DNA from: an uncultured Bacteroidota bacterium | Lineage (GTDB): Bacteria > Bacteroidota > Bacteroidia > Flavobacteriales > Flavobacteriaceae | Assembly (NCBI GenBank): GCA_902510415.1 | Contig: CABXBH010000001.1 | Span: 9,596-73,595, forward strand | DNA length: 64,000 bases | Reading direction: 5' to 3' | Part shown: positions 1 to 64,000 of the stretch, in pieces | Numbering within the stretch: position 1 is the stretch's first letter | Layout of the letters: the number at the start of each line of letters is the position of its first letter | Translations under genes and position numbers: made by a program | Notes under the pieces: model-generated | Databases searched by the model: none | What the model saw: the letters and a program-made list of their open reading frames with translations, nothing else | What the model was told of the DNA's origin: nothing

Positions 1-615
1 AGTTACGTTAAAAAGGATAATAAAAAAAAGCTGTTTATCAGCTTTGATGATAATTATTATAATTGGATTAAAATTTCTGAGTTATTGGCCAAAAATGATT
101 TCAAGGCTACCTTCTATACTAATTCAGGAGCATTTAGTGATATAGCTACAAAAGAATATTTAAATGATTATTTTAATAGAATTAATTATAAGAAAGACCT
201 TAGGACAATATCAAAAAACCATTTAATTACAATTTACAAAGACCATAATCATATTATAGGTGGCCATACAGTGAATCATTTTAATTTAAACGGTATTAAA
301 TATCAAAATGCAATAAATGAAATTTATGAAAATAAAATTCATCTTGAAGAAATAATAAATCATCCAATCTATCATTTTTCTTATCCTTTTGGTATGAGAA
401 GATACTTTAATGAAAATTTAAGGAATTATTGTAAAGAAATAAATTACAAAACGGTGTGTAACGCTATTCCAGGACAACTTTTCAATAAAATACACAATTA
501 TGATATATACAGAACAATGTGGGATTTTAATATTGATTTCATATCCAATCTTAATAATATCAAAGTTGATGGAAGACTATTTCACAACTTATTTCAAAAA
601 AGTCCAATTGGTTAA
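1..615 (+). CDS. Polysaccharide deacetylase (NodB/CE4 family), 5'-partial; true start is upstream of the window
   Basis: Frame 1 is open from base 1. Residues before the ORF-track TTG start read SYVKKDNKKKLFISFDDNYYNWIKISELL, so the NodB motif-1-like FDD lies upstream of position 85. GGHTVNH (His-His metal motif) and FSYPFG follow in the expected order. Confidence 0.7.
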   Translation, partial: SYVKKDNKKKLFISFDDNYYNWIKISELLAKNDFKATFYTNSGAFSDIATKEYLNDYFNRINYKKDLRTISKNHLITIYKDHNHIIGGHTVNHFNLNGIKYQNAINEIYENKIHLEEIINHPIYHFSYPFGMRRYFNENLRNYCKEINYKTVCNAIPGQLFNKIHNYDIYRTMWDFNIDFISNLNNIKVDGRLFHNLFQKSPIG

Positions 616-1713
616 ATGAAGAAAAAATTTATAATAATATGTCAGACACCTCCTCCACACTTAGGACAATCAATAATGCATAAATATTTTGTTGAGGATA
701 ACTGGAATGAAATCGAAAAGATTCATATAAGATCTGAATTCGCAAAAAGAAGTAATGAATTTGGTAGAATTTCATTTGGAAAAGTTTATGAAATATTTAA
801 AATATTTTTTAAACTTTTAAATGAAAGATTAAAGGGTCGAATCGATCTTATTTATTATCCTCCAAGCGGACCTGCTAACAGAAAAACATTTTACAAAGAT
901 TTTGCTTTGTTATCTTTCATTAGGCTGTTTTCAAAAAAAATAGTATTTCATTTTCATGCTGATAAATTTAATAATTTACTTAAATCTTTGTCCTATTTTG
1001 AACTTATACTCGCCAAATATATTTACGGTAATCCTGATTTATGTATTATTATTGTCAAGGTTCAAGAAAATGATCTTGAATGGATAAAACCCAAAAAAAT
1101 TATTTTAATAGAGAACGGGATTCAAGATGTTTTTATTAAAAACGAAATTACCTCAAATAATAATATTTTTAATATTCTTTATATTGGGTTGTTAATTGAT
1201 TACAAAGGAATTGAGGATGCAGTTGAGAGTATTTTCTTGTTGAAAAAATTGGGTCATAAATTTATATGGACTTTTGTTGGTGGGTGGAGCTCAGAAAAAT
1301 TTAAACAAAAAATTATGCATCTTATCGATAAGTATGAAATTAAAGAATATATTAATTTCACAGGTGAAATAAATGGACCTAATAAATGGGCTTACTTTAA
1401 TGATTGTGATATAATGTGCTTGCCATCAAGAAAAGATTTAATGCCTTTATGTATTTTAGAGTCAATGATGTTTGCAAAACCAGTAGTTACAACTAAAATA
1501 AGATCATTGCCTCATATAGTTGATGATAATATAAATGGCCTTCTATGTGAACCAAAATCACCCAGTAAACTATCCAAAAAAATATCAAAATTAATTAATG
1601 ACAAAAAAAAATGTAAAATTCTTGGACAAAATGGAAGAAATAAATTTGAAGAAAACTATACAATAGAAGTTCATTTATCAAAAATGAAAAAAGAAATTTT
1701 AAAAATAATATAA
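616..1713 (+). CDS. Glycosyltransferase, GT-B fold, family 4-like
   Basis: 365 aa. The C-terminal half has the GT4 pattern (FTGEINGP..., CLPSRKDLMPLCILESMMFAKPVVTT, NGLLCEP = EX7E region). The start abuts the stop of the upstream deacetylase. Confidence 0.8.
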   Translation: MKKKFIIICQTPPPHLGQSIMHKYFVEDNWNEIEKIHIRSEFAKRSNEFGRISFGKVYEIFKIFFKLLNERLKGRIDLIYYPPSGPANRKTFYKDFALLSFIRLFSKKIVFHFHADKFNNLLKSLSYFELILAKYIYGNPDLCIIIVKVQENDLEWIKPKKIILIENGIQDVFIKNEITSNNNIFNILYIGLLIDYKGIEDAVESIFLLKKLGHKFIWTFVGGWSSEKFKQKIMHLIDKYEIKEYINFTGEINGPNKWAYFNDCDIMCLPSRKDLMPLCILESMMFAKPVVTTKIRSLPHIVDDNINGLLCEPKSPSKLSKKISKLINDKKKCKILGQNGRNKFEENYTIEVHLSKMKKEILKII

Positions 1714-1718
1714 GTGCT

Positions 1719-2681
1719 ATGATTAAATCAAAGATTTTGATCACTGGTGGATCAGGTTTTATAGGAAAGAACTTGTCTAAAATTTTTCTTGAAAAAGAAA
1801 TAAATTTTTTAAACGTTGACAAAGAAAAACCTGAGTTAGTGACTTTACAAAAATATTGGATCAATTGCAGTATAATGGATAAACAGAAATTATTTAATTT
1901 GATCAAAGAATATAGTCCAGAATTTGTTATTCATTTAGCAGCAATAACTGACACCCTTTCGGATGATTTAGATTATTACCAAACCAATACAACAGGAACC
2001 AAAAATCTTATTGAAGTATGTAATAATGTTGATTCGATTAAAAAAATTATAATTACTTCCACACAATATGTTTACAGGGACTTATCAAATCCGATTCCTT
2101 CCTCTGACACTGATTTTAAGCATCATACAACATACGGTTTGTCGAAAGTAATTTCAGAAAAAATTACAAGAAATAAATGTAAAAAAAGTTATGTAATAAT
2201 TAGACCAACAAATATTTGGGGACCTTACAGTATAAATTATGCAAATGGTCTGTTTAAAGCTATAGATAAGGGTATTTTTGTTTTACCTGCAAATAATGAC
2301 TCAATAAAGTCGTATGGATATGTAAAGAATATATGTCATCAAATAATTGATATACTTTATGACGAATCAAATTCAGGTAATGTATACTATGTTGGAGAAA
2401 GTATGATAAATTCAAATCATTGGGCTGAAAAGATTTTTTTTGAAATTAAAGGGCATAAACCTATTATAGTACCTAAATTTTTTCTTTATTTGGGTTCAGT
2501 TTTTGGTGATTTTTTAAGAAAGTTTGGTTTAAAGTTTCCTTTATACTCTACTAGATATAAAAACATGATTCAGAGTTATGAGGTTCCAATTCAAAAGACA
2601 CTCAAAAAATATTCTTTAAAACACCCAGATTTAGAAGAAAATATTTTTGAAACTATAAAATGGTTTAAAAATGATTTATAA
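1719..2681 (+). CDS. NAD-dependent nucleotide-sugar epimerase/dehydratase (extended SDR)
   Basis: ILITGGSGFIGKNL Rossmann motif at the N-terminus; TYGLSK = YxxxK catalytic motif; 320 aa. Confidence 0.8.
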   Translation: MIKSKILITGGSGFIGKNLSKIFLEKEINFLNVDKEKPELVTLQKYWINCSIMDKQKLFNLIKEYSPEFVIHLAAITDTLSDDLDYYQTNTTGTKNLIEVCNNVDSIKKIIITSTQYVYRDLSNPIPSSDTDFKHHTTYGLSKVISEKITRNKCKKSYVIIRPTNIWGPYSINYANGLFKAIDKGIFVLPANNDSIKSYGYVKNICHQIIDILYDESNSGNVYYVGESMINSNHWAEKIFFEIKGHKPIIVPKFFLYLGSVFGDFLRKFGLKFPLYSTRYKNMIQSYEVPIQKTLKKYSLKHPDLEENIFETIKWFKNDL

Positions 2682-3381
2682 AGAGAGCTGTTTCGGAATT
2701 CATTTAACATTTGGTATTCAAAATGTTGACAACAATATTTTTTCTTTTATTGACAAAAGAAAAAAAGGATATGTTTGCGTTGTTGATTTTAATGTAATTT
2801 CTCGATCTTTTCAGGATAGTAAATATAATAGAATCTTAAATAATGCAGATTTCAATACATGTGATGGTAGTTTCTTAGCCTTCTTAAAAAATTTAAAAGA
2901 AAGAAAAAATTATAAATCATACAACGGCCCTGAAATTTTTAAAAAATTTATAACAAATCATAATTATGTGCAGTTAATCCTGGGCCCCAATGAAAGTGAT
3001 TATAACCAATTAACAAAAAAAATATCTAACAATAGTCATATTAAACATTTGGAATTACCCTTTTCTGATATTGATGATTTTAACTATAGAAAAATAGCAA
3101 GTCAAATTAATTTTATAAAACCGCATATAATATGGGTTTTGCTTGGTGCTCCTAAACAAGAAAGATTTATATCCAACATAATACAGCATGTTGATGGTGG
3201 TCTTTTTTTCGGTGTTGGTGCAGCTTTAAATTTTTATCTCGGCAGAATAAAAAATAGAACATTCTCTGTTTTTGGGCTTAGGTTTATTTGGGTTGAAAGA
3301 ATTTTTATAGAACCAAGAAAACAAATAGGTCGCATCTTAAATTTTCTTACTGTTCTTCCAAAAATAATCCGTAATATTTGA
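2671..3381 (+). CDS. WecB/TagA/CpsF family glycosyltransferase (GT26)
   Basis: 236 aa with NTCDGSFLAF, LLGAPKQERFI and GVGAALNF, the characteristic blocks of the WecG/TagA family. Overlaps the upstream epimerase by 11 nt. Confidence 0.75.
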   Translation: MIYKESCFGIHLTFGIQNVDNNIFSFIDKRKKGYVCVVDFNVISRSFQDSKYNRILNNADFNTCDGSFLAFLKNLKERKNYKSYNGPEIFKKFITNHNYVQLILGPNESDYNQLTKKISNNSHIKHLELPFSDIDDFNYRKIASQINFIKPHIIWVLLGAPKQERFISNIIQHVDGGLFFGVGAALNFYLGRIKNRTFSVFGLRFIWVERIFIEPRKQIGRILNFLTVLPKIIRNI

Positions 3382-3391
3382 TTAATCAGTT

Positions 3392-4177
3392 ATGATAAGA
3401 GTTAGTGTTATTACACAGAATGATAAATTTTTTATTCCAAAAAATATTAAATTATTAATTGATGATTCAAAAATAAAAGTTTGTTCAATATACGTAGTAA
3501 ACGCAAAAGGTTCGATTTCTAATAAAAAATATTTTTTTTTAAAAAATTTTCTTAATGCAGGTTCTATAATTCTCTCTCTGGAATATATTAAAAATTCATT
3601 TTTTGATAAATTAGACTCAACATTTAATTACAATATATTTGGTGGGCTAAAGAGTATTAAATCATTATCAAAATTTCATAAAATAAATTATAAAGTCATT
3701 AATAATCCAAATAATGAAATAGTTATCTCTAATTTGAGAAAATTGAATTTGGATTTTATTATTTCATATTCTTCTCCATCTATTTTTCACAAAAGGCTTT
3801 TAAATACCCCTAAATTTTCATGTTTAAATCTACATTCTTCACTTTTACCCAGTTATTCTGGGCTAATGCCAAGTTTTTGGGTTTTATTTTACAAAGAAGA
3901 TTTTACTGGCTGTACTGTTCATTACATGGATTCAAAGATTGATAATGGTTCAATTATATCTCAAAAAAAAATAAGTATAGATGGAATAAAGTCTGTATTT
4001 AAATTGAATAAATTAACCAAGTATCATGGTGGAAAATTAATGATAGAATCAATCCATAAAGTTTTTAGTGGCGATATTAATCTTATAAAAAATAAAGTGG
4101 CTTCAGATTTATATTTTTCTTGGCCTACTAATACTCAAATAAAACAGTTTATTATTGATGGAGGTAGATTATACTAA
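3392..4177 (+). CDS. Formyltransferase-domain protein (sugar N-formyltransferase candidate)
   Basis: CLNLHSSLLPSYSGLMP and MDSKIDNGSII reproduce the N/H/D catalytic pattern of the Formyl_trans_N fold (compare xNxHxSLLPxxRG ... D.G.I in Fmt/PurN/ArnA). 261 aa, no tRNA-binding C-terminal domain. Confidence 0.65.
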   Translation: MIRVSVITQNDKFFIPKNIKLLIDDSKIKVCSIYVVNAKGSISNKKYFFLKNFLNAGSIILSLEYIKNSFFDKLDSTFNYNIFGGLKSIKSLSKFHKINYKVINNPNNEIVISNLRKLNLDFIISYSSPSIFHKRLLNTPKFSCLNLHSSLLPSYSGLMPSFWVLFYKEDFTGCTVHYMDSKIDNGSIISQKKISIDGIKSVFKLNKLTKYHGGKLMIESIHKVFSGDINLIKNKVASDLYFSWPTNTQIKQFIIDGGRLY

Positions 4178-5003
4178 AAAAATAGCCGTATTTACAATAG
4201 ATGTTGAGGAATGGTATCATTTGGAATATTTCAAAGACAAAAAAGTTAATAAAAAACAAACAGCCATTGATGGATTAACTAGTTTTATAAGATTAATAGA
4301 GGAAAATAATATCAGAGCAACATTTTTTATTGTTGGAGAGTTAATAGATAAAATTAAACACACTTTAATTGATATTGAAGCTAAGGGAAACGAAATTGCT
4401 ATTCATTCGTACTGTCATAGAAGACCCGTAAATCAAAAAATAAAAAGTTTTAAAGATGATGTTAGAAAATGTCAAAATGAATTAGTAAAAATTTTTCCAA
4501 ACAAGTTATTTGGATATCGAGCACCTTGTTTTGCATTAGACAGAAAAAGACTTAACGAATTAAATAAATTAGATATTAAATACGATTCCAGTAAAATAAA
4601 TCAGAGCAATCATCCTCTTTATGTTGATCTTAATATAAATGATTTTGAGAAAATCGTGCCTAATGGAATTTTTGTAAAGAATAATTTTAAGGTATTTGAA
4701 GTTTCAACAGTGAAAATATTTGGCCTACAAATTCCGATTTCAGGAGGTGGATATTTGCGAATAATTCCATGGTTTATATATTCTGCTTTGCTGAAAAAAT
4801 ATTTAAAAAATAATAATTTTTTCAATTTTTATATACACCCCTTTGAGTTAAGTACAAACAAATTTGAGCTTCCAAAGGGTACGTCTCTTTTCACGAGGTT
4901 TAGATTTAATTATAATAGAAAAAAAGTTGAAAAAAGAATTTCAAGAATTATCAAAATACTAAAAGATTATAATTTTGATTTTAAAACCTTTGATGAATTA
5001 TAA
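4155..5003 (+). CDS. Polysaccharide deacetylase family protein (NodB fold, DUF3473-type)
   Basis: N-terminus FTIDVEEWYH is the DVEDW/Y-type start typical of the DUF3473-containing deacetylases of EPS loci. HSYCHR and YRAPCF blocks follow. Overlaps the formyltransferase gene by 23 nt. Confidence 0.7.
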   Translation: MMEVDYTKKIAVFTIDVEEWYHLEYFKDKKVNKKQTAIDGLTSFIRLIEENNIRATFFIVGELIDKIKHTLIDIEAKGNEIAIHSYCHRRPVNQKIKSFKDDVRKCQNELVKIFPNKLFGYRAPCFALDRKRLNELNKLDIKYDSSKINQSNHPLYVDLNINDFEKIVPNGIFVKNNFKVFEVSTVKIFGLQIPISGGGYLRIIPWFIYSALLKKYLKNNNFFNFYIHPFELSTNKFELPKGTSLFTRFRFNYNRKKVEKRISRIIKILKDYNFDFKTFDEL

Positions 5004-5854
5004 TGAAAAAGATATTAATAACTGGAGGTAATGGAATAATCGGAAGTTCTCTCGTCAAACATATTTCTGAGGAATCAAATTACGAGATTACTGTCATTGT
5101 TAATAACAATGAAAAGGTTAACCAATCAAAAATTTATAAAAATGTTATTTATTTAAACTTGGATTTAAGTAAATCGGTTCCTGAAGGGTTTTTCAAAGAT
5201 GGGTTTCATTTTATAATCCATTTGGCTGCAAAAGCACATTCAAAAGACTCGAAAAGTATATATAACTATAATTCACTTATAACAAAAAACTTGGTCAACT
5301 CGATTGATGACCATAGTTCACACTTTATTTTTTTTAGCTCAGTATCAGTTTATGGAGAGTCTAATAGGAAATATCCTATTTCGGTAAATGATTATTGCAG
5401 GCCAGCTAGTCACTATGGTAAATCGAAACTATCAGACGAAAATTTTATCAGGTCAATATTTAAGTCATACTCGATTATAAGGCTTTGCCCAATGGTTAGC
5501 GGAAAAATAAATAAAGATCTTTTAAAACGCATATATTTGCCTAATACCTCGATTAAATATTATTCGCCATTTAAGCGAGTTTATAATTTTTCAAACTTAG
5601 AAATTATTAATAATTTTATTTACAATAAATTAATTGAGGAAAATTTAAATGAAAAAAAAATATATAATTTACATGATGGTGTTGGGTATGATCAAAAAAT
5701 ACTATTAGATAATTTTCCAGGAAGGACTATTAAATTTAATTTTTTCGTTTTATATCCTATATTTTTCGTATTAGAATTATTTTCATTTAATTCAACGGTT
5801 TATAAGATAAACTGTTTATTTTGGAAAATGTTTAAAACCAATACATATGATTAA
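5003..5854 (+). CDS. NAD-dependent epimerase/dehydratase family protein (SDR)
   Basis: ILITGGNGIIGSSL Rossmann motif; HYGKSK = YxxxK. ATG overlaps the upstream stop (TAATG). Confidence 0.65.
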   Translation: MKKILITGGNGIIGSSLVKHISEESNYEITVIVNNNEKVNQSKIYKNVIYLNLDLSKSVPEGFFKDGFHFIIHLAAKAHSKDSKSIYNYNSLITKNLVNSIDDHSSHFIFFSSVSVYGESNRKYPISVNDYCRPASHYGKSKLSDENFIRSIFKSYSIIRLCPMVSGKINKDLLKRIYLPNTSIKYYSPFKRVYNFSNLEIINNFIYNKLIEENLNEKKIYNLHDGVGYDQKILLDNFPGRTIKFNFFVLYPIFFVLELFSFNSTVYKINCLFWKMFKTNTYD

Positions 5855-7028
5855 ACCTAAACTTGACTCTAAATTTATTAAAATTGATTTTTCTAATTTA
5901 ATATCAGAAAATCATGAAAATATTGAAAATCTTGTCAAAAATTCAAATATATTAGTAATAGGTGGGGCTGGTACTATTGGTTCAAATTATATTAAGAAAA
6001 TTCTACCTTTTTGTCCTTCAAAAATTACTGTTGTTGATATAAACGAGAATGCTCTAACCGAATTGACAAGAGATTTGAGAAGTTCAAGCTTGTTGGACTA
6101 CAAGCCTGACTATATCACATATCCGGTAAGTTTATTAAGTGATTTGTTTGATAATATTTTTAAAAAAGAAAAATGGGATATAGTAGCAAATTTTGCTGCA
6201 CATAAGCACGTCCGATCTGAAAAAGATAATATTTCAGTTGCTTCTTTAATTAAAAATAATGTTTTTGGTGCTATTAAGCTTCTAAATTTGTGCTCTTCTT
6301 GTCCGCCTAAATTTTTTTTTAGTGTTTCTACTGATAAAGCAGCAAATCCTGTAAATATCATGGGAGCATCAAAATTATTAATGGAAAAACTAATTTTATC
6401 TAAAAAACATGAATTCAGAGTTACAACGGCAAGATTTGCAAATGTTGCATTTTCAAATGGAAGCCTTTTAGATGGTTTTATCTATCGATTGCAAAAAAAA
6501 CAACCCCTTTCTTGTCCAATTGATATAAAAAGATTTTTTGTAACACCTGAACAATCAGGTGAAATTTGTTTGTTGTCAACATTTTTAGGAGAATCAGGAA
6601 ATATATTTTTTCCAAAACTCAACTTTAATTCTGATCAAATATATTTTAAGGATATTGCAATTAATTTTTTGAAATTAAATAATTACAATCCTATCATTCT
6701 GGATTCTGAAAATGCTGCAAAAAGATTTAAAATCAGTTCTAATGACAATAACTACCCAATTCTTTTTTTCAAAACAGATACATCTGGTGAAAAACCGTAC
6801 GAAGAATTTTATAGTGAAGATGAAGAATATGAATTAGATCGTTATGATACGATTGGATTTATAAAGTCAGCAGATATTGATATTTCATTTGCCGAAATTT
6901 TAAGTGATTTTAGTAAAATTTTTTCTAACGATAATTTTACTAAATCTGATATAATTGAACTAATTAAAAGATATATTCCGACTTTTATGCATATCGAAAC
7001 TGGAAAAAGTCTTGATGAAAAAATGTAA
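5847..7028 (+). CDS. CapD/PglF/WbpM-like polysaccharide biosynthesis protein (nucleotide-sugar 4,6-dehydratase type), soluble short form
   Basis: VIGGAGTIGS Rossmann motif; VSTDKAANPVNIMGASKLLMEK is the CapD-family active-site block (MxxxK replacing YxxxK). No N-terminal TM segments. Confidence 0.75.
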   Translation: MIKPKLDSKFIKIDFSNLISENHENIENLVKNSNILVIGGAGTIGSNYIKKILPFCPSKITVVDINENALTELTRDLRSSSLLDYKPDYITYPVSLLSDLFDNIFKKEKWDIVANFAAHKHVRSEKDNISVASLIKNNVFGAIKLLNLCSSCPPKFFFSVSTDKAANPVNIMGASKLLMEKLILSKKHEFRVTTARFANVAFSNGSLLDGFIYRLQKKQPLSCPIDIKRFFVTPEQSGEICLLSTFLGESGNIFFPKLNFNSDQIYFKDIAINFLKLNNYNPIILDSENAAKRFKISSNDNNYPILFFKTDTSGEKPYEEFYSEDEEYELDRYDTIGFIKSADIDISFAEILSDFSKIFSNDNFTKSDIIELIKRYIPTFMHIETGKSLDEKM

Positions 7029-7030
7029 TT

Positions 7031-7702
7031 ATGTATTTAACTGTAAAAAGATTATTTGATATAGTTTTTGGATTTATTTCTTTAGTAATTTTACTTCCTA
7101 TACTTCTGCCTATTTCAATAATTTTGCTCTTAACAGGGGAAGGTCAGGTGTTTTATTTGCAAGAAAGAATAGGGCTTAATAATTCAACATTTAATATTTT
7201 CAAATTTGCAACTATGTTAAAAAATTCCTTAAACATGGGATCTGGGAGTATTACACTTAAAGATGATTTTAGGGTTACGAAAGTCGGGAAATACCTCAGA
7301 AAATCTAAAATAAACGAGTTGCCACAAATAATTAACATTATCAATGGAGATATTAGTTTTGTTGGTCCACGCCCTTTAGTGTATAATACTTTTAATGCAT
7401 ATTCTGACGAAGTCAAATTTAATATATATAAGTCAAAACCTGGATTAACTGGTATTGGTTCAGTTGTTTTTAGAGATGAAGAGTCATTAATATCTTCTTC
7501 CAATTTTAAAGATCCACATGTTTTTTACAAAAATGTGATAGCTCCATACAAAGGAGAACTCGAATTATGGTACTTAAAAAACAAATCATTTACTACAGAT
7601 TTAAAAATAATACTTTTAACAGCCTGGGTAATTTTTTTTAAAAGAAGTAGGCTTTATGAAGTTATATTTAAAGACTTACCGAGAAGAAAATTTGAAATTT
7701 GA
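7031..7702 (+). CDS. Undecaprenyl-phosphate sugar phosphotransferase (small monotopic PglC/WbaP-C-terminal type)
   Basis: KRLFDIVFGFISLVILLPILL re-entrant helix, then INELPQIINIINGDISFVGPRP, the hallmark Bac_transf block. 223 aa. Confidence 0.85.
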   Translation: MYLTVKRLFDIVFGFISLVILLPILLPISIILLLTGEGQVFYLQERIGLNNSTFNIFKFATMLKNSLNMGSGSITLKDDFRVTKVGKYLRKSKINELPQIINIINGDISFVGPRPLVYNTFNAYSDEVKFNIYKSKPGLTGIGSVVFRDEESLISSSNFKDPHVFYKNVIAPYKGELELWYLKNKSFTTDLKIILLTAWVIFFKRSRLYEVIFKDLPRRKFEI

Positions 7703-7717
7703 AATAACAATTTATAA

Positions 7718-8728
7718 TTAACGTAATTTTTCTAGTATATATTTTTTGTTCATTATCGCTTCAAATATCTGTTTAAGTTTATTTTTAAAATACAGTATTA
7801 TATGACATACAAATTGATCAATATAAAACCAAGTTTTATTTTCATATTTCATAATCATCCTCATTCTATACAACTTATTGCTTATGAATCTAATTTCTTT
7901 AACATTGTTAGTTATTTCTAAGTAATCACTAATTATAAGATATCTTTCCACATATAAAAAATTTAATAAATTTCTATTTTTTTCAATTAAACTGCTAAAT
8001 AATTTGAAATCGTAAAGACTTCTGATATTATAACTTGCTCTTAATGATCCATTATCGTTAATCTGATGATTGTAAATTATATGTTTTAGCATATGAATGT
8101 TGCATGGAATAAATGATGTATTATTAAAGATTTTTGAATTTAAAAAGTTTTTTTCGTCCAAAAGTTTTCTTTTAGAATATTTTAGTAAGTGCCGGTGAAT
8201 TTCTATCGCAAAAATTTGATTTTTATTAATCAGTCTAGGATAATGTCTAGTGTTTATTTCTCTGTACCCCCTTGCTTTTTTATAACCAATACTTTTTAGT
8301 AATGTTATTGATTTTTGGAAATGACTTTTTGATACTAAAATATCAATATCTCCTATCATTCTAACCCCCAAATCTATCATATTGTTTTGAAGAACCATTG
8401 CGCTTCCTTTTAAAAACACATAATCTATTCTATGTTTATTAAAAATCTCAGCAATGACTTTGCATTCATATAATAAATCCGTATTTCTTCTTTTGTTTAT
8501 TAAATAAATTTCTTTAAGGTAGTTTTCTAATTCTGAAGGTATATACTTTAAATATTTTTTTTCCTTAAGTTTATAATACAATAATGGTAGTGAAAGAAAT
8601 TCACTTGTTTTTTTTACAAGTAATTCAAAATTAATATCATTGAATATATTCTTTGAAAGTTCTTTTTTGCTAAAAACTATATCAAACAAAAACTTTTCCT
8701 CTAAAGATTGCCTTTGTAATATTGGCAT
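7718..8728 (-). CDS. Uncharacterised nucleotidyltransferase family protein (NTP_transf_5-like, pol-beta NTase fold)
   Basis: FLKGSAMVLQNNMIDLGVRMIGDIDILV matches the hG[GS]...DxD NTase signature as arranged in the family annotated 'uncharacterised nucleotidyltransferase'. It is the only minus-strand gene inside the plus-strand EPS block. Confidence 0.5.
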   Translation of the reverse strand: MPILQRQSLEEKFLFDIVFSKKELSKNIFNDINFELLVKKTSEFLSLPLLYYKLKEKKYLKYIPSELENYLKEIYLINKRRNTDLLYECKVIAEIFNKHRIDYVFLKGSAMVLQNNMIDLGVRMIGDIDILVSKSHFQKSITLLKSIGYKKARGYREINTRHYPRLINKNQIFAIEIHRHLLKYSKRKLLDEKNFLNSKIFNNTSFIPCNIHMLKHIIYNHQINDNGSLRASYNIRSLYDFKLFSSLIEKNRNLLNFLYVERYLIISDYLEITNNVKEIRFISNKLYRMRMIMKYENKTWFYIDQFVCHIILYFKNKLKQIFEAIMNKKYILEKLR

Positions 8729-8796
8729 ATTAATTTTATGATATATTATAAATATAAGATATATTTCCTAAATTAGCGTCCTGTAAAAACTAAGAA

Positions 8797-9564
8797 ATGG
8801 ATTTAAAAAAATTGTTTTTTATTGTCTCTTTTGTTGTGGCTATTACATCTTGTTCAACTAAAAAAGATATAATTTATCTGCAAAACTCTGATCAATTTGT
8901 AAATTCACCATATACTTACATCGATTATAAAATACACCCTGGAGATATATTAAATATAGTTGTTTCAACATCCATCCCTGAAGCAGCCTTTGCCTATAAT
9001 AGAATATCACAATCTACTGCTATCTCTAATTCCTTAGAAGTTTTAAAGGTTCAAGGTTACCAAGTAAATAATTTAGGTAATATTAATTTTCCAGGTTTAA
9101 ATAAAGTAAATGTGATGGGTAAGACTTTACCCGAAATTGAAATTATAATCTTTGATTTATTATTTTCTAAAGGTTTATTAAAAGGCCATAATGTTTCTGT
9201 TAAGCTATTAAATTCTACCGTAACCGTACTAGGTGAAGTAAATAGGCCTGGAACTTTTAATTTCCTTGAAACTAACATTAATATAAACGAAGTTTTAGGC
9301 TTAGCAGGAGATTTAACAATAACAGCCAAAAGAAACGATATTAAGTTAATTAGAGATATAAATGGGAAAAGAAAAATATTTAAAATTGATTTAACAAATA
9401 TTGATTATCTAAATTCTGAGTCATATCAAATTTATAATGGAGATATAATAATTGTTAATCCAAATACAACAAGGGTAAAAAACTCTGGTATAATCGGTAA
9501 TTCGGGTACACTTATAAGTTTACTGTCATTTATTCTCACGTCGATAATAGTAATAAGAAATTAG
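8797..9564 (+). CDS. wza: Polysaccharide export outer-membrane lipoprotein (Wza family)
   Basis: Lipoprotein signal (VVAITSCS). Poly_export block (YKIHPGDILNIVV) and SLBB-like block (VTVLGEVNRPGTFNF). Lies directly upstream of wzc. Confidence 0.8.
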   Translation: MDLKKLFFIVSFVVAITSCSTKKDIIYLQNSDQFVNSPYTYIDYKIHPGDILNIVVSTSIPEAAFAYNRISQSTAISNSLEVLKVQGYQVNNLGNINFPGLNKVNVMGKTLPEIEIIIFDLLFSKGLLKGHNVSVKLLNSTVTVLGEVNRPGTFNFLETNININEVLGLAGDLTITAKRNDIKLIRDINGKRKIFKIDLTNIDYLNSESYQIYNGDIIIVNPNTTRVKNSGIIGNSGTLISLLSFILTSIIVIRN

Positions 9565-9568
9565 ACAG

Positions 9569-11932
9569 ATGGAAAATAACCTGGAAAATAGTTTAAAAGC
9601 CACAATTTTTAAGTATTTAGTTTTTTGGAAGCTAATCTTGTTTTCTATTATTATATTTCTATTTATGGGGTATATATTTCTTCGATATACTCCAAATACC
9701 TTTAAGACAACAGGGAAAATTGAAATTATTGATGATGCAATGGACAGTGAAATGGCACTTCCTACAGCAATGACAATATTTAACAGATCTACAATAAACT
9801 TAGAAAATGAAATTCAAAATATTAAGTCAAACAGATTAATTGATTCTGTTGTGAGAGAGACTAGATATTATACTAGAATCTTTAATGTAGGTAAAATTAG
9901 AAATACTGAGACCAGCGAAATTGATAGCTTTGAGGGTGTGCCTTATGAATTGGATATTAATTTTAACATCGATACGCTAAGCTCACCTGTAAAAATATAT
10001 ATTGAAGTAGATAAAAATGGTTTTAATTTTGAAATAATTGAAAAAAATGAATCAACATTTCATAAAATTAATGGTTATTCAACCGAATATTCTGATAAAG
10101 AACTTCCAATAAATTTTTCTGTTGAAAAAACATATATCAAAGAATTAACTGATAAAAAATATTTAATCATACTTAACCCTATATATCTTACTATAGAACA
10201 GCTTGTGGCTGATATTTTGGTTGAGCCAATCGGCAAAAACAGTGACATATTAATGTTGACTTATATTTCAGAAAACATATATAATTCTGAAAAAATAATC
10301 AATACACTAATCGATCTCTTTGATAAAGATGGTATTAAGGATAGACAGTTGGTGTATAGCAGAACAATCGATTTTGTTGATTCAAGATTTAATTTACTAA
10401 GTGGTGAATTAAACACAATCGAAAATCAAAAACAACTGTTTAAACAAGAAAATAATCTTAGTATTTTAGAAACTGATACTGAAATATCCTTAAATCAAAA
10501 ATTATCATTTGAAAATGAAGTTTTTCTAAAAGAAACTCAACTAGAATTAACTAATCTTCTTATAAGTTATCTTGAAACTAACAAAGACGATTTAATCCCG
10601 GTAAATCTTGGTATTGAGGATTCATCATTGAATTCATTTATTGATAGTTATAATAAATTAATTATTGAAAGAGATAAATTTTTATTTAATTCTGGAAGTA
10701 ATAATCCCAATTTAATTACATTAAACAAGCAGATTATAAGTTTGTCAAAAAATATTTCTAAATCATTGATTAATCACAGAGATAAGCTCAATCTACAGCT
10801 TCAGGGACTCTATAAGAAGAATGACAAGTTTTCTCAAGATTTTTTGAATCTACCAAAAAATGAAAAGCTGTTAAGATCAATAGAGAGAGAGCAATCTATA
10901 AAAGAAGCATTATTTTTATTATTACTTCAGAAAAGAGAAGAGGCTGCAATAAACTTTGCTGTAACAAAACCATCTTTAAAAATAATTGACAGTGCTGTAA
11001 CATCTACAGTACCCAATTATCCAAACAGGATGCTGATTTATTTTTTCTCAATAACTATTGGAGCATTATTCCCTATTTCAATATTATATATTTGGTTTTA
11101 TATAGACGATAAAATACATACTAAAGATCAATTAATTAATACAGGTTATAATATACCTGTAATCGGCGAAATTCCATATTTTGATGATTTAAAAGATGAA
11201 AATAGTGATAACAGATCTCCAGTTGCCGAAAGTTTTAGAATGCTAATTTCAAACTTAAACTTTGTCCTAGATAAAAAGAAAATTGAAAGAAGAGCAAAGA
11301 TCATTCTAGTTACTTCTACAATAAAGGGTGAAGGAAAGACTTTTATATCATATAATTCCGCCAAAATACTGGCCTCAAAATTTGAAAAAAATAATGTTCT
11401 GCTTATAGGAGCAGATCTGAGAAATCCACAGATTCATAAATTTATTGATTATGATAAAAAAACAAAAGGCCTTTCAAATTTTTTATCGTCTGATAATAAT
11501 TCTGTTGATGAATTTATAATAAAATCCACAGACGGATTTTCAATACTGCTTTCAGGGATAATTCCACCAAATCCAACCCAATTGCTTGGTAGTTCAAAAA
11601 TGAATGATTTGATTAAATCCCTTGGCGAAAAGTATGACTATATCATTATTGATTCTGCACCATGTTTATTAGTTTCTGACACTTTTGAAATATCAGCTTT
11701 TGCTGATTCAACTTTCTATGTATGTAGAGCTGCTCATTCTAATATTAAACTTCTTGAATTTGCTAATGAATGCAAACAAACGAAAAAGTTAAATAATATA
11801 AATTTCGTTCTTAATTCAGTTGGAAATAGTGGTATTTATGGCTACAAATATGGATATCAGTATGGGTATCAGTATGGATATAAGTATGGTTATAACTACG
11901 GATATGGCTACGGTTACTCTGAAGACAAATAG
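9569..11932 (+). CDS. wzc: Polysaccharide co-polymerase / BY tyrosine autokinase (Wzc family)
   Basis: Two TM segments flank a coiled periplasmic Wzz-like domain. Walker A VTSTIKGEGKT, A' LLIGADLRNP, B YIIIDSAP. C-terminal tyrosine cluster. Confidence 0.88.
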   Translation: MENNLENSLKATIFKYLVFWKLILFSIIIFLFMGYIFLRYTPNTFKTTGKIEIIDDAMDSEMALPTAMTIFNRSTINLENEIQNIKSNRLIDSVVRETRYYTRIFNVGKIRNTETSEIDSFEGVPYELDINFNIDTLSSPVKIYIEVDKNGFNFEIIEKNESTFHKINGYSTEYSDKELPINFSVEKTYIKELTDKKYLIILNPIYLTIEQLVADILVEPIGKNSDILMLTYISENIYNSEKIINTLIDLFDKDGIKDRQLVYSRTIDFVDSRFNLLSGELNTIENQKQLFKQENNLSILETDTEISLNQKLSFENEVFLKETQLELTNLLISYLETNKDDLIPVNLGIEDSSLNSFIDSYNKLIIERDKFLFNSGSNNPNLITLNKQIISLSKNISKSLINHRDKLNLQLQGLYKKNDKFSQDFLNLPKNEKLLRSIEREQSIKEALFLLLLQKREEAAINFAVTKPSLKIIDSAVTSTVPNYPNRMLIYFFSITIGALFPISILYIWFYIDDKIHTKDQLINTGYNIPVIGEIPYFDDLKDENSDNRSPVAESFRMLISNLNFVLDKKKIERRAKIILVTSTIKGEGKTFISYNSAKILASKFEKNNVLLIGADLRNPQIHKFIDYDKKTKGLSNFLSSDNNSVDEFIIKSTDGFSILLSGIIPPNPTQLLGSSKMNDLIKSLGEKYDYIIIDSAPCLLVSDTFEISAFADSTFYVCRAAHSNIKLLEFANECKQTKKLNNINFVLNSVGNSGIYGYKYGYQYGYQYGYKYGYNYGYGYGYSEDK
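11837..11917 (+). repeat. Strict (Tyr-X)n tail of Wzc: 14 tyrosines at every second residue (YGYKYGYQYGYQYGYKYGYNYGYGYGY)
   Basis: Read directly from the translation. At DNA level it is an imperfect 6/12-nt periodic repeat (tat-ggN-tat-Nag). Confidence 0.9.
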
Positions 11933-11934
11933 AA

Positions 11935-12666
11935 TTAACTAAATATCCTATTTGAATCAATTGCTTTTTCTAATTTTTCAACTTCATTAATTTTTATTTT
12001 TGATTCAAACTCTTTTATATGTCTTAAGTTGTGAATATCACTACCAACAAAGTCAATAAAATTTTCCCTTAGCAATTTATCACTTAGTTGTGAAATGTGT
12101 TTTCCATAATATCCGGTTGTAGATAATAGGTTAAGTTGAAATTTACATCCTATTTTCTTCAATTTATGAAAGTCTTTTAAATTGTTGTTAAACATATAAA
12201 TATACCTTTCTGGATGAGCGATAATAGGGATATAATCATTGAGCTGTAGCTTGAAAACAATTTCATATAAATTAATAGGTTTTGAGTTAAAACTAAGTTC
12301 AATTAAAATATAATTTTTATTTATCGTAAGAATTTGTTTATTCTCGGCTTTCTCTATTAAATATGAGTCTGTAAAATATTCAGTCGCATATTCAATTTCT
12401 AAACTCCCCTTTAAATTAGAATTCACTAAATCATAACTTTTAATTATTTTCTTGGGATTATTCTCATATAAGCCAGGGTATGTATGAGGTGTGGCAATTA
12501 TTTTCTTAAAACCCATTTTTTCCATTTCAGATAATAAAACTAATGATTCCTTTATGTCCTTAGCTCCATCATCGATTCCTGGAAGGATATGTGAATGAAT
12601 ATCAACAAATTCTTCAGGTATCAGTTCTTTTAAGGTTGGTTTAGACTTAAATAAATTAAAAATCAT
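11935..12666 (-). CDS. Tyrosine-protein phosphatase, PHP family (CpsB/CapC/Wzh type)
   Basis: N-terminal VDIHSHILPGIDDGA, then TPHTYPG, AHPERY and GSDIHN. These are the four metal-binding blocks of CpsB-type Mn-dependent phosphotyrosine phosphatases. Convergent with wzc, 2-bp gap. Confidence 0.82.
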   Translation of the reverse strand: MIFNLFKSKPTLKELIPEEFVDIHSHILPGIDDGAKDIKESLVLLSEMEKMGFKKIIATPHTYPGLYENNPKKIIKSYDLVNSNLKGSLEIEYATEYFTDSYLIEKAENKQILTINKNYILIELSFNSKPINLYEIVFKLQLNDYIPIIAHPERYIYMFNNNLKDFHKLKKIGCKFQLNLLSTTGYYGKHISQLSDKLLRENFIDFVGSDIHNLRHIKEFESKIKINEVEKLEKAIDSNRIFS

Positions 12667-12754
12667 ACATTTAAATTAAAATAACTTTTGTTTTTTTTCT
12701 TAAAGTTTTTAGAGACATTATAATATACACTATTTAAATTATTAAATTTGGAAT

Positions 12755-13858
12755 ATGAATTCAGAATTTCCGTTTTTTATTTATTATATAGGTCTGTTGA
12801 TAGCAACTTTATTTCTTTCAAGGTTCATTTTTAGAAAATATATTCAATTTGCAATGAGCTATAATCTGAAAAAACCCACAAATGATAGGGCAGTTCATAA
12901 AGGGATAGTATTTACAGGTGGAGGTATTGTTTATGCAGCTGTAATCATGGTAGCAGCACTTATACTAGATAATTTAGATTTTCTAGAATTTTCAAACTTT
13001 AGTCCAATAATAGCATCATCTATATTAGTGGCAATTCTTGGCTTTTATGATGACTTTGTTGATATTTCAGCATTTAATAAATATATAGTACTTACATTTT
13101 TGATTTTAATGTTGTTGTATGCAAATGCGACTTTACCAATTATTCAAAATTTAAATGGATTTTTAGGAATATATGAAATTGGATATATTCCAGGCTTATT
13201 ATTCACATCTTTCGTTTATTTATCCATCATGAATGCTATTAATTTAACTGATGGAATCGATGGTTATTTAGCTATATTTTCAATTTTCTTTTTCACATCA
13301 TTACTCTATAATTTTGATGTAAACAAATTCTATACTCTTAATACAGTTTCAGTTATTATAATTGGTTGTAGTATTATGTTTCTAAGGTATAATTTCTCAA
13401 AGGCAAAAAAACTATTTGTTGGCGATGCAGGATCCTTATTTATTGGATTTTGGATTGCGACATATTTAATTACTTACATAACAAGTGCTCCCACCTCACC
13501 ACTGGTTAATTTATATAAAATACAGCCTGAGAATATTCCGGTGATAGCAATATCTATGATATCTATTCCAGTTCTAGATACTCTAAGGGTAATGTTTAAT
13601 AGAATTATTAATAAAAAATCTCCTTTTGCAGCTGACAGGAATCACCTACATCATATTTTACTAGATAGTGGTATGTCACATCTTAGAACATCATTATTTT
13701 TGACCGTTATTAATTGGTTTAATTGTGTGCTTATATTTCTTATTGAGCAAAATTTTAACTCAAAAGAGCTAACAATTATATATATATTCATAAGTTTCCT
13801 TTGGTTTATCTCATTTGAATATGTTAATAGAAGAAATGTTAGTCTTTTAAAAGGTTAA
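12755..13858 (+). CDS. Polyprenyl-phosphate N-acetylhexosamine-1-phosphate transferase (MraY/WecA family, polytopic)
   Basis: About 10 hydrophobic segments. NLTDGIDG and VGDAGSLFIGF blocks of the MraY/WecA superfamily. 367 aa. Confidence 0.8.
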   Translation: MNSEFPFFIYYIGLLIATLFLSRFIFRKYIQFAMSYNLKKPTNDRAVHKGIVFTGGGIVYAAVIMVAALILDNLDFLEFSNFSPIIASSILVAILGFYDDFVDISAFNKYIVLTFLILMLLYANATLPIIQNLNGFLGIYEIGYIPGLLFTSFVYLSIMNAINLTDGIDGYLAIFSIFFFTSLLYNFDVNKFYTLNTVSVIIIGCSIMFLRYNFSKAKKLFVGDAGSLFIGFWIATYLITYITSAPTSPLVNLYKIQPENIPVIAISMISIPVLDTLRVMFNRIINKKSPFAADRNHLHHILLDSGMSHLRTSLFLTVINWFNCVLIFLIEQNFNSKELTIIYIFISFLWFISFEYVNRRNVSLLKG

Positions 13859-15341
13859 GTATTTGAATTCTCTTGTCTTGGGGGCTTTTAGAAATATTTA
13901 TAAAAGATTCAGACGAATTTGTTACAAATTCAAACTTTTCATTTAAAGATTCGATAATTTTATTTTTCACCTTAGATGCATAGTCATATGATAATCCATT
14001 ATCGACTAATCTCGCAACTATTTCATTACTGGAAACATTACTTTTTTCATTTAACATTTTGATTATTTCAACCCCGTTATTATCAATATTAATTTTAGTT
14101 GTTAAAAAGAATAGTTCATTATCTTCAAATGTATATAACTTTGCTTTAGAAATTTGTTCCTTTTTTCTAATACCTTTATACAATAAATTAATAATGATTA
14201 TAACTAGAGCAATTAGAATAGGGATAAAAAACTGATTTCTGGATTGTTCTATTTTGTAAAGAGGAATTTCTTCCATTGATGAAAGATCAATCAAATTATC
14301 CAGCCTATATTTGTTAAGAATACTAGTATTTGCTTTTGCATTATGGGGTTTAAATGTATGCACGTACTTATCATCTAATTCATGCATATTTAATCCCTCA
14401 AATTCTTGACCTTTTTTGTTAGCAGAAATGAACGTCCTATTACGATTGCTATATGGATAAGAATGGCCAATTTGTTGGTAGTTAAAGTCTTTGTTATAAT
14501 TATATCTTATTAATTTCTGATCAAGCATTTTCATTTGATAGAAATAATCTTTTTCAAATATATAAAAACAGGTTTCGTAGGGGATTATAACAGGGTTTTT
14601 AGATATGTCTATATTAATATTACCTAATTTTTCCCAGTTGTAAGTTTTAAAATCAAATTTTAAGATTGTTTGATTAAAAAATTGTTTGTTATTAAATGAA
14701 CTATTTCCTCCAACTATATAATAGTTTGAATCAATTAATAGGGAAGAAAAAGATGCTATTCCGTTTTTTATTTCAATAGGGATATCATTTTTGTATGTCA
14801 CTTCATCCCATTGGTTTGAATTACCTTCGTCAAATAATAATAATGCATTATTTGTTCTAAATAATCCATATCCTCCAAAATGATAAATTTTATTATTGAA
14901 TTCCACAATATCTCCAAAAAACTTATTCATGAATGGGAAACTATTATCTAACCTTAAAAAGCTCTTGTCTTTAATGGAAACATCAACAATTAATCCTCCA
15001 CCAGTGTGAAATAATTTAAATCCATTAGTTTTAAATTTTTTAAACTTAAGGTCTCCCATTAACCCATTAATTACTTCTTTATTTAACGAAAAAGAACTTC
15101 TGTAGAATCCTTTCCAAAACTTATTATTTACTTCACTGTCTTTAGGTTGGCTTAGTTGTGTAGATGAAATCAAATTTCCATTTTCTAAGGAGTAGGTATT
15201 AAGTTCTAATTTATTGTTAATTATATATAATTCATTGGATGAAATATCAATCTCATACAAAAACTCTCCATTTATTTCATTTGAATTGGGAGAATTAAAT
15301 CCAACAACAAAGCTTATTATATATATAATTAGACTCTTCAT
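13839..15341 (-). CDS. Hypothetical membrane-anchored protein: signal peptide + Kelch-like beta-propeller + single TM + cytoplasmic winged-helix-like tail
   Basis: Kelch-like blades (KIYHFGGYGLFRTNNALLLFDEGNSNQWDEV; NYYIVGGNSSFNNKQFFNQTILKFDFKTYNWEKL). TM at aa ~371-388 (FFIPILIALVIIIINLLY) followed by KGIRKK. The last ~100 aa resemble an OmpR/CadC-type wHTH by pattern only. Confidence refers to the ORF being real; the function is unknown. Confidence 0.8.
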   Translation of the reverse strand: MKSLIIYIISFVVGFNSPNSNEINGEFLYEIDISSNELYIINNKLELNTYSLENGNLISSTQLSQPKDSEVNNKFWKGFYRSSFSLNKEVINGLMGDLKFKKFKTNGFKLFHTGGGLIVDVSIKDKSFLRLDNSFPFMNKFFGDIVEFNNKIYHFGGYGLFRTNNALLLFDEGNSNQWDEVTYKNDIPIEIKNGIASFSSLLIDSNYYIVGGNSSFNNKQFFNQTILKFDFKTYNWEKLGNINIDISKNPVIIPYETCFYIFEKDYFYQMKMLDQKLIRYNYNKDFNYQQIGHSYPYSNRNRTFISANKKGQEFEGLNMHELDDKYVHTFKPHNAKANTSILNKYRLDNLIDLSSMEEIPLYKIEQSRNQFFIPILIALVIIIINLLYKGIRKKEQISKAKLYTFEDNELFFLTTKINIDNNGVEIIKMLNEKSNVSSNEIVARLVDNGLSYDYASKVKNKIIESLNEKFEFVTNSSESFINISKSPQDKRIQILNLLKD

Positions 15342-15360
15342 ATTAGAAAGAATGATTAGT

Positions 15361-15368
15361 CAAATATA
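15361..15368 (-). promoter_or_regulatory. Bacteroidota-type -7 promoter element TATATTTG (TAnnTTTG) for the Kelch/TM gene
   Basis: Exact TAnnTTTG match on the minus strand, 19 nt upstream of the ATG at 15341. Confidence 0.4.
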
Positions 15369-15376
15369 TTAAAAAA

Positions 15377-15417
15377 TTAATACAATGTCTGGTATTTTTA
15401 ATACAATGTCTGGTATT
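15377..15417. repeat. Perfect tandem duplication of a 20-bp unit TTAATACAATGTCTGGTATT (copies 15377-15396 and 15398-15417, 21-bp period); each unit is an imperfect 7-4-7 palindrome (AATACAA-TGTC-TGGTATT)
   Basis: Read directly from the sequence. Located 36-76 bp upstream of the start codon of the Kelch/TM gene, immediately upstream of its -7 box. Confidence 0.9.
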
Positions 15418-15448
15418 ATAATCAGAAGATTAAATTAAAATGACTTTA

Positions 15449-15458
15449 AATGTCTGGT
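15449..15458. promoter_or_regulatory. Third, partial copy (AATGTCTGGT core) of the 15377-15417 motif
   Basis: The 10-nt core is identical to both full copies and sits 44 bp from the core of copy 2. The flanks have diverged. Confidence 0.5.
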
Positions 15459-15468
15459 TTTTAAGAGC

Positions 15469-16131
15469 TTATACTGACTTTAGTTTTCTTATGATTTCTG
15501 TGGGATTTTCAGCTTTAAAAACATGACTTCCAGAAACCAATACATTCGCTCCATTATCAAGCAGTTTTTTTGCATTATAAACGGTGACTCCACCATCAAT
15601 CTCAATTTTACATTCAGAATTATTACGGTTTATGATCTCCTTAACTGTTTTACATCTTTCATAAGTTTCTTCAATAAAACTTTGACCACTAAATCCTGGA
15701 AAAACCCCCATTACTATTACTAAATCAATAGTATTAATAAATTTTTCTAACACATTAACATCTGTATCTGGATTTATTGCTATTCCGGCCTGTATTCCAT
15801 TTTTCTTGATACTTTTTATTACTTCATGCATATTATCCTTACATACTTCATAGTGAACCGTAAGAATATCACTACCTAATTCGGCGAATTTTTCTATGTA
15901 TTTTTCCGGATTTACTATCATTAAATGAACATCTAATGTTTTTGTTGCATACTGGCTGATTGATTTTAACACTGGCATACCAAATGATATGTTCGGGACA
16001 AAAACACCATCCATAATATCAATATGAAACCAATCGGCCTCACTTTCATTCACCATCATAATGTCGGTCTTTAAATCTGAAAAGTCAGCAGAAAGTATAG
16101 AAGGTGCTATTAATTGATTACCCATTAACAA
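15469..16131 (-). CDS. rpe: Ribulose-phosphate 3-epimerase
   Basis: IAPSILSADF, HIDIMDGVFVPN, HLMI and VNPGFSGQ-like (FPGFSGQSF) blocks. 220 aa. Confidence 0.93.
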   Translation of the reverse strand: MLMGNQLIAPSILSADFSDLKTDIMMVNESEADWFHIDIMDGVFVPNISFGMPVLKSISQYATKTLDVHLMIVNPEKYIEKFAELGSDILTVHYEVCKDNMHEVIKSIKKNGIQAGIAINPDTDVNVLEKFINTIDLVIVMGVFPGFSGQSFIEETYERCKTVKEIINRNNSECKIEIDGGVTVYNAKKLLDNGANVLVSGSHVFKAENPTEIIRKLKSV

Positions 16132-16173
16132 GAAATTTTAATAAAGGTAAATATTAATGAAATCATTTTTAAT

Positions 16174-17037
16174 TTATCCTAAATAAGTTTTTAGAATTTT
16201 ACTTCTTGAAGTATGTTTTAATCTTCTAATTGCTTTTTCTTTAATTTGGCGAACCCTTTCTCTTGTAAGATCAAAAGTTTCACCAATTTCCTCAAGGGTC
16301 ATAGGATGATGATTTCCAAGACCAAAATAAAGTTTTATTACATCAGCTTCCCTAGGGGTTAATGTTTCTAAAGCTCTTTCAATTTCAGTCCTTAGAGATT
16401 CGTGAATTAATTCTTTATCAGGATTTGGTGATTCACCACTTCTAAGAACGTCGTATAAATTAGAATCCTCACCTTCAACAAGAGGAGCATCCATGGAAAC
16501 ATGACGCCCAGAATTTTTCATTGACTCCTTAACATCGTTAATAGTCATGTCTAATTCATTAGCAATTTCCTCGGCACTTGGAGGTCTTTCATGAGATTGC
16601 TCTAAAAAAGCATACGTCTTGTTAATTTTATTAATCGATCCAATTTTATTTAACGGAAGTCTAACAATTCTAGATTGTTCAGCTAGTGCTTGCAGAATAG
16701 ATTGTCTAATCCACCAAACAGCATAAGAAATGAATTTAAAACCTCTTGTTTCATCAAATCTTTGTGCAGCTTTTATCAAACCAAGGTTTCCTTCATTTAT
16801 TAAATCCGGAAGCGTTAAACCTTGATTTTGATATTGCTTTGCTACTGAAACAACAAAACGTAAATTAGCTTTAGTAAGTTTTTCAAGGGCTAATTGGTCT
16901 CCTTGTTTAACTCTTTGCGCTAATTCAACTTCCTCCTCGGCAGTAATCAGATCAACTTTACCTATTTCTTGTAAATATTTGTCAAGTGAGGCTGTTTCTC
17001 TGTTAGTTACCTGTTTGGTTATCTTTAATTGTCTCAT
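16174..17037 (-). CDS. rpoD: RNA polymerase primary sigma factor (Bacteroidota short SigA/RpoD)
   Basis: Regions 2-4 are intact ([48 protein letters not shown]). 287 aa without region 1.1, as in Bacteroidota. Confidence 0.93.
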
Positions 17038-17076
17038 AATGAATTATATAGAAAGGTTTTAAGAATAAAAACTTTA

Positions 17077-17084
17077 CAAAAGTA
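17077..17084 (-). promoter_or_regulatory. Candidate -7 element TACTTTTG upstream of rpoD
   Basis: TAnnTTTG match on the minus strand, 39 nt upstream of the rpoD ATG. Confidence 0.3.
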
Positions 17085-17088
17085 TTAT

Positions 17089-19275
17089 TTATTTTTTATT
17101 AAAACCTTTTCTGTTATTGTTTCTGTTAAAAGTTTTCCTAGGCTTATCAACATAGCCTTCAGGCTTTGGAAGTAAAGCTTTTCTTGAAACTTTATCTTTT
17201 CTAGTCCTAGGATCAACTCCAAAGTACTTAACATCTAAAGTATCACCCATATTAACAACATCGGTAACTTTATCCGTTTTTTCCCATGCAAGTTCACTAA
17301 TATGAAGCAGAACTTCATTTCCTGGTGCTTCCATATACTCAACAACAGCTCCAAAGTCTAATAACTTAATCACTTTTACTTCGTATACACTACCCACTTC
17401 AGGTTTAAATAACATGGATTCAATTTTTGCTAATACCATATCAATTCCATCTTGATCCGTTCCTAGAATTTCTACAATTCCTTCCTCTGTATCAGGATCT
17501 TCGTTAATTACCAAGTTACAACCACTAGTTTTCTGTAATTCCTGAATATTTTTACCACCTGGACCGATTAATGTCCCGATGTAGTCACCAGGTATTCTTC
17601 TAGTAATCATTTTTGGTGCATGAGCTTTTACATCTCCATTTGGTACTTTAATAGTATCGGTTAGTTTATCTAAAATGTGTAATCTTCCGTCTTTTGCCTG
17701 ATTTAATGCTTCAATGAGAATCTCATAGGATAATCCTTTGATTTTAATATCCATTTGGCAAGCGGTAATACCGTCTGCTGTTCCTGTAACCTTAAAGTCC
17801 ATATCACCTAGATGATCTTCATCACCAAGAATATCACTTAATACTGCATGCTTTTTTCCATCAGAGATTAATCCCATTGCAATTCCTGAAACAGGTTTTT
17901 TAAGTTGAATCCCCGCGTCCATCAGCGCCATTGTTCCTGAACAAACTGTCGCCATTGATGATGATCCATTACTCTCAAGAACCTCACTTACAACTCTTAC
18001 AGTATAAGGACAATCTGAAGGCACCATTCTTTTTAATGCTCTTTGAGCAAGATTACCATGACCTATCTCACGTCTTGAAGTTCCTCTTAAAGGTCTAGCT
18101 TCACCTGTAGAGAAAGGAGGAAAGTTATAGTGTAAATAAAATCTTTCTTCACCTTCATATGTAGGTGAATCAATCTGATTTGCTTCCCTTGAAGTTCCAA
18201 GAGTAACGGTTGCTAATGCTTGTGTTTCTCCCCTTGTAAATAGGGACGAACCATGAGTAGATGGTAAATAGTCAACTTCACACCAAATAGGTCTAATATC
18301 AGTTGTTTTTCTTCCATCTAATCTAACTCCTTTTTCTAAGGTTAGATCTCTAATCGCTTCTTTTTCAGATTTGTAAAAATATTTTTTTATTAAATCTTCT
18401 TGTTCTTCTAATTCCTCTTCTGAAAAAGACTCCATTAATTCATCTTTAATTGCTCCAAAAGCTTCACCTCTTTCAACTTTTGAAAGACCTTTTTTAGCAA
18501 CATCGTAACATTTTTTATAGGTAAAGTCATTGACTTTTTTCATTAATTCTGCATCTTCCTCAGCTAAATCATATTCACGAGTTTCTTTTTTACCAAATGC
18601 TTTTGCTAGTTTTTCTTGAGCATCACATTGTTTTTTGATGAATTCATGTGCAAACTTGATTGCTTCAACCATTTCTTCTTCAGAACATTCTTCCATTTCA
18701 CCTTCAACCATCATTACAGAGTCTTTTGAAGCACCAACCATTATATCTATATCAGCTTCTTCTAATTGAGCTCTACTAGGATTGATAATAAATTCTCCAT
18801 TTATTCTTGCAGCTCTTGCCTCAGAAATAGCGCATTCGAAAGGGAAATCACTAAGTTGAATTGCTGCAGATGCAGCCAATCCAGCTAGTGCATCTGGCAT
18901 AACATCTTCATCATGAGACATTAACTGAATCATCACTTGAGTTTCATTGTGATAGTCTTTTGGAAATAGAGGTCTTAAAACTCTATCAACAAGTCTCATT
19001 GTTAAAATTTCATCACTGCTAGGTCTTGCTTCTCTTTTGAAGAACCCTCCTGGGTATTTACCTGCTGCTGCAAATTTTTCTCTGTAATCAACTGTTAATG
19101 GTAAAAAATCAACATTTGCACTTTTATAATTTGAGACAACTGTACATAACAACATACATTTTCCCATTTGAACTACTACAGATCCGTGAGCTTGTTTAGC
19201 TAATTTACCTGTTTCAATTGAAATGGATCTTCCGTCTCCTAAATCAATTACTTCTTTATACGTTTTAGGTATCAT
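17089..19275 (-). CDS. pnp: Polyribonucleotide nucleotidyltransferase (PNPase)
   Basis: 728 aa. Two RNase PH domains, then KH ([11 protein letters not shown]) and S1 ([19 protein letters not shown]) domains. Confidence 0.95.
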
Positions 19276-19356
19276 AATTATTTTTTGGTTTAATAAATTG
19301 TGTGTTGAAGTAGTTTTTAACCAATGAATAACTATAAAACAAAATGTAGAAAAGAG

Positions 19357-19626
19357 TTATTTTCTTAATCCTAACTCCTTAACAATAGCACGATATCTTA
19401 AGATATCTTTCTTTGTTAGATAATCTAATAGTGATCTTCTTTTTCCTACAAGCTTTACTAGGGCTCTTTCCGTGTTATAATCTTTCTTATTTCTTTTAAG
19501 ATGCTCTGTCAAATGATTTATTCTATGGGTAAAAAGGGCAATTTGACCTTCAGCACTTCCCGTATCTTTAGCATCTTTACCGTGCTTTTTGAATAAATCT
19601 TCTTTAGTTTTTTTTGTTAAATACAT
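19357..19626 (-). CDS. rpsO: 30S ribosomal protein S15
   Basis: 89 aa. GSAEGQIALFTHRINHLTEHLKRNKKD and RRSLLDYL blocks. Classic rpsO-pnp synteny. Confidence 0.95.
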   Translation of the reverse strand: MYLTKKTKEDLFKKHGKDAKDTGSAEGQIALFTHRINHLTEHLKRNKKDYNTERALVKLVGKRRSLLDYLTKKDILRYRAIVKELGLRK

Positions 19627-19672
19627 TCCAATATTATTTAAATGATTATTATGTATGCTGTTATCAGCGGCG

Positions 19673-19680
19673 CAAATATA
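19673..19680 (-). promoter_or_regulatory. Candidate -7 element TATATTTG upstream of rpsO
   Basis: Exact TAnnTTTG on the minus strand, 46 nt upstream of the rpsO ATG. Confidence 0.35.
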
Positions 19681-19714
19681 GTAAAAATTAAGAAATACAG
19701 AGAAAAAAGTAAGT

Positions 19715-20569
19715 TTATTCTCTAACAGGATTGTTTAATATTAAATCAAGATAAAGATTTATCTTCTTTTTTAAATCCCTTCTGTGAGTTATAAAATCAA
19801 GAAAGCCATGGTCTAATACAAACTCAGCAGTTTGAAAACCTTTTGGTAAATCCTTTCCTGTTGTGTCTTTTACCACCCTTGGGCCTGCAAAACCAATTAG
19901 TGCACCTGGTTCACTGATATTTACATCACCAAGCATTGCAAATGAAGCTGTTGTGCCACCAGTGGTTGGATCTGTACAAAGAGAAATATATGGAACTTTT
20001 GCTTCAGCTAATTGAGCTAATTTAGAAGATGTTTTTGCTAATTGCATTAATGAAATTGCAGCTTCCATCATTCTAGCTCCTCCAGATTTCGAAATTATAA
20101 CAAGCGGTATTTTCTTTTTTAGTGAATAATCTATGGCCCTAGCAATTTTTTCACCCACAACACTACCCATAGAACCCCCAATGAAGCTAAAATCCATACA
20201 CGCAATAACTATGTCATTTCCCATAGACTTTCCCACTGCAGTTCTAATAGCATCATTTAAATTTGTTTTTTCTTTAGCTGCTTTTAATCTATCAGTATAT
20301 TTTTTATTGTCTTCAAACTTTAGAGGGTCTTTAGAGGTAAGACTTGCATTAAGTTCTTTAAATTTATTGTCAAATACTATTGAAAAGTATTCTCTACTTC
20401 CAATTCTTACGTGATAATCATCTTCTGGGCTGACATAAAAATTATCTTGAAGTTCTTCAGTGTCTACAATTTTTCCTGTAGGTGACTTATACCATAAACC
20501 TTTTGGTATATCCTTTTTCTTCTCTGTTGGTGTCTGAATTCCTTTGTTCTGTCTTTTAAACCAAGCCAT
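19715..20569 (-). CDS. accD: Acetyl-CoA carboxylase carboxyltransferase beta subunit
   Basis: 284 aa. [15 protein letters not shown] and SGGARMQE-like (SGGARMMEA) blocks. The N-terminal zinc-ribbon region is present but lacks all four Cys. Confidence 0.92.
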
Positions 20570-20603
20570 AAACTATTAATTAGTATTCAACAAATCTAAA
20601 AAT

Positions 20604-21671
20604 TTATAATGTATTGACATTATTTAAATCCTCAAAAGCTTTAATAAGTCTATTTACAAATGTTTTTTCACCTTCACGAATCCATTTTCTTGGGTCATAA
20701 TATTTCTTGTTTGGAATATCATCACCATCAGGATTTCCTATTTGGGATTTTAAAAAATCTGTTTTTTCGTTAAAATAATCTCTAATGCCTGTCATAAATG
20801 CGTATTGCATATCTGTATCAATATTCATCTTTATAACTCCATATCCAATAGCTTCTCTGATCTCCTCTAATGAAGATCCAGAACCCCCATGGAATACAAA
20901 GTCAATTGTATTGTGAGGCAGACTAAATTTATCAGAAACGAATTCTTGTGAATTTTTTAAAATTTTAGGAGTCAGTTTTACATTTCCAGGCTTGTAAACA
21001 CCATGTACATTGCCAAATGCTGCAGCTACTGTAAATTTATCACTTACTTGAATTAATTGTTCGTAAGCGTATGCTACTTCTTCTGGTTGAGTGTAAAGTT
21101 TTGATTCATCAACCCCACTGTTATCAACTCCATCTTCTTCACCTCCTGTAATACCTAATTCGATTTCTAATGTCATTCCAATTTTTGACATTCTGGCTAA
21201 ATATTGCTTACAAATCTCAATATTTTCTTCTATTGGTTCTTCTGATAAATCAATCATGTGGGAGCTGAATAGAGAATGCCCATTCTCTATAAAACATTTT
21301 TCATTTGCATCCATTAACCCATCAATCCATGGAAGAAGCTTTTTTGCACAGTGATCAGTGTGTAGAATCACAGGAACCCCGTAAGCTTTAGCCATTGTAT
21401 GTACATGATGAGCTCCAGCAATTGAGCCATTAATTGCTGAGAGTTGATTCTCATTACTTAGCCCTTTTCCAGCATTAAATCCTGCACCTCCATTAGAAAA
21501 TTGAATAATTACAGGTGCATTTAATTTTTTAGCTGTTTCTAAAACTCCGTTTATGCTGCTAGACCCTATTACATTTACAGCCGGTAGAGCAAATTTTTTT
21601 TCTTTTGCAAGTTTAAAAATTTCTTGAACTTGATCACCTGTAGCTACACCAGGTTTAATATTGTGATTCAT
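20604..21671 (-). CDS. fbaA: Class II fructose-bisphosphate aldolase
   Basis: 355 aa. PVILHTDHC, LEIELGITGGEEDG, FGNVHGVY and FVFHGGSGS blocks. Confidence 0.94.
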   Translation of the reverse strand: MNHNIKPGVATGDQVQEIFKLAKEKKFALPAVNVIGSSSINGVLETAKKLNAPVIIQFSNGGAGFNAGKGLSNENQLSAINGSIAGAHHVHTMAKAYGVPVILHTDHCAKKLLPWIDGLMDANEKCFIENGHSLFSSHMIDLSEEPIEENIEICKQYLARMSKIGMTLEIELGITGGEEDGVDNSGVDESKLYTQPEEVAYAYEQLIQVSDKFTVAAAFGNVHGVYKPGNVKLTPKILKNSQEFVSDKFSLPHNTIDFVFHGGSGSSLEEIREAIGYGVIKMNIDTDMQYAFMTGIRDYFNEKTDFLKSQIGNPDGDDIPNKKYYDPRKWIREGEKTFVNRLIKAFEDLNNVNTL

Positions 21672-21742
21672 AAAAAATAGTTATGTTTTGCGGTTAGTTT
21701 ACGTTAATTTTAGCACTAGTAAAGTTATGAATAACAAATAAA

Positions 21743-22468
21743 ATGATTACCAAATATCAAATAAAATTAATCAGGTCTTTAAGATTAAAAAAAAACAGAA
21801 CAGAAACTGGTTTTTTTGTAGCTGAAGGAGAAAAAATAATTGATGAGTTGATTGATTCAGAAATTGAAATTGTTGAAATTTTTTCGATTTCTGAAAAATA
21901 TAAATCTTGTAATAATTTCACTCTAATTAAAAATGCGCAATTAAAACAGATAAGTAATTTAAAGTCAGCTAACACGGTAGTTGGTATTTTTAAAATTCCT
22001 AAACCAAAAAATATTGATTATAATTCTAATATCATTGCATTGGAAGAAATAAATGACCCAGGAAATTTGGGAACTATTATTAGATTATGTGATTGGTTTG
22101 GTATTAAAAATATTATTTGTTCAAATAACAGTGTTGATTGCTACAACAATAAAGTTGTTCAGGCTTCAATGGGTTCAATTTGTAGAGTAAATATTTCATA
22201 TATGGACTTTGAAAATTTATTAATGAATAAAAAACACAATACTATTGCCGCTGACTTAAGTGGAGAAAATATTAAGGACTTTCCCTTTTTGTCAAATCAA
22301 ATAATATTTTTTGGTAACGAATCAAATGGATTCAGTGAAAAATTATTATCAAAAATTCAAAAAAAAGTTACTATTCCAAGATATAATGATAATATTGATA
22401 GTTTGAATCTTGCAAATTCAGTGGCAATTGTTCTTTCAGAATTAAAGAATCAGGTTATTGAAAGGTAA
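21743..22468 (+). CDS. TrmH/SpoU family RNA 2'-O-methyltransferase
   Basis: INDPGNLGTIIR, IFFGNESNG and SLNLANSVAIVL are the three SpoU motifs. 241 aa. Confidence 0.85.
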   Translation: MITKYQIKLIRSLRLKKNRTETGFFVAEGEKIIDELIDSEIEIVEIFSISEKYKSCNNFTLIKNAQLKQISNLKSANTVVGIFKIPKPKNIDYNSNIIALEEINDPGNLGTIIRLCDWFGIKNIICSNNSVDCYNNKVVQASMGSICRVNISYMDFENLLMNKKHNTIAADLSGENIKDFPFLSNQIIFFGNESNGFSEKLLSKIQKKVTIPRYNDNIDSLNLANSVAIVLSELKNQVIER

Positions 22469-23168
22469 AATTGATTAGAATTCCACTCGTTTTCATAAAA
22501 TCAATATTACTGGTCCAAGGACTAAGTGGGTCGTTGTCAGGAACATGCTCATCGCTTATTGCAAAAACTCCTCTAATACTAGGACTAAATTTAAACCACT
22601 CAAGGTATAAGTCAACTCCAAACCCTAATTCATAAAAAAACACATTTCTTTTAGTTCTAAATTGCCCTAAGCTGTTGTCATCTACGCTATTTTCTTTACT
22701 TGATAGATTTAAAGCTGTAGAAATACCTCCTAAGATGTAGGGTTTAAAATTATTAACCCTTTTAGTTGATATTTTTAAGAGTAGTGGTAAATGTATGTAA
22801 GTTGACTTAATCTCTCTTTTATGAATATTTTCATTGAAATCTTCCTCATTAAATTGAATAGGGTTATAAATTAAATTTCTATTTGACATAACCAGCCCTG
22901 GTTCAAAACGAAGGTCGAAATAATCTGAAATTCTGAAATTTCCTATTAATCCCACGTTAAATCCAACGGATTTTTCTGTTTGAATGTCAGTAAAATCAGA
23001 GATATAATCAAAATTATAATCGTAATTATTCATCCCTAAGAAATATCCCCAAGACAAAGAAGGTTTGTCAAAATTTTCATTATTAATTACCTTCTTTTTA
23101 GTAAATAATTGTCCATAGCTGTTAATGGAGAAAATAAAAATAAAAAATATCAAAATTATATCTCTCAT
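22455..23168 (-). CDS. Outer-membrane beta-barrel protein, PorT/SprT-like (OMP_b-brl_2 type)
   Basis: Signal peptide MRDIILIFFIFIFSINSYGQ (start moved to the ATG at 23168; the ORF-track start at 23192 is TTG). Alternating-hydrophobic strands and a terminal aromatic (INFTFQ). Size and pattern fit PorT-family T9SS-associated barrels, but the assignment is by pattern only. Confidence 0.5.
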   Translation of the reverse strand: MRDIILIFFIFIFSINSYGQLFTKKKVINNENFDKPSLSWGYFLGMNNYDYNFDYISDFTDIQTEKSVGFNVGLIGNFRISDYFDLRFEPGLVMSNRNLIYNPIQFNEEDFNENIHKREIKSTYIHLPLLLKISTKRVNNFKPYILGGISTALNLSSKENSVDDNSLGQFRTKRNVFFYELGFGVDLYLEWFKFSPSIRGVFAISDEHVPDNDPLSPWTSNIDFMKTSGILINFTFQ

Positions 23169-23278
23169 GATTTTGCAAATATCGAAATTCAATTTGTATA
23201 ATGAAATAACCTTATTAATTTGGCTTTATTGTGTGTGTTTAATATATGGTTAAAAGTAGCCAATTAGGTAAAATAATT

Positions 23279-23286
23279 TATATTTG
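23279..23286 (+). promoter_or_regulatory. Candidate -7 element TATATTTG upstream of trkA
   Basis: Exact TAnnTTTG, 20 nt upstream of the ATG at 23307. Confidence 0.35.
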
Positions 23287-23306
23287 TTCTTAATATTTAT
23301 TATAAC

Positions 23307-24644
23307 ATGAAAATAATAATTGCGGGGTCTGGTGAAGTTGGGTCTCATTTAGCAAAATTATTATCATATGAATCACAGGAGATTACACTCATTGATTCCA
23401 ATGATGAAAAACTAACTTTTCCTAACAGTCAATTAGATATTAGAGTTGTGCAAGGTGATTGTACATCTATTTCAATATTAAATAAAGCTAATATTTCTGA
23501 AGCAGACTTATTCGTAGGGGTTACCGCTGGAGAATCTACAAATTTAACTGCATGCTTTCTGGCAAAACAATTAGGCGCAAAAAAAACTATTGCTAGAATA
23601 TCTAATCCAGAGCTTTTAGAAAATGAAAATATAGATTTTTCAAATTTAGGTATTAGTGAGTTGGTTTCACCTGAGCTTCTTACATCTAAGGAGATTAATA
23701 TGGTTATCAATAGGGCAGAGTTTACAGATCCTTTTGAGTTTGATGATGGAGCCTTAATCACTCTTGGATTAAGTGCAACACATACGTCAACATTTGTGGG
23801 TAAAACTGTAGTTGAAGCAGCAGAAATTTTTCCGGAAACACATTTTTTTCCAATTTCGATTAAAAGGGATGATAAAACAATAATTCCAAGAGGTGATACT
23901 GTCTTTCACTCAGGAGATCATATAGTTTTTATGACTGAGCCTGGCGGTGAAGAAGAGTTGTTAAAACTTTCCGGTCAAAATAATGGAGAGATAAAAAATG
24001 TAATGATATTGGGTGGAGGCAGAGTAGGTAAGAAGGTAGCAGAAGATTTATCGTCTGATAGTATAAGTGTTAAATTAGTCGAAATAAATAAAGAGAGGGC
24101 AGAAGAATTAGCAGAAGAATTAGCAGAATGTTTAGTTATTTACGGTGATGGAACCAACTCAGAACTTCTTGACGAGGAACATCTTGATCAAATGGATGCA
24201 TTTATTGCGGTAACAGGAGATTCTGAAACAAATATTATGTCAAGCTTGATTGCTAAAGCAAAAGGAATTAATAAAACAATTGCCTTAGTTGATAATTTAG
24301 ACTATTATAAATTAACTCAGATAAGCGGAATTGATACATTAATAAATAAAAAATTACTAGCTGCAGATGCTATTTCAAAACATGTTCATAAAGCTGAAGT
24401 GGTAGCAATATCGCAATTAGATAATATGGATGCTGAATTACTTGAATTTGTAGTTAAAGAGAATTCTAAAGTTTGTAATAAAACGATTAAAGATTTAGAT
24501 TTTCCAAGATGTGCTATTATTGCAGGAGTTATAAGAGATGGTAAAGGATATATTGTCTTAGGTGATTTCAAAGTTTTAAGTGATGACCGAATAGTAGTTT
24601 GTTGTTTAAATGATTCAATTCAAAAGGTTGAAAAACTTTTCTAA
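23307..24644 (+). CDS. trkA: Trk system potassium uptake protein TrkA (tandem RCK/NAD-binding domains)
   Basis: Two KTN repeats (IIIAGSGEVGSHLA; VMILGGGRVGKKVA), each followed by a TrkA_C domain. 445 aa. Confidence 0.92.
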   Translation: MKIIIAGSGEVGSHLAKLLSYESQEITLIDSNDEKLTFPNSQLDIRVVQGDCTSISILNKANISEADLFVGVTAGESTNLTACFLAKQLGAKKTIARISNPELLENENIDFSNLGISELVSPELLTSKEINMVINRAEFTDPFEFDDGALITLGLSATHTSTFVGKTVVEAAEIFPETHFFPISIKRDDKTIIPRGDTVFHSGDHIVFMTEPGGEEELLKLSGQNNGEIKNVMILGGGRVGKKVAEDLSSDSISVKLVEINKERAEELAEELAECLVIYGDGTNSELLDEEHLDQMDAFIAVTGDSETNIMSSLIAKAKGINKTIALVDNLDYYKLTQISGIDTLINKKLLAADAISKHVHKAEVVAISQLDNMDAELLEFVVKENSKVCNKTIKDLDFPRCAIIAGVIRDGKGYIVLGDFKVLSDDRIVVCCLNDSIQKVEKLF

Positions 24645-26129
24645 ATGAAAATTAATACTAAAATAATTATCTATTTTATGGGATTTCTGTTGTTAATCAA
24701 TGGAGGTTTTATGTTTTTAAGCGCCTTACTAAGTTTTTTATATAATGATGGTATTTATGGAAGTTTAGTGACCTCTGGCGCAATAGTTTCATTTGTTGGT
24801 TTGTTAATGCTTTTCCTAAATAAAAATCATGATAAACAAATAAATAAAAGAGAAGGTTATTTGGTTGTTGTACTTGGCTGGATAGCTATGATACTTTCTG
24901 GAACTATACCATATATTCTAACTGATACAATTGATGGTTTTTCGAATATACTATTTGAAACAACATCTGGATTTACTGCTACTGGGGCAACAATAATTAA
25001 TGATGTTGAAATATTACCTGAGGGTATCTTATTTTGGAGGAGTATTACTCACTGGTTAGGAGGTATGGGTATGATTGTTTTTGCAATTGCGATTCTACCT
25101 CTATTGGGAATAGGAGGAATGCAGTTATTTAATGCAGAATCACCTGGGCCAAGTACAGATAAATTACATCCTAGAATTACTGATACAGCAAAAAGACTTT
25201 GGCTAATTTATGTTTCCTACACATTTATTGAAACAATATTTTTACAGTTGGCAGGTATGTCTTTTTTTGATGCTATCAATCATTCAATGAGTAATATAGC
25301 ATCGGGTGGGTTTTCAACCAAGAATGCTAGTCTAGGTCATTGGAATTCTAATCCATTAATCCAATATATTGTAATATTTTTTATGTTTTTAGCAGGGACA
25401 AATTTTGTTCTCAGTTATTTTGGATTTAAGTTTAATTTTAAGAAGATATTTAATGATGAAGAGTTTAAAACATATAGTCTATCTATTTTAGGTTTTACTT
25501 TTTTTATAGCTGTTATTGTATATTTTAATTCTGATTTTCTATTGATGTATGAAAATCATTTTGAAAGAATAGAAGGTGTATTTAGACATTCCTTATTTCA
25601 GGTGGTCTCTATTATTACTACCACTGGTTTTGTTACTGCTGATTATACCTCATGGGGTCCATTGCTTTTACTAATATTTTTTGGTATGATGTTCTTAGGA
25701 GGATCTGCTGGAAGTACTTCTGGTGGTTTTAAAATAATGCGTCATCTTTTGATAATAAGAAACGGTATTTTACAATTTAAGAAAATTTTACACCCTCATG
25801 CTATAATACCACTTAGATATAATAAATCCTCTGTTTCGACTGAAATTACACACAATATATTAGGTTTTTTCATTGTATATATGCTTTCTTTTATGATTGG
25901 TACTATTGTATTTGCTCTGTTAGGACTGGATTTTGAATCTGCACTAGGTGTATCTGCATCTAGTCTTGGTAATGTTGGTCCGTCGATTGGATTATATGGG
26001 CCAATGAACACATTTTTTGAATTGCCATTACTAGCCAAATGGTGGGCATCTTTTCTAATGTTGCTAGGAAGACTTGAATTATTCACTGTTCTTATTGTAT
26101 TTACTCCTTACTTTTGGAGTAAAAGGTAA
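24645..26129 (+). CDS. trkH: TrkH family potassium transporter
   Basis: 494 aa polytopic protein. Repeated selectivity-filter-like GFTATG / SGGFST / TTTGF / GNVGPS loops. ATG abuts the trkA stop. Confidence 0.92.
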   Translation: MKINTKIIIYFMGFLLLINGGFMFLSALLSFLYNDGIYGSLVTSGAIVSFVGLLMLFLNKNHDKQINKREGYLVVVLGWIAMILSGTIPYILTDTIDGFSNILFETTSGFTATGATIINDVEILPEGILFWRSITHWLGGMGMIVFAIAILPLLGIGGMQLFNAESPGPSTDKLHPRITDTAKRLWLIYVSYTFIETIFLQLAGMSFFDAINHSMSNIASGGFSTKNASLGHWNSNPLIQYIVIFFMFLAGTNFVLSYFGFKFNFKKIFNDEEFKTYSLSILGFTFFIAVIVYFNSDFLLMYENHFERIEGVFRHSLFQVVSIITTTGFVTADYTSWGPLLLLIFFGMMFLGGSAGSTSGGFKIMRHLLIIRNGILQFKKILHPHAIIPLRYNKSSVSTEITHNILGFFIVYMLSFMIGTIVFALLGLDFESALGVSASSLGNVGPSIGLYGPMNTFFELPLLAKWWASFLMLLGRLELFTVLIVFTPYFWSKR

Positions 26130-26132
26130 AAT

Positions 26133-27323
26133 TTATTTTTCTAGAGCAGCCTTAATTCTATCAACAGCTTTTATTATTTGTTCCTTTGAGGCAGCGTAAG
26201 ATATTCTAATGCAGTTTGGATTTCCAAAAGCATCTCCAGTAACAGTTGCTACTAATGCCTTTTCCAATAAAAACATTGACATGTCAGATGCATTTTTGAT
26301 TTCAAATCCATTGATGTTTTTTCCAAAATAAAAAGAAATATCTGGAAAAACATAGAAAGCTCCATCAGGAACATTACAATTAAACCCAATTATATTACCT
26401 AATAATTCAAGAATTAAATTCCTTCTAGATTCAAATTCATCAACCATGTATTTGATTTTTTCTGGATTCTCGTTTAAAGCAGTTATCACTGCTCGTTGAG
26501 CAATACAATTAGCTCCACTTGTTACCTGACCTTGTACTTTATTGCACGCTCTAGCTATCCATTCAGGCGCTCCAATATACCCAATTCTCCAACCTGTCAT
26601 TGCAAAGGCTTTTGAAACCCCATTAACTGTTATGGTCCTTTCTTTTATTTTATTAAATGCTCCAATACTAATATGGCCACCTTTGTAATTGATGTGCTCA
26701 TAAATTTCGTCTGAAACAACAAATATGTTTTTGAAAGATTCCAGAACAGTTGATATTTCTTCTAATTCATTAGAAGAGTAAACAGAACCACTTGGGTTGC
26801 AAGGTGAACTAAACCAAACCATTTTCGTGTTATTAGTTATGGCAGATTTAAGTTGTTCACCTGTCATTTTAAAATCATTTTCAATATTGGTTTTAATTTC
26901 AACTGGAATACCACCTTTTAATTTAATTATATCAGCATAGCTAACCCAGTATGGACATGGTAAAATAACTTCATCTCCAGGATTTATTAAAACAGATGCA
27001 ATATTATATAATGCTTGCTTAGCTCCTGTTGAAACAACTATTTGAGAAGGTGAAAATATTAAATTATTATCTCTTTTAAACTTATTTATTATTGCATTTT
27101 TAAGATCAGTATATCCATCAACAGGGGTGTAAGAATTGAAATTTTGATCGATAGCATCTTTTGCTGCTTTCTTAATAAAGTCCGGTATATTAAAATCTGG
27201 CTCACCTAAACTTAGACCAATAACATCTTTACCTTCAGATCTTAATTCTCTAGCTTTGGCAGCCATTGCTAAGGTTTGCGATGTTGCTAAATTTTTAACT
27301 CTTTCTGATAAAAATTTTTCCAT
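26133..27323 (-). CDS. Pyridoxal-phosphate-dependent aminotransferase, class I (aspartate aminotransferase type)
   Basis: LSLGEPDFNIP, PCNPSGSVY and VNGVSKAFAMTGWRIGY (Lys of the internal aldimine). 396 aa. Confidence 0.88.
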   Translation of the reverse strand: MEKFLSERVKNLATSQTLAMAAKARELRSEGKDVIGLSLGEPDFNIPDFIKKAAKDAIDQNFNSYTPVDGYTDLKNAIINKFKRDNNLIFSPSQIVVSTGAKQALYNIASVLINPGDEVILPCPYWVSYADIIKLKGGIPVEIKTNIENDFKMTGEQLKSAITNNTKMVWFSSPCNPSGSVYSSNELEEISTVLESFKNIFVVSDEIYEHINYKGGHISIGAFNKIKERTITVNGVSKAFAMTGWRIGYIGAPEWIARACNKVQGQVTSGANCIAQRAVITALNENPEKIKYMVDEFESRRNLILELLGNIIGFNCNVPDGAFYVFPDISFYFGKNINGFEIKNASDMSMFLLEKALVATVTGDAFGNPNCIRISYAASKEQIIKAVDRIKAALEK

Positions 27324-27339
27324 GATACTAAATTGAACT

Positions 27340-27347
27340 CAAAAGTA
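27340..27347 (-). promoter_or_regulatory. Candidate -7 element TACTTTTG for the 26133-27323 aminotransferase
   Basis: TAnnTTTG on the minus strand, 16 nt upstream of the ATG at 27323. Confidence 0.3.
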
Positions 27348-27388
27348 ATACATAGGCTTAATTATTAAAATTATTGTTTACAATATCA

Positions 27389-27396
27389 TACTTTTG
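27389..27396 (+). promoter_or_regulatory. Candidate -7 element TACTTTTG for rsmG
   Basis: TAnnTTTG, 17 nt upstream of the ATG at 27414. Mirror image of the element at 27340-27347 in the same divergent spacer. Confidence 0.3.
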
Positions 27397-27413
27397 TTTA
27401 ATAACTTTTTGTA

Positions 27414-28031
27414 ATGAAAATAATACTAGATAAGTTTCCAGATTTAAGTGAAAAGCAAATCAGTCAGTTTTCAAAATTAAAAGATCTATATACCTATTGG
27501 AATGATAAAATTAATGTCATCTCTAGAAAAGATATTGAAAATATATATTTGAGACATATCCTTCATTCTTTAGCAATAGCAAAATTTATCACTTTTAAAA
27601 ATGGCACAACAGTTTTAGATTTGGGAACTGGCGGTGGTTTTCCTGGAATACCTTTATCAATTATTTTCCCTAATACTAATTTTATTCTTTCGGATAGTAT
27701 TAAAAAGAAAATTCTGGTTGTAAACGAAGTTGCCAAGCAATTAGGTTTGGAAAATGTTAAATCAGAATGGTCAAGAGCTGAAAATCTTAATCACAAATAT
27801 GATTTTTTAGTTACAAGGGCAGTTGCAAAGATGCCTAAAATAATTGAGTGGTCTAAAGGAAATTTTAATCCTATTTCTATAAACGAAATATCAAATGGAA
27901 TAATAGCTTTGAAAGGGGGAGATGTTACGAAAGAATTATTAGGGATTGAAAAAAAAAAAATAGTGGATATCAAAAATTTTTTTGATAACCACTATTTTAT
28001 TGATAAGAAGATTGTATATGTATCTTCTTAA
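27414..28031 (+). CDS. rsmG: 16S rRNA (guanine527-N7)-methyltransferase
   Basis: VLDLGTGGGFPGIPL SAM motif and VTRAVA block. 205 aa. Confidence 0.9.
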   Translation: MKIILDKFPDLSEKQISQFSKLKDLYTYWNDKINVISRKDIENIYLRHILHSLAIAKFITFKNGTTVLDLGTGGGFPGIPLSIIFPNTNFILSDSIKKKILVVNEVAKQLGLENVKSEWSRAENLNHKYDFLVTRAVAKMPKIIEWSKGNFNPISINEISNGIIALKGGDVTKELLGIEKKKIVDIKNFFDNHYFIDKKIVYVSS

Positions 28032-28032
28032 T

Positions 28033-31000
28033 TTATCTAACTCTTAGCTTAAAATTATTTACTCCATTTTCACTTTCAACTTTAATAAAGTAAATCGATG
28101 TTGATAGTGAGCTAAGATTGATTTGATATGTTCGATTATTAATAGATTCTTCAATTATTTTTTGACCAAGAACATTATAAATTTGAATATTCTTTAAAAC
28201 TTCGCTTGAACTTATATTTAATAAATCATTGAGGGGGTTATAAAAATATTCAAAATCTAAGATTTCATTCTGTCCTAATCCTAGAGTTCCCTCAACTTTA
28301 AATGAATCTGTTTGAAGAACAAACGAATCATTACCTACATAATGAATTGCAATTCTGATATTTTGACCTTCATAAGCAGATAAATCAAATTCATAGTTTG
28401 TCCAAGATGTTGGCGCTTCAATATATGATCCATCAGAAATTACAGTAAAGTCATTATAATCAGAACTATTCCCTACTGCTATTTGGAATCTTTCTAATCC
28501 ATATGTGTCATTTACAGATTTTGCTCTCATTGAAAATATAGGAGACGTAATTCCACTAAGTGAAAATTCAGGGCTAATCATCCAATCATCATTTGGGGTT
28601 GTAGTTCCGTTTGCACCTGAAGCAACAAAATATAGTCCTTGGTCACCCTCATATGTATCCCATTCTGGAGCTGGTGATCCAGTTACAGTTGCTAGCTCAT
28701 CATTATAAATAATTCCAGTTCCAACATAACTTTCATTTTCAAAATCGACAGCATTTGCACCCCATGTTGTTCCTCCGTCAAGATCATGCATTACCCAATC
28801 TCCAATATCGCTAATAATAAATGCATCATAACACTCAAAATTATCTCTCCACGCTATAGGAAGTTCATAATTATCAGGACAATTAGTAGCTTCTTGACTT
28901 ACAATGTTAATCACAACAGAATCATTAGAATCATCTTCATCATTCATCAGTGAAGTTCCAGCTATTATTTCATAATCACCGACTATTGAAAAGTCAACGG
29001 TATTATTAAATGTAAAACTGGTTTCTTGACCTGAAATAATGGTTTCACTAACCGTTTCAATAACTTGATCTCCTCCGTTAACTTGATAATAGACATCAAA
29101 ATTTGAAATTGCATCAATCCCAAAATTTCTTATTGTTATTGAAATAGGTTCAACGTTTGATAAGATTCCACTCTCAGGCGAATCTATACTTAATACTCCA
29201 GCATCTTGGTTATTTGAAGCAGGCTCACATGTTGGGGGTATTGAAAAGTCTTCTACCTGGTCAGTCCTACTATCAGCATCTCCTTGATCTGCTAAATATC
29301 CAAGACCTCTTGTAGCAAATACATTCCATATTAAACATTCATTAGCACCATCATTTGTTAATTCATCAGCCAATAGAATAGCATCTCTCATATCTACAAA
29401 TCCAGCACTACATGGAGATAATTTTAATCCGTCAATTACTACCTGCATCACTTTGTTATTACCGCCAGTTCCGTTAATTAAGTCTGCATCAAATCCATAT
29501 TCGTCAACAAATGCCCATGTTAAATCCCAAAGCATTGTTGCAAACACAAAACCAACACCATGTGGTTGACTTACAGCGGCTGTATTATTTGAATCAGCAT
29601 ATGTATATCCATTTATTGAAAAATCAGGCGAATATGGTGCATTTCTAATTCCAGTTCCATTAGGGCTTTGACCAGCTGAATATGTTGCAACACCTCTTGG
29701 TAAAGAAGGAGAATCATTTTCTCCTAATGTTATCATTAAACCAAACCAGTCAGAAAAACCTTCTCCTTGTTGTTCAGCATTTTGCATACATCCAGCAGCT
29801 TGGGCACCACCCATTAATCGGTTTGAAATCCCGTGACCATATTCATGGGCTATAATTTCATTATCTAAGTCTGAGTCTGTATAGTTTGCTGCATTGATAA
29901 GTGATGCATTAATAGTTTCACCAGCTTGTAGTTGTGCAATTAAGGCATTACCATCATCTTGACTAATCATAATCGAAGGGATGGTTACACTTGCTCCGTC
30001 TGCACCAGCACCCATTGTAATGGGGCCACCTGCCACATTATTAACCATGATAACTGCACTAGCTCCAGCATTTTCTGCAGAAAGTATTTTAGTTCCAAAT
30101 TCACATAAACCTCTTCTAATTACCACAATTTTACCAGCTAAATCTGTAGAATTAGTAATATCATCACATGCATCGTGTACATCAGGGGCTGAATCGTATA
30201 AGAGAGCCAGCTCTCCTACAAGAGGAGTGTCATCAGGTAAAGATGCTCCAAAGCCTGCAGGCTGACCAGTATATTCTCCTGCCAAGCTACCATCTAAAAT
30301 TGTTAAGGGTTCTCCAGCAGGTCCACTCCATAAAAACATTGTCATTTGTGGGTTTTGTCCATCTGGAGGTGTTCCAAAACTTGCATTATTGAATCCACTT
30401 CCATCTTGACCATCTGCATTTACACTATCACTGCCAAAACCACCATTTCCGTAATTATTTTCTTGAAAATTACCACTTGCCTCATCAAATCCATAACTGT
30501 ACCAGATATCATGCATCATATTATTTACATAAAATAAATTTGTGATTGATGTATCCATATAATCAGCAGGTTGTTCATCAAGATTTGCTTCAAAATCAAA
30601 ATTTAATTCTGCTCCTCCATCCGGAGAATAATCTGTGCCTGAGAGTGATCCGTCACCTTCATCATCTTCTTTTGCATATACATTATTCCCCCTGGTGATA
30701 GTATATTCAGGACCGTCAACACCATCAATATCATGCCATCCAAAAGGGGATGCATCTGGGTCTGCAGGTTCAGTTAACAATTCAAACGGTCCATGATTAG
30801 GGCTAGGGGTTGGTAAAGATACTACCCTATAAACTGAACCGTCGTTAATAGACTTGTTTGAACTTTGTTTTACTAAATTATGAGTATGATTACTATGATC
30901 TGATTTCTTAACTGGGTCTTTGTGATCAAATTCACAGTTAATAATCCAGTTTTCTTTCTTTAAAATATTTCCGGATTCAGCATCAACAAAAACATCATAC

Positions 31001-31503
31001 CAATTTTTATTATCAGCTGTTATAAAATTGAAATTCCAGCATAGATGAAGTTTTTCATTATTGTTTAGATAAATAAGTTTGGCTTCAATATTGTATGGAT
31101 TTGTATGTAGCAATCCATCAGGGGAGTTTCTAAAACTGTTTATGTTTAATTCGTTTAGTCCTTTTTGTATCGCAGAATAATTGTCAATTTTTGGTTGCTT
31201 TAAAGATGTTTTGCCATTATTTTTATCAATAAATCTGTTGTTAAATGATTTTACTTCTCCATTTTTGATTGACATTGTAGAAATTGCATTGTGAATTTCA
31301 GTATTATTAAACTTCTGTTGAACATAATAAACATCATAATTTGGATTTGTTTCAACAGAACTTTTAATAAAATACTGTTGATCAGTTAACGAAAGCTTTT
31401 CATTCAAAAAATTAGAAATCTTTGTTTTGTTTTTTTCTTGCGAAAAAAGGAAATTTGTAAAAGTGAACAATAAAAGTATTAATACGTTTAGTTTCTTCAT
31501 CAT
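28033..31503 (-). CDS. Secreted M36 (fungalysin-family) zinc metalloprotease with inserted PA domain, choice-of-anchor-J-like domain and T9SS C-terminal sorting domain
   Basis: Signal peptide. NASFGTPPDGQNPQMTMFLW and HEYGHGISNRL match the fungalysin blocks. A PA domain (GKIVVIRRGLCEFGTKILSAENAGASAVIMVNN) sits between them. NDDWMISPEF...ERFQIAVG resembles choice-of-anchor J. The last ~75 aa (LKNIQIYNVLGQKI...YFIKVESENGVNNFKLRVR) are a typical Por/T9SS CTD. Confidence 0.8.
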   Translation of the reverse strand: MMKKLNVLILLLFTFTNFLFSQEKNKTKISNFLNEKLSLTDQQYFIKSSVETNPNYDVYYVQQKFNNTEIHNAISTMSIKNGEVKSFNNRFIDKNNGKTSLKQPKIDNYSAIQKGLNELNINSFRNSPDGLLHTNPYNIEAKLIYLNNNEKLHLCWNFNFITADNKNWYDVFVDAESGNILKKENWIINCEFDHKDPVKKSDHSNHTHNLVKQSSNKSINDGSVYRVVSLPTPSPNHGPFELLTEPADPDASPFGWHDIDGVDGPEYTITRGNNVYAKEDDEGDGSLSGTDYSPDGGAELNFDFEANLDEQPADYMDTSITNLFYVNNMMHDIWYSYGFDEASGNFQENNYGNGGFGSDSVNADGQDGSGFNNASFGTPPDGQNPQMTMFLWSGPAGEPLTILDGSLAGEYTGQPAGFGASLPDDTPLVGELALLYDSAPDVHDACDDITNSTDLAGKIVVIRRGLCEFGTKILSAENAGASAVIMVNNVAGGPITMGAGADGASVTIPSIMISQDDGNALIAQLQAGETINASLINAANYTDSDLDNEIIAHEYGHGISNRLMGGAQAAGCMQNAEQQGEGFSDWFGLMITLGENDSPSLPRGVATYSAGQSPNGTGIRNAPYSPDFSINGYTYADSNNTAAVSQPHGVGFVFATMLWDLTWAFVDEYGFDADLINGTGGNNKVMQVVIDGLKLSPCSAGFVDMRDAILLADELTNDGANECLIWNVFATRGLGYLADQGDADSRTDQVEDFSIPPTCEPASNNQDAGVLSIDSPESGILSNVEPISITIRNFGIDAISNFDVYYQVNGGDQVIETVSETIISGQETSFTFNNTVDFSIVGDYEIIAGTSLMNDEDDSNDSVVINIVSQEATNCPDNYELPIAWRDNFECYDAFIISDIGDWVMHDLDGGTTWGANAVDFENESYVGTGIIYNDELATVTGSPAPEWDTYEGDQGLYFVASGANGTTTPNDDWMISPEFSLSGITSPIFSMRAKSVNDTYGLERFQIAVGNSSDYNDFTVISDGSYIEAPTSWTNYEFDLSAYEGQNIRIAIHYVGNDSFVLQTDSFKVEGTLGLGQNEILDFEYFYNPLNDLLNISSSEVLKNIQIYNVLGQKIIEESINNRTYQINLSSLSTSIYFIKVESENGVNNFKLRVR

Positions 31504-31511
31504 ATATGGTT

Positions 31512-33140
31512 TTATTTTTCTAAAAAAGGATATCTATAATCAGTAGGTGTTACAAAAGTCTCCTTTATCAATCTTGGCGAAACCCATCTTAATAAGTTGA
31601 GCATGCTTCCAGCTTTATCATTTGTTCCAGAACCTCTCGCTCCGCCAAAAGGTTGTTTGCCGACCACTGCACCAGTGGGTTTGTCATTAATATAAAAGTT
31701 TCCAGCTGCGTTTTTTAAGGCTTTAGTAGCTTTTTCAACTATATATCTATCCTTAGCAAGAATTGCACCAGTTAACGCATATTCACTAGTCTTGTCAACC
31801 AGTGAAAGGGTTTCATCAAATTTGGAATCATCGTAAACATATATTGTCATAACTGGACCAAAAATTTCTTCTTTCATTGTTGTATAATCGGGTGCTTTTG
31901 CGAGAATGACAGTAGGTTCAATAAAATATCCTTTGGTTTTATTATAGTTTCCTCCAATAATAACCTCTGCATCATTACTTGCCTCAGCAGTATCTATATA
32001 ATTTGCAATTTTATCAAATGACTTTTCATCAATTACTGAAGTAACAAAATTTTCAAAATTTTCAGGTGAACCCATTGAAATTGATTCTAAATCCTCAACT
32101 AGAAGTTTTTTAACTTCATCCCAGATAGATTCTGAAATATAACCTCTAGAGGCTGCGCTACATTTCTGACCTTGAAATTCAAATGCTCCTCTTGTAATAG
32201 CAGTTGCTACCTGTTTAGGGTCTGCTGATTCATGCGCAATAATAAAATCTTTACCACCTGTTTCACCAACAATTTTAGGGTAAGTGTTGTAGTTGGCAAT
32301 ATTATCACCAATTGTTTTCCAAAAACTGTTAAAAACTGATGTTGAGCCAGTGAAGTGAAGTCCACTAAATTCTTTATGTGATAAAACTTTTTTAGTTATT
32401 AGCGAAGCATTTCCATAAACTACATTGATTACACCATCAGGAATACCTGCTTCTTTTAAAACATCAATAATAACTTTTGCCGAATATATTTGTGTACTAC
32501 TAGGCTTCCATAATACTACATTTCCTAGCATTGCCATACATGTTGGAAGGTTTCCAGCAATTGCGGTAAAGTTAAAAGGAGTTACTGCGTAAACAAAACC
32601 TTCTAAGGGTCTATATTCAACTCTATTCCATGCATCATTATCACTTGCTGGTTGATTACTATAAATTTGTGTAACATACTCAACATTGAACCTTAAGAAG
32701 TCAATCAATTCGCATGCAGAGTCGATTTCTGCTTGATGTACAGTTTTTGATTGTGCTATCATTGTTGCTGCATTAATTTTAGACCTGTATGGCCCTGCAA
32801 TTAATTCAGCTGCTTTTAAAAATATTGCAGACCTATTTTCCCAGGACATATTTTCCCATTTGTTCTTGGCATTTAATGCAGTTTGTATAGCCTCATCAAT
32901 GTGATTTGGCTCTGCTATATAATATTCACCAACAACTTTTTGATGGTCGTGAGGAGGGCTTATTGAATTTTTTTTTTCTGACTTTACATCATTTCCGTTT
33001 ATAAACATTGGAATTTCAGTAAAATTATTTATCATTTTATTATAAGCTTCAGTTACCTCTTTTCTTTCAGGTGATCCTGGCTTGTAAGACTTTACAATTT
33101 CATTTTTTGCTTTGGGAACTTTAAAAAAACCTGTACTCAT
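31512..33140 (-). CDS. pruA: L-glutamate gamma-semialdehyde (1-pyrroline-5-carboxylate) dehydrogenase
   Basis: 542-aa aldehyde dehydrogenase. VGETGGKDF, FEFQGQKCSAASR (catalytic Cys) and EEIFGPV. Confidence 0.9.
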   Translation of the reverse strand: MSTGFFKVPKAKNEIVKSYKPGSPERKEVTEAYNKMINNFTEIPMFINGNDVKSEKKNSISPPHDHQKVVGEYYIAEPNHIDEAIQTALNAKNKWENMSWENRSAIFLKAAELIAGPYRSKINAATMIAQSKTVHQAEIDSACELIDFLRFNVEYVTQIYSNQPASDNDAWNRVEYRPLEGFVYAVTPFNFTAIAGNLPTCMAMLGNVVLWKPSSTQIYSAKVIIDVLKEAGIPDGVINVVYGNASLITKKVLSHKEFSGLHFTGSTSVFNSFWKTIGDNIANYNTYPKIVGETGGKDFIIAHESADPKQVATAITRGAFEFQGQKCSAASRGYISESIWDEVKKLLVEDLESISMGSPENFENFVTSVIDEKSFDKIANYIDTAEASNDAEVIIGGNYNKTKGYFIEPTVILAKAPDYTTMKEEIFGPVMTIYVYDDSKFDETLSLVDKTSEYALTGAILAKDRYIVEKATKALKNAAGNFYINDKPTGAVVGKQPFGGARGSGTNDKAGSMLNLLRWVSPRLIKETFVTPTDYRYPFLEK

Positions 33141-33187
33141 TATTTTATATATTGGTGCGTGAAATTACAACTAATTTTTAACTTATT

Positions 33188-33574
33188 TTAATTCAGTGCA
33201 AAAGGTGCACTTAATTTAAAAGTAGGAATAATTACATTAAATTTTTTAGCTGAATTTAAATTAATCATTCGGTAGTAACCATACATCGCTCCGTATGGTG
33301 AAGTCAGTAAACATCCAGATGTGTAATTATGAATATCTCCAGGTTTTAAAACTGGTTTTTTCCCAATCACTCCTTCACCTTTAACAATCTCGTCGTCATT
33401 TAAGGAGTCTAATATCACCCAATGTCTTGAATTCAGCTGAACAAGTTCAGAACTCTGATTCTCAATAGAAATTAAGTACTCAAAAGCATAATGTAGCTTA
33501 TTCTCTTTATAATAAGTTCCTTTAAAATGAGTATCTACGGAAATCTTTATACCTCTGGTTATTTTTGTTACCAT
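33188..33574 (-). CDS. apaG: ApaG (DUF525) protein
   Basis: 128 aa. YAFEYLISIENQS, SRHWVILD and GEGVIGKKPVLKPG blocks typical of ApaG. Confidence 0.85.
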   Translation of the reverse strand: MVTKITRGIKISVDTHFKGTYYKENKLHYAFEYLISIENQSSELVQLNSRHWVILDSLNDDEIVKGEGVIGKKPVLKPGDIHNYTSGCLLTSPYGAMYGYYRMINLNSAKKFNVIIPTFKLSAPFALN

Positions 33575-33601
33575 ACTGGAATTAAAATTAATAATTTTTT
33601 T

Positions 33602-34849
33602 TTAGTTCTTTATAAATTCAGACAATCCTTTTCCAACCCCAACAACCCTATCAAACCTTTGTCCAAAATCTCTATAATAAACTACTACATTATATTCATT
33701 TTCAGTTTCATCAAAATTCCCATCAATTCCTCCAGGAATTATATTATTATTCTTATCAACCAATACGTATTTGTAATTGTAGAATCCTTGTTTCAATTTT
33801 ATTTCTGCTTCAAATAAATTAAAATTAGAATTGAATCTCATTTTATACTTATCATTTATTTCATGATTATTAAAATCTCCCACTATGAATATTTTATTTT
33901 CTGAACTTAATGTTTTAAGTTTTTCTAGATAAAAATGAACATTGACATAATCTGCTTCAAATTCTGGATTTAATGAATTAGCAGCGGCAATTAAAAACCC
34001 ACCATTTATATCAGGATTATAAGTGTATTTTTTATTTAATCTAGGAATGTCTGAATATAAAAAGTTACTATATATTTCTTCTAAATCAAATGCTCTAATT
34101 TTTACATTTGTATTTCGCACAAACTTATTTTCGAAGTATAAATATTCATTTTCACCCCAAAAACTTGATTCATTATCATATCTATAAATAAGTTTTTGAC
34201 CCATAGTATATTGAGGTTTTAAATTTTGAATTGAATTTTTTAAATCATTATTTTTAAAAACACTAACCTTTATTGTTTTAATTGGATTATTGAATCTGAT
34301 ATTAACAGGGCTAACCTCAAAATTAACAACTTGTTTTGTATGAATAAAATCAAGTTCTCGGGACCTTTTAATTTCAGTGTTTACTGATGCAAGATTTTCA
34401 TAAATTATAAATTTCCTTCTAAATAATTCCTCCCCATATTCATTTAAAATTTTTATGATATAATTACCAGATTTTTTAAAACTTGTATTTGAGTTTGGAA
34501 AATTAATTTTATAATGAGTATAAATTTGATATGTATTAAAGCTGCTATAATAATCTTCAATTTTAACATCGTCAAATCCTTGTAAGTATTCTGATTTTAA
34601 GAGTTGTGATTTTTTCCAATCAAAATCACAGTGCTCTATTACATAGTAGAGGTCATATTCAATTCCTGAGAGCACATCAAATGACATTGAAAATCTTTCA
34701 TTTAATGAACTCAATAATATATTTGATGACTTATTGTCGTTTTGTTTGTGAAATGCAACTGATTTTATCAATTCGGTTGATATTGATTGAGAAAATGTAA
34801 AATTTACAATCAAAAATAACATACAAAATAATCTAAATATTTTTTTCAT
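33602..34849 (-). CDS. Bacteroidota-specific exported protein, DUF5103-like (family I recall being renamed T9SS plug protein); C-terminal glycogen-binding-like beta-sandwich
   Basis: Signal peptide. YDLYYVIEHCDFDWKKSQL and SGNYIIKI blocks. C-terminal FIVGDFNNHE...GFYNYKYVLVD resembles an AMPK-CBM/E-set module. The family name is from memory and was not searched. Confidence 0.4.
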   Translation of the reverse strand: MKKIFRLFCMLFLIVNFTFSQSISTELIKSVAFHKQNDNKSSNILLSSLNERFSMSFDVLSGIEYDLYYVIEHCDFDWKKSQLLKSEYLQGFDDVKIEDYYSSFNTYQIYTHYKINFPNSNTSFKKSGNYIIKILNEYGEELFRRKFIIYENLASVNTEIKRSRELDFIHTKQVVNFEVSPVNIRFNNPIKTIKVSVFKNNDLKNSIQNLKPQYTMGQKLIYRYDNESSFWGENEYLYFENKFVRNTNVKIRAFDLEEIYSNFLYSDIPRLNKKYTYNPDINGGFLIAAANSLNPEFEADYVNVHFYLEKLKTLSSENKIFIVGDFNNHEINDKYKMRFNSNFNLFEAEIKLKQGFYNYKYVLVDKNNNIIPGGIDGNFDETENEYNVVVYYRDFGQRFDRVVGVGKGLSEFIKN

Positions 34850-34912
34850 TTTTTGTTAAAAAATCATACTAAAAATAATTAAAAATTAATTGTAATATCT
34901 TCAATATTGACT

Positions 34913-34920
34913 TATTTTTG
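34913..34920 (+). promoter_or_regulatory. Candidate nqr operon promoter: -7 TATTTTTG, with a TTG at 34890-34892 (20-nt spacer)
   Basis: TAnnTTTG match 35 nt upstream of the nqrA ATG. An upstream TTG lies at the spacing reported for Bacteroidota -33/-7 promoters. Confidence 0.4.
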
Positions 34921-34955
34921 CAACAAATTTAATTTAGAAAACAAACGTTTAGGAT

Positions 34956-36293
34956 ATGTCACAAGACATTGTTGTTAAGAAGGGTTTAGATTTACAATTA
35001 GTTGGTAATGCATCGCCTGAAATTTACACACCTAAATCTTCAGATTATATTTCTATTTTTCCTTCCGATTTTCATGGAGTGTTTCCAAAATTAGTAGTAA
35101 AAGAAAATGATATAGTTAAGGCTGGTGAAACTTTGTTTTTTGATAAAAATTCCGAAAAGATAAAATTTGTTTCTCCAGTTTCTGGGATAATTCATGAAAT
35201 ATTAAGAGGTGATAGAAGAAAAGTTTTAGAGATAAAAATCAAAGCTGATAAAGAAATATCTTACAAAAAAATAGAAAAAGTAAATCTTGTTGATTCATCA
35301 AATACTATTGATTTTCTACTTGAAAATGGTTTATGGACCTTTGTCAAACAGAGGCCATATGATATAATTGCTGATCCAAATTCTATTCCAAAAGATATTT
35401 TTATATCAGGTTTTGATTCATCGCCACTTTCTGCGGATTATGATTTTATAACTAAAGATGAAAAAGAAAATATAAAAGCTGCAATTAAATGTCTCACAGA
35501 ATTAACTAACGGATCTGTTCATATTTCAATCAGAAAAGAAAGTAATAGTTTTTTAAGAGAATTAAAAAATGTTGTAATACATAATGTTTCTGGTCCTCAT
35601 CCAGCGGGGAATTTAAGTACTATTATAAATAAAATTTCTCCGATTAATAAAGGAGATACAGTATGGACATTAAATCTTCCTGATTTATCAATCATAGGTA
35701 ATGCTATATTGAATGGTAAGTTTGTTGCTGAAAGAACAATAGCTCTTGTTGGCTCATCAGTTTTAGATCCAAAATATATTAAGACAATAATTGGTTCAGA
35801 TATTTCATCTTTTTTAAAATTAAAACATGATAATTCTAGAATAATTTCTGGAAATGTTCTCACAGGAACAAAATTAGATTCAAAAGGTAATTTAAGATAT
35901 TATAGCAATGAAATTACTGCTATTCCGGAAGGAGATGACTATGATTTATTTGGCTGGGCAAAACCTATTTTTAATAAGTTTTCTCTATCTAGAGCTCTCA
36001 CATTTTCTTGGCTTTTTCCAAACAAAAAATATGACCTTAATACAAATACAAATGGAGAACACAGAGCATTTGTAGTTACCGGGTCTTTTGAAGAGGTTTT
36101 TCCACTCGATATTTATCCAATGCAAATTTTAAAAGCCTGCATGTATGAAGATTTAGATGAAATGGAAGCACTAGGAATGTATGAGGTTTCGCCAGATGAT
36201 TTTGCTCTAACTGAATTTATTTGTGTTTCTAAACAACCTCATCAAAACATTATTAGAAAGGGGCTAGATTTAATGAAAAAAGAAATAGGTTAA
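34956..36293 (+). CDS. nqrA: Na+-translocating NADH:quinone oxidoreductase subunit A
   Basis: 445 aa. KKGLDL..G N-terminus and first position in a six-gene nqr operon. Confidence 0.93.
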   Translation: MSQDIVVKKGLDLQLVGNASPEIYTPKSSDYISIFPSDFHGVFPKLVVKENDIVKAGETLFFDKNSEKIKFVSPVSGIIHEILRGDRRKVLEIKIKADKEISYKKIEKVNLVDSSNTIDFLLENGLWTFVKQRPYDIIADPNSIPKDIFISGFDSSPLSADYDFITKDEKENIKAAIKCLTELTNGSVHISIRKESNSFLRELKNVVIHNVSGPHPAGNLSTIINKISPINKGDTVWTLNLPDLSIIGNAILNGKFVAERTIALVGSSVLDPKYIKTIIGSDISSFLKLKHDNSRIISGNVLTGTKLDSKGNLRYYSNEITAIPEGDDYDLFGWAKPIFNKFSLSRALTFSWLFPNKKYDLNTNTNGEHRAFVVTGSFEEVFPLDIYPMQILKACMYEDLDEMEALGMYEVSPDDFALTEFICVSKQPHQNIIRKGLDLMKKEIG

Positions 36294-36295
36294 TT

Positions 36296-37507
36296 ATGTC
36301 AATCAAGTCAAAATTACACGAAATTAAAGAGAGTTTTAGAGGTAAGAAAATGGCTCCCGCTTTTAATGCATTCCATACTTTTCTGTTTACTCCAAATGAT
36401 GTTACTGTGTCTGGTACACACGTGAAAGTTGCAGATGATCTTAAAAGGACTATGAATACTGTTATTATGTCATTAGTTCCTTGTCTTATTTTTGGAATTT
36501 TTAATGCAGGCTATCAGCACAACATTGCTATTGATGCTTCAAATGGTATTTTAACTCAAGTTTCTTTATTTGGTAATTTTTTGACATTTGACAATCTTAT
36601 GATTGGTTCAATGAAAGTATTACCTCTAGTAATTGTTTCTTATGGGGTAGGACTTATAGTAGAGTTTATTTTTGCCGTTATTAAGGGTCATGAGGTTGAA
36701 GAGGGATATCTTGTTACAGGTATGTTAGTGCCATTAATTGTCCCTGTTGATTTACCATTATGGATGCTTGCTGTTTCTGTAGTTTTTGGAGTGGTTATTG
36801 GAAAAGAAGTTTTTGGCGGCACTGGTATGAATATTTTAAATCCTGCATTAACTATTAGAGCTTTTCTGTTTTTTGCTTATCCCACATGGATGAGTGGAGA
36901 TAAAGTATGGGTTTATGATGCTGTGAATAGATCTGGAACACCTGAGGCAATCTCCGGTGAAACCATTTTGGGTAGTTATGCTCAAAACCAAGAAATTGTT
37001 TATTCATTATCTGATATGTTTTTTGGCTTTATACCAGGTTCAATTGGCGAAACATCTAAAATATTAATCATTTTTGGAGCACTATTCTTGATATTCAGCA
37101 AAATAGGAAGTTGGCGAATTATTTTGAGTACACTTTTAGGCGCACTATTTATGGGACTTATATTTAATGGAGTAATCGAAGCTGGGATAATTACGGAATC
37201 AAGTAAGTTTTATGGATTAATGAGTGTTCCATATTGGGAGCATTTGTTTATTGGGAGTATTCTGTTTGGAGCAGTTTTCATGGCCACTGATCCTGTTACT
37301 GCAGCACAGACTAATAAAGGTAAATGGATATATGGGTTTTTAATTGGTTTCATTTCGATTATGATTAGGGTATTTAATCCTGCTTATCCTGAAGGTGTAT
37401 TTTTAGCAATTTTATTGATGAATGTATTTGCTCCCACAATTGATCATTTTGTTGTTCAGTCAAATGTTAAAATGAGATTAAAAAGATTAAAAATTAAACC
37501 TGCATAA
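36296..37507 (+). CDS. nqrB: Na+-NQR subunit B
   Basis: 403 aa polytopic. GGTGMNILNPAL, FMN-attachment region EAISGETILG and MATDPVT. Confidence 0.93.
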   Translation: MSIKSKLHEIKESFRGKKMAPAFNAFHTFLFTPNDVTVSGTHVKVADDLKRTMNTVIMSLVPCLIFGIFNAGYQHNIAIDASNGILTQVSLFGNFLTFDNLMIGSMKVLPLVIVSYGVGLIVEFIFAVIKGHEVEEGYLVTGMLVPLIVPVDLPLWMLAVSVVFGVVIGKEVFGGTGMNILNPALTIRAFLFFAYPTWMSGDKVWVYDAVNRSGTPEAISGETILGSYAQNQEIVYSLSDMFFGFIPGSIGETSKILIIFGALFLIFSKIGSWRIILSTLLGALFMGLIFNGVIEAGIITESSKFYGLMSVPYWEHLFIGSILFGAVFMATDPVTAAQTNKGKWIYGFLIGFISIMIRVFNPAYPEGVFLAILLMNVFAPTIDHFVVQSNVKMRLKRLKIKPA

Positions 37508-37510
37508 GTT

Positions 37511-38260
37511 ATGGCAATTAACACTGAAAAAAATTCATATACTCTTTTGTTCGCAGTTTGCCTAGTTGTTATTGTAGGGACTTTACTTGCTGCAGTTGAC
37601 TCATCTCTAAAGGAGAAAATAAGAATCAATAAGATTCTGGAAAAACAACAAAATATTTTATATGCAATTGGCATCAACGAAAACGAAGGTAACAGTGTTA
37701 GTTTTATCTCAACAGAAAAAGCAGAGCAAGAATTTAACAAATATGTAATAAATCAAATCTATATTCAAGGTCAGAATATAATTGAAGATGATAAAGCTTA
37801 TTTAATCGATGTAAAAAAAGAAAAAGCATTATCTAAAGATCCAAATTACAAAAGAAGACTTCCTTTATTTATCGCTGAAAAAGATGGTAAGAATCTTTAT
37901 GTAGCTCCAATTAGGGGCAAGGGTTTATGGGATGCTATATGGGCTTATGTATCAATGGATGAAAATATGGTAATAAGAGGTATTTATTTTGACCACAAAG
38001 GTGAGACTCCAGGCCTTGGAGCTAATATCAAACAAAGATTTTTTATGGATGATTTCATAGGTGAAGCATTACTCGATTCTGAAGGTAAATTCAAAGGTGT
38101 TAATGTTTCTAAAACAAATTTAGATCCAAAAAATGAAGATAAGTATGATCACGAAGTTGATGCAATTGCAGGTTCAACCATCACTGGTGATGGTGTAACA
38201 GCTATGATTCGAAGTGATTTAAGCTTATATCAGTCGTATTTCAATAATATAAATAATTAA
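37511..38260 (+). CDS. nqrC: Na+-NQR subunit C
   Basis: 249 aa. One N-terminal TM and FMN-attachment block VDAIAGSTITG. Confidence 0.92.
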   Translation: MAINTEKNSYTLLFAVCLVVIVGTLLAAVDSSLKEKIRINKILEKQQNILYAIGINENEGNSVSFISTEKAEQEFNKYVINQIYIQGQNIIEDDKAYLIDVKKEKALSKDPNYKRRLPLFIAEKDGKNLYVAPIRGKGLWDAIWAYVSMDENMVIRGIYFDHKGETPGLGANIKQRFFMDDFIGEALLDSEGKFKGVNVSKTNLDPKNEDKYDHEVDAIAGSTITGDGVTAMIRSDLSLYQSYFNNINN

Positions 38261-38264
38261 TATA

Positions 38265-38927
38265 ATGGGTTTATTTAATAAAGTAGGATTGCTTTCAAAA
38301 AAAGATGAAAAACTTATTTCTGACCCGTTATCAGATAATAACCCTATAACTGTACAAGTTTTAGGAATTTGTTCAGCCTTGGCGATTACCGCTGAGTTAG
38401 AGGCATCTGTTGTTATGTCTGTTTCAGTTTTATTTGTTATGGGTGTTGGAAATGTTGTTATTTCAATGATTAGAAATATTGTGCCCTCAAAAATTAGAAT
38501 TATTGTTCAACTTACAGTTATTGCTACACTGGTTATTATTGTTGATTTAGTATTGAAGGCATTCGCTTATGAATTAAGTAAAACATTATCTGTATTTATT
38601 GGTTTAATCATTACCAATTGTATAATTATGGGAAGGTTTGAAGCCTTTGCCCTGGGTAATGGTCTTTGGAGATCTTTTCTTGACGGAATTGGTAATGCAT
38701 TTGGTTATGCTGTGATTTTAGTAATTGTAGGTTTTTTCAGAGAACTATTAGGCTCAGGAACTTTATGGGGTTTTGCTGTTCTTGGAGACCCTATTGACAA
38801 GACATATCTGTATGCCCTTGGTTATGAGAATAATGGATTCATGTTACTTTCTCCTATGGCATTAATTGTTGTCGGAATAATTATATGGGTTCAAAGAGCT
38901 AGAAGTAAACATTTAATAGAAGAATAA
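38265..38927 (+). CDS. nqrD: Na+-NQR subunit D
   Basis: 220 aa. NPITVQVLGICSALA and IITNCIIMGR (conserved Cys). Confidence 0.93.
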   Translation: MGLFNKVGLLSKKDEKLISDPLSDNNPITVQVLGICSALAITAELEASVVMSVSVLFVMGVGNVVISMIRNIVPSKIRIIVQLTVIATLVIIVDLVLKAFAYELSKTLSVFIGLIITNCIIMGRFEAFALGNGLWRSFLDGIGNAFGYAVILVIVGFFRELLGSGTLWGFAVLGDPIDKTYLYALGYENNGFMLLSPMALIVVGIIIWVQRARSKHLIEE

Positions 38928-39634
38928 TGGAACATATAGAATTATTTTTTAAGTCAGTATTTATTGATAATATGGTTTTTGCAACCTTCTTAGGTATGTG
39001 TTCGTATCTTGCAGTTTCAAAAAAGGTATCAACGGCTATTGGTTTAGGAGCAGCTGTTACTTTTGTATTAGCTATTACTGTTCCTTTGAATTGGTTATTA
39101 GATCAATACGTTCTACAAGATGGTGCACTAACATGGTTACATCCAAGTCTCATAGATTATGATCTTAGTTTTTTATCATTTATTCTTTTTATTGCAACGA
39201 TTGCAACAATGGTACAACTTGTTGAAATAATAGTAGAAAAATTCTCACCTTCTTTATATAATTCTCTGGGTATATTTCTTCCTCTTATTGCTGTGAATTG
39301 TGCAATTTTAGGAGGCTCTTTATTTATGCAATCAAGAGAGATTGCTTCAATTCAGTTAGCCACAACTTACGGAATAGGTTCTGGATTTGGATTTTTCCTT
39401 GCAATCTTAGCAATTGCAGCTATTAGGGAGAAAATTAGATACTCATCTGTCCCAGGACCTCTTAGAGGATTGGGCATTACTTTTATTATTACCGGATTAA
39501 TGGCTATTGGTTTTATGAGTTTTGGAGGAATGTTAACTGGGGGTGATGAACCTGCAAAGGAAACTGTTAGTGATAAGAATGAAGACGGAAACGAAGATGA
39601 TTTGGTTTATAAAATTAATCAAGAAATAAATTAA
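38927..39634 (+). CDS. nqrE: Na+-NQR subunit E, with an acidic ~31-aa C-terminal tail
   Basis: FLGMCSYLAVS and LIAVNCAILGG conserved-Cys blocks. 235 aa. Tail GGDEPAKETVSDKNEDGNEDDLVYKINQEIN. Confidence 0.92.
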   Translation: MEHIELFFKSVFIDNMVFATFLGMCSYLAVSKKVSTAIGLGAAVTFVLAITVPLNWLLDQYVLQDGALTWLHPSLIDYDLSFLSFILFIATIATMVQLVEIIVEKFSPSLYNSLGIFLPLIAVNCAILGGSLFMQSREIASIQLATTYGIGSGFGFFLAILAIAAIREKIRYSSVPGPLRGLGITFIITGLMAIGFMSFGGMLTGGDEPAKETVSDKNEDGNEDDLVYKINQEIN

Positions 39635-39636
39635 TA

Positions 39637-40944
39637 ATGATTTTAGCTACATCTATAACAAAGTCTATTTTATTAGTGGTTGGAATACTATTAGTAGTTT
39701 CTTTACTATTAATATTAGTATTGCTTTTTGTAAAAGAGAAATTAGCGCCTTCAGGACCTGTTAAAATCAAAATTAACGGAGAAAAAGAAATTGAGGTAGC
39801 TTCTGGGGATTCGTTACTAACAACTTTAAGTGCTCAGAAAATATTTTTACCATCAGCTTGTGGTGGTGGTGGTACATGTATCCAGTGTGAATGTCACATA
39901 AAATCAGGTGGAGGAGAGGCATTGCCAACTGAAACTCCACACTTTACAAGAAATGAATTACAGTCTGGAGCAAGGCTTGCTTGTCAGGTTAAGGTTAAAC
40001 AGGATATGGATATTACAATTCCTGAAGAGGTGTTTGGAATTAAAAAATGGGAAGCTACAGTAGTTAGTAATTATAATGTTGCTTCATTTATTAAAGAGTT
40101 TGTGGTTAGAATACCGGAAGATATGAATTATAAGGCAGGAGGCTATATTCAAATTGAAATTCCTGAATCTGAAGTAAAATTTAATGAGATGGATATAACT
40201 GCTCATCCTGAGGAGCATGATTCCCCCGACAAGTTTAAATCTGAATGGGATAATTTTAATATCTGGCCTCTTGTTATGAAAAATCCAGAAATTGTTGAAA
40301 GAGCATATTCGATGGCTTCATTTCCTGCAGAAGGTAGAGATATTATGTTAAATGTTAGAATTGCTACTCCGCCATTTGACAGAAAAATAAATAATTGGGC
40401 AGATATTAATCCAGGAATAGCTTCATCCTATATATTTTCTAGAAAACCTGGTGATAAGGTTACTATTTCAGGACCTTACGGGGAATTTTTTATTAACGAG
40501 TCTAATGCTGAGATGCTATATGTAGGAGGAGGCGCTGGAATGGCACCTATGAGGTCACATTTATACCATCTGTTTAGAACATTACAAACCGGAAGAAAAA
40601 TAACATTCTGGTACGGAGGTAGATCTAGAAAAGAATTATTTTATTTGGATCATTTTTATAAGTTAGAAAAGGATTTCTCAAATTTTAAATTCTATGTTGC
40701 GCTTTCTGACCCTCTTAAAGAGGATAATTGGAAGGTAAAAAAAGATTTAAATTCTGAAGGAGATGGATTTTTAGGTTTTATTCATAATTGTGTTATTGAT
40801 TATTATTTAAAAGATCATGAATCCCCAGAGGATATTGAATTGTATTTTTGCGGTCCTCCATTAATGAATCAAGCTGTACAAAAAATGGGAGAAGACTACG
40901 GTATCCCAGATGAAAATATTCGCTTTGACGATTTCGGCGGATAA
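39637..40944 (+). CDS. nqrF: Na+-NQR subunit F
   Basis: N-terminal TM, 2Fe-2S ferredoxin block SACGGGGTCIQCEC, FAD block RAYSMAS, NADH block YVGGGAGMAPMRSH. Confidence 0.94.
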   Translation: MILATSITKSILLVVGILLVVSLLLILVLLFVKEKLAPSGPVKIKINGEKEIEVASGDSLLTTLSAQKIFLPSACGGGGTCIQCECHIKSGGGEALPTETPHFTRNELQSGARLACQVKVKQDMDITIPEEVFGIKKWEATVVSNYNVASFIKEFVVRIPEDMNYKAGGYIQIEIPESEVKFNEMDITAHPEEHDSPDKFKSEWDNFNIWPLVMKNPEIVERAYSMASFPAEGRDIMLNVRIATPPFDRKINNWADINPGIASSYIFSRKPGDKVTISGPYGEFFINESNAEMLYVGGGAGMAPMRSHLYHLFRTLQTGRKITFWYGGRSRKELFYLDHFYKLEKDFSNFKFYVALSDPLKEDNWKVKKDLNSEGDGFLGFIHNCVIDYYLKDHESPEDIELYFCGPPLMNQAVQKMGEDYGIPDENIRFDDFGG

Positions 40945-40960
40945 ACTTAGCTTTGTAAGT

Positions 40961-41932
40961 ATGTTTATGAGAAAACTCTCATTATTTCTTTTTCTTCTAT
41001 TTATCAACTCTTGTAGTGACTTACGTAAGACAGGTTTAACAGGACTTATATACGGAACAACTTATAACATACAGTTTTATAGTTCATCTTATGAAGATTA
41101 TTCTGCTGAAATTGATAGTATTTTTAACGAAATCGATAATTCAATGTCGACTTACAAAACTAATTCTTTAATATCTAAGATTAACAGAAATGAAAGTTCA
41201 TTCATTGATAACCATTTTATAAATGTATTTAAAGTTTCAAAAGAAATATATAAAAATACCAATGGCAGATTTGACCCATCTATTGGTCTAATCGTTAATT
41301 ATTGGGGTTTTGGCCCAGAAAAAAAAGATTCACAGGATGAGCAGTTGAATAATCTACTTTCTAAAGTTGGATTTGATAAATTTGAAATTATAGGAGATGA
41401 ATTGATTAGACCAAAAGATTCTTATATTGATTTTAACGCTATAGCCAAGGGATATGCAGTTGATAAAATAAGTGAATTTTTAAAAAGTAAATCAATAGAT
41501 AACTTTATAATTGAAATTGGAGGAGAGATTAATGCATCAGGGATTAATTTTGATAAAAATAATCCCTGGAAAGTTGCTATTGATATGCCTAGGTTTGACG
41601 GAGATAGAAGTATTCACAGTACTTTAGAATTAAATAATATTTCAATTGCATCTTCAGGTACTTACAGAAAATTTAAAATAGATTCATTTGGTAATAGGTA
41701 TGCACATATAATAAATCCAGAAACTGGATACCCAACTCGAACAAATATTTTAAGCGTAACTGTTAAGGGTTCCTCATGTATTGAAGCAGACGCTTATGCT
41801 ACTGCTATACATACAATGAATATTATTGAAATTAAAGAGTTCTTTGCAAAGAATAATAAAATTTCATCTCTTATTATTTTTGAAAATGAAAATAATGAAC
41901 TTGAAGAATTAATATTAAATAATTTTTATTAG
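40961..41932 (+). CDS. apbE: FAD:protein FMN transferase (ApbE), lipoprotein
   Basis: Start moved from the ORF-track 40910 (which overlaps nqrF) to the in-frame ATG at 40961, giving MFMRKLSLFLFLLFINSC (lipobox). AIAKGYAVD and ASSGTYRKF blocks. Immediately follows nqrF. Confidence 0.88.
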   Translation: MFMRKLSLFLFLLFINSCSDLRKTGLTGLIYGTTYNIQFYSSSYEDYSAEIDSIFNEIDNSMSTYKTNSLISKINRNESSFIDNHFINVFKVSKEIYKNTNGRFDPSIGLIVNYWGFGPEKKDSQDEQLNNLLSKVGFDKFEIIGDELIRPKDSYIDFNAIAKGYAVDKISEFLKSKSIDNFIIEIGGEINASGINFDKNNPWKVAIDMPRFDGDRSIHSTLELNNISIASSGTYRKFKIDSFGNRYAHIINPETGYPTRTNILSVTVKGSSCIEADAYATAIHTMNIIEIKEFFAKNNKISSLIIFENENNELEELILNNFY

Positions 41933-41936
41933 TTCA

Positions 41937-42701
41937 CTACTTTATACATATTGGAATTATTTCTTTTTTTGGTAAACAATATTTGATAATTTCTTCCTTA
42001 TTTAAATGTGCTGTATATTCACACTGCTCTACTTTAAATCCTACATTGATTAGTCTATCAAAAAAATCCATTCCATAGATTCTCACGTGATCGTATTGAC
42101 CAAATAATTTGTTTCTTTCTTTAGGGTCGGTAATTGAAAAATCTTCAAAAGTTTTATTCTTTGTTATATCAATAGGTACCTGGAATATTCCTATTCCTCC
42201 TTTTTTTAATACTCTATATAGCTCTTGCATTGCTTTTTTATCATTGATTATATGCTCTAAGACATGGTTGCATAATATAAAGTCGTATGTATTATCTTTC
42301 AGAGGTAAATTGCATATGTCGGCTTTTATATCTGCAAGAGGTGAGTTAAGATCGATTGTATCATAGCTAATATTCTCAAGTTTTTTAAATTTTGACAGAA
42401 ACGCTTTTTCTGGAGCAAAATGAAGTACTTTTATTTTTTTTTCAAAAAAATCAGTCTCTCTTTTTAAGTATAGCCATAGGAGCCTATGTCTTTCTAATGA
42501 AAAAGTTGATGGTGATAATGCATTTAATCTTACGTTATTATATCCGTATGGTAGAAATTTTCTAAAGCTAGAACCATCTATAGGGTCTGTATATTTATTT
42601 CCAGATAGATATATTTTAATCAGAGGTTTGATAATATAGCTAAGCCTTGTTAGAATTGTTCTAGGAATTATATTAAGTACAAGCTTGACTACCTTCTTCA
42701 T
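41937..42701 (-). CDS. Class I SAM-dependent methyltransferase
   Basis: VLHFAPE (motif I-like), DFILCNHVLEHI and LKKGGIGIFQVP blocks. 254 aa. Confidence 0.7.
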   Translation of the reverse strand: MKKVVKLVLNIIPRTILTRLSYIIKPLIKIYLSGNKYTDPIDGSSFRKFLPYGYNNVRLNALSPSTFSLERHRLLWLYLKRETDFFEKKIKVLHFAPEKAFLSKFKKLENISYDTIDLNSPLADIKADICNLPLKDNTYDFILCNHVLEHIINDKKAMQELYRVLKKGGIGIFQVPIDITKNKTFEDFSITDPKERNKLFGQYDHVRIYGMDFFDRLINVGFKVEQCEYTAHLNKEEIIKYCLPKKEIIPICIK

Positions 42702-43514
42702 CTATTTAAAATGATTATGAAAATCGTCCTCTTCATTACTAGATATACCTAAAGCTTCGTATATATATTTGAATGAAGATAATATTTCAGGTTCACCGTT
42801 AATTATTGCAATATTATGTTCAAAATGAACACTTGGTAAATTATCCTTGGTTGTAATTGTCCAACCGTCATTATGATGAATAATTTTATGTGTTTTCATA
42901 TTAATCATTGGTTCAATTGCAACTACCATTCCCTCCAGAAATTTTTTTCCGGTTCCTTTTCTTCCATAATTTGGCATTTCTGGTTTTTCATGCATTACTT
43001 TTCCAATACCGTGACCGACAAGTTCTCTAACAACTCCATATCCATTCTTTTCACAATGGTTTTGTATAGTATATCCTACATCACCAACACGATTGCCAAT
43101 TTTAAATTCCTTTATTCCTATGTATAATGATTCTTTTGCAATTTGTAATAATTTTTTTACATCATTAGAGACTTCTCCAACACAAAATGTATAGGCATGA
43201 TCTCCATAAAAATCATTTTTCAAAACCCCACAATCAATTGAAATGATATCGCCATTTTTTAAAGGTACATCATTGGGTATCCCGTGTACAACTTGAGAAT
43301 TTGGACTTGCGCAAAGGGTATTTGGAAAGTCGTATAAACCTAAAAATCCAGGAATTCCTTCATTATCTCTTATGAACTCTTCGGCTAATTTATCAAGTTT
43401 TAGTGTTGTAGCTCCTTCCTTTATTTCTTTTGCAATTAGTCCAAGTGTTTTAGACACCAATAAAGCACTTTCTCTTATTAACTCAATCTCTTCTAATGAT
43501 TTCTGTAAATTCAT
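42702..43514 (-). CDS. map: Type I methionine aminopeptidase
   Basis: VVHGIPN, DIISIDCG, GHGIG and VVAIEPMI metal-ligand blocks. 270 aa. Confidence 0.93.
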   Translation of the reverse strand: MNLQKSLEEIELIRESALLVSKTLGLIAKEIKEGATTLKLDKLAEEFIRDNEGIPGFLGLYDFPNTLCASPNSQVVHGIPNDVPLKNGDIISIDCGVLKNDFYGDHAYTFCVGEVSNDVKKLLQIAKESLYIGIKEFKIGNRVGDVGYTIQNHCEKNGYGVVRELVGHGIGKVMHEKPEMPNYGRKGTGKKFLEGMVVAIEPMINMKTHKIIHHNDGWTITTKDNLPSVHFEHNIAIINGEPEILSSFKYIYEALGISSNEEDDFHNHFK

Positions 43515-43519
43515 TATAT

Positions 43520-45037
43520 CTATAATAAGGGTTTTTCGGTCATTTCAGCTGGTATTTCAATGTCCATTATTTTTAAAATTGTAGGAGCTATATTTCCTAG
43601 AATTCCATCAGAAATTGATTTATATTTAGAATTAATTAATATGATAGGAACTAGGTTTTTAGTATGCGCAGTATTGGGTGAGCCATCATGATTTATCATT
43701 TTATCACAATTTCCGTGATCAGAAATTAAAATTATATTGTAATTATTATCAATAGCTGATTGAACTACCTCTTTAACACAATTATCAATTGTTTCACATG
43801 CTTTTATGGAAGCCTCAAAACTTCCTGTATGCCCTACCATATCTCCGTTGGCATAGTTTAAACATATAAAATCATTGTTAAAAGTTTTGATTTCATTAAT
43901 CAATGCCTCGGTAATTTCATATGCACTCATTTCAGGCTTTAAATCATATGTTGGGACTTTTGGAGAGTCTTTTAATATTCTTTTTTCTTTTTGAAAAGGT
44001 TTTTCTCTTCCACCTGAAAAGAAGAAAGTTACATGAGGATATTTTTCAGTTTCAGCAATTCTTAGTTGAGATTTATTATTTTTCTCTAACACTTCTCCTA
44101 ATGTATTTTTTAAATCATTATTTCGAAAAATAATATTAATATTTTCAAAAGAATTATCATAATTAGTCATTGTTACAAAATGGTAAACATGATTTTTAGT
44201 TTCAAATTTGTCAAACTGTTTTTGAGTCATAGCTCTTGTTAATTGTCTTCCTCGGTCGGTTCTAAAGTTGAAAAACACAATCACATCTCCATCTTCTATA
44301 TTTCCAATTGGTAAATTATTTTCATTAATATTCACCATAGGTTTTAAAAATTCATCTGTACAGTTTTTTTCGTATGAATAATTTATTTCACTAATAAAAT
44401 CTGAAACCTTTTTTCCCTTACCATTACAAATTAAGTCATAAGCAAGTTTTGTTCTTTCCCATCGACTATCTCTGTCCATCGAATAGTATCTGCCAATAAT
44501 TGAAGCAATTTCACACTTTTTCCCTACAATAAATTCTTCCAAATTTTTTATATCTAAAATTGAAGATTTTGGATCCACGTCTCTACCATCAGTAAAACCA
44601 TGAATATAAACTTGCGAATTATATTTTTCAGAAATATTGATTAATTCATATAAATGATGATAATGTGAATGTACACCTCCATCGCTTATTAAACCCATTA
44701 GATGAATTCTTTTTGTGTTTTTATCAGCATATTCGAATGCGTTTTTTATTACTTGGTTTTTTGAGAATTCGCCTTTATTTATTGCTTCATTTATTCTTGA
44801 TAATTCTTGATATACTATTCTCCCAGCTCCAAGATTTAAATGACCAACTTCACTGTTTCCCATTTGTCCTTCAGGCAGACCAACGTCAACACCATCGGTT
44901 TTTAGATTTGCGTTTGGGTATTTTTTATATAATGAATCAATAAACGGTGTATTTGCCTTTTCTATTGCAGAAATATTAGGGTCATTTGATTTGCCCCATC
45001 CATCGAGAATCATTAGTAGCACCTTGTTATTGTTCAT
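43520..45037 (-). CDS. gpmI: 2,3-bisphosphoglycerate-independent phosphoglycerate mutase
   Basis: LMILDGWG, GNSEVGHLNLGAGR, SDGGVHSH, NYANGDMVGHTG and SDHGN blocks. 505 aa. Confidence 0.95.
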   Translation of the reverse strand: MNNNKVLLMILDGWGKSNDPNISAIEKANTPFIDSLYKKYPNANLKTDGVDVGLPEGQMGNSEVGHLNLGAGRIVYQELSRINEAINKGEFSKNQVIKNAFEYADKNTKRIHLMGLISDGGVHSHYHHLYELINISEKYNSQVYIHGFTDGRDVDPKSSILDIKNLEEFIVGKKCEIASIIGRYYSMDRDSRWERTKLAYDLICNGKGKKVSDFISEINYSYEKNCTDEFLKPMVNINENNLPIGNIEDGDVIVFFNFRTDRGRQLTRAMTQKQFDKFETKNHVYHFVTMTNYDNSFENINIIFRNNDLKNTLGEVLEKNNKSQLRIAETEKYPHVTFFFSGGREKPFQKEKRILKDSPKVPTYDLKPEMSAYEITEALINEIKTFNNDFICLNYANGDMVGHTGSFEASIKACETIDNCVKEVVQSAIDNNYNIILISDHGNCDKMINHDGSPNTAHTKNLVPIILINSKYKSISDGILGNIAPTILKIMDIEIPAEMTEKPLL

Positions 45038-45064
45038 ATTTCAAAGATATGATATTGATATATT

Positions 45065-45772
45065 TTAAATTAGATTTTTTAGGTTAAACCCATTATCAAT
45101 TTCAAATTTTTCTTTTCCTTTTTTAAAGATAGCTGCCGGTTTTGAACCTTTTAAAATTATGTCATTTCCGATTATGTTAAGAAAAGACCCCTCTCGTAAT
45201 CCAATTACTGTCTGGTCATTTATTTTATGAAATTCTTTTATCCTAGTTTCTCGAGACTCTCCCATATGCTCATGACCCTTAATCGGATCTAAGTAGTGAG
45301 GGTTTATATTAAACGGAATCATCTGTAAGGCTTTAAAATTCTTAACATGTATAATCGGCATATCATTAGTTGTTCCAATTGAGGTCCCACAGATATTTGT
45401 TCCTGCACTTGTACCAAAATAAGGAGTGCCTTTTATGATTTTACTGCTTAATATAGGAATTAATTGATGTTCATATAATTTATTTAATAATAAAAAAGTA
45501 TTTCCTCCTCCGACAAAAAGCCCATCACATTTATTTATATTTTCTTTAAAATCTTCATCATTTTGATAATCTAAAACACTTAAATTTAATTTATCAAAAA
45601 TTTTTTTTACTTTTTCTGTATATTCAAGGTGTGTAATTCCTGAGGGTCTTGCAAAAGGGATAAAAAGAATATTTTTGGATTTACTAAATAGATTTTTAAT
45701 CTCATCTTGTAAATAGTCAAGATATTTCTGGCCATATATAGTTGATGTGCTAGCCAGTAACATTTTTTTCAT
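45065..45772 (-). CDS. pepE: Dipeptidase E (peptidase family S51)
   Basis: VGGGNTFLLL and YFGTSAGTNI (nucleophile Ser) blocks. 235 aa. Confidence 0.85.
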   Translation of the reverse strand: MKKMLLASTSTIYGQKYLDYLQDEIKNLFSKSKNILFIPFARPSGITHLEYTEKVKKIFDKLNLSVLDYQNDEDFKENINKCDGLFVGGGNTFLLLNKLYEHQLIPILSSKIIKGTPYFGTSAGTNICGTSIGTTNDMPIIHVKNFKALQMIPFNINPHYLDPIKGHEHMGESRETRIKEFHKINDQTVIGLREGSFLNIIGNDIILKGSKPAAIFKKGKEKFEIDNGFNLKNLI

Positions 45773-45811
45773 AAAATTTATGAGTTACTTTAGTTAAATA
45801 AACTTACTCAT

Positions 45812-45819
45812 TATATTTG
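45812..45819 (+). promoter_or_regulatory. Candidate -7 element TATATTTG upstream of tatA
   Basis: Exact TAnnTTTG, 19 nt upstream of the ATG at 45839. Confidence 0.35.
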
Positions 45820-45838
45820 TATAAAGCTAAACCAAAAT

Positions 45839-46111
45839 ATGTTTTTATTTATCAGCGGACCTGAGATTGGATTTATAATTTTTATTGTTGTTTTATTGTT
45901 TGGCGCAGACAAGATTCCTGATTTTGCAAGAAATCTTGGAAAAGGAATAAATAATATAAAACATGCAACAAATGAAATAAAACAAGAAATTAATAATTCA
46001 AAAGATAAATTAGATACAAAAAATGATATCACTAATCAGGTAAAAACAGAAATTAATAAGGTGAAATCTGAAATTGATTCTGTTACAGGGTCAATAAAAA
46101 GAGACTTATAG
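45839..46111 (+). CDS. tatA: Twin-arginine translocase TatA/TatE family subunit
   Basis: [31 protein letters not shown] is the canonical TM + FG hinge + amphipathic helix. 90 aa. Preferred over the antisense ORF 45811-46032. Confidence 0.88.
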
Positions 46112-46741
46112 TTTAACCGAAACACTTATTCCATCCCTTAGTGGGAGCATAATTGATTGTAAGCTCTTATCCTTGATAATATTTTTATTGAATTCATCTA
46201 TTAATTTGGTCGTTTTATCATAATTCCTGTTTTCATCTAGCACTTTTCCATGCCATAAAACATTATCTGAGATTAGAATGCCGCCTTTGTTAAGTAAAGG
46301 AGATACTTTTTTTAAGTAATTTGAATAATTTTCTTTATCTGCATCAAGAAATATCAAGTCAAAATTTAATTTCATTGAGGGTATTATTTTTAAAGCTTCA
46401 CCGGTATATTGCTTTATTTGATTTCTATAATTTGACAATTCAAAATACTTGTTTTGAATTTCAATAAGTTCCTCATTTTTGTCTATTGTGTGAATCGTGC
46501 CTTTTTTGTCTAAACCTTCTGCTAAACAGATGGTTGAATATCCAGTATAAGTACCAATTTCAAGAACATTTTTAGGTTTTTTAATCTTTGAGATAATACT
46601 TAAAAAATTTCCTTGAAACTCACCGCTAAGCATTATTGGATTTAAACATTTTAGCTCAGTTTCTCTTCTTAATTTGGCTAGTAATTGAGATTCATTGGAG
46701 GAATGAGTTTGTAAATATGTGCTAGCTTTTAAATCAAACAT
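46106..46741 (-). CDS. O-methyltransferase (class I SAM-dependent, caffeoyl-CoA OMT-like family 3)
   Basis: [25 protein letters not shown] and [13 protein letters not shown] blocks. 211 aa. Confidence 0.82.
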
Positions 46742-46752
46742 GTCTGTTAGAG

Positions 46753-47397
46753 CTAGTTTTTTATTAAATCATCAAATTTAAACTTGAAATTATCAAACCT
46801 AGGATTCGAAACATTTTTTATATAAGGATGATTGGGATTATTTTTTTTAAAATCCTGATGATAATTCTCTGCTATCCAAAACTTTCTAAACGGATATACT
46901 TCAGCTGCAGCCTCTAATCCAGTATTTTTCTTTATTTCTTTAATTTTATTATAAATTAATTCCTTTTGTTGTTGATTTTGGTAAAAAATAATGGATCGAT
47001 ATTGAGGTCCATTATCTGGACCTTGACCGTTTAGTTGACTGATATTTTGAGAACCAAAATACACATCTAACAAATTTGAAAAAGTGATTTTTTTTGGATT
47101 ATATACTACTTCAATTGTTTCAGCATGTCCAGTCAATTTTGTATTTACTAATTCATAAGTTGGATTTTTTGTGCTTCCGCCAGAATACCCACTAGTTACT
47201 GTTTTGACTCCAACTAAACTTTCATAAATAGCTTCTACACACCAAAAACAGCCACTGGCAAAATATGCTTTATGGACGGTTTTTTCATTTATATAAATGG
47301 GATTTAGATTTAATTGCTCCTCATTCTTCTCAATGTTCTGGGTACAAGATGAAAAACTTATAAATAGGAATAAAAAATATATAATAGATTTCTTCAA
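46753..47397 (-). CDS. msrA: Peptide-methionine (S)-S-oxide reductase MsrA, predicted exported lipoprotein
   Basis: GCFWCVEA active-site block, GHAETIEVVY and YHQDF. The N-terminus MKKSIIYFLFLFISFSSC is a lipoprotein signal. Confidence 0.88.
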   Translation of the reverse strand: MKKSIIYFLFLFISFSSCTQNIEKNEEQLNLNPIYINEKTVHKAYFASGCFWCVEAIYESLVGVKTVTSGYSGGSTKNPTYELVNTKLTGHAETIEVVYNPKKITFSNLLDVYFGSQNISQLNGQGPDNGPQYRSIIFYQNQQQKELIYNKIKEIKKNTGLEAAAEVYPFRKFWIAENYHQDFKKNNPNHPYIKNVSNPRFDNFKFKFDDLIKN

Positions 47398-47400
47398 GGT

Positions 47401-48180
47401 TTAGATACTTGAAAAATGTTTTTCCATTTTTTCTCTTTGCTCGTTAGCTAAAACCTCATCAATTAAAATTCTACCACTATGTTCATCAGTGATTATTTTT
47501 TTTCTTGCAGCAATTTCCATTTGCACTTGAGGAGGAATTGTAAAAAAAGATCCGCCTGCAGCACCTCTTTCAATTGGTACAATAGCAAGTCCATTTTTAA
47601 CATTACTTCTAATTTTACCATAAGCAAATAATAATCTTTCTTCGATTAGCTTTTTATATTTTTCAGATTTGTTAAGAAGCATATTTTCTTCTTTCTCTGT
47701 CTCTTTTAGTATTGTATCCAGTTCACCTTTTTTATGCTTTAGATGATCAGTCTTTTCGGTGAGAGTTGCTTTGACGGCATCAATCGATTCATTTTTTAAT
47801 TCGATTTGAGCTTTAAATTCTTTAATATTTTTTTCGGCTAGTTGAATTTCAAGCTCTTGATATTCAGTTTCTTTTGTAAGGGAATCAAATTCACGATTAT
47901 TTCTAACATTTTTTTGCTGCTCAGTGTATTTTTTCATTAACGCTTTGGCCTCTTCAATTAGATTCTTCTTTGAAGAGATTTGTTCATCAAGTTCTTTCAG
48001 GCTATTATCTAATTTTTCAATCCTTGTATTAAGACCTTCAATTTCATCTTCTAAATCTCTAACTTCCAGTGGAAGTTCTCCTCTTATATCTTTAATTTTA
48101 TCAATTCTTGAATCGATTAATTGTAAGTCATATAATGCTCTTAATTTTTCTTCAACTGTTGGTTCTTTTTTTTTCGCCAT
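47401..48180 (-). CDS. DUF164-family coiled-coil protein with a degenerate (Cys-less) C4 zinc-ribbon domain
   Basis: Long coiled coil, then ...ERGAAGGSFFTIPPQ...KKIITDEHSGRILID. This aligns to the ACGGCF...C..CGRIL zinc ribbon of this family. Conserved pairing with the downstream Nif3 gene. Confidence 0.75.
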   Translation of the reverse strand: MAKKKEPTVEEKLRALYDLQLIDSRIDKIKDIRGELPLEVRDLEDEIEGLNTRIEKLDNSLKELDEQISSKKNLIEEAKALMKKYTEQQKNVRNNREFDSLTKETEYQELEIQLAEKNIKEFKAQIELKNESIDAVKATLTEKTDHLKHKKGELDTILKETEKEENMLLNKSEKYKKLIEERLLFAYGKIRSNVKNGLAIVPIERGAAGGSFFTIPPQVQMEIAARKKIITDEHSGRILIDEVLANEQREKMEKHFSSI

Positions 48181-48181
48181 T

Positions 48182-49276
48182 TTAACTGTAGTTTACAGGG
48201 TTTGTATTTGTTTTCGCCAAAGCGATTGCAAAATTAGGGAATTTTTTTGTAAGAATATCAAACAATAATTGTTTTGTGTATTGTTCACTTTCATAATGTC
48301 CAACATCTATTAAAAGAATTGAACTTTCGGCTTTGAAATAATCATGATATTTAAGATCAGATGTAATAAATGCATCTGCTTTTACAGAAATTGCTTTTTC
48401 AATACCAAAACTTCCTGAACCCCCAAGCACTGCGACTTTTTTGATTGGTTTTTTTAACAATTTAGAGTGTTTTATAAATTCAACTCCAAGCTTTTCTTTA
48501 ATGTATGCGATAAAATCATTTTCATCTAACGATTCTTCAAATTCACCATACATTCCCATTCCAATATTTTCATTTATATTTTCAAGTGTTTTAATCTCAT
48601 AAGCTATCTCTTCATATGGATGTGTCTCTCTGAGTGCAGTAATGACTTTCTCTTCTAGGTGTTTTAAATATGTAATATTAATACAGGCTTCTTTTTGATT
48701 GGTGTCTTTCAGCTTTTGACCAATAGAGGGATTTGAATTTTCATTTCCCTTGAAAGTGCCAATTCCTTCAAATGTAAAACTGCAATTTTCATATTTCCCT
48801 ATTGATCCTGCACCAGAATTGAATAATTTATTTTTTAACTCATCAACATATTCATAAGGGATATAAGTAGTGAGTTTTTTTATAGTTTTTTCTTTTGGAA
48901 TTAATATTTTAGGATTTTCTATACCCAATTCATTACATAATTTCATATTAACCCCAGCATTTGAATTATCTAAAGCAGTATGAATTGCAAATATTGATAT
49001 TTCATTTTTTGCTGCAAGTAAAATTGCATCATTCACATAATTTCCAGCAGAGAGTCTTTTTATTCCACCAAAAATAATTGGATGAAAACTTATTACTAAG
49101 TTACAATTAGAGTTTATTGCTTCATTTATTACGTCTTTAGTTGAGTCAAGACATACAATAATTCCTTTCACCTTATCTTTTTTATCTCCAACTAATAACC
49201 CTACATTATCAAAATCCTCTGCATACTTAAGCGGAGCATAACTATCTAAAAAGTCAATTACATCTTTAACTATCAT
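48182..49276 (-). CDS. Nif3-like dinuclear metal centre protein (GTP cyclohydrolase 1 type 2 homologue)
   Basis: ISFHPIIF, AIHTALD and DVGHYESE metal-ligand blocks, with an inserted PII-like domain. 364 aa. Confidence 0.88.
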   Translation of the reverse strand: MIVKDVIDFLDSYAPLKYAEDFDNVGLLVGDKKDKVKGIIVCLDSTKDVINEAINSNCNLVISFHPIIFGGIKRLSAGNYVNDAILLAAKNEISIFAIHTALDNSNAGVNMKLCNELGIENPKILIPKEKTIKKLTTYIPYEYVDELKNKLFNSGAGSIGKYENCSFTFEGIGTFKGNENSNPSIGQKLKDTNQKEACINITYLKHLEEKVITALRETHPYEEIAYEIKTLENINENIGMGMYGEFEESLDENDFIAYIKEKLGVEFIKHSKLLKKPIKKVAVLGGSGSFGIEKAISVKADAFITSDLKYHDYFKAESSILLIDVGHYESEQYTKQLLFDILTKKFPNFAIALAKTNTNPVNYS

Positions 49277-49320
49277 AGCCCAATTATTTATTTCAAAGAT
49301 AAATAATTACTTTAGTTACC

Positions 49321-50313
49321 GTGAAATTGCTAAAAAAAATAATTTACTGGAAGTTGAGCTTGCAGTTTTTTCTAATAACATATTTTAGAAATAAACTTTA
49401 TGATTTAGGCATGATTAAATCATACTCGTTTAATGTTCCCGTAATTAGTGTTGGTAATTTAAATGCTGGCGGTACTGGAAAAACTCCAATGGTTGAATTT
49501 CTTATAGACTATTTTTCAGAACATTATAAATTAGGTGTATTGAGCAGAGGCTATAAAAGAAAATCGAAGGGATTTATATTGGCTTCTGAAAAAGATGATG
49601 CCAAATCAATCGGAGATGAGCCATTCCAGTACTTTTCAAAATTTAAAAACATTAAAGTTGCCGTTGATACTAAAAGAAAGAGAGGAATAACAAATCTTAT
49701 AAATTATGGGGTTAATATGATTCTCTTAGATGATGCATTTCAACATAGAAAGGTTATTCCTACATATTCTATTTTATTAACTGATTACTCAAATCTGTAT
49801 TTCAATGATTATTTGATGCCTAGGGGAACCTTAAGAGAATCCAAAAAAGGCTCTATAAGAGCAGACTCTATTATCATCACGAAGTGTCCATCAAATTTAT
49901 CTGATTTTGATAGACTTGCTATCAAAAAATTGGTTAAACCAACATCCAAACAAAACATTTTTTTTAGTTCAATTACATATTCTAAAGAATTATTTTCTTT
50001 GGATAACTCTATAAATATTTCCAAATTAAATGGGAAACAAGTGAATTTAGTTACTGGGATTGCTAATTCAAAACCATTAATTAAATTTTTAAAAAATATT
50101 GGCTTGGAAATTAATCACTTTAAATATCGTGACCATCATGATTATTCAGAGAAGGATGTAATTGATTTTCAAGGACGGATAATTATAACAACTGAAAAAG
50201 ATTATACTAAACTTAGAAAATTTAATATTAAAGATTTATATTTTTTACCAATCTCAGTAAATATTTTAGAAAATGATAATTTTTTAGAAATTTTAAGAGA
50301 TAAAATTAGCTAA
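49321..50313 (+). CDS. lpxK: Tetraacyldisaccharide 4'-kinase
   Basis: PVISVGNLNAGGTGKTP P-loop, LSRGYKR and ILLDDAFQH blocks. GTG start; no upstream in-frame ATG. Confidence 0.9.
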   Translation: MKLLKKIIYWKLSLQFFLITYFRNKLYDLGMIKSYSFNVPVISVGNLNAGGTGKTPMVEFLIDYFSEHYKLGVLSRGYKRKSKGFILASEKDDAKSIGDEPFQYFSKFKNIKVAVDTKRKRGITNLINYGVNMILLDDAFQHRKVIPTYSILLTDYSNLYFNDYLMPRGTLRESKKGSIRADSIIITKCPSNLSDFDRLAIKKLVKPTSKQNIFFSSITYSKELFSLDNSINISKLNGKQVNLVTGIANSKPLIKFLKNIGLEINHFKYRDHHDYSEKDVIDFQGRIIITTEKDYTKLRKFNIKDLYFLPISVNILENDNFLEILRDKIS

Positions 50314-50314
50314 A

Positions 50315-51283
50315 TTATTCAATGTGTTTTCTTGCTCTATAGGATGATCTCACAAGAGCACTACTTTCAAAGTGTTTAAAGCCTAATTTTTTACCTAATT
50401 CTTTGTATTCTAAGAATTCATCAGGAGTTACAAATCTTTGAACTTGAAGATGTTTTTTGCTTGGCTGTAAATACTGACCAATAGTTACAATATCTACTTT
50501 AGCATCTTTTAAATCATGAATGGTTTCAATAACTTCTTCTTTTTTTTCGCCCAACCCCAACATTATACCTGATTTTGTTCTTCTTTGTCCAGAATCTTTC
50601 ATATAATTTAAAACTTCCATACTTCTGTCATATTTAGCTTGGACACGGACTTCTTTCGTTAATCTTCTAGTTGTTTCTATATTATGAGATATAACTTCTG
50701 GTTTAATATTTACCAGTCTATCTATGTGTTCATGAATTCCCTGAAAATCAGGAATTAATGTTTCTAATGTGATTCCAGGATTTAATTCTCTAATTTTTTT
50801 TATGGTTTGGACCCAAAATTTACTTCCCATATCATCTTTTAAATCATCGCGATCAACACTAGTTAGTACCGCATGTTTAATCTGCATTATTTTAATACTA
50901 TTTGCAACTTTTTCAGATTCATCCCAATCAACCGGTAAAGGTTTTCCAGTTTTAACTCCGCAAAATTTACATGATCTAGTACATATATTTCCAAGAATCA
51001 TAAAAGTTGCAGTCCCTTCTCCCCAACACTCTCCCATGTTAGGACAACTTCCCGATGTGCATATTGTATTCAGATTATTTTCTTCAACTAACTTTCGAAG
51101 TTTTGTATATTTTGGACCTATAGGAAGTTTTACCCTTAGCCAATCAGGTTTTTTTCTGTGCTGAATAATTTTTTTTGGCAAATCTACTTTGAACCACTCA
51201 GATTGTTCTCTGATTACTGTATCAGTATCAGGTATATCAATTTGAAATAATTTTTCCTCTGTATTTTCAGTTAATTTACTCAA
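50315..51283 (-). CDS. lipA: Lipoyl synthase
   Basis: CTSGSCPNMGEC auxiliary cluster and CTRSCKFC radical-SAM cluster motifs. 322 aa. Confidence 0.95.
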   Translation of the reverse strand: MSKLTENTEEKLFQIDIPDTDTVIREQSEWFKVDLPKKIIQHRKKPDWLRVKLPIGPKYTKLRKLVEENNLNTICTSGSCPNMGECWGEGTATFMILGNICTRSCKFCGVKTGKPLPVDWDESEKVANSIKIMQIKHAVLTSVDRDDLKDDMGSKFWVQTIKKIRELNPGITLETLIPDFQGIHEHIDRLVNIKPEVISHNIETTRRLTKEVRVQAKYDRSMEVLNYMKDSGQRRTKSGIMLGLGEKKEEVIETIHDLKDAKVDIVTIGQYLQPSKKHLQVQRFVTPDEFLEYKELGKKLGFKHFESSALVRSSYRARKHIE

Positions 51284-51337
51284 GAAATTAGCTATTAGAC
51301 TTAATGAAAAACAAAGATAGTAAGTATTATCATAATC

Positions 51338-52564
51338 TTAAATACCTTTTATTAAAAAGAATATTGAAAATCCAATTAAATAAATAATACCTAATATGCT
51401 TAAGACATGCATAATTGTTGAGGGTCTATTTTCCTTTGGAGTATGTTTTGATGAAATTACTAAGTAATTAATAATCGCATAAAACGGTGCTGTCAAAAAA
51501 GATAAAATAGTTGCTATTTTAATCAATAAGCCCATTTGTGATGAAAAAATAAAGAAAATTATAATTGTTCCAAATGCTAAAATTGCAAGCCATATTGAGT
51601 AGCCATTTATATTTACATTTTTGAACATAAGCTTTGTTGTTTCGGACATTGCTCTAGGTGAGGCGTCAAGAGTAGTAATTGTGGTACTTAGCATAGTTGA
51701 AAATGCGGCTATACCTATTATATAATATGACCAGTTACCAAGACTCATTGTGTACATTTCAATAAGTTGGTTTGAAAATACTCCTGCAGATTCACTAAAA
51801 GATTCACTACTTTCATTCATTACAAAATATCCAAGACTGATAAAACATATCCCCAGAAATGCAGTTCCTAAGTAACCGATATTAAAGTCAAACATTGAAT
51901 TTTCTAAACTATAATTCTTTAATGTTTTCTTTTTTTCTAATGCCCATATGGAATGCCAAACTGAAACATCTAGTGGTGCAGGCATCCAACCCATAAACGC
52001 TATTAAAAATATAATACCAACAGAGTCTTTTGGAAATATTTGTTCAAAGCTAATAGTTGATTCAAACTCAAATCCTGCCATTAAAGTTGCTGTAATGGTA
52101 CTGATAGCTAATATTATGATGATATACTTAATTATTTTATCTAGAGTATTGTATTTTCCAATAATTAAAACCATAGAGCAGAAAACAGTTATAAAAACAG
52201 TCCATAACTCTGTTGAAATAATACCACCAGTAATTGAATTAGCAATTCCTGCAGTAACAATAGTAACGGCGGTTTGTATTGAAAACATTGTTGCTAGAGT
52301 AATAACAAAATATAGTAAAAGTATATAGCGGCTAAGTTTTTTATATCCAACAAGCATATTTTCTCCTGTTGATAATGCATAGCGAGGGCCATATTGAAAA
52401 AAGGGATATTTAAATAGATTTGCTATTATCAACGCCCAAATTAATCCAAAACCAAATTCAGCACCAGCTTTTGTAGATTGAACTAAATGAGAGACTCCAA
52501 TAGCAGCTCCCGCAAATAATAAACCTGGTCCTAATTTTTTTAAGATATGATTAATTTTTTCCAT
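51338..52564 (-). CDS. NRAMP-family divalent metal (Mn2+/Fe2+) transporter
   Basis: GPGLLFAGAAIGVSHLVQST N-terminal block and about 11 TM segments. Start moved from 52609 to the ATG at 52564 (MEKINHILKKLGPG); the longer version would overlap the upstream small gene by 59 nt. Confidence 0.8.
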   Translation of the reverse strand: MEKINHILKKLGPGLLFAGAAIGVSHLVQSTKAGAEFGFGLIWALIIANLFKYPFFQYGPRYALSTGENMLVGYKKLSRYILLLYFVITLATMFSIQTAVTIVTAGIANSITGGIISTELWTVFITVFCSMVLIIGKYNTLDKIIKYIIIILAISTITATLMAGFEFESTISFEQIFPKDSVGIIFLIAFMGWMPAPLDVSVWHSIWALEKKKTLKNYSLENSMFDFNIGYLGTAFLGICFISLGYFVMNESSESFSESAGVFSNQLIEMYTMSLGNWSYYIIGIAAFSTMLSTTITTLDASPRAMSETTKLMFKNVNINGYSIWLAILAFGTIIIFFIFSSQMGLLIKIATILSFLTAPFYAIINYLVISSKHTPKENRPSTIMHVLSILGIIYLIGFSIFFLIKGI

Positions 52565-52739
52565 CACATTCTTCAGGACTTTTACCACAAAAACTACAAT
52601 TCTCACCATCTTGATTTAGATATGGATTCTGGCTTGCGCATGTACCCGAAAATTCACCATCTTTTTTTGCCCATATTTTTATACTTATGCCCAAAACACA
52701 TAATCCAAGAACTATAATTGTAACAATTGTAGGTATCAT
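52551..52739 (-). CDS. Small single-pass Cys-rich membrane protein, NqrM (DUF539)-like candidate
   Basis: 62 aa. TM helix MIPTIVTIIVLGLCVLGISIKIW, then KKDGEFSGTCAS-x13-CSFCGKSPEEC, i.e. four soluble Cys in a G[ST]C...CxxC...C layout. Its stop overlaps the NRAMP ATG (ATGGAAAAAATTAA). Confidence 0.5.
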   Translation of the reverse strand: MIPTIVTIIVLGLCVLGISIKIWAKKDGEFSGTCASQNPYLNQDGENCSFCGKSPEECDGKN

Positions 52740-52752
52740 ATTGAATCCAAAT

Positions 52753-53763
52753 TTATAAAATAATGTTTACTTCAGTTTCAAGATTAATTTTAAAAATTCT
52801 ATTTACAACCTCTTTAATAGATAAAGATAATTTATAAATATCTTTTCCACTGGCATTACCATAATTAACTAGAACTAAAGACTGTGATTTGTGAACTCCA
52901 AATTTTCCAAAATTTTTCCCTTTAAAACCGGCTTTTTCTATTAACCAAGCTGCTGGAATTTTAAATTTATTTTCCTCAACTTTAAAATTAGGTATATCAA
53001 TAAAATTTTTTTTAATCGCTTCAATTTTTTTTAAATCTACAATAGGGTTTTTAAAGAAACTTCCAGCATTTCCAATGTTTTTAGGGTCTGGAAGTTTTCG
53101 GTTTCTAATGTTGATAACTGCTTCTGAAACATCCCTTATTGTTGGGTTTTTAATTCCTAACCTCCCAAGTTCATCATTTACACCTCCATATGATGAGTTT
53201 ATATAATGGTCGTTGTTTGTTAATTTTAATTTCAAAGAAATAATAATTAAGTGCTTTTTAGTTTTAAATATAGAATTTCTATAATCAAAGCAACAATCAT
53301 CAAGATTATATTCCTTAACGGTACAATCTTTTTGATTAAAAACCTCACATGAAACAAAAACGTCTTTTAATTCTGTTCCATAAGCTCCAATATTTTGAAC
53401 AGGTGCAGAACCTACATTACCTGGGATTAAAGATAGGTTTTCAATTCCACCTAAATTTTTTTCTAAACAATAGTTGACAAATTTATTCCAATTTTCTCCG
53501 GCATAAGCTGAAATTATACTGTGATTAGAATCTATCTTTTCTATGGTCTTTCCTTTTAGATTTAAATGTATTATTAAACCTTGGAAATCTTTAGTAAATA
53601 AAATATTACTTCCACCACCTAAAAACAATATTTCTTTTCGATTATTAATCTTGCAGATCTCTTTTAATTCATCTGTTGAATTAACTTCAACAAACTCTTT
53701 CGCTTTAACATCTATTTTGAAAGAATTATAGTTTAGTAAAGAGTAATTGTTTTTTAAAATCAT
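52753..53763 (-). CDS. murB: UDP-N-acetylenolpyruvoylglucosamine reductase
   Basis: FLGGGSNILF FAD block, GNAGSFFKNP and the C-terminal domain. Start moved to the ATG at 53763 (MILKNNYSLLNYNSFKI), which forms an ATGA overlap with the upstream aminotransferase stop. Confidence 0.9.
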   Translation of the reverse strand: MILKNNYSLLNYNSFKIDVKAKEFVEVNSTDELKEICKINNRKEILFLGGGSNILFTKDFQGLIIHLNLKGKTIEKIDSNHSIISAYAGENWNKFVNYCLEKNLGGIENLSLIPGNVGSAPVQNIGAYGTELKDVFVSCEVFNQKDCTVKEYNLDDCCFDYRNSIFKTKKHLIIISLKLKLTNNDHYINSSYGGVNDELGRLGIKNPTIRDVSEAVINIRNRKLPDPKNIGNAGSFFKNPIVDLKKIEAIKKNFIDIPNFKVEENKFKIPAAWLIEKAGFKGKNFGKFGVHKSQSLVLVNYGNASGKDIYKLSLSIKEVVNRIFKINLETEVNIIL

Positions 53764-54953
53764 TTTTTTAAATATTCTGTTAATCCATGTTTCAGAATAT
53801 TTATACAAGATTTTAAATCACTTTCTTTTAGAACATATGCTATTCTAACTTGATTAGTTCCTGTATTAGGAGTAGAATAGAACCCTCCAGCCGGTGCAAT
53901 CATGATTGTTTCATTATTTAATGAATATTCCTCTAACATCCATTTAGCAAAATTTTCAGAATTTTTAACCGGTAGTTCAACAACACAATAAAAAGCACCC
54001 TTAGGTTCTGAAACAGTAACTCCATTTATTTCTTTTAAACCTTTTATTAAAGTAATTCTTCTCTTATTATATTCGTTAATTATTGAATTGAAATAATCTC
54101 TCCCAGTGTCCATAGCAGCTGTACTAGCAATCTGAGCAAGTGTAGGAGGTGAGAGTCTGGCTTGAGCAAATTTCATAGCCGTGTCAATGAATTGCTTATT
54201 CTTTGAAATTATACATCCAATCCTAGCCCCACACATACTGTATCTTTTAGAAACGGAATCTATTACTATTGAATTTTGATTAATTTCCTCAAAATCCATT
54301 ATTGACGTATGAGTAGCATTATCATAAGTAAATTCTCTGTATACTTCGTCTGCAATAAGAAATAAATTATATTTCTTAACAATTTCTATTAAACTTTCAA
54401 TTTCTTTTTTTGAATAAACATAACCAGTTGGATTATTAGGGTTACATATGAGAATTGCTTTTGTTTTGGTAGAAATTAAATTTTCAAATTCTTTAATTTT
54501 TGGCAATGCAAAATTATTATCAATACTTGAAAATATAGGTACGATATTTACCCCGTTAGCTACAGAGAACCCATTATAATTTGCGTAAAAAGGCTCAGGT
54601 ATTATTATTTCGTCACCAGGATCCATGATGCTACCAATTGTAAACAACAAAGCTTCACTTGCACCACTTGTGACAATAATCTGAGATTCAGAAATACTAA
54701 CATTAAATTTTTTGTAATACTTACAAATCTTACTCCTAAGTTCTATGTTTCCTTCTGATTTTGAGTATGCTAGAACCTTTATATTAGTATTTTTTATTGC
54801 TTCAATTGCAGCTGAAGGAGTCTCGATATCGGGTTGACCAATATTCAAATGAAAAACTTTAACCCCTTTTTCTTTGGCTTTTTCCGCATAAGGGACGAGT
54901 TTTCTAATTGGGGATTCAGGCATTAAAGTCCCCTTTTTTGAAATTGTAGGCAT
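53760..54953 (-). CDS. Pyridoxal-phosphate-dependent aminotransferase (class I/II)
   Basis: SPIRKL, LNIGQPD, CNPNNPTGYVY and DSVSKRYSMCGARIG (aldimine Lys). 397 aa. Confidence 0.88.
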   Translation of the reverse strand: MPTISKKGTLMPESPIRKLVPYAEKAKEKGVKVFHLNIGQPDIETPSAAIEAIKNTNIKVLAYSKSEGNIELRSKICKYYKKFNVSISESQIIVTSGASEALLFTIGSIMDPGDEIIIPEPFYANYNGFSVANGVNIVPIFSSIDNNFALPKIKEFENLISTKTKAILICNPNNPTGYVYSKKEIESLIEIVKKYNLFLIADEVYREFTYDNATHTSIMDFEEINQNSIVIDSVSKRYSMCGARIGCIISKNKQFIDTAMKFAQARLSPPTLAQIASTAAMDTGRDYFNSIINEYNKRRITLIKGLKEINGVTVSEPKGAFYCVVELPVKNSENFAKWMLEEYSLNNETIMIAPAGGFYSTPNTGTNQVRIAYVLKESDLKSCINILKHGLTEYLKK

Positions 54954-54970
54954 AAATAAAATTTAGATTT

Positions 54971-55399
54971 CTAGTAGTCTTCTACTATACTTTTTTTCTT
55001 TTTTTCAAGCCCTGTTTTATTATTATCATCGATAACCTGTCCAGTTATTTTTAATATTACATTTGGGTTTGAAGCATTAGAAGTTACGCTTATTGATTTA
55101 CGTATAAATCCAACTCTTTTTGTATCATATTTAACCTGAATTTTATCTGTTTCTCCAGGTAAAATTGGTTTCTCGGGTTTTTTTGGTATTGTACATCCAC
55201 ATGTGGATTTTACATTCGATATAATTAAGGGTGCATCTCCGGTATTTGTAAATACAAAATCTCTAACACCATTTGCTCCTTTATCTATTGTTCCATAATC
55301 AATAACAGTTTTTTCAAATGTGATAATTGCTTTTTTATTTTGCGAAAAACCTAAAAAGCTTACAGAAATAACTAAAATAATTGTAAATAATTTTTTCAT
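54971..55399 (-). CDS. DUF1573 domain-containing exported protein
   Basis: Signal peptide. FDYG-like block (VIDYGTI), FVFTNTGDAPLII and KSTCGCT, the DUF1573 signature. Confidence 0.8.
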   Translation of the reverse strand: MKKLFTIILVISVSFLGFSQNKKAIITFEKTVIDYGTIDKGANGVRDFVFTNTGDAPLIISNVKSTCGCTIPKKPEKPILPGETDKIQVKYDTKRVGFIRKSISVTSNASNPNVILKITGQVIDDNNKTGLEKKKKSIVEDY

Positions 55400-55487
55400 A
55401 TTTTTTTCATAAAAATTAACCAGATAAATATAATTATAATTAGTCAGATTAAGAAATATGAGTATTTTCGTATTGTAAAATTAATTT

Positions 55488-58124
55488 ATGGGCATGCAAG
55501 CTAAATATGATCATCGTAAAACAGAGGAGAAATGGTATTCATATTGGCTTGAAAATGATTATTTTTCTTCAAAACCTGACAGTCGAGAAGCATATTCAAT
55601 AGTAATTCCACCTCCAAATATTACAGGTGTTTTACATATGGGCCATATGCTTAATAATACAATTCAAGATATATTAGTAAGAAGAGCTAGACTTCTTGGT
55701 AAAAATGCTTGCTGGGTTCCTGGAACAGACCATGCTTCAATCGCAACTGAAGCCAAAGTGGTTGAAAAGCTAAAGTCCCAAGGAATAGAAAAGAATAATA
55801 TTTCTAGAAATGAGTTTTTGGACCATGCATGGGAATGGAAAAATGAATTTGGTGGAATTATTCTGGATCAATTAAAAAAAATTGGTTGTTCATGTGATTG
55901 GAATAGAACAAAATTTACTTTGGATGATAACATGAATAAATCTGTAATTAAGGTTTTTATTGATTTATATAATAAAGAGCTAATTTACAGAGGTTATAGG
56001 ATGGTTAATTGGGATCCTGAAGCAAAGACAACTCTTTCTGATGAGGAAGTAAACTTTATTGAAAAACAGGATAGATTATTCTATGTTAAATATAAAATAA
56101 ATGGATTTTCAAAATTTGTTACTATTGCTACAACAAGACCTGAAACTATTTTAGGTGACTCAGCAATATGTGTTAATCCTAACGATGAAAGATTTAAAGA
56201 AATAATTGGAAAATCAGTTACAGTTCCTATTGTTAATCGAAAAATTCCAATCATTGCTGATGAATATGTTGATATAGATTATGGAACAGGTTGTTTGAAA
56301 GTAACTCCTGCGCATGACCACAATGATAAAATTTTAGGTGAAAAATATAATTTAGAGTTTATCGACATTTTAAACGATGATGCATCATTAAATGATATTT
56401 GTTTGCATTATTCTGGAATGGATCGATTTGTAGCTAGAAAAAAAATTATAGAGGAGCTTAAGGCTATTGGACTTTTCGTTAAAACTGAAAATATTACTCA
56501 TAATGTTGGAGTAAGTGAAAGAACAGGAGCGGTTATTGAGCCAAAATTTAGTCATCAATGGTTTTTAAAAATGGATGATTTAGTGAAACCTGCTATCAAA
56601 TCCGTTTTAAAATCTGAAGAAATTAACTTTTTTCCTAAAAAATTTGATAACACATTTAGAAACTGGATGGAAAATATTCGAGATTGGAATATTTCAAGAC
56701 AACTCTATTGGGGTCACCAAATCCCTGTATATTATTACGGAGAAAACAATGAAAAATATGTAGTTGCAGAAAGCATTGATAAGGCAGTAGAATTAGTTAA
56801 AAAAAGAACTGGAAATAATAATATATCTGAAGTTGATATTACCCAAGATGACGATGTTTTAGACACATGGTTTTCATCTTGGCTTTGGCCAATAAGTGTT
56901 TTTGACGGAATTAATAATCCAGATAATAATGATATTAATTATTATTATCCAACAACTGATTTAGTAACCGGTCCAGACATTATCTTTTTTTGGGTTTCTA
57001 GAATGATTATGGCAGGTTATGAGTTTAAAGACAGCAGACCTTTTACAAATGTTTATTTCACAGGTATAGTTAGAGACAAAAAAAGAAGAAAAATGAGTAA
57101 ATCATTAGGAAATTCTCCCGATGCATTAAAATTAATCGATGAGTATAGTGCTGATGGTGTTAGGGTTGGTTTAATGCTAAGTTCTGCAGCAGGAAATGAT
57201 TTACTTTTTGACACTAATTTATGCGAACAAGGTAAATCTTTTTCAAATAAAATTTGGAATTCGTTTAGACTTGTTAAAGGTTGGGAGTTTGTAGAAATGG
57301 AACAACCCATATATTGCAAAACTGCAATCAAATGGTATAATCACAAATTTAACACTACAGTTAATAAAATAAATGATCACTTTGAAAAGTTTAGAATTAG
57401 CGATGCATTGATGTGTGTATACAAGTTAATATGGGATGACTTTTGCTCAGTTTTACTTGAGATTGTCAAACCTCAATTTGGTAGTCCATTAGATTCTAAG
57501 ACATATCATGAAATACTCAAAATTTTTGAAAATAATTTAATCATTTTACATCCATTTATGCCGTTCATTTCAGAGGAAATATGGCATACGATTTCTAAAA
57601 GAGACACGAAAGATGCTATTGTTGTCTCTAAATGGCCAAAAACTCAAAATAGAATTGATAAAAATATCATTAATGAATTTGAGGTTCTCCAAAATGTAAT
57701 TTCTGGAATAAGAAACTTTAGAAAAAAATACCAGATTTCCTTTAAGGAGTCTTTGTCTTTAAGTGTCGTTAATAATGATGATTTCCCCACTATTTATGAC
57801 CCTATAATCACAAAACTATGTAATGTTACTAGTATTCAATATGGTGAGTCTGAAATTGAAAATTCTATTTCATTTAGAGTAAATTCAAATATATATTCAA
57901 TTCCTTTCCAGCAGGAGATTAATGTAGAAGCTGAAATAAAAAAAATTAAAGAAGATTTAGATTATCAGAATGGCTTTTTAAAATCAGTTAATTCTAAATT
58001 AGATAATAAAAGATTTGCTGAAAATGCTCCAGAATCTGTTATTCAAAATGAGATGAAAAAGAAAAATGATGCGCTTTTAAAAATATCTGTTCTTGAAGAG
58101 AGATTAAAAAAATTAAACAGTTAA
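55488..58124 (+). CDS. valS: Valine--tRNA ligase
   Basis: PPPNITGVLHMGH (HIGH) and KMSKSLGN (KMSKS), plus the C-terminal coiled coil. 878 aa. Confidence 0.96.
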   Translation: MGMQAKYDHRKTEEKWYSYWLENDYFSSKPDSREAYSIVIPPPNITGVLHMGHMLNNTIQDILVRRARLLGKNACWVPGTDHASIATEAKVVEKLKSQGIEKNNISRNEFLDHAWEWKNEFGGIILDQLKKIGCSCDWNRTKFTLDDNMNKSVIKVFIDLYNKELIYRGYRMVNWDPEAKTTLSDEEVNFIEKQDRLFYVKYKINGFSKFVTIATTRPETILGDSAICVNPNDERFKEIIGKSVTVPIVNRKIPIIADEYVDIDYGTGCLKVTPAHDHNDKILGEKYNLEFIDILNDDASLNDICLHYSGMDRFVARKKIIEELKAIGLFVKTENITHNVGVSERTGAVIEPKFSHQWFLKMDDLVKPAIKSVLKSEEINFFPKKFDNTFRNWMENIRDWNISRQLYWGHQIPVYYYGENNEKYVVAESIDKAVELVKKRTGNNNISEVDITQDDDVLDTWFSSWLWPISVFDGINNPDNNDINYYYPTTDLVTGPDIIFFWVSRMIMAGYEFKDSRPFTNVYFTGIVRDKKRRKMSKSLGNSPDALKLIDEYSADGVRVGLMLSSAAGNDLLFDTNLCEQGKSFSNKIWNSFRLVKGWEFVEMEQPIYCKTAIKWYNHKFNTTVNKINDHFEKFRISDALMCVYKLIWDDFCSVLLEIVKPQFGSPLDSKTYHEILKIFENNLIILHPFMPFISEEIWHTISKRDTKDAIVVSKWPKTQNRIDKNIINEFEVLQNVISGIRNFRKKYQISFKESLSLSVVNNDDFPTIYDPIITKLCNVTSIQYGESEIENSISFRVNSNIYSIPFQQEINVEAEIKKIKEDLDYQNGFLKSVNSKLDNKRFAENAPESVIQNEMKKKNDALLKISVLEERLKKLNS

Positions 58125-58768
58125 TTTTTAGAAGATATTACTGTAACTCCACCTTTTACGACTTGATTTAATTTAACATCAATTTTACTATTAAGTGGTA
58201 AAAATAAGTCAACTCTAGATCCAAATTTAATAAAACCTGCATCTTCTCCTTGTACTGAAACTTGCCCTACTTTTGCATAATTAACTATTCTTCTAGCGAC
58301 AGCCCCAGCAATTTGTCTATATAAAACTTTACCAAAAGTATTGTTTTCTACCACTATTGTTGTTCTTTCATTTTTAGTACTCGATTTTGGATGCCATGCG
58401 ACAAGATATTTTCCAGGATGGTATTCTGAGTAAATGATATTTCCGTCCATTGGATATCGTGTTACATGTACATTTATAGGTGACATGAAAACACTAACTT
58501 GTAATCTTTTATCTTTAAAAAATTCTGGCTCATAAACTTCTTCAATTATGACTATTTTTCCGTCAACTGGAGATAAAATATAATTTTTATCTGAGTTAAT
58601 TGTTATTTTAGGATTTCTAAAAAACTGGAGTATCAATACCAACATTACAATTAGAAATATTTTAATCGTAAGTGAACTTTTTATCTCAAAATAATCCATA
58701 GAAATAATCAATATTGCTACAGTTATAAATGAACTTAAAATAATACCAACACCTTCTTTATGAAACAT
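58121..58768 (-). CDS. psd: Phosphatidylserine decarboxylase family protein (short form)
   Basis: FMSPINVHVTRYP block and FGSRV self-cleavage region. 215 aa. cdsA-psd synteny. Confidence 0.88.
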   Translation of the reverse strand: MFHKEGVGIILSSFITVAILIISMDYFEIKSSLTIKIFLIVMLVLILQFFRNPKITINSDKNYILSPVDGKIVIIEEVYEPEFFKDKRLQVSVFMSPINVHVTRYPMDGNIIYSEYHPGKYLVAWHPKSSTKNERTTIVVENNTFGKVLYRQIAGAVARRIVNYAKVGQVSVQGEDAGFIKFGSRVDLFLPLNSKIDVKLNQVVKGGVTVISSKN

Positions 58769-59592
58769 TAAACAAATTTTAAAAATAAATAAATGTAAGG
58801 GCTTGCAAATATAACACTATCAAGTCTGTCTAGCATACCACCGTGACCAGGAATTATATTTCCGCTGTCTTTTACATTTGATTCTCTTTTAAATTTAGAT
58901 TCAATCAAATCTCCTAGAGTACCGAAAATACTTACAATTATTGCGATAATAAGCCAATACGAAGTATCCATACTTTCATTTACATATCTAGAAACAACTG
59001 ATGCAGAAATACAACAAAAAAATAGACCTCCTAAAAACCCTTCTATAGTTTTATGTGGAGATACGCTATAAAATAGCTTTTGTTTTCCGAAATTTTTACC
59101 GACAATATACGCAAAACTATCATTCACCCAAATCAGGATAAAACATCCTAAAATAATTGAAGGATCATAAAATCCGTTAAAATTTGCTATCAGATAAATA
59201 AAAACAAAAGATGATGAAATATAAAAAGTGAAGTTAATATATTTCTTTTTTAAAAAATTCGGTAAATCTCGAGATGAAAATAAATCCCTAACAAGGAAAA
59301 TAGACACAAAAATTGATAATATAAGAAGTGTATCTTTCAAGTCATTAAAAAATGAATTTGAATCAAGAATGCTATTCAGATAATATTCAGTTATAGAAAA
59401 ATATCCAAAAATTAAGATAAAGATTATATAAAAACCCACCCCTTTTTGATTTACAAGCTTATTAAATTCGTAGGATGATATAAGGCCAAAAGCAAAAGTT
59501 AATAATGTAAAACTTACATGAGTTTTTAGAGATGCTATAAAAATAGCAGCAAATATTAATCCACTTACAATTCTTTTACTAGATTCTTTCAA
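58768..59592 (-). CDS. cdsA: Phosphatidate cytidylyltransferase
   Basis: Polytopic. SKFKRESNVKDSGNIIPGHGGMLDRLDS is the CTP_transf_1 signature. Confidence 0.92.
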   Translation of the reverse strand: MKESSKRIVSGLIFAAIFIASLKTHVSFTLLTFAFGLISSYEFNKLVNQKGVGFYIIFILIFGYFSITEYYLNSILDSNSFFNDLKDTLLILSIFVSIFLVRDLFSSRDLPNFLKKKYINFTFYISSSFVFIYLIANFNGFYDPSIILGCFILIWVNDSFAYIVGKNFGKQKLFYSVSPHKTIEGFLGGLFFCCISASVVSRYVNESMDTSYWLIIAIIVSIFGTLGDLIESKFKRESNVKDSGNIIPGHGGMLDRLDSVIFASPYIYLFLKFV

Positions 59593-59594
59593 AA

Positions 59595-60197
59595 CTATTT
59601 AAATCCTTTTTCTAAAAGAATCAAATATAAGTTTTTTGAAGAAGTTCCGTAGCTTAAAAAATTTTTATCTTCTTTGGTTTTGTTGAAATTTTTAATGGTT
59701 GTAATATTAGTAGGAATGCTCTCACTATTTGATTTAATCTCTGACAGACCTTCGCTGATACTATTTTTTAGTTTTCTCGTATCAGAAATGATAATTAAGC
59801 TTTCAGGAAATTCTGATAATTTTTTTTCATGAATTTGATTTGAAGAGATTAATACAGACCCATCACTTGCAATTAAATTTTCACAATCAGTTACAAAGCA
59901 TTTGGTTTCTTCTAAACTTGAGCTGAATAAATTACTTAGATTATATCTCTTTTTTAGATCAGAATTTATTATTAATATATCTTCACTTGTCCATTCATTT
60001 TCATCTAAAATTAAATTAAAATTCTCTTGTAATTCTACGATGGTTTCACAGTAAATAAATTTACCGCCATTATCGATAAATTTTAGAATAAACCTTTCTT
60101 CAATTACTGCTTTTTTTTTGGGAAGAAACTTACTTTCAGATTTTTTTATCTCCTCTTTTGAAGATGATTTCTTGAAAAAATTGCTAAAAAAATTCAA
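59595..60197 (-). CDS. LUD (LutC/YkgG-like) domain protein
   Basis: CENLIASDGSVLISSNQIHEKKLSEFPESLIIIS follows the LUD pattern (A.a.iAetGs.vl.s......l..lP..hi.v). Position between ftsH and cdsA. The ORF contains no ATG codon at all, so TTG at 60197 is the only plausible start. Confidence 0.55.
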   Translation of the reverse strand: MNFFSNFFKKSSSKEEIKKSESKFLPKKKAVIEERFILKFIDNGGKFIYCETIVELQENFNLILDENEWTSEDILIINSDLKKRYNLSNLFSSSLEETKCFVTDCENLIASDGSVLISSNQIHEKKLSEFPESLIIISDTRKLKNSISEGLSEIKSNSESIPTNITTIKNFNKTKEDKNFLSYGTSSKNLYLILLEKGFK

Positions 60198-60289
60198 AAG
60201 ATATTATAATTTAATTCCTGTTGTAACTTATTTGTATTAAAGTTAGTTAAATGAAGTTAATTTCTCTTAAACAAATCAATAAATAATGA

Positions 60290-62233
60290 TTATTTATTTC
60301 CTTTTTTAGGTTCTTTTTTTTCAAAAGGTCTCTTACCAAATATTTCTTCAAGATTATCTTTAAAAATTACTTCTTTTGTAAGTAATACTTCAGCAAGCTG
60401 TGTCAGTTTCTTTTTATTTTTCTTTAAAATGCCAATTGCTCTCTGGTATTGTTTTTCAATTATCGCAGAAATTTCTTTATCAATTGTTTCTGCAGTTTGT
60501 TCACTGTATGGTTTTGTAAAACCATATTCATTTCCATTTGACGAATCATAATAAGTAAGATTTCCAACTTTATCGTTTAGACCATATACTGTAACCATGG
60601 CTCTTGCTTGCTTTGTGACTTTTTCCAAGTCACTTAATGCCCCTGTTGAAATTTTATCGAAAATAACCTTTTCTGCTGCTCTACCACCAAGTGCAGCACA
60701 CATCTCATCTAGCATTTGCTCAGGTCTAACTATTAATCTTTCTTCTGGAAGGTACCATGCAGCTCCTAATGACCTACCTCTAGGAACAATAGTAACTTTA
60801 ACTAGAGGTGCAGCATGTTCAAGCATCCAGCTTACTGTTGCGTGTCCAGCCTCATGAAATGCAACGGCTTTCTTTTCTTCTTCAGTTATTATTTTATTTT
60901 TCTTCTCTAATCCACCGACTATCCTATCAACGGCATCTAAAAAATCTTGTTTGCCAACAGACTTTTTATTCTTTCTAGCTGCTATCAATGCAGCCTCATT
61001 ACAAACATTAGCAATATCAGCTCCTGAAAAACCAGGTGTTTGCTTTGATAAAAAATCAACATCAACTGATGATGATTTTTTTAGGGGTCTTAAGTGAACT
61101 TCAAATATTTTTTTTCTTTCTCTGACATCAGGAAGGTCTACGTAGATTTGCCTATCAAATCTACCGGCTCTCATTAATGCTTTATCTAAAACATCTGCTC
61201 GGTTTGTAGCAGCTATAACAATCACATTGGTGTTTGTTCCAAAACCATCCATTTCTGTAAGTAGTTGATTAAGTGTATTTTCTCTTTCATCATTAGATCC
61301 AGTAAAATTACTTTTACCTCTAGCCCTACCAATTGCATCGATTTCATCGATGAAAATTATTGATGGAGATTTTTCTTTAGCTTGTTTAAATAGGTCTCTA
61401 ACTCTTGAAGCTCCAACACCAACAAACATTTCGACAAAATCTGAACCAGAAAGAGAAAAAAATGGAACTTTTGCTTCACCAGCTACTGCTTTTGCTAATA
61501 GCGTTTTACCTGTTCCAGGTGAGCCTATGAGTAGAGCTCCTTTAGGGATTTTCCCGCCAAGAGCCGTATATTTCTTGGGGTTTTTTAAAAAGTCTACTAT
61601 TTCTTGTACTTCTTCTTTGGCACCTTCTAACCCAGCTACATCTTTAAAGGTTGTTTTAACCTGAGCATTTGCATCAAATAATTTAGCTTTAGACTTCCCT
61701 ATATTAAAGATTTGCCCACCAGCTCCGCCACCTCCAGTTGACATGCGTCTCATTATAAATATCCATATAGCAATTATAATAATAAAAGGAAGCATAGAAA
61801 TGATAATATCACCCCAAATATTTTGTTCAGTAATATAATTTACCTCAATATTTTGGTTGAATTCCTCATTTACTCTGTACAATTTATTTTCAAAGTTTTG
61901 CAAATCTCCAAACTCAAATCTGTAATTTGGATTATTTGAAGCAATTGATAAAAGTGAAGTTTTAGCTGAATTTTTATGTTCATCTTTAAGTCTTGCATCT
62001 CTCGTAAGATAGACATATACTTCGCGCTTATTTATAATCTCAATTTTTTCAACATCTCCAATAGCAGCAAATTCAAAAAATTTAGATGGGGTAGTAGTTT
62101 TTGAATTTTCTGAGCCAGTGCCAGAAAAAATATTTAACAGTAAAAAAACAAGTACAATTGAACCAAATATCCATGAAGGGGATGGGTTAAATTTAAATTG
62201 TGGTTGTTTTTGTTGTTTTTTTTGCTTTTTCAT
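60290..62233 (-). CDS. ftsH: ATP-dependent zinc metalloprotease FtsH
   Basis: Walker [14 protein letters not shown], Walker [33 protein letters not shown] and HEAGH zinc site. 647 aa. Confidence 0.96.
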
Positions 62234-62237
62234 CCTT

Positions 62238-62597
62238 CTAATTTAATTCAATTTTTTTAGCGTCACCCCACAGTCCTTCGAGGTCATAAAATTCTCTTTT
62301 TTCTTTTTGAAATACATGTACAACTACATCTATATAATCCAATAAAACCCATTCAGCATTTTCATAACCTTCAACACCCCAAGGTTTATCCTTTAATTCT
62401 TTACTAACTTTTTTTGTTACCGAGTTAATTATTGCATTAACCTGTGTATTTGAGTTTCCGTCACAAATAATAAAGTAATCACTTACTCTATTTTCAAGTT
62501 TTCTCAAATCTAGTAAATTAATCTCATTACCTTTTACATCTTCTATACCATCGATTATTAATCTGATAAGCTTTTTAAATTTAGTTCGTCCTGACAT
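62238..62597 (-). CDS. rsfS: Ribosome silencing factor
   Basis: 119 aa. DYFIICDGNSNTQV, WVLLDYIDVVVHVF and REFYDLEGLW blocks. Confidence 0.92.
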   Translation of the reverse strand: MSGRTKFKKLIRLIIDGIEDVKGNEINLLDLRKLENRVSDYFIICDGNSNTQVNAIINSVTKKVSKELKDKPWGVEGYENAEWVLLDYIDVVVHVFQKEKREFYDLEGLWGDAKKIELN

Positions 62598-62647
62598 TAA
62601 GAATCTTTGAGCTTGTACAAAGTTATTATTTTTTTTACTTTATTCGA

Positions 62648-63376
62648 ATGAAAATAATCAAACTTGATGCCACAGATTCTACAAACTCCTATTTAAAAAC
62701 TCTTTTAAATAAGGATTCGGTAGATGATTTAACAGTTGTAATTTCAAAACATCAAAAAAATGGAAGAGGTAGAAATGGTAGTATTTGGGTTAACGATCCT
62801 TCTTTAAATCTTGCTTTTAGTATTTATAAGAAGTTTGAAAATTTAAGTGTAAGTAATCAGTTTTATTTAAATATTATAAGTTCAATTTCTGTGTTTGAGT
62901 TATTAAAAAAATATAAAGTTCAGCAACTGACAATTAAATGGCCTAATGACATAATGACAGCAAATAAAAAAATTTCAGGAATTTTGATTGAAAATAATTT
63001 TAGGGGAAGTTTAATTACACACAGTATTATCGGAGTTGGTATCAATGTAAATCAAGCTAAATTTAAGGATTTACCAAATGCAACTTCTATACTAAACAAA
63101 ACAGGATTCAAAAATTCATTAGATGATCTAGCGAATGACTTAATTTTCATCTTTAAAAGGAACCTCAATAACTTTCAAAGTAAAATAAATACGCTATCCT
63201 CATTTTATAATCAGTCTCTTTACAGAAAAAATATCAAAACAGAATTTATTGATAATCAAAAAAAGTCTATAATAGGGGAAATAGTAAGTGTAGACGAAAA
63301 AGGAATCCTGAAGCTAAAAAAATTAGATGGTCATTATGAAAATTTCATGGAAAACGAAATTAAAATGAAAATTTAA
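62648..63376 (+). CDS. birA: Biotin--[acetyl-CoA-carboxylase] ligase (group I, no N-terminal HTH)
   Basis: QKNGRGRNGSIW, IKWPNDI and KISGILIE blocks. 242 aa. Confidence 0.88.
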   Translation: MKIIKLDATDSTNSYLKTLLNKDSVDDLTVVISKHQKNGRGRNGSIWVNDPSLNLAFSIYKKFENLSVSNQFYLNIISSISVFELLKKYKVQQLTIKWPNDIMTANKKISGILIENNFRGSLITHSIIGVGINVNQAKFKDLPNATSILNKTGFKNSLDDLANDLIFIFKRNLNNFQSKINTLSSFYNQSLYRKNIKTEFIDNQKKSIIGEIVSVDEKGILKLKKLDGHYENFMENEIKMKI

Positions 63377-64000
63377 CCCCATTTCTCAGGGTTCTTGTTC
63401 CAGTTTTCTAGTGTAAGAATATCATTTTCAGAAATATAATTGGTCTGAAGAGCCTTTTTTAATAAATCTGAGTAATTACTTAATGTGTGAAGTTGAACAT
63501 TCTCATTATTAAAATTCTCATTAGATATTTTAAACCCATAATTGAAAATTGCCAACATACCAAGCACATTTAGTTGCTCTTCTCTAAGCGCCTTTACTGC
63601 ATTTAGTGAACTTTTTCCTGTACTGATTAAATCTTCAATAACTACCACATTTTTATCTTTTGTAACTTCTCCCTCAATTTGATTTTTTCTTCCGTGTTTT
63701 TTTGGTTCAGGTCTCACATATATAAAAGGTAAATTAAGTTTTTGTGCGACTAGCATGCCAATACCAATTGCGCCTGTAGCTACTCCAGCAATAATATCAA
63801 CACTAGGGTACTTGTCTTTTATGATTTCAACAAAGAAATTTGTAATTGAGCTTCTACTCTTTGGATGAGAAAGAATAATCCTATTATCACAATAAATTGG
63901 AGATTTCCATCCTGAAGCCCAAATAAAAGGCTTGTTAGGGCTCAGTTTAATTGCATTTAATTTTAACAATATCTCTGAAGTTGACGATTTATAATCAGTT
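63373..64000 (-). CDS. pyrE: Orotate phosphoribosyltransferase, 5'-partial (start lies beyond the window end)
   Basis: PFIWASGWKSPIYCDNR and VVVIEDLISTGKSS (PRPP loop). The minus-strand frame stays open upstream of the ORF-track TTG at 63969 (...TDYKSSTSEILLKLNAIK) to base 64000. Confidence 0.88.
   Translation of the reverse strand, partial: TDYKSSTSEILLKLNAIKLSPNKPFIWASGWKSPIYCDNRIILSHPKSRSSITNFFVEIIKDKYPSVDIIAGVATGAIGIGMLVAQKLNLPFIYVRPEPKKHGRKNQIEGEVTKDKNVVVIEDLISTGKSSLNAVKALREEQLNVLGMLAIFNYGFKISNENFNNENVQLHTLSNYSDLLKKALQTNYISENDILTLENWNKNPEKWG

What the first reader, a model, noticed from the sequence alone, without database searches (positions are those of the whole stretch)
13839..15341. 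Sensor-TM-winged-helix protein (Kelch-like propeller outside, DNA-binding-like tail inside) at the edge of the polysaccharide locus
Seen directly: a hydrophobic signal-like N-terminus (MKSLIIYIISFVVGF). At least two Kelch-like blades follow (KIYHFGGYGLFRTNNALLLFDEGNSNQWDEV and NYYIVGGNSSFNNKQFFNQTILKFDFKTYNWEKL). There is one strongly hydrophobic helix at aa ~371-388 (nt 14178-14231), followed by KGIRKK, so the positive-inside rule puts the last ~110 aa in the cytoplasm. That tail (nt 13842-14144; ...LFFLTTKINIDNNGVEIIKMLNEKSNVSSNEIVARLVDNGLSYDYASKVKNKIIESLNEKFEFVTNSSESFINISKSPQDKRIQILNL) has the helix and hairpin spacing of an OmpR/CadC-type winged helix. That resemblance is my pattern match, not a search result. 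Known membrane-bound one-component regulators (ToxR, CadC) are ordered wHTH-TM-sensor. Here the order is reversed, which requires a cleaved signal peptide. The gene is tail-to-tail with the WecA-like gene (20-nt overlap) and has its own repeat-bearing promoter. It could therefore be a direct extracytoplasmic-signal-to-DNA regulator of the capsule/EPS genes. I do not recognise it as a characterised family.
Basis: partly seen in the sequence, partly recalled or inferred. Interest (0 to 1): 0.7.

Follow-up and report, generated by a model that had tools for sequence, protein, structure and literature searches.

The report
Membrane-anchored Kelch sensor with winged-helix tail
This gene encodes an unannotated but widespread Bacteroidota protein with a sugar-sensor-like propeller outside the cell, one membrane helix and a DNA-binding-type domain inside, most likely a one-protein signalling switch that acts at least on its own, strikingly conserved, repeat-bearing promoter.

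Summary
The 500-aa ORF at 13839-15341(-) has a signal-peptide-like N-terminus, a six-bladed Kelch-type propeller, one TM helix (aa 369-391) and a 109-aa tail that is the best conserved part of the protein.

AlphaFold2 models the tail confidently (pLDDT 88.6) as three beta-strands, three helices and a hairpin. Foldseek finds only winged-helix DNA-binding domains, at modest E-values. A profile-profile comparison with seven E. coli OmpR-family domains is in register (P=8.6e-5, probability 60%). The window's own tail matches no Pfam or NCBIfam model.

The family is large (686 representatives at 50% identity), spans Bacteroidota and is unnamed.

The promoter holds three ATAnnnGACAT boxes. The proximal pair is 21 bp apart and lies 20-21 nt before a TAnnTTTG box in nearly all orthologous loci. 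The paired box occurs nowhere else in 332 kb.

The polysaccharide link is partial. A GT4 transferase gene is the commonest immediate neighbour (6 of 37 lineages, p=7.7e-5), but no operator lies in the adjacent locus.

The sensor-TM-DNA-binding order is already known in this phylum (SusR, BguR). My verdict is a new variant of a known kind: probably a membrane-anchored, autoregulated one-component regulator. DNA binding is untested.

The parts
13839..15341 (-). Whole ORF (500 aa plus stop): signal peptide, Kelch propeller, TM helix, winged-helix tail
   Evidence: ORF list. About 200 full-length homologues at 51-95% identity. 686 representatives at 50% clustering with E<=1e-3.
15285..15341 (-). 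N-terminal signal-peptide-like segment (aa 1 to about 19: MKSLIIYIISFVVGFNSPN)
   Evidence: 13-residue uncharged run after MK, no Cys and no lipobox. AF2 helix 2-15 followed by a low-pLDDT stretch at 13-19. 105 of 115 family representatives have a hydrophobic N-terminus. Cleavage was not tested.
14256..15284 (-). Predicted periplasmic Kelch-type beta-propeller (aa about 20-362, roughly six blades) with the family-wide motifs R.D.SF.H..Q and GGYG(F/L)(W/F)
   Evidence: Pfam Kelch_6 and Kelch_2 just above their cut-offs, PF24681 E=7e-9. AF2 strand pattern. Foldseek Kelch propellers at E=8e-8. Weak NanM/YjhT mutarotase hits in distant members. Conserved columns in A5.
14169..14237 (-). Single transmembrane helix (aa 369-391)
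   Evidence: Kyte-Doolittle maximum of 2.55 for 19-residue windows starting at about aa 370. AF2 helix 369-391. All 115 representatives have one hydrophobic segment 100-149 aa from the C-terminus, with K+R 4.8 after it and 2.0 before it.
14136..14168 (-). Very short basic juxtamembrane linker (aa 392-402, RKKEQISKAKL)
   Evidence: AF2 low-confidence stretch at 392-398 between the TM helix and the first tail strand at aa 403. CadC's linker is about 50 residues (PMC5430869).
13851..14135 (-). Cytoplasmic winged-helix domain (aa 403-497): three beta-strands, a1 (421-432), a2 (438-447), recognition helix a3 (452-474), wing hairpin (481-497)
   Evidence: AF2 pLDDT 88.6, pTM 0.78. Foldseek: MarR-family and OmpR/PhoB/CadC DBDs, probability 0.96-1.0, TM up to 0.60/0.64, best E 0.017. 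Profile against PDB sequences: 2k4j E=0.0027. hhalign against E. coli OmpR-family DBDs P=8.6e-5.
13920..13988 (-). Predicted recognition helix a3 (aa 452-474, YDYASKVKNKIIESLNEKFEFVT)
   Evidence: Family-wide conservation: position 457 is K/R in 96%, K459 72%, N460 72%, N467 98%, K469 72% K (83% K/R). It aligns with the OmpR-family a3 'idv.i.rLRk.le'.
13851..13901 (-). Wing beta-hairpin (aa 481-497, INISKSPQDKRIQILNL) with invariant D489 and R491
   Evidence: D and R are invariant in 47 diverse tails, S486 is 83% and position 485 is K/R in 81%. It aligns with the D-x-R wing of MarR-family proteins: AdcR and HpaR, MarR, SlyA and MprA.
15385..15395 (-). Proximal box ATACCAGACAT, 21 nt upstream of the TAnnTTTG box (covers the expected -33 position)
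   Evidence: In almost all orthologous loci it lies 20-21 nt before TAnnTTTG.
15406..15416 (-). Middle box ATACCAGACAT, exactly 21 bp upstream of the proximal box
   Evidence: The 21-bp spacing is found in every orthologous locus that includes the upstream DNA except L049.
15450..15460 (-). Distal box AAACCAGACAT, 44 bp upstream of the middle box (33 bp in most other orthologues)
15361..15368 (-). TATATTTG, a match to the Bacteroidota -7 promoter element TAnnTTTG, 27 nt before the ATG
   Evidence: Conserved in 22 of 24 unique orthologous upstream regions. The consensus itself comes from my own knowledge of Bacteroidetes sigma-A promoters and was not tested.
12755..13858 (+). Convergent, overlapping GT4 (WecA/MraY-family) polyprenyl-phosphate sugar-phosphate transferase gene, the family's most frequent neighbour
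   Evidence: PF00953 E=8.6e-24. Adjacent in 6 of 37 lineages, Fisher p=7.7e-5.

Best explanation
The gene most likely encodes a membrane-anchored one-component transcription regulator.

Shown or strongly indicated: the N-terminal signal-like segment exports a six-bladed Kelch-type propeller to the periplasm. A single TM helix follows. An OmpR/PhoB-like winged-helix domain sits in the cytoplasm only about 12 residues from the membrane.

Inferred mechanism: binding of a periplasmic ligand to the propeller changes the oligomeric state or the relative orientation of neighbouring molecules. The ligand is probably a sugar or glycan, given the weak similarity to NanM-type mutarotases and the genomic link to polysaccharide initiation genes. 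As in ToxR/CadC, SusR and BguR, this would place two or three tail domains side by side on one face of the DNA.

The best candidate operator is the set of three direct ATAnnnGACAT boxes in the gene's own promoter. The proximal pair is exactly two helical turns (21 bp) apart. The proximal box lies where a -33 element would be, 20-21 nt upstream of the TAnnTTTG -7 box. That geometry suggests activator-type positive autoregulation, in the way a pho box replaces the -35 element. Repression by occlusion is equally possible from geometry alone.

Further targets are not identified. The recurrent adjacency to GT4 genes makes polysaccharide (capsule, EPS or O-antigen) initiation the most likely output pathway.
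For: Architecture and topology:
- ORF, hydropathy and basic residues after the TM.
- Family-wide positive-inside bias of 4.8 against 2.0 K+R.
- AF2 full-length model with TM helix 369-391.

Sensor:
- Kelch Pfam hits and Foldseek Kelch propellers at E=8e-8.
- Weak NanM/YjhT hits in distant members.

Output domain:
- The tail is the most conserved region of the protein.
- Confident AF2 model with the OmpR/CadC-type order of elements (CadC topology from PMC5430869).
- All top Foldseek hits are wHTH DNA-binding domains. OmpR/PhoB/CadC-type domains cover 97-104 columns with TM 0.53-0.64.
- The diverse tail profile hits the DNA-binding domain in PDB entry 2k4j at E=0.0027, plus PcoR, ArlR and NsrR weakly.
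- Trans_reg_C is hit by 2 of 47 members.
- hhalign against seven annotated E. coli OmpR-family DBDs gives P=8.6e-5 over 66 in-register columns. The MarR control gives P=0.06 over the wing only.
- The family-wide conserved residues are basic or polar positions on a3 and the wing.
- Mean tail net charge is +8.2.

Modularity: the same TM plus tail module follows a DUF285 ectodomain in neighbouring genes.

Operator: three GACAT boxes are kept at fixed spacing and at a fixed distance from TAnnTTTG across orthologues down to about 38% protein identity, while the spacers diverge. The paired box occurs once per locus and nowhere else in 332 kb.

Precedent: SusR and BguR have the same sensor-TM-DBD logic in the same phylum, and direct-repeat operators are predicted for SusR.

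Pathway link: GT4 is 6 of 67 immediate neighbours against 0 of 248 other ORFs, p=7.7e-5, in several lineages and orientations. NusG/UpxY-like, Wza and Wzz genes also recur.
Against: - No direct evidence of DNA binding.
- Foldseek E-values are modest (best 0.017, none at or below 1e-3). hhalign probability is only 60%.
- The window's own tail hits no HTH model (HTH_5 E=0.14) and has a net charge of only +1.
- The 12-residue linker holds the domain tightly against the membrane, which constrains access to DNA.
- The boxes could be bound by another factor.
- Distant family members show no excess of upstream direct repeats over control genes, so autoregulation through direct repeats is not shown to be a family trait.
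- No box pair lies in the adjacent polysaccharide locus.
- About four fifths of lineages have no polysaccharide genes nearby.
- Signal-peptide cleavage and topology rest on heuristics only.
Confidence: 0.55

Rival explanations
1. The winged-helix-like tail does not bind DNA. It is a protein-interaction module, and the protein is a membrane component or regulator of polysaccharide assembly. The periplasmic Kelch propeller would bind the nascent glycan or a precursor. The juxtamembrane tail would contact the cytoplasmic face of the adjacent GT4 initiating transferase or the Wzc kinase to tune initiation.
For: - GT4 is by far the most enriched immediate neighbour, in varied orientations, and two paralogues flank a GT4 gene in L038 and L100.
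- The 12-residue linker keeps the tail at the membrane surface, where the GT4 and Wzc cytoplasmic domains are.
- The window's tail is nearly neutral at +1.
- No operator pair lies in the polysaccharide locus.
- Fold and profile statistics for a DNA-binding assignment are moderate only.
Against: - Every structural neighbour is a DNA-binding wHTH.
- The invariant and near-invariant residues lie at the positions used for DNA contact in OmpR-type a3 and MarR-type wings.
- Family tails are on average strongly basic (+8.2).
- About 80% of lineages have no GT4 or export genes nearby.
- A conserved, phased direct-repeat element lies in the gene's own promoter.
Confidence: 0.2
2. The protein is a membrane-tethered transcription factor precursor. 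On signal, regulated proteolysis at or within the membrane releases the soluble winged-helix tail, which then acts on distant promoters.
For: The very short linker (about 12 residues) makes DNA access awkward for the intact protein. The juxtamembrane periplasmic segment (EQSRNQFF) and the TM helix are highly conserved in the orthologue group. Release by proteolysis is a known solution for membrane-tethered regulators; that last point is general knowledge and was not tested.
Against: - No protease gene is conserved nearby.
- The apparent stand-alone tails in databases are frameshift fragments, not natural short forms.
- ToxR/CadC, SusR and BguR are thought to act while membrane-bound.
- The 21-bp, same-face phasing of the boxes fits tethered binding.
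Confidence: 0.1
3. The conserved GACAT boxes are the operator of a different regulator that controls this gene. The Kelch-TM-wHTH protein, if it binds DNA at all, has other, unidentified targets.
For: Nothing ties the boxes physically to this protein. Distant family members lack comparable upstream repeats. Boxes that appear only at this one promoter within 332 kb fit any dedicated local control.
Against: The boxes are conserved together with the nearly invariant recognition helix across the orthologue group, down to about 38% overall identity. Direct repeats on one DNA face are what a tandem-binding OmpR-type, membrane-tethered protein would need. No other regulator gene is conserved next to the locus.
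Confidence: 0.15

Closest known systems
ToxR-like receptors (ToxR, CadC, TcpP, PsaE, WmpR)
   Same: One protein joins a periplasmic sensor, a single TM helix and a cytoplasmic OmpR-type winged helix, with no phosphorelay. Activity depends on dimerisation at the membrane (PMC5430869). The CadC DBD (5ju7) is among the fold matches of the tail, and CadC is one of the seven sequences in the OmpR-family profile that aligns in register.
   Different: The order is inverted: here the sensor is N-terminal and the DNA-binding domain C-terminal, so the protein needs a signal peptide or an N-terminal anchor. The linker is about 12 residues instead of about 50. The sensor is a Kelch propeller. The wing carries a MarR-like D-x-R motif. 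The tail does not reach the Pfam Trans_reg_C threshold.
[quoted passage not shown]
   Same: Same phylum and the same order: signal peptide, beta-propeller sensor, single TM, C-terminal DNA-binding domain, no phosphorelay, and a putative binding motif near the regulated genes (bioRxiv 10.64898/2026.01.10.698779).
   Different: BguR is 940 aa with tandem HTCS-like propellers plus a Y_Y_Y domain and a GerE/LuxR HTH. It is strictly PUL-associated. The protein here is 500 aa with one Kelch propeller and an OmpR-like winged helix, is not PUL-associated, and shows no PF00196, PF07494 or PF07495 hits.
SusR and SusR-like regulators (Bacteroides)
   Same: A membrane protein with a periplasmic sensor and a C-terminal cytoplasmic DNA-binding domain that resembles no standard TF family. 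Its predicted operators are direct repeats placed on one face of the DNA (PMC3878776).
   Different: SusR regulates starch or dextran PULs. Its predicted boxes are 67-77 bp apart, against 21 bp here. SusR did not appear in either tail-profile search.
OmpR/PhoB-family response-regulator effector domains (Trans_reg_C)
   Same: The fold and element order match: N-terminal beta-sheet, a1, a2, loop, recognition helix a3, C-terminal hairpin. There is in-register profile similarity. These domains bind direct repeats head to tail. PhoB boxes replace the -35 element; that last point is my own knowledge.
   Different: There is no receiver domain and no phosphorylation. Helix a3 is much longer (23 residues). 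The wing motif is different. The similarity is below family thresholds.
MarR-family winged helix
   Same: Best Foldseek E-values (0.017-0.05, about 82 columns). The wing motif S..D.R...Y.L matches AdcR, HpaR and MarR.
   Different: Only the wing aligns at profile level (probability 0.9%, P=0.06). The MarR dimerisation helices are absent. The tail has an N-terminal beta-sheet that MarR proteins lack.

Membership tests
Kelch-type beta-propeller | Kelch repeat profile matches | tested here: met
   Kelch_6 scores 25.5 against cut-off 25.3, and Kelch_2 scores 22.5 against 21.3. PF24681 gives E=7e-9 but is below its cut-off. The matches are stronger in distant members, for example P0278 with Kelch_6 at 46.7 bits.
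Kelch-type beta-propeller | Propeller fold of four-stranded blades | tested here: met
   AF2 model with pLDDT 80.3 and about six blades. Foldseek matches KLHDC3, KLHDC2, LZTR1 and Keap1 at E=8e-8 to 1e-5.
OmpR/PhoB effector domain (Pfam Trans_reg_C, PF00486) | Match to the family profile above threshold | tested here: not met
   The window's tail has no Trans_reg_C hit at E<=1. Only 2 of 47 diverse family tails hit it, with a best E of 6.2e-4.
OmpR/PhoB effector domain (Pfam Trans_reg_C, PF00486) | Topology: N-terminal antiparallel sheet, a1, a2, a3, C-terminal hairpin | tested here: met
   AF2 tail model: E12-15, E18-21, E24-26, H30-41, short strand, H47-56, H61-83, E90-94, E102-106. The CadC topology is given in PMC5430869. 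Foldseek finds SaeR, AdeR, CadC, VanR and PhoP DBDs over 93-104 columns with TM 0.52-0.64.
OmpR/PhoB effector domain (Pfam Trans_reg_C, PF00486) | Detectable homology by profile-profile comparison | tested here: inconclusive
   hhalign of A3 against seven E. coli OmpR-family DBDs: probability 60%, P=8.6e-5, 66 in-register columns. hmmsearch of A3 against PDB sequences: 2k4j at E=0.0027.
OmpR/PhoB effector domain (Pfam Trans_reg_C, PF00486) | Sequence-specific binding to direct repeats | not testable with these tools
   There is only indirect evidence: conserved phased direct repeats in the gene's own promoter.
ToxR-like receptors | Single polypeptide with a periplasmic sensor, one TM helix, a cytoplasmic OmpR-type DBD and no phosphorelay domains | tested here: met
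   No HisKA, HATPase or REC hits.
ToxR-like receptors | Order: N-terminal cytoplasmic DBD, TM, C-terminal periplasmic sensor | tested here: not met
   The order is the reverse throughout the family.
BguR / HTCS-derived membrane one-component regulators | Order: signal peptide, periplasmic sensor, TM, C-terminal DBD | tested here: met
   The BguR architecture is described.
BguR / HTCS-derived membrane one-component regulators | Reg_prop tandem propellers plus a Y_Y_Y domain and a GerE/LuxR HTH | tested here: not met
   None of these Pfam families is hit by the window protein or by ten distant members.
BguR / HTCS-derived membrane one-component regulators | Location in or next to a polysaccharide utilisation locus | tested here: not met
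   The neighbourhoods and the unbiased clustering show no recurrent SusC/SusD or PUL association. One distant member lies near GH92/GH106 genes.
SusR-like regulators | Homology to the SusR C-terminal DNA-binding domain | not tested
   No SusR sequence was available. No protein named SusR was returned by the tail-profile searches.
MarR family | Whole-domain profile similarity, including the dimerisation helices | tested here: not met
   hhalign against MarR, SlyA and MprA gives probability 0.9% and P=0.06, over the 23 wing columns only. The tail is too short to hold the flanking MarR helices.

The most novel reading that the evidence does not exclude
This would be a third, so far unrecognised class of Bacteroidota membrane-spanning one-component systems, a 'reverse ToxR'. 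A periplasmic Kelch propeller senses a glycan or sugar. It acts directly, without phosphorelay or proteolysis, through a juxtamembrane OmpR-like winged helix that binds phased direct repeats at the membrane. The protein autoregulates and sets the initiation of capsule or EPS synthesis through GT4. The same TM plus winged-helix output module is reused with other ectodomains such as DUF285.
Probability: 0.3. Interest if true: 0.75.

Novelty: new variant of a known kind. Interest (0 to 1): 0.6.

Why it matters
Membrane-spanning one-component regulators are the simplest way to couple an outside signal to transcription. In Bacteroidota only SusR and, very recently, BguR have been described, and the BguR paper states that a comparable architecture was known only for SusR. 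This finding points to a further large family, unnamed and invisible to Pfam and NCBIfam for its output domain, with hundreds of clusters from marine Flavobacteriaceae to Cytophagales and Chitinophagaceae. It uses a different sensor (a single Kelch propeller) and a different DNA-binding fold (OmpR-like).

It offers a directly testable system: a 109-aa tail and an unusually clean candidate operator of three phased GACAT boxes. It also gives a lead to how abundant, uncultured marine Bacteroidota might control initiation of surface polysaccharide synthesis. If the tail binds DNA only about 12 residues from the membrane, that also bears on how membrane-tethered regulators reach the chromosome.

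Tried and rejected
1. A narrow tail profile (A2, close orthologues only) against PDB sequences found nothing relevant. A diverse profile (A3) was needed.
2. Two of the three large word-indexed protein searches, run with the tail profiles A2 and A3, returned only short fragments of the same orthologue group. They gave no other architecture, no SusR and no informative source name; one 71-aa fragment is labelled 'predicted DNA-binding ribbon-helix-helix protein' by JGI.
3. 'Tail-only' proteins of 66-193 aa are not stand-alone genes. The two I checked on long contigs are pieces of frameshift-split genes in error-prone assemblies, with the same synteny.
4. A family-wide test for upstream direct repeats in 34 distant lineages, against 85 control genes and shuffles, showed no excess. 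Individual checks of L003, L004 and L006 agreed. The operator-like footprint is therefore specific to this orthologue group.
5. A search for further operator sites found none. The paired box is unique in the window. The single box ATAnnnGACAT is not enriched (5 observed, 5.7 expected), and its only intergenic copies are the two upstream of this gene. There is no pair elsewhere in 332 kb. I therefore reject the idea that the adjacent polysaccharide genes share this operator.
6. The sigma-70 promoter and terminator scan was uninformative (22 sites against 22.4 expected). Its promoter model does not suit Bacteroidota.
7. MarR-family membership is rejected at profile level, despite the best Foldseek E-values.
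8. NCBIfam and the source names gave no annotation.
9. Early sampling of three distant neighbourhoods suggested no polysaccharide link at all. The larger, unbiased survey corrected this to a partial but significant GT4 link.
10. SignalP or DeepTMHMM, a dimer or DNA-complex prediction and a direct SusR comparison could not be run.

Full report
1. THE OBSERVATION

The organism is AT-rich. GC is 25-27% in the polysaccharide locus and in this gene, and 31-34% in the pnp/rpoD block from about position 16000.

- On one side lie Wza (8797-9564, Poly_export+SLBB), a Wzc-like tyrosine kinase (9569-11932), a CpsB/CapC phosphatase (11935-12666, minus strand) and a GT4 WecA/MraY-family transferase (12755-13858). 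The GT4 gene overlaps the 3' end of our gene by 20 nt.
- On the other side lie rpe, rpoD and pnp, on the same strand as our gene.

2. ARCHITECTURE

The N-terminus is MK followed by 13 uncharged residues and has no cysteine. That hydrophobic stretch is short, which suggests a signal peptide more than a TM anchor. Cleavage could not be tested.

Residues from about 20 to 362 are a Kelch-type propeller.
- Pfam Kelch_6 and Kelch_2 only just pass their cut-offs, and PF24681 gives E=7e-9.
- The AlphaFold2 model built from 26 homologues (pLDDT 80.3) shows about six four-stranded blades.
- Foldseek matches KLHDC3, KLHDC2, LZTR1 and Keap1 propellers at E=8e-8 and weaker.

A single strongly hydrophobic helix spans aa 369-391. 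It is followed by KGIRKK.

Across 115 full-length representatives of the family there is always one such segment, 100-149 residues from the C-terminus. K+R averages 4.8 in the 15 residues after it and 2.0 before it. The positive-inside rule therefore places the tail in the cytoplasm across the whole family.

3. THE TAIL

In an alignment of 26 orthologues at 52-69% identity, the tail is the best conserved part of the protein. The block VDNGLSYDYASKVKNKIIESLNEKF...ISKS.QDKRIQIL is nearly invariant.

The window's tail matches no Pfam or NCBIfam model; the best hit is HTH_5 at E=0.14. A profile of close orthologues finds nothing in the PDB.

AlphaFold2 models the tail confidently (pLDDT 88.6, pTM 0.78). 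The order of elements is three short strands, helix a1, a bridge strand, helix a2, a four-residue loop, a long helix a3 and a beta-hairpin. This is the order of OmpR/PhoB/CadC DNA-binding domains (CadC topology in PMC5430869).

In the Foldseek search of the PDB, all 50 top hits listed are winged-helix DNA-binding proteins.
- MarR-family proteins have the best E-values (0.017-0.05) but align over only about 82 columns.
- OmpR/PhoB-type domains (SaeR 4ixa, AdeR 5x5l, CadC 5ju7, VanR, PhoP, NsrR) align over 93-104 columns, with TM-scores up to 0.60 (query-normalised) and 0.64 (target-normalised).
- No E-value reaches 1e-3, so on its own this is moderate evidence.

I then built a diverse tail alignment (A3: 47 sequences at 16-44% identity to the window).
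- As a profile it hits the DNA-binding domain in PDB entry 2k4j at E=0.0027, in register from the strands to a3. PcoR, ArlR and NsrR appear weakly. The MarR-type AdcR and HpaR are hit through the wing.
- Pfam Trans_reg_C is hit by only 2 of 47 tails, with a best E of 6e-4.
- Against an alignment of seven annotated E. coli OmpR-family domains (PhoB, OmpR, CadC, CpxR, PhoP, KdpE, ArcA), hhalign gives probability 60% and P=8.6e-5 over 66 in-register columns.
- The same test against MarR, SlyA and MprA aligns only the 23-column wing, with probability 0.9% and P=0.06.

The family-wide conserved tail residues are position 457 (K/R in 96%), K459, N460, N467 (98%) and K469 on a3, and K485, S486, D489 (100%), K490 and R491 (100%) in the wing. 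These are the places where OmpR-type recognition helices and MarR-type D-x-R wings touch DNA; that comparison rests on my knowledge of those families.

Tails are basic on average (net +8.2), but the window's own tail is only +1.

Conclusion: the tail is a winged helix with an OmpR/PhoB-like body and a MarR-like wing motif. It works like an OmpR-type domain, but it does not pass the family's membership threshold.

4. THE FAMILY

The exhaustive profile search found 686 representatives (50% clusters) at E<=1e-3. Nearly all full-length ones (420-520 aa) share the same plan of signal-like N-terminus, Kelch propeller, TM and tail.

None carries a name, and none hits an NCBIfam model above threshold. 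There are weak hits to NanM/YjhT sialic-acid mutarotases, which are themselves periplasmic Kelch proteins.

Close orthologues come from uncultured marine Bacteroidetes single-cell genomes. Distant members come from Emticicia, Chitinophagaceae and Crocinitomicaceae.

Database 'tail-only' proteins are artefacts of frameshifted assemblies.

A neighbouring gene type combines a DUF285/BspA-like repeat ectodomain with a TM and a homologous tail (Pfam E=1.5e-55 for DUF285; hhalign of the tail against A3 gives P=7.6e-5 over 80 columns). The TM plus tail unit therefore behaves as a reusable output module.

5. THE PROMOTER

The 127-nt gap after rpe holds three direct ATAnnnGACAT boxes. Their GACAT cores start at 15454, 15410 and 15389 on the minus strand. 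TATATTTG follows at 15368-15361.

Of 24 unique upstream regions from the orthologue group, 21 have three exact GACAT cores. These include subfamilies at only about 38-41% protein identity.
- The proximal pair is exactly 21 bp apart.
- The distal box lies 33 or 44 bp further upstream.
- The proximal core lies 20-21 nt before a TAnnTTTG box in nearly all of them.
- The spacers between the boxes diverge.
- L046 keeps the proximal pair, but its distal core reads GACAC.
- L049 is an outlier, and its start codon may be mis-called.

GACAT-N16-GACAT occurs once per locus, always at this place, in 28 of 32 orthologous loci. Three of the four loci without it (L015, L039, L050) are truncated before the gene's start; the fourth is L049. 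The pair occurs nowhere else on either strand in the 64-kb window plus 268 kb of loci. My rough composition-based estimate is about 0.5 chance occurrences.

TAnnTTTG is the Bacteroidetes -7 element (my knowledge). The proximal box then covers the -33 position.

This is a clean phylogenetic footprint of a cis-regulatory element made of phased direct repeats. That is what a tandem-binding, membrane-tethered OmpR-type domain would need, and it recalls the direct-repeat operators predicted for SusR. Assigning the boxes to this protein is an inference.

Distant family members do not show an excess of upstream repeats.

6. LINK TO POLYSACCHARIDE GENES

In the orthologue group the synteny rpsO-pnp-rpoD-rpe-[gene]-GT4-wza/wzz is conserved on both sides. 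By itself that says little.

The first three distant members I sampled had unrelated neighbours. A distant member at about 22% identity then turned up in a differently arranged locus: NusG/UpxY-like, Wza, Wzz, a second family paralogue, GT4, then the gene.

I therefore fetched 80 more loci and de-replicated all loci into 37 lineages at 60% identity. I then clustered the neighbouring proteins without prior labels.
- GT4 is the top neighbour family. It is present in 6 lineages and is always within 104 bp.
- A NusG/KOW protein of the capsule-antiterminator type comes next, in 4 lineages. Wza and Wzz recur.
- GT4 accounts for 6 of 67 immediate neighbours and 0 of 248 other ORFs in the same loci (Fisher p=7.7e-5).
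- The linked members lie on several branches of a rough tree (21-49% identity) and in convergent, divergent and co-directional arrangements.

So a functional link to polysaccharide initiation is supported for about a fifth of lineages, this one included. About four fifths show none. No operator pair lies in the adjacent locus.

7. MECHANISM

The best-supported reading is a membrane-anchored one-component regulator. A periplasmic Kelch propeller would sense a ligand, probably a carbohydrate. Signalling through one TM helix would most plausibly work by changing the oligomeric state, as in CadC and as proposed for BguR. Two or three juxtamembrane winged helices would then bind the phased boxes and control the gene's own promoter, and possibly other targets.

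- Shown: the domain order, the topology bias, the fold class, the footprint and the GT4 enrichment.
- Inferred: DNA binding, the assignment of the boxes to this protein, activation as opposed to repression, the nature of the ligand and any capsule regulon.

Rival readings are a non-DNA-binding tail that couples to the GT4 or Wzc machinery, release of the tail by proteolysis, and boxes that belong to another regulator.

8. COMPARISON AND NOVELTY

ToxR-like receptors share the parts but in the opposite order. SusR and BguR share the order, the phylum and the logic, but use different sensor and output domains. The BguR preprint says a comparable architecture was previously described only for SusR.

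Full-text searches for this domain combination returned nothing.

I therefore rate the finding as a new variant of a known kind. It is an unannotated, widespread family with a new domain combination and an unusually testable candidate operator. Interest is about 0.6, limited by moderate fold and profile statistics, the absence of any experiment and an unidentified regulon.

Noticed in passing
L101:604-1737 (-); similar genes in L058, L081, L082, L089: A 377-aa protein with a DUF285/BspA-like repeat ectodomain (Pfam E=1.5e-55), one TM helix and a tail homologous to this family's tail (hhalign P=7.6e-5, ending DPNDKRSFLYKINY). Such a gene lies next to Kelch-TM-wHTH genes in 5 of 37 lineages. The TM plus winged-helix module is therefore shared by a second ectodomain type.
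   Followed up: partly
L038:5551-6948(-) and 8001-9350(+); L100:7339-8943(-) and 9773-11260(+); L085 (three copies): Family paralogues occur in tandem. In L038 and L100 two paralogues (26% identical to each other within L038, 23% within L100) flank a GT4 gene beside NusG/UpxY-like, Wza and Wzz genes.
   Followed up: partly
L117:11079-12521(-); also L073 and L108: A ParB_N plus N6/N4 DNA-methylase fusion gene directly abuts the family gene in three related lineages. It may be a mobile or restriction-modification-linked context.
   Followed up: no
window 9569-11932 (+) and 11935-12666 (-): A Wzc-like BY-kinase (Wzz, GNVR, AAA_31) ends in a long Tyr-rich tail, YGYKYGYQYGYQYGYKYGYNYGYGYGY. It lies back to back with a CpsB/CapC PHP-type phosphotyrosine phosphatase (PF19567, E=2e-45).
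   Followed up: no
window about 1-16000 compared with 16000-22000: There is a step in base composition. The polysaccharide locus and the Kelch-TM-wHTH gene have 25-27% GC, and the pnp-rpoD housekeeping block has 31-34%. Compositionally the gene groups with the polysaccharide locus.
   Followed up: no
window 13839-13858: The 3' ends of the convergent GT4 gene and this gene overlap by 20 nt. The overlap is kept in orthologues (11 nt in L001, 20 nt in L002), so there is no room for a terminator between them and convergent transcription could interfere.
   Followed up: partly
L035 and L036 (long-read metagenome contigs): Many short 'tail-only' or 'Kelch-only' database proteins are fragments of frameshift-split genes. 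JGI labelled one 71-aa fragment 'predicted DNA-binding ribbon-helix-helix protein'.
   Followed up: yes
window 13842-14168 (-): The window's tail has a net charge of only +1, the lowest of 47 diverse family tails (mean +8.2, maximum +16).
   Followed up: no
L009, upstream of 4998; L016, upstream of 4956: In two orthologues the distal box is duplicated as GACATTTAAAGACAT (cores 10 bp apart), giving four GACAT cores instead of three.
   Followed up: no
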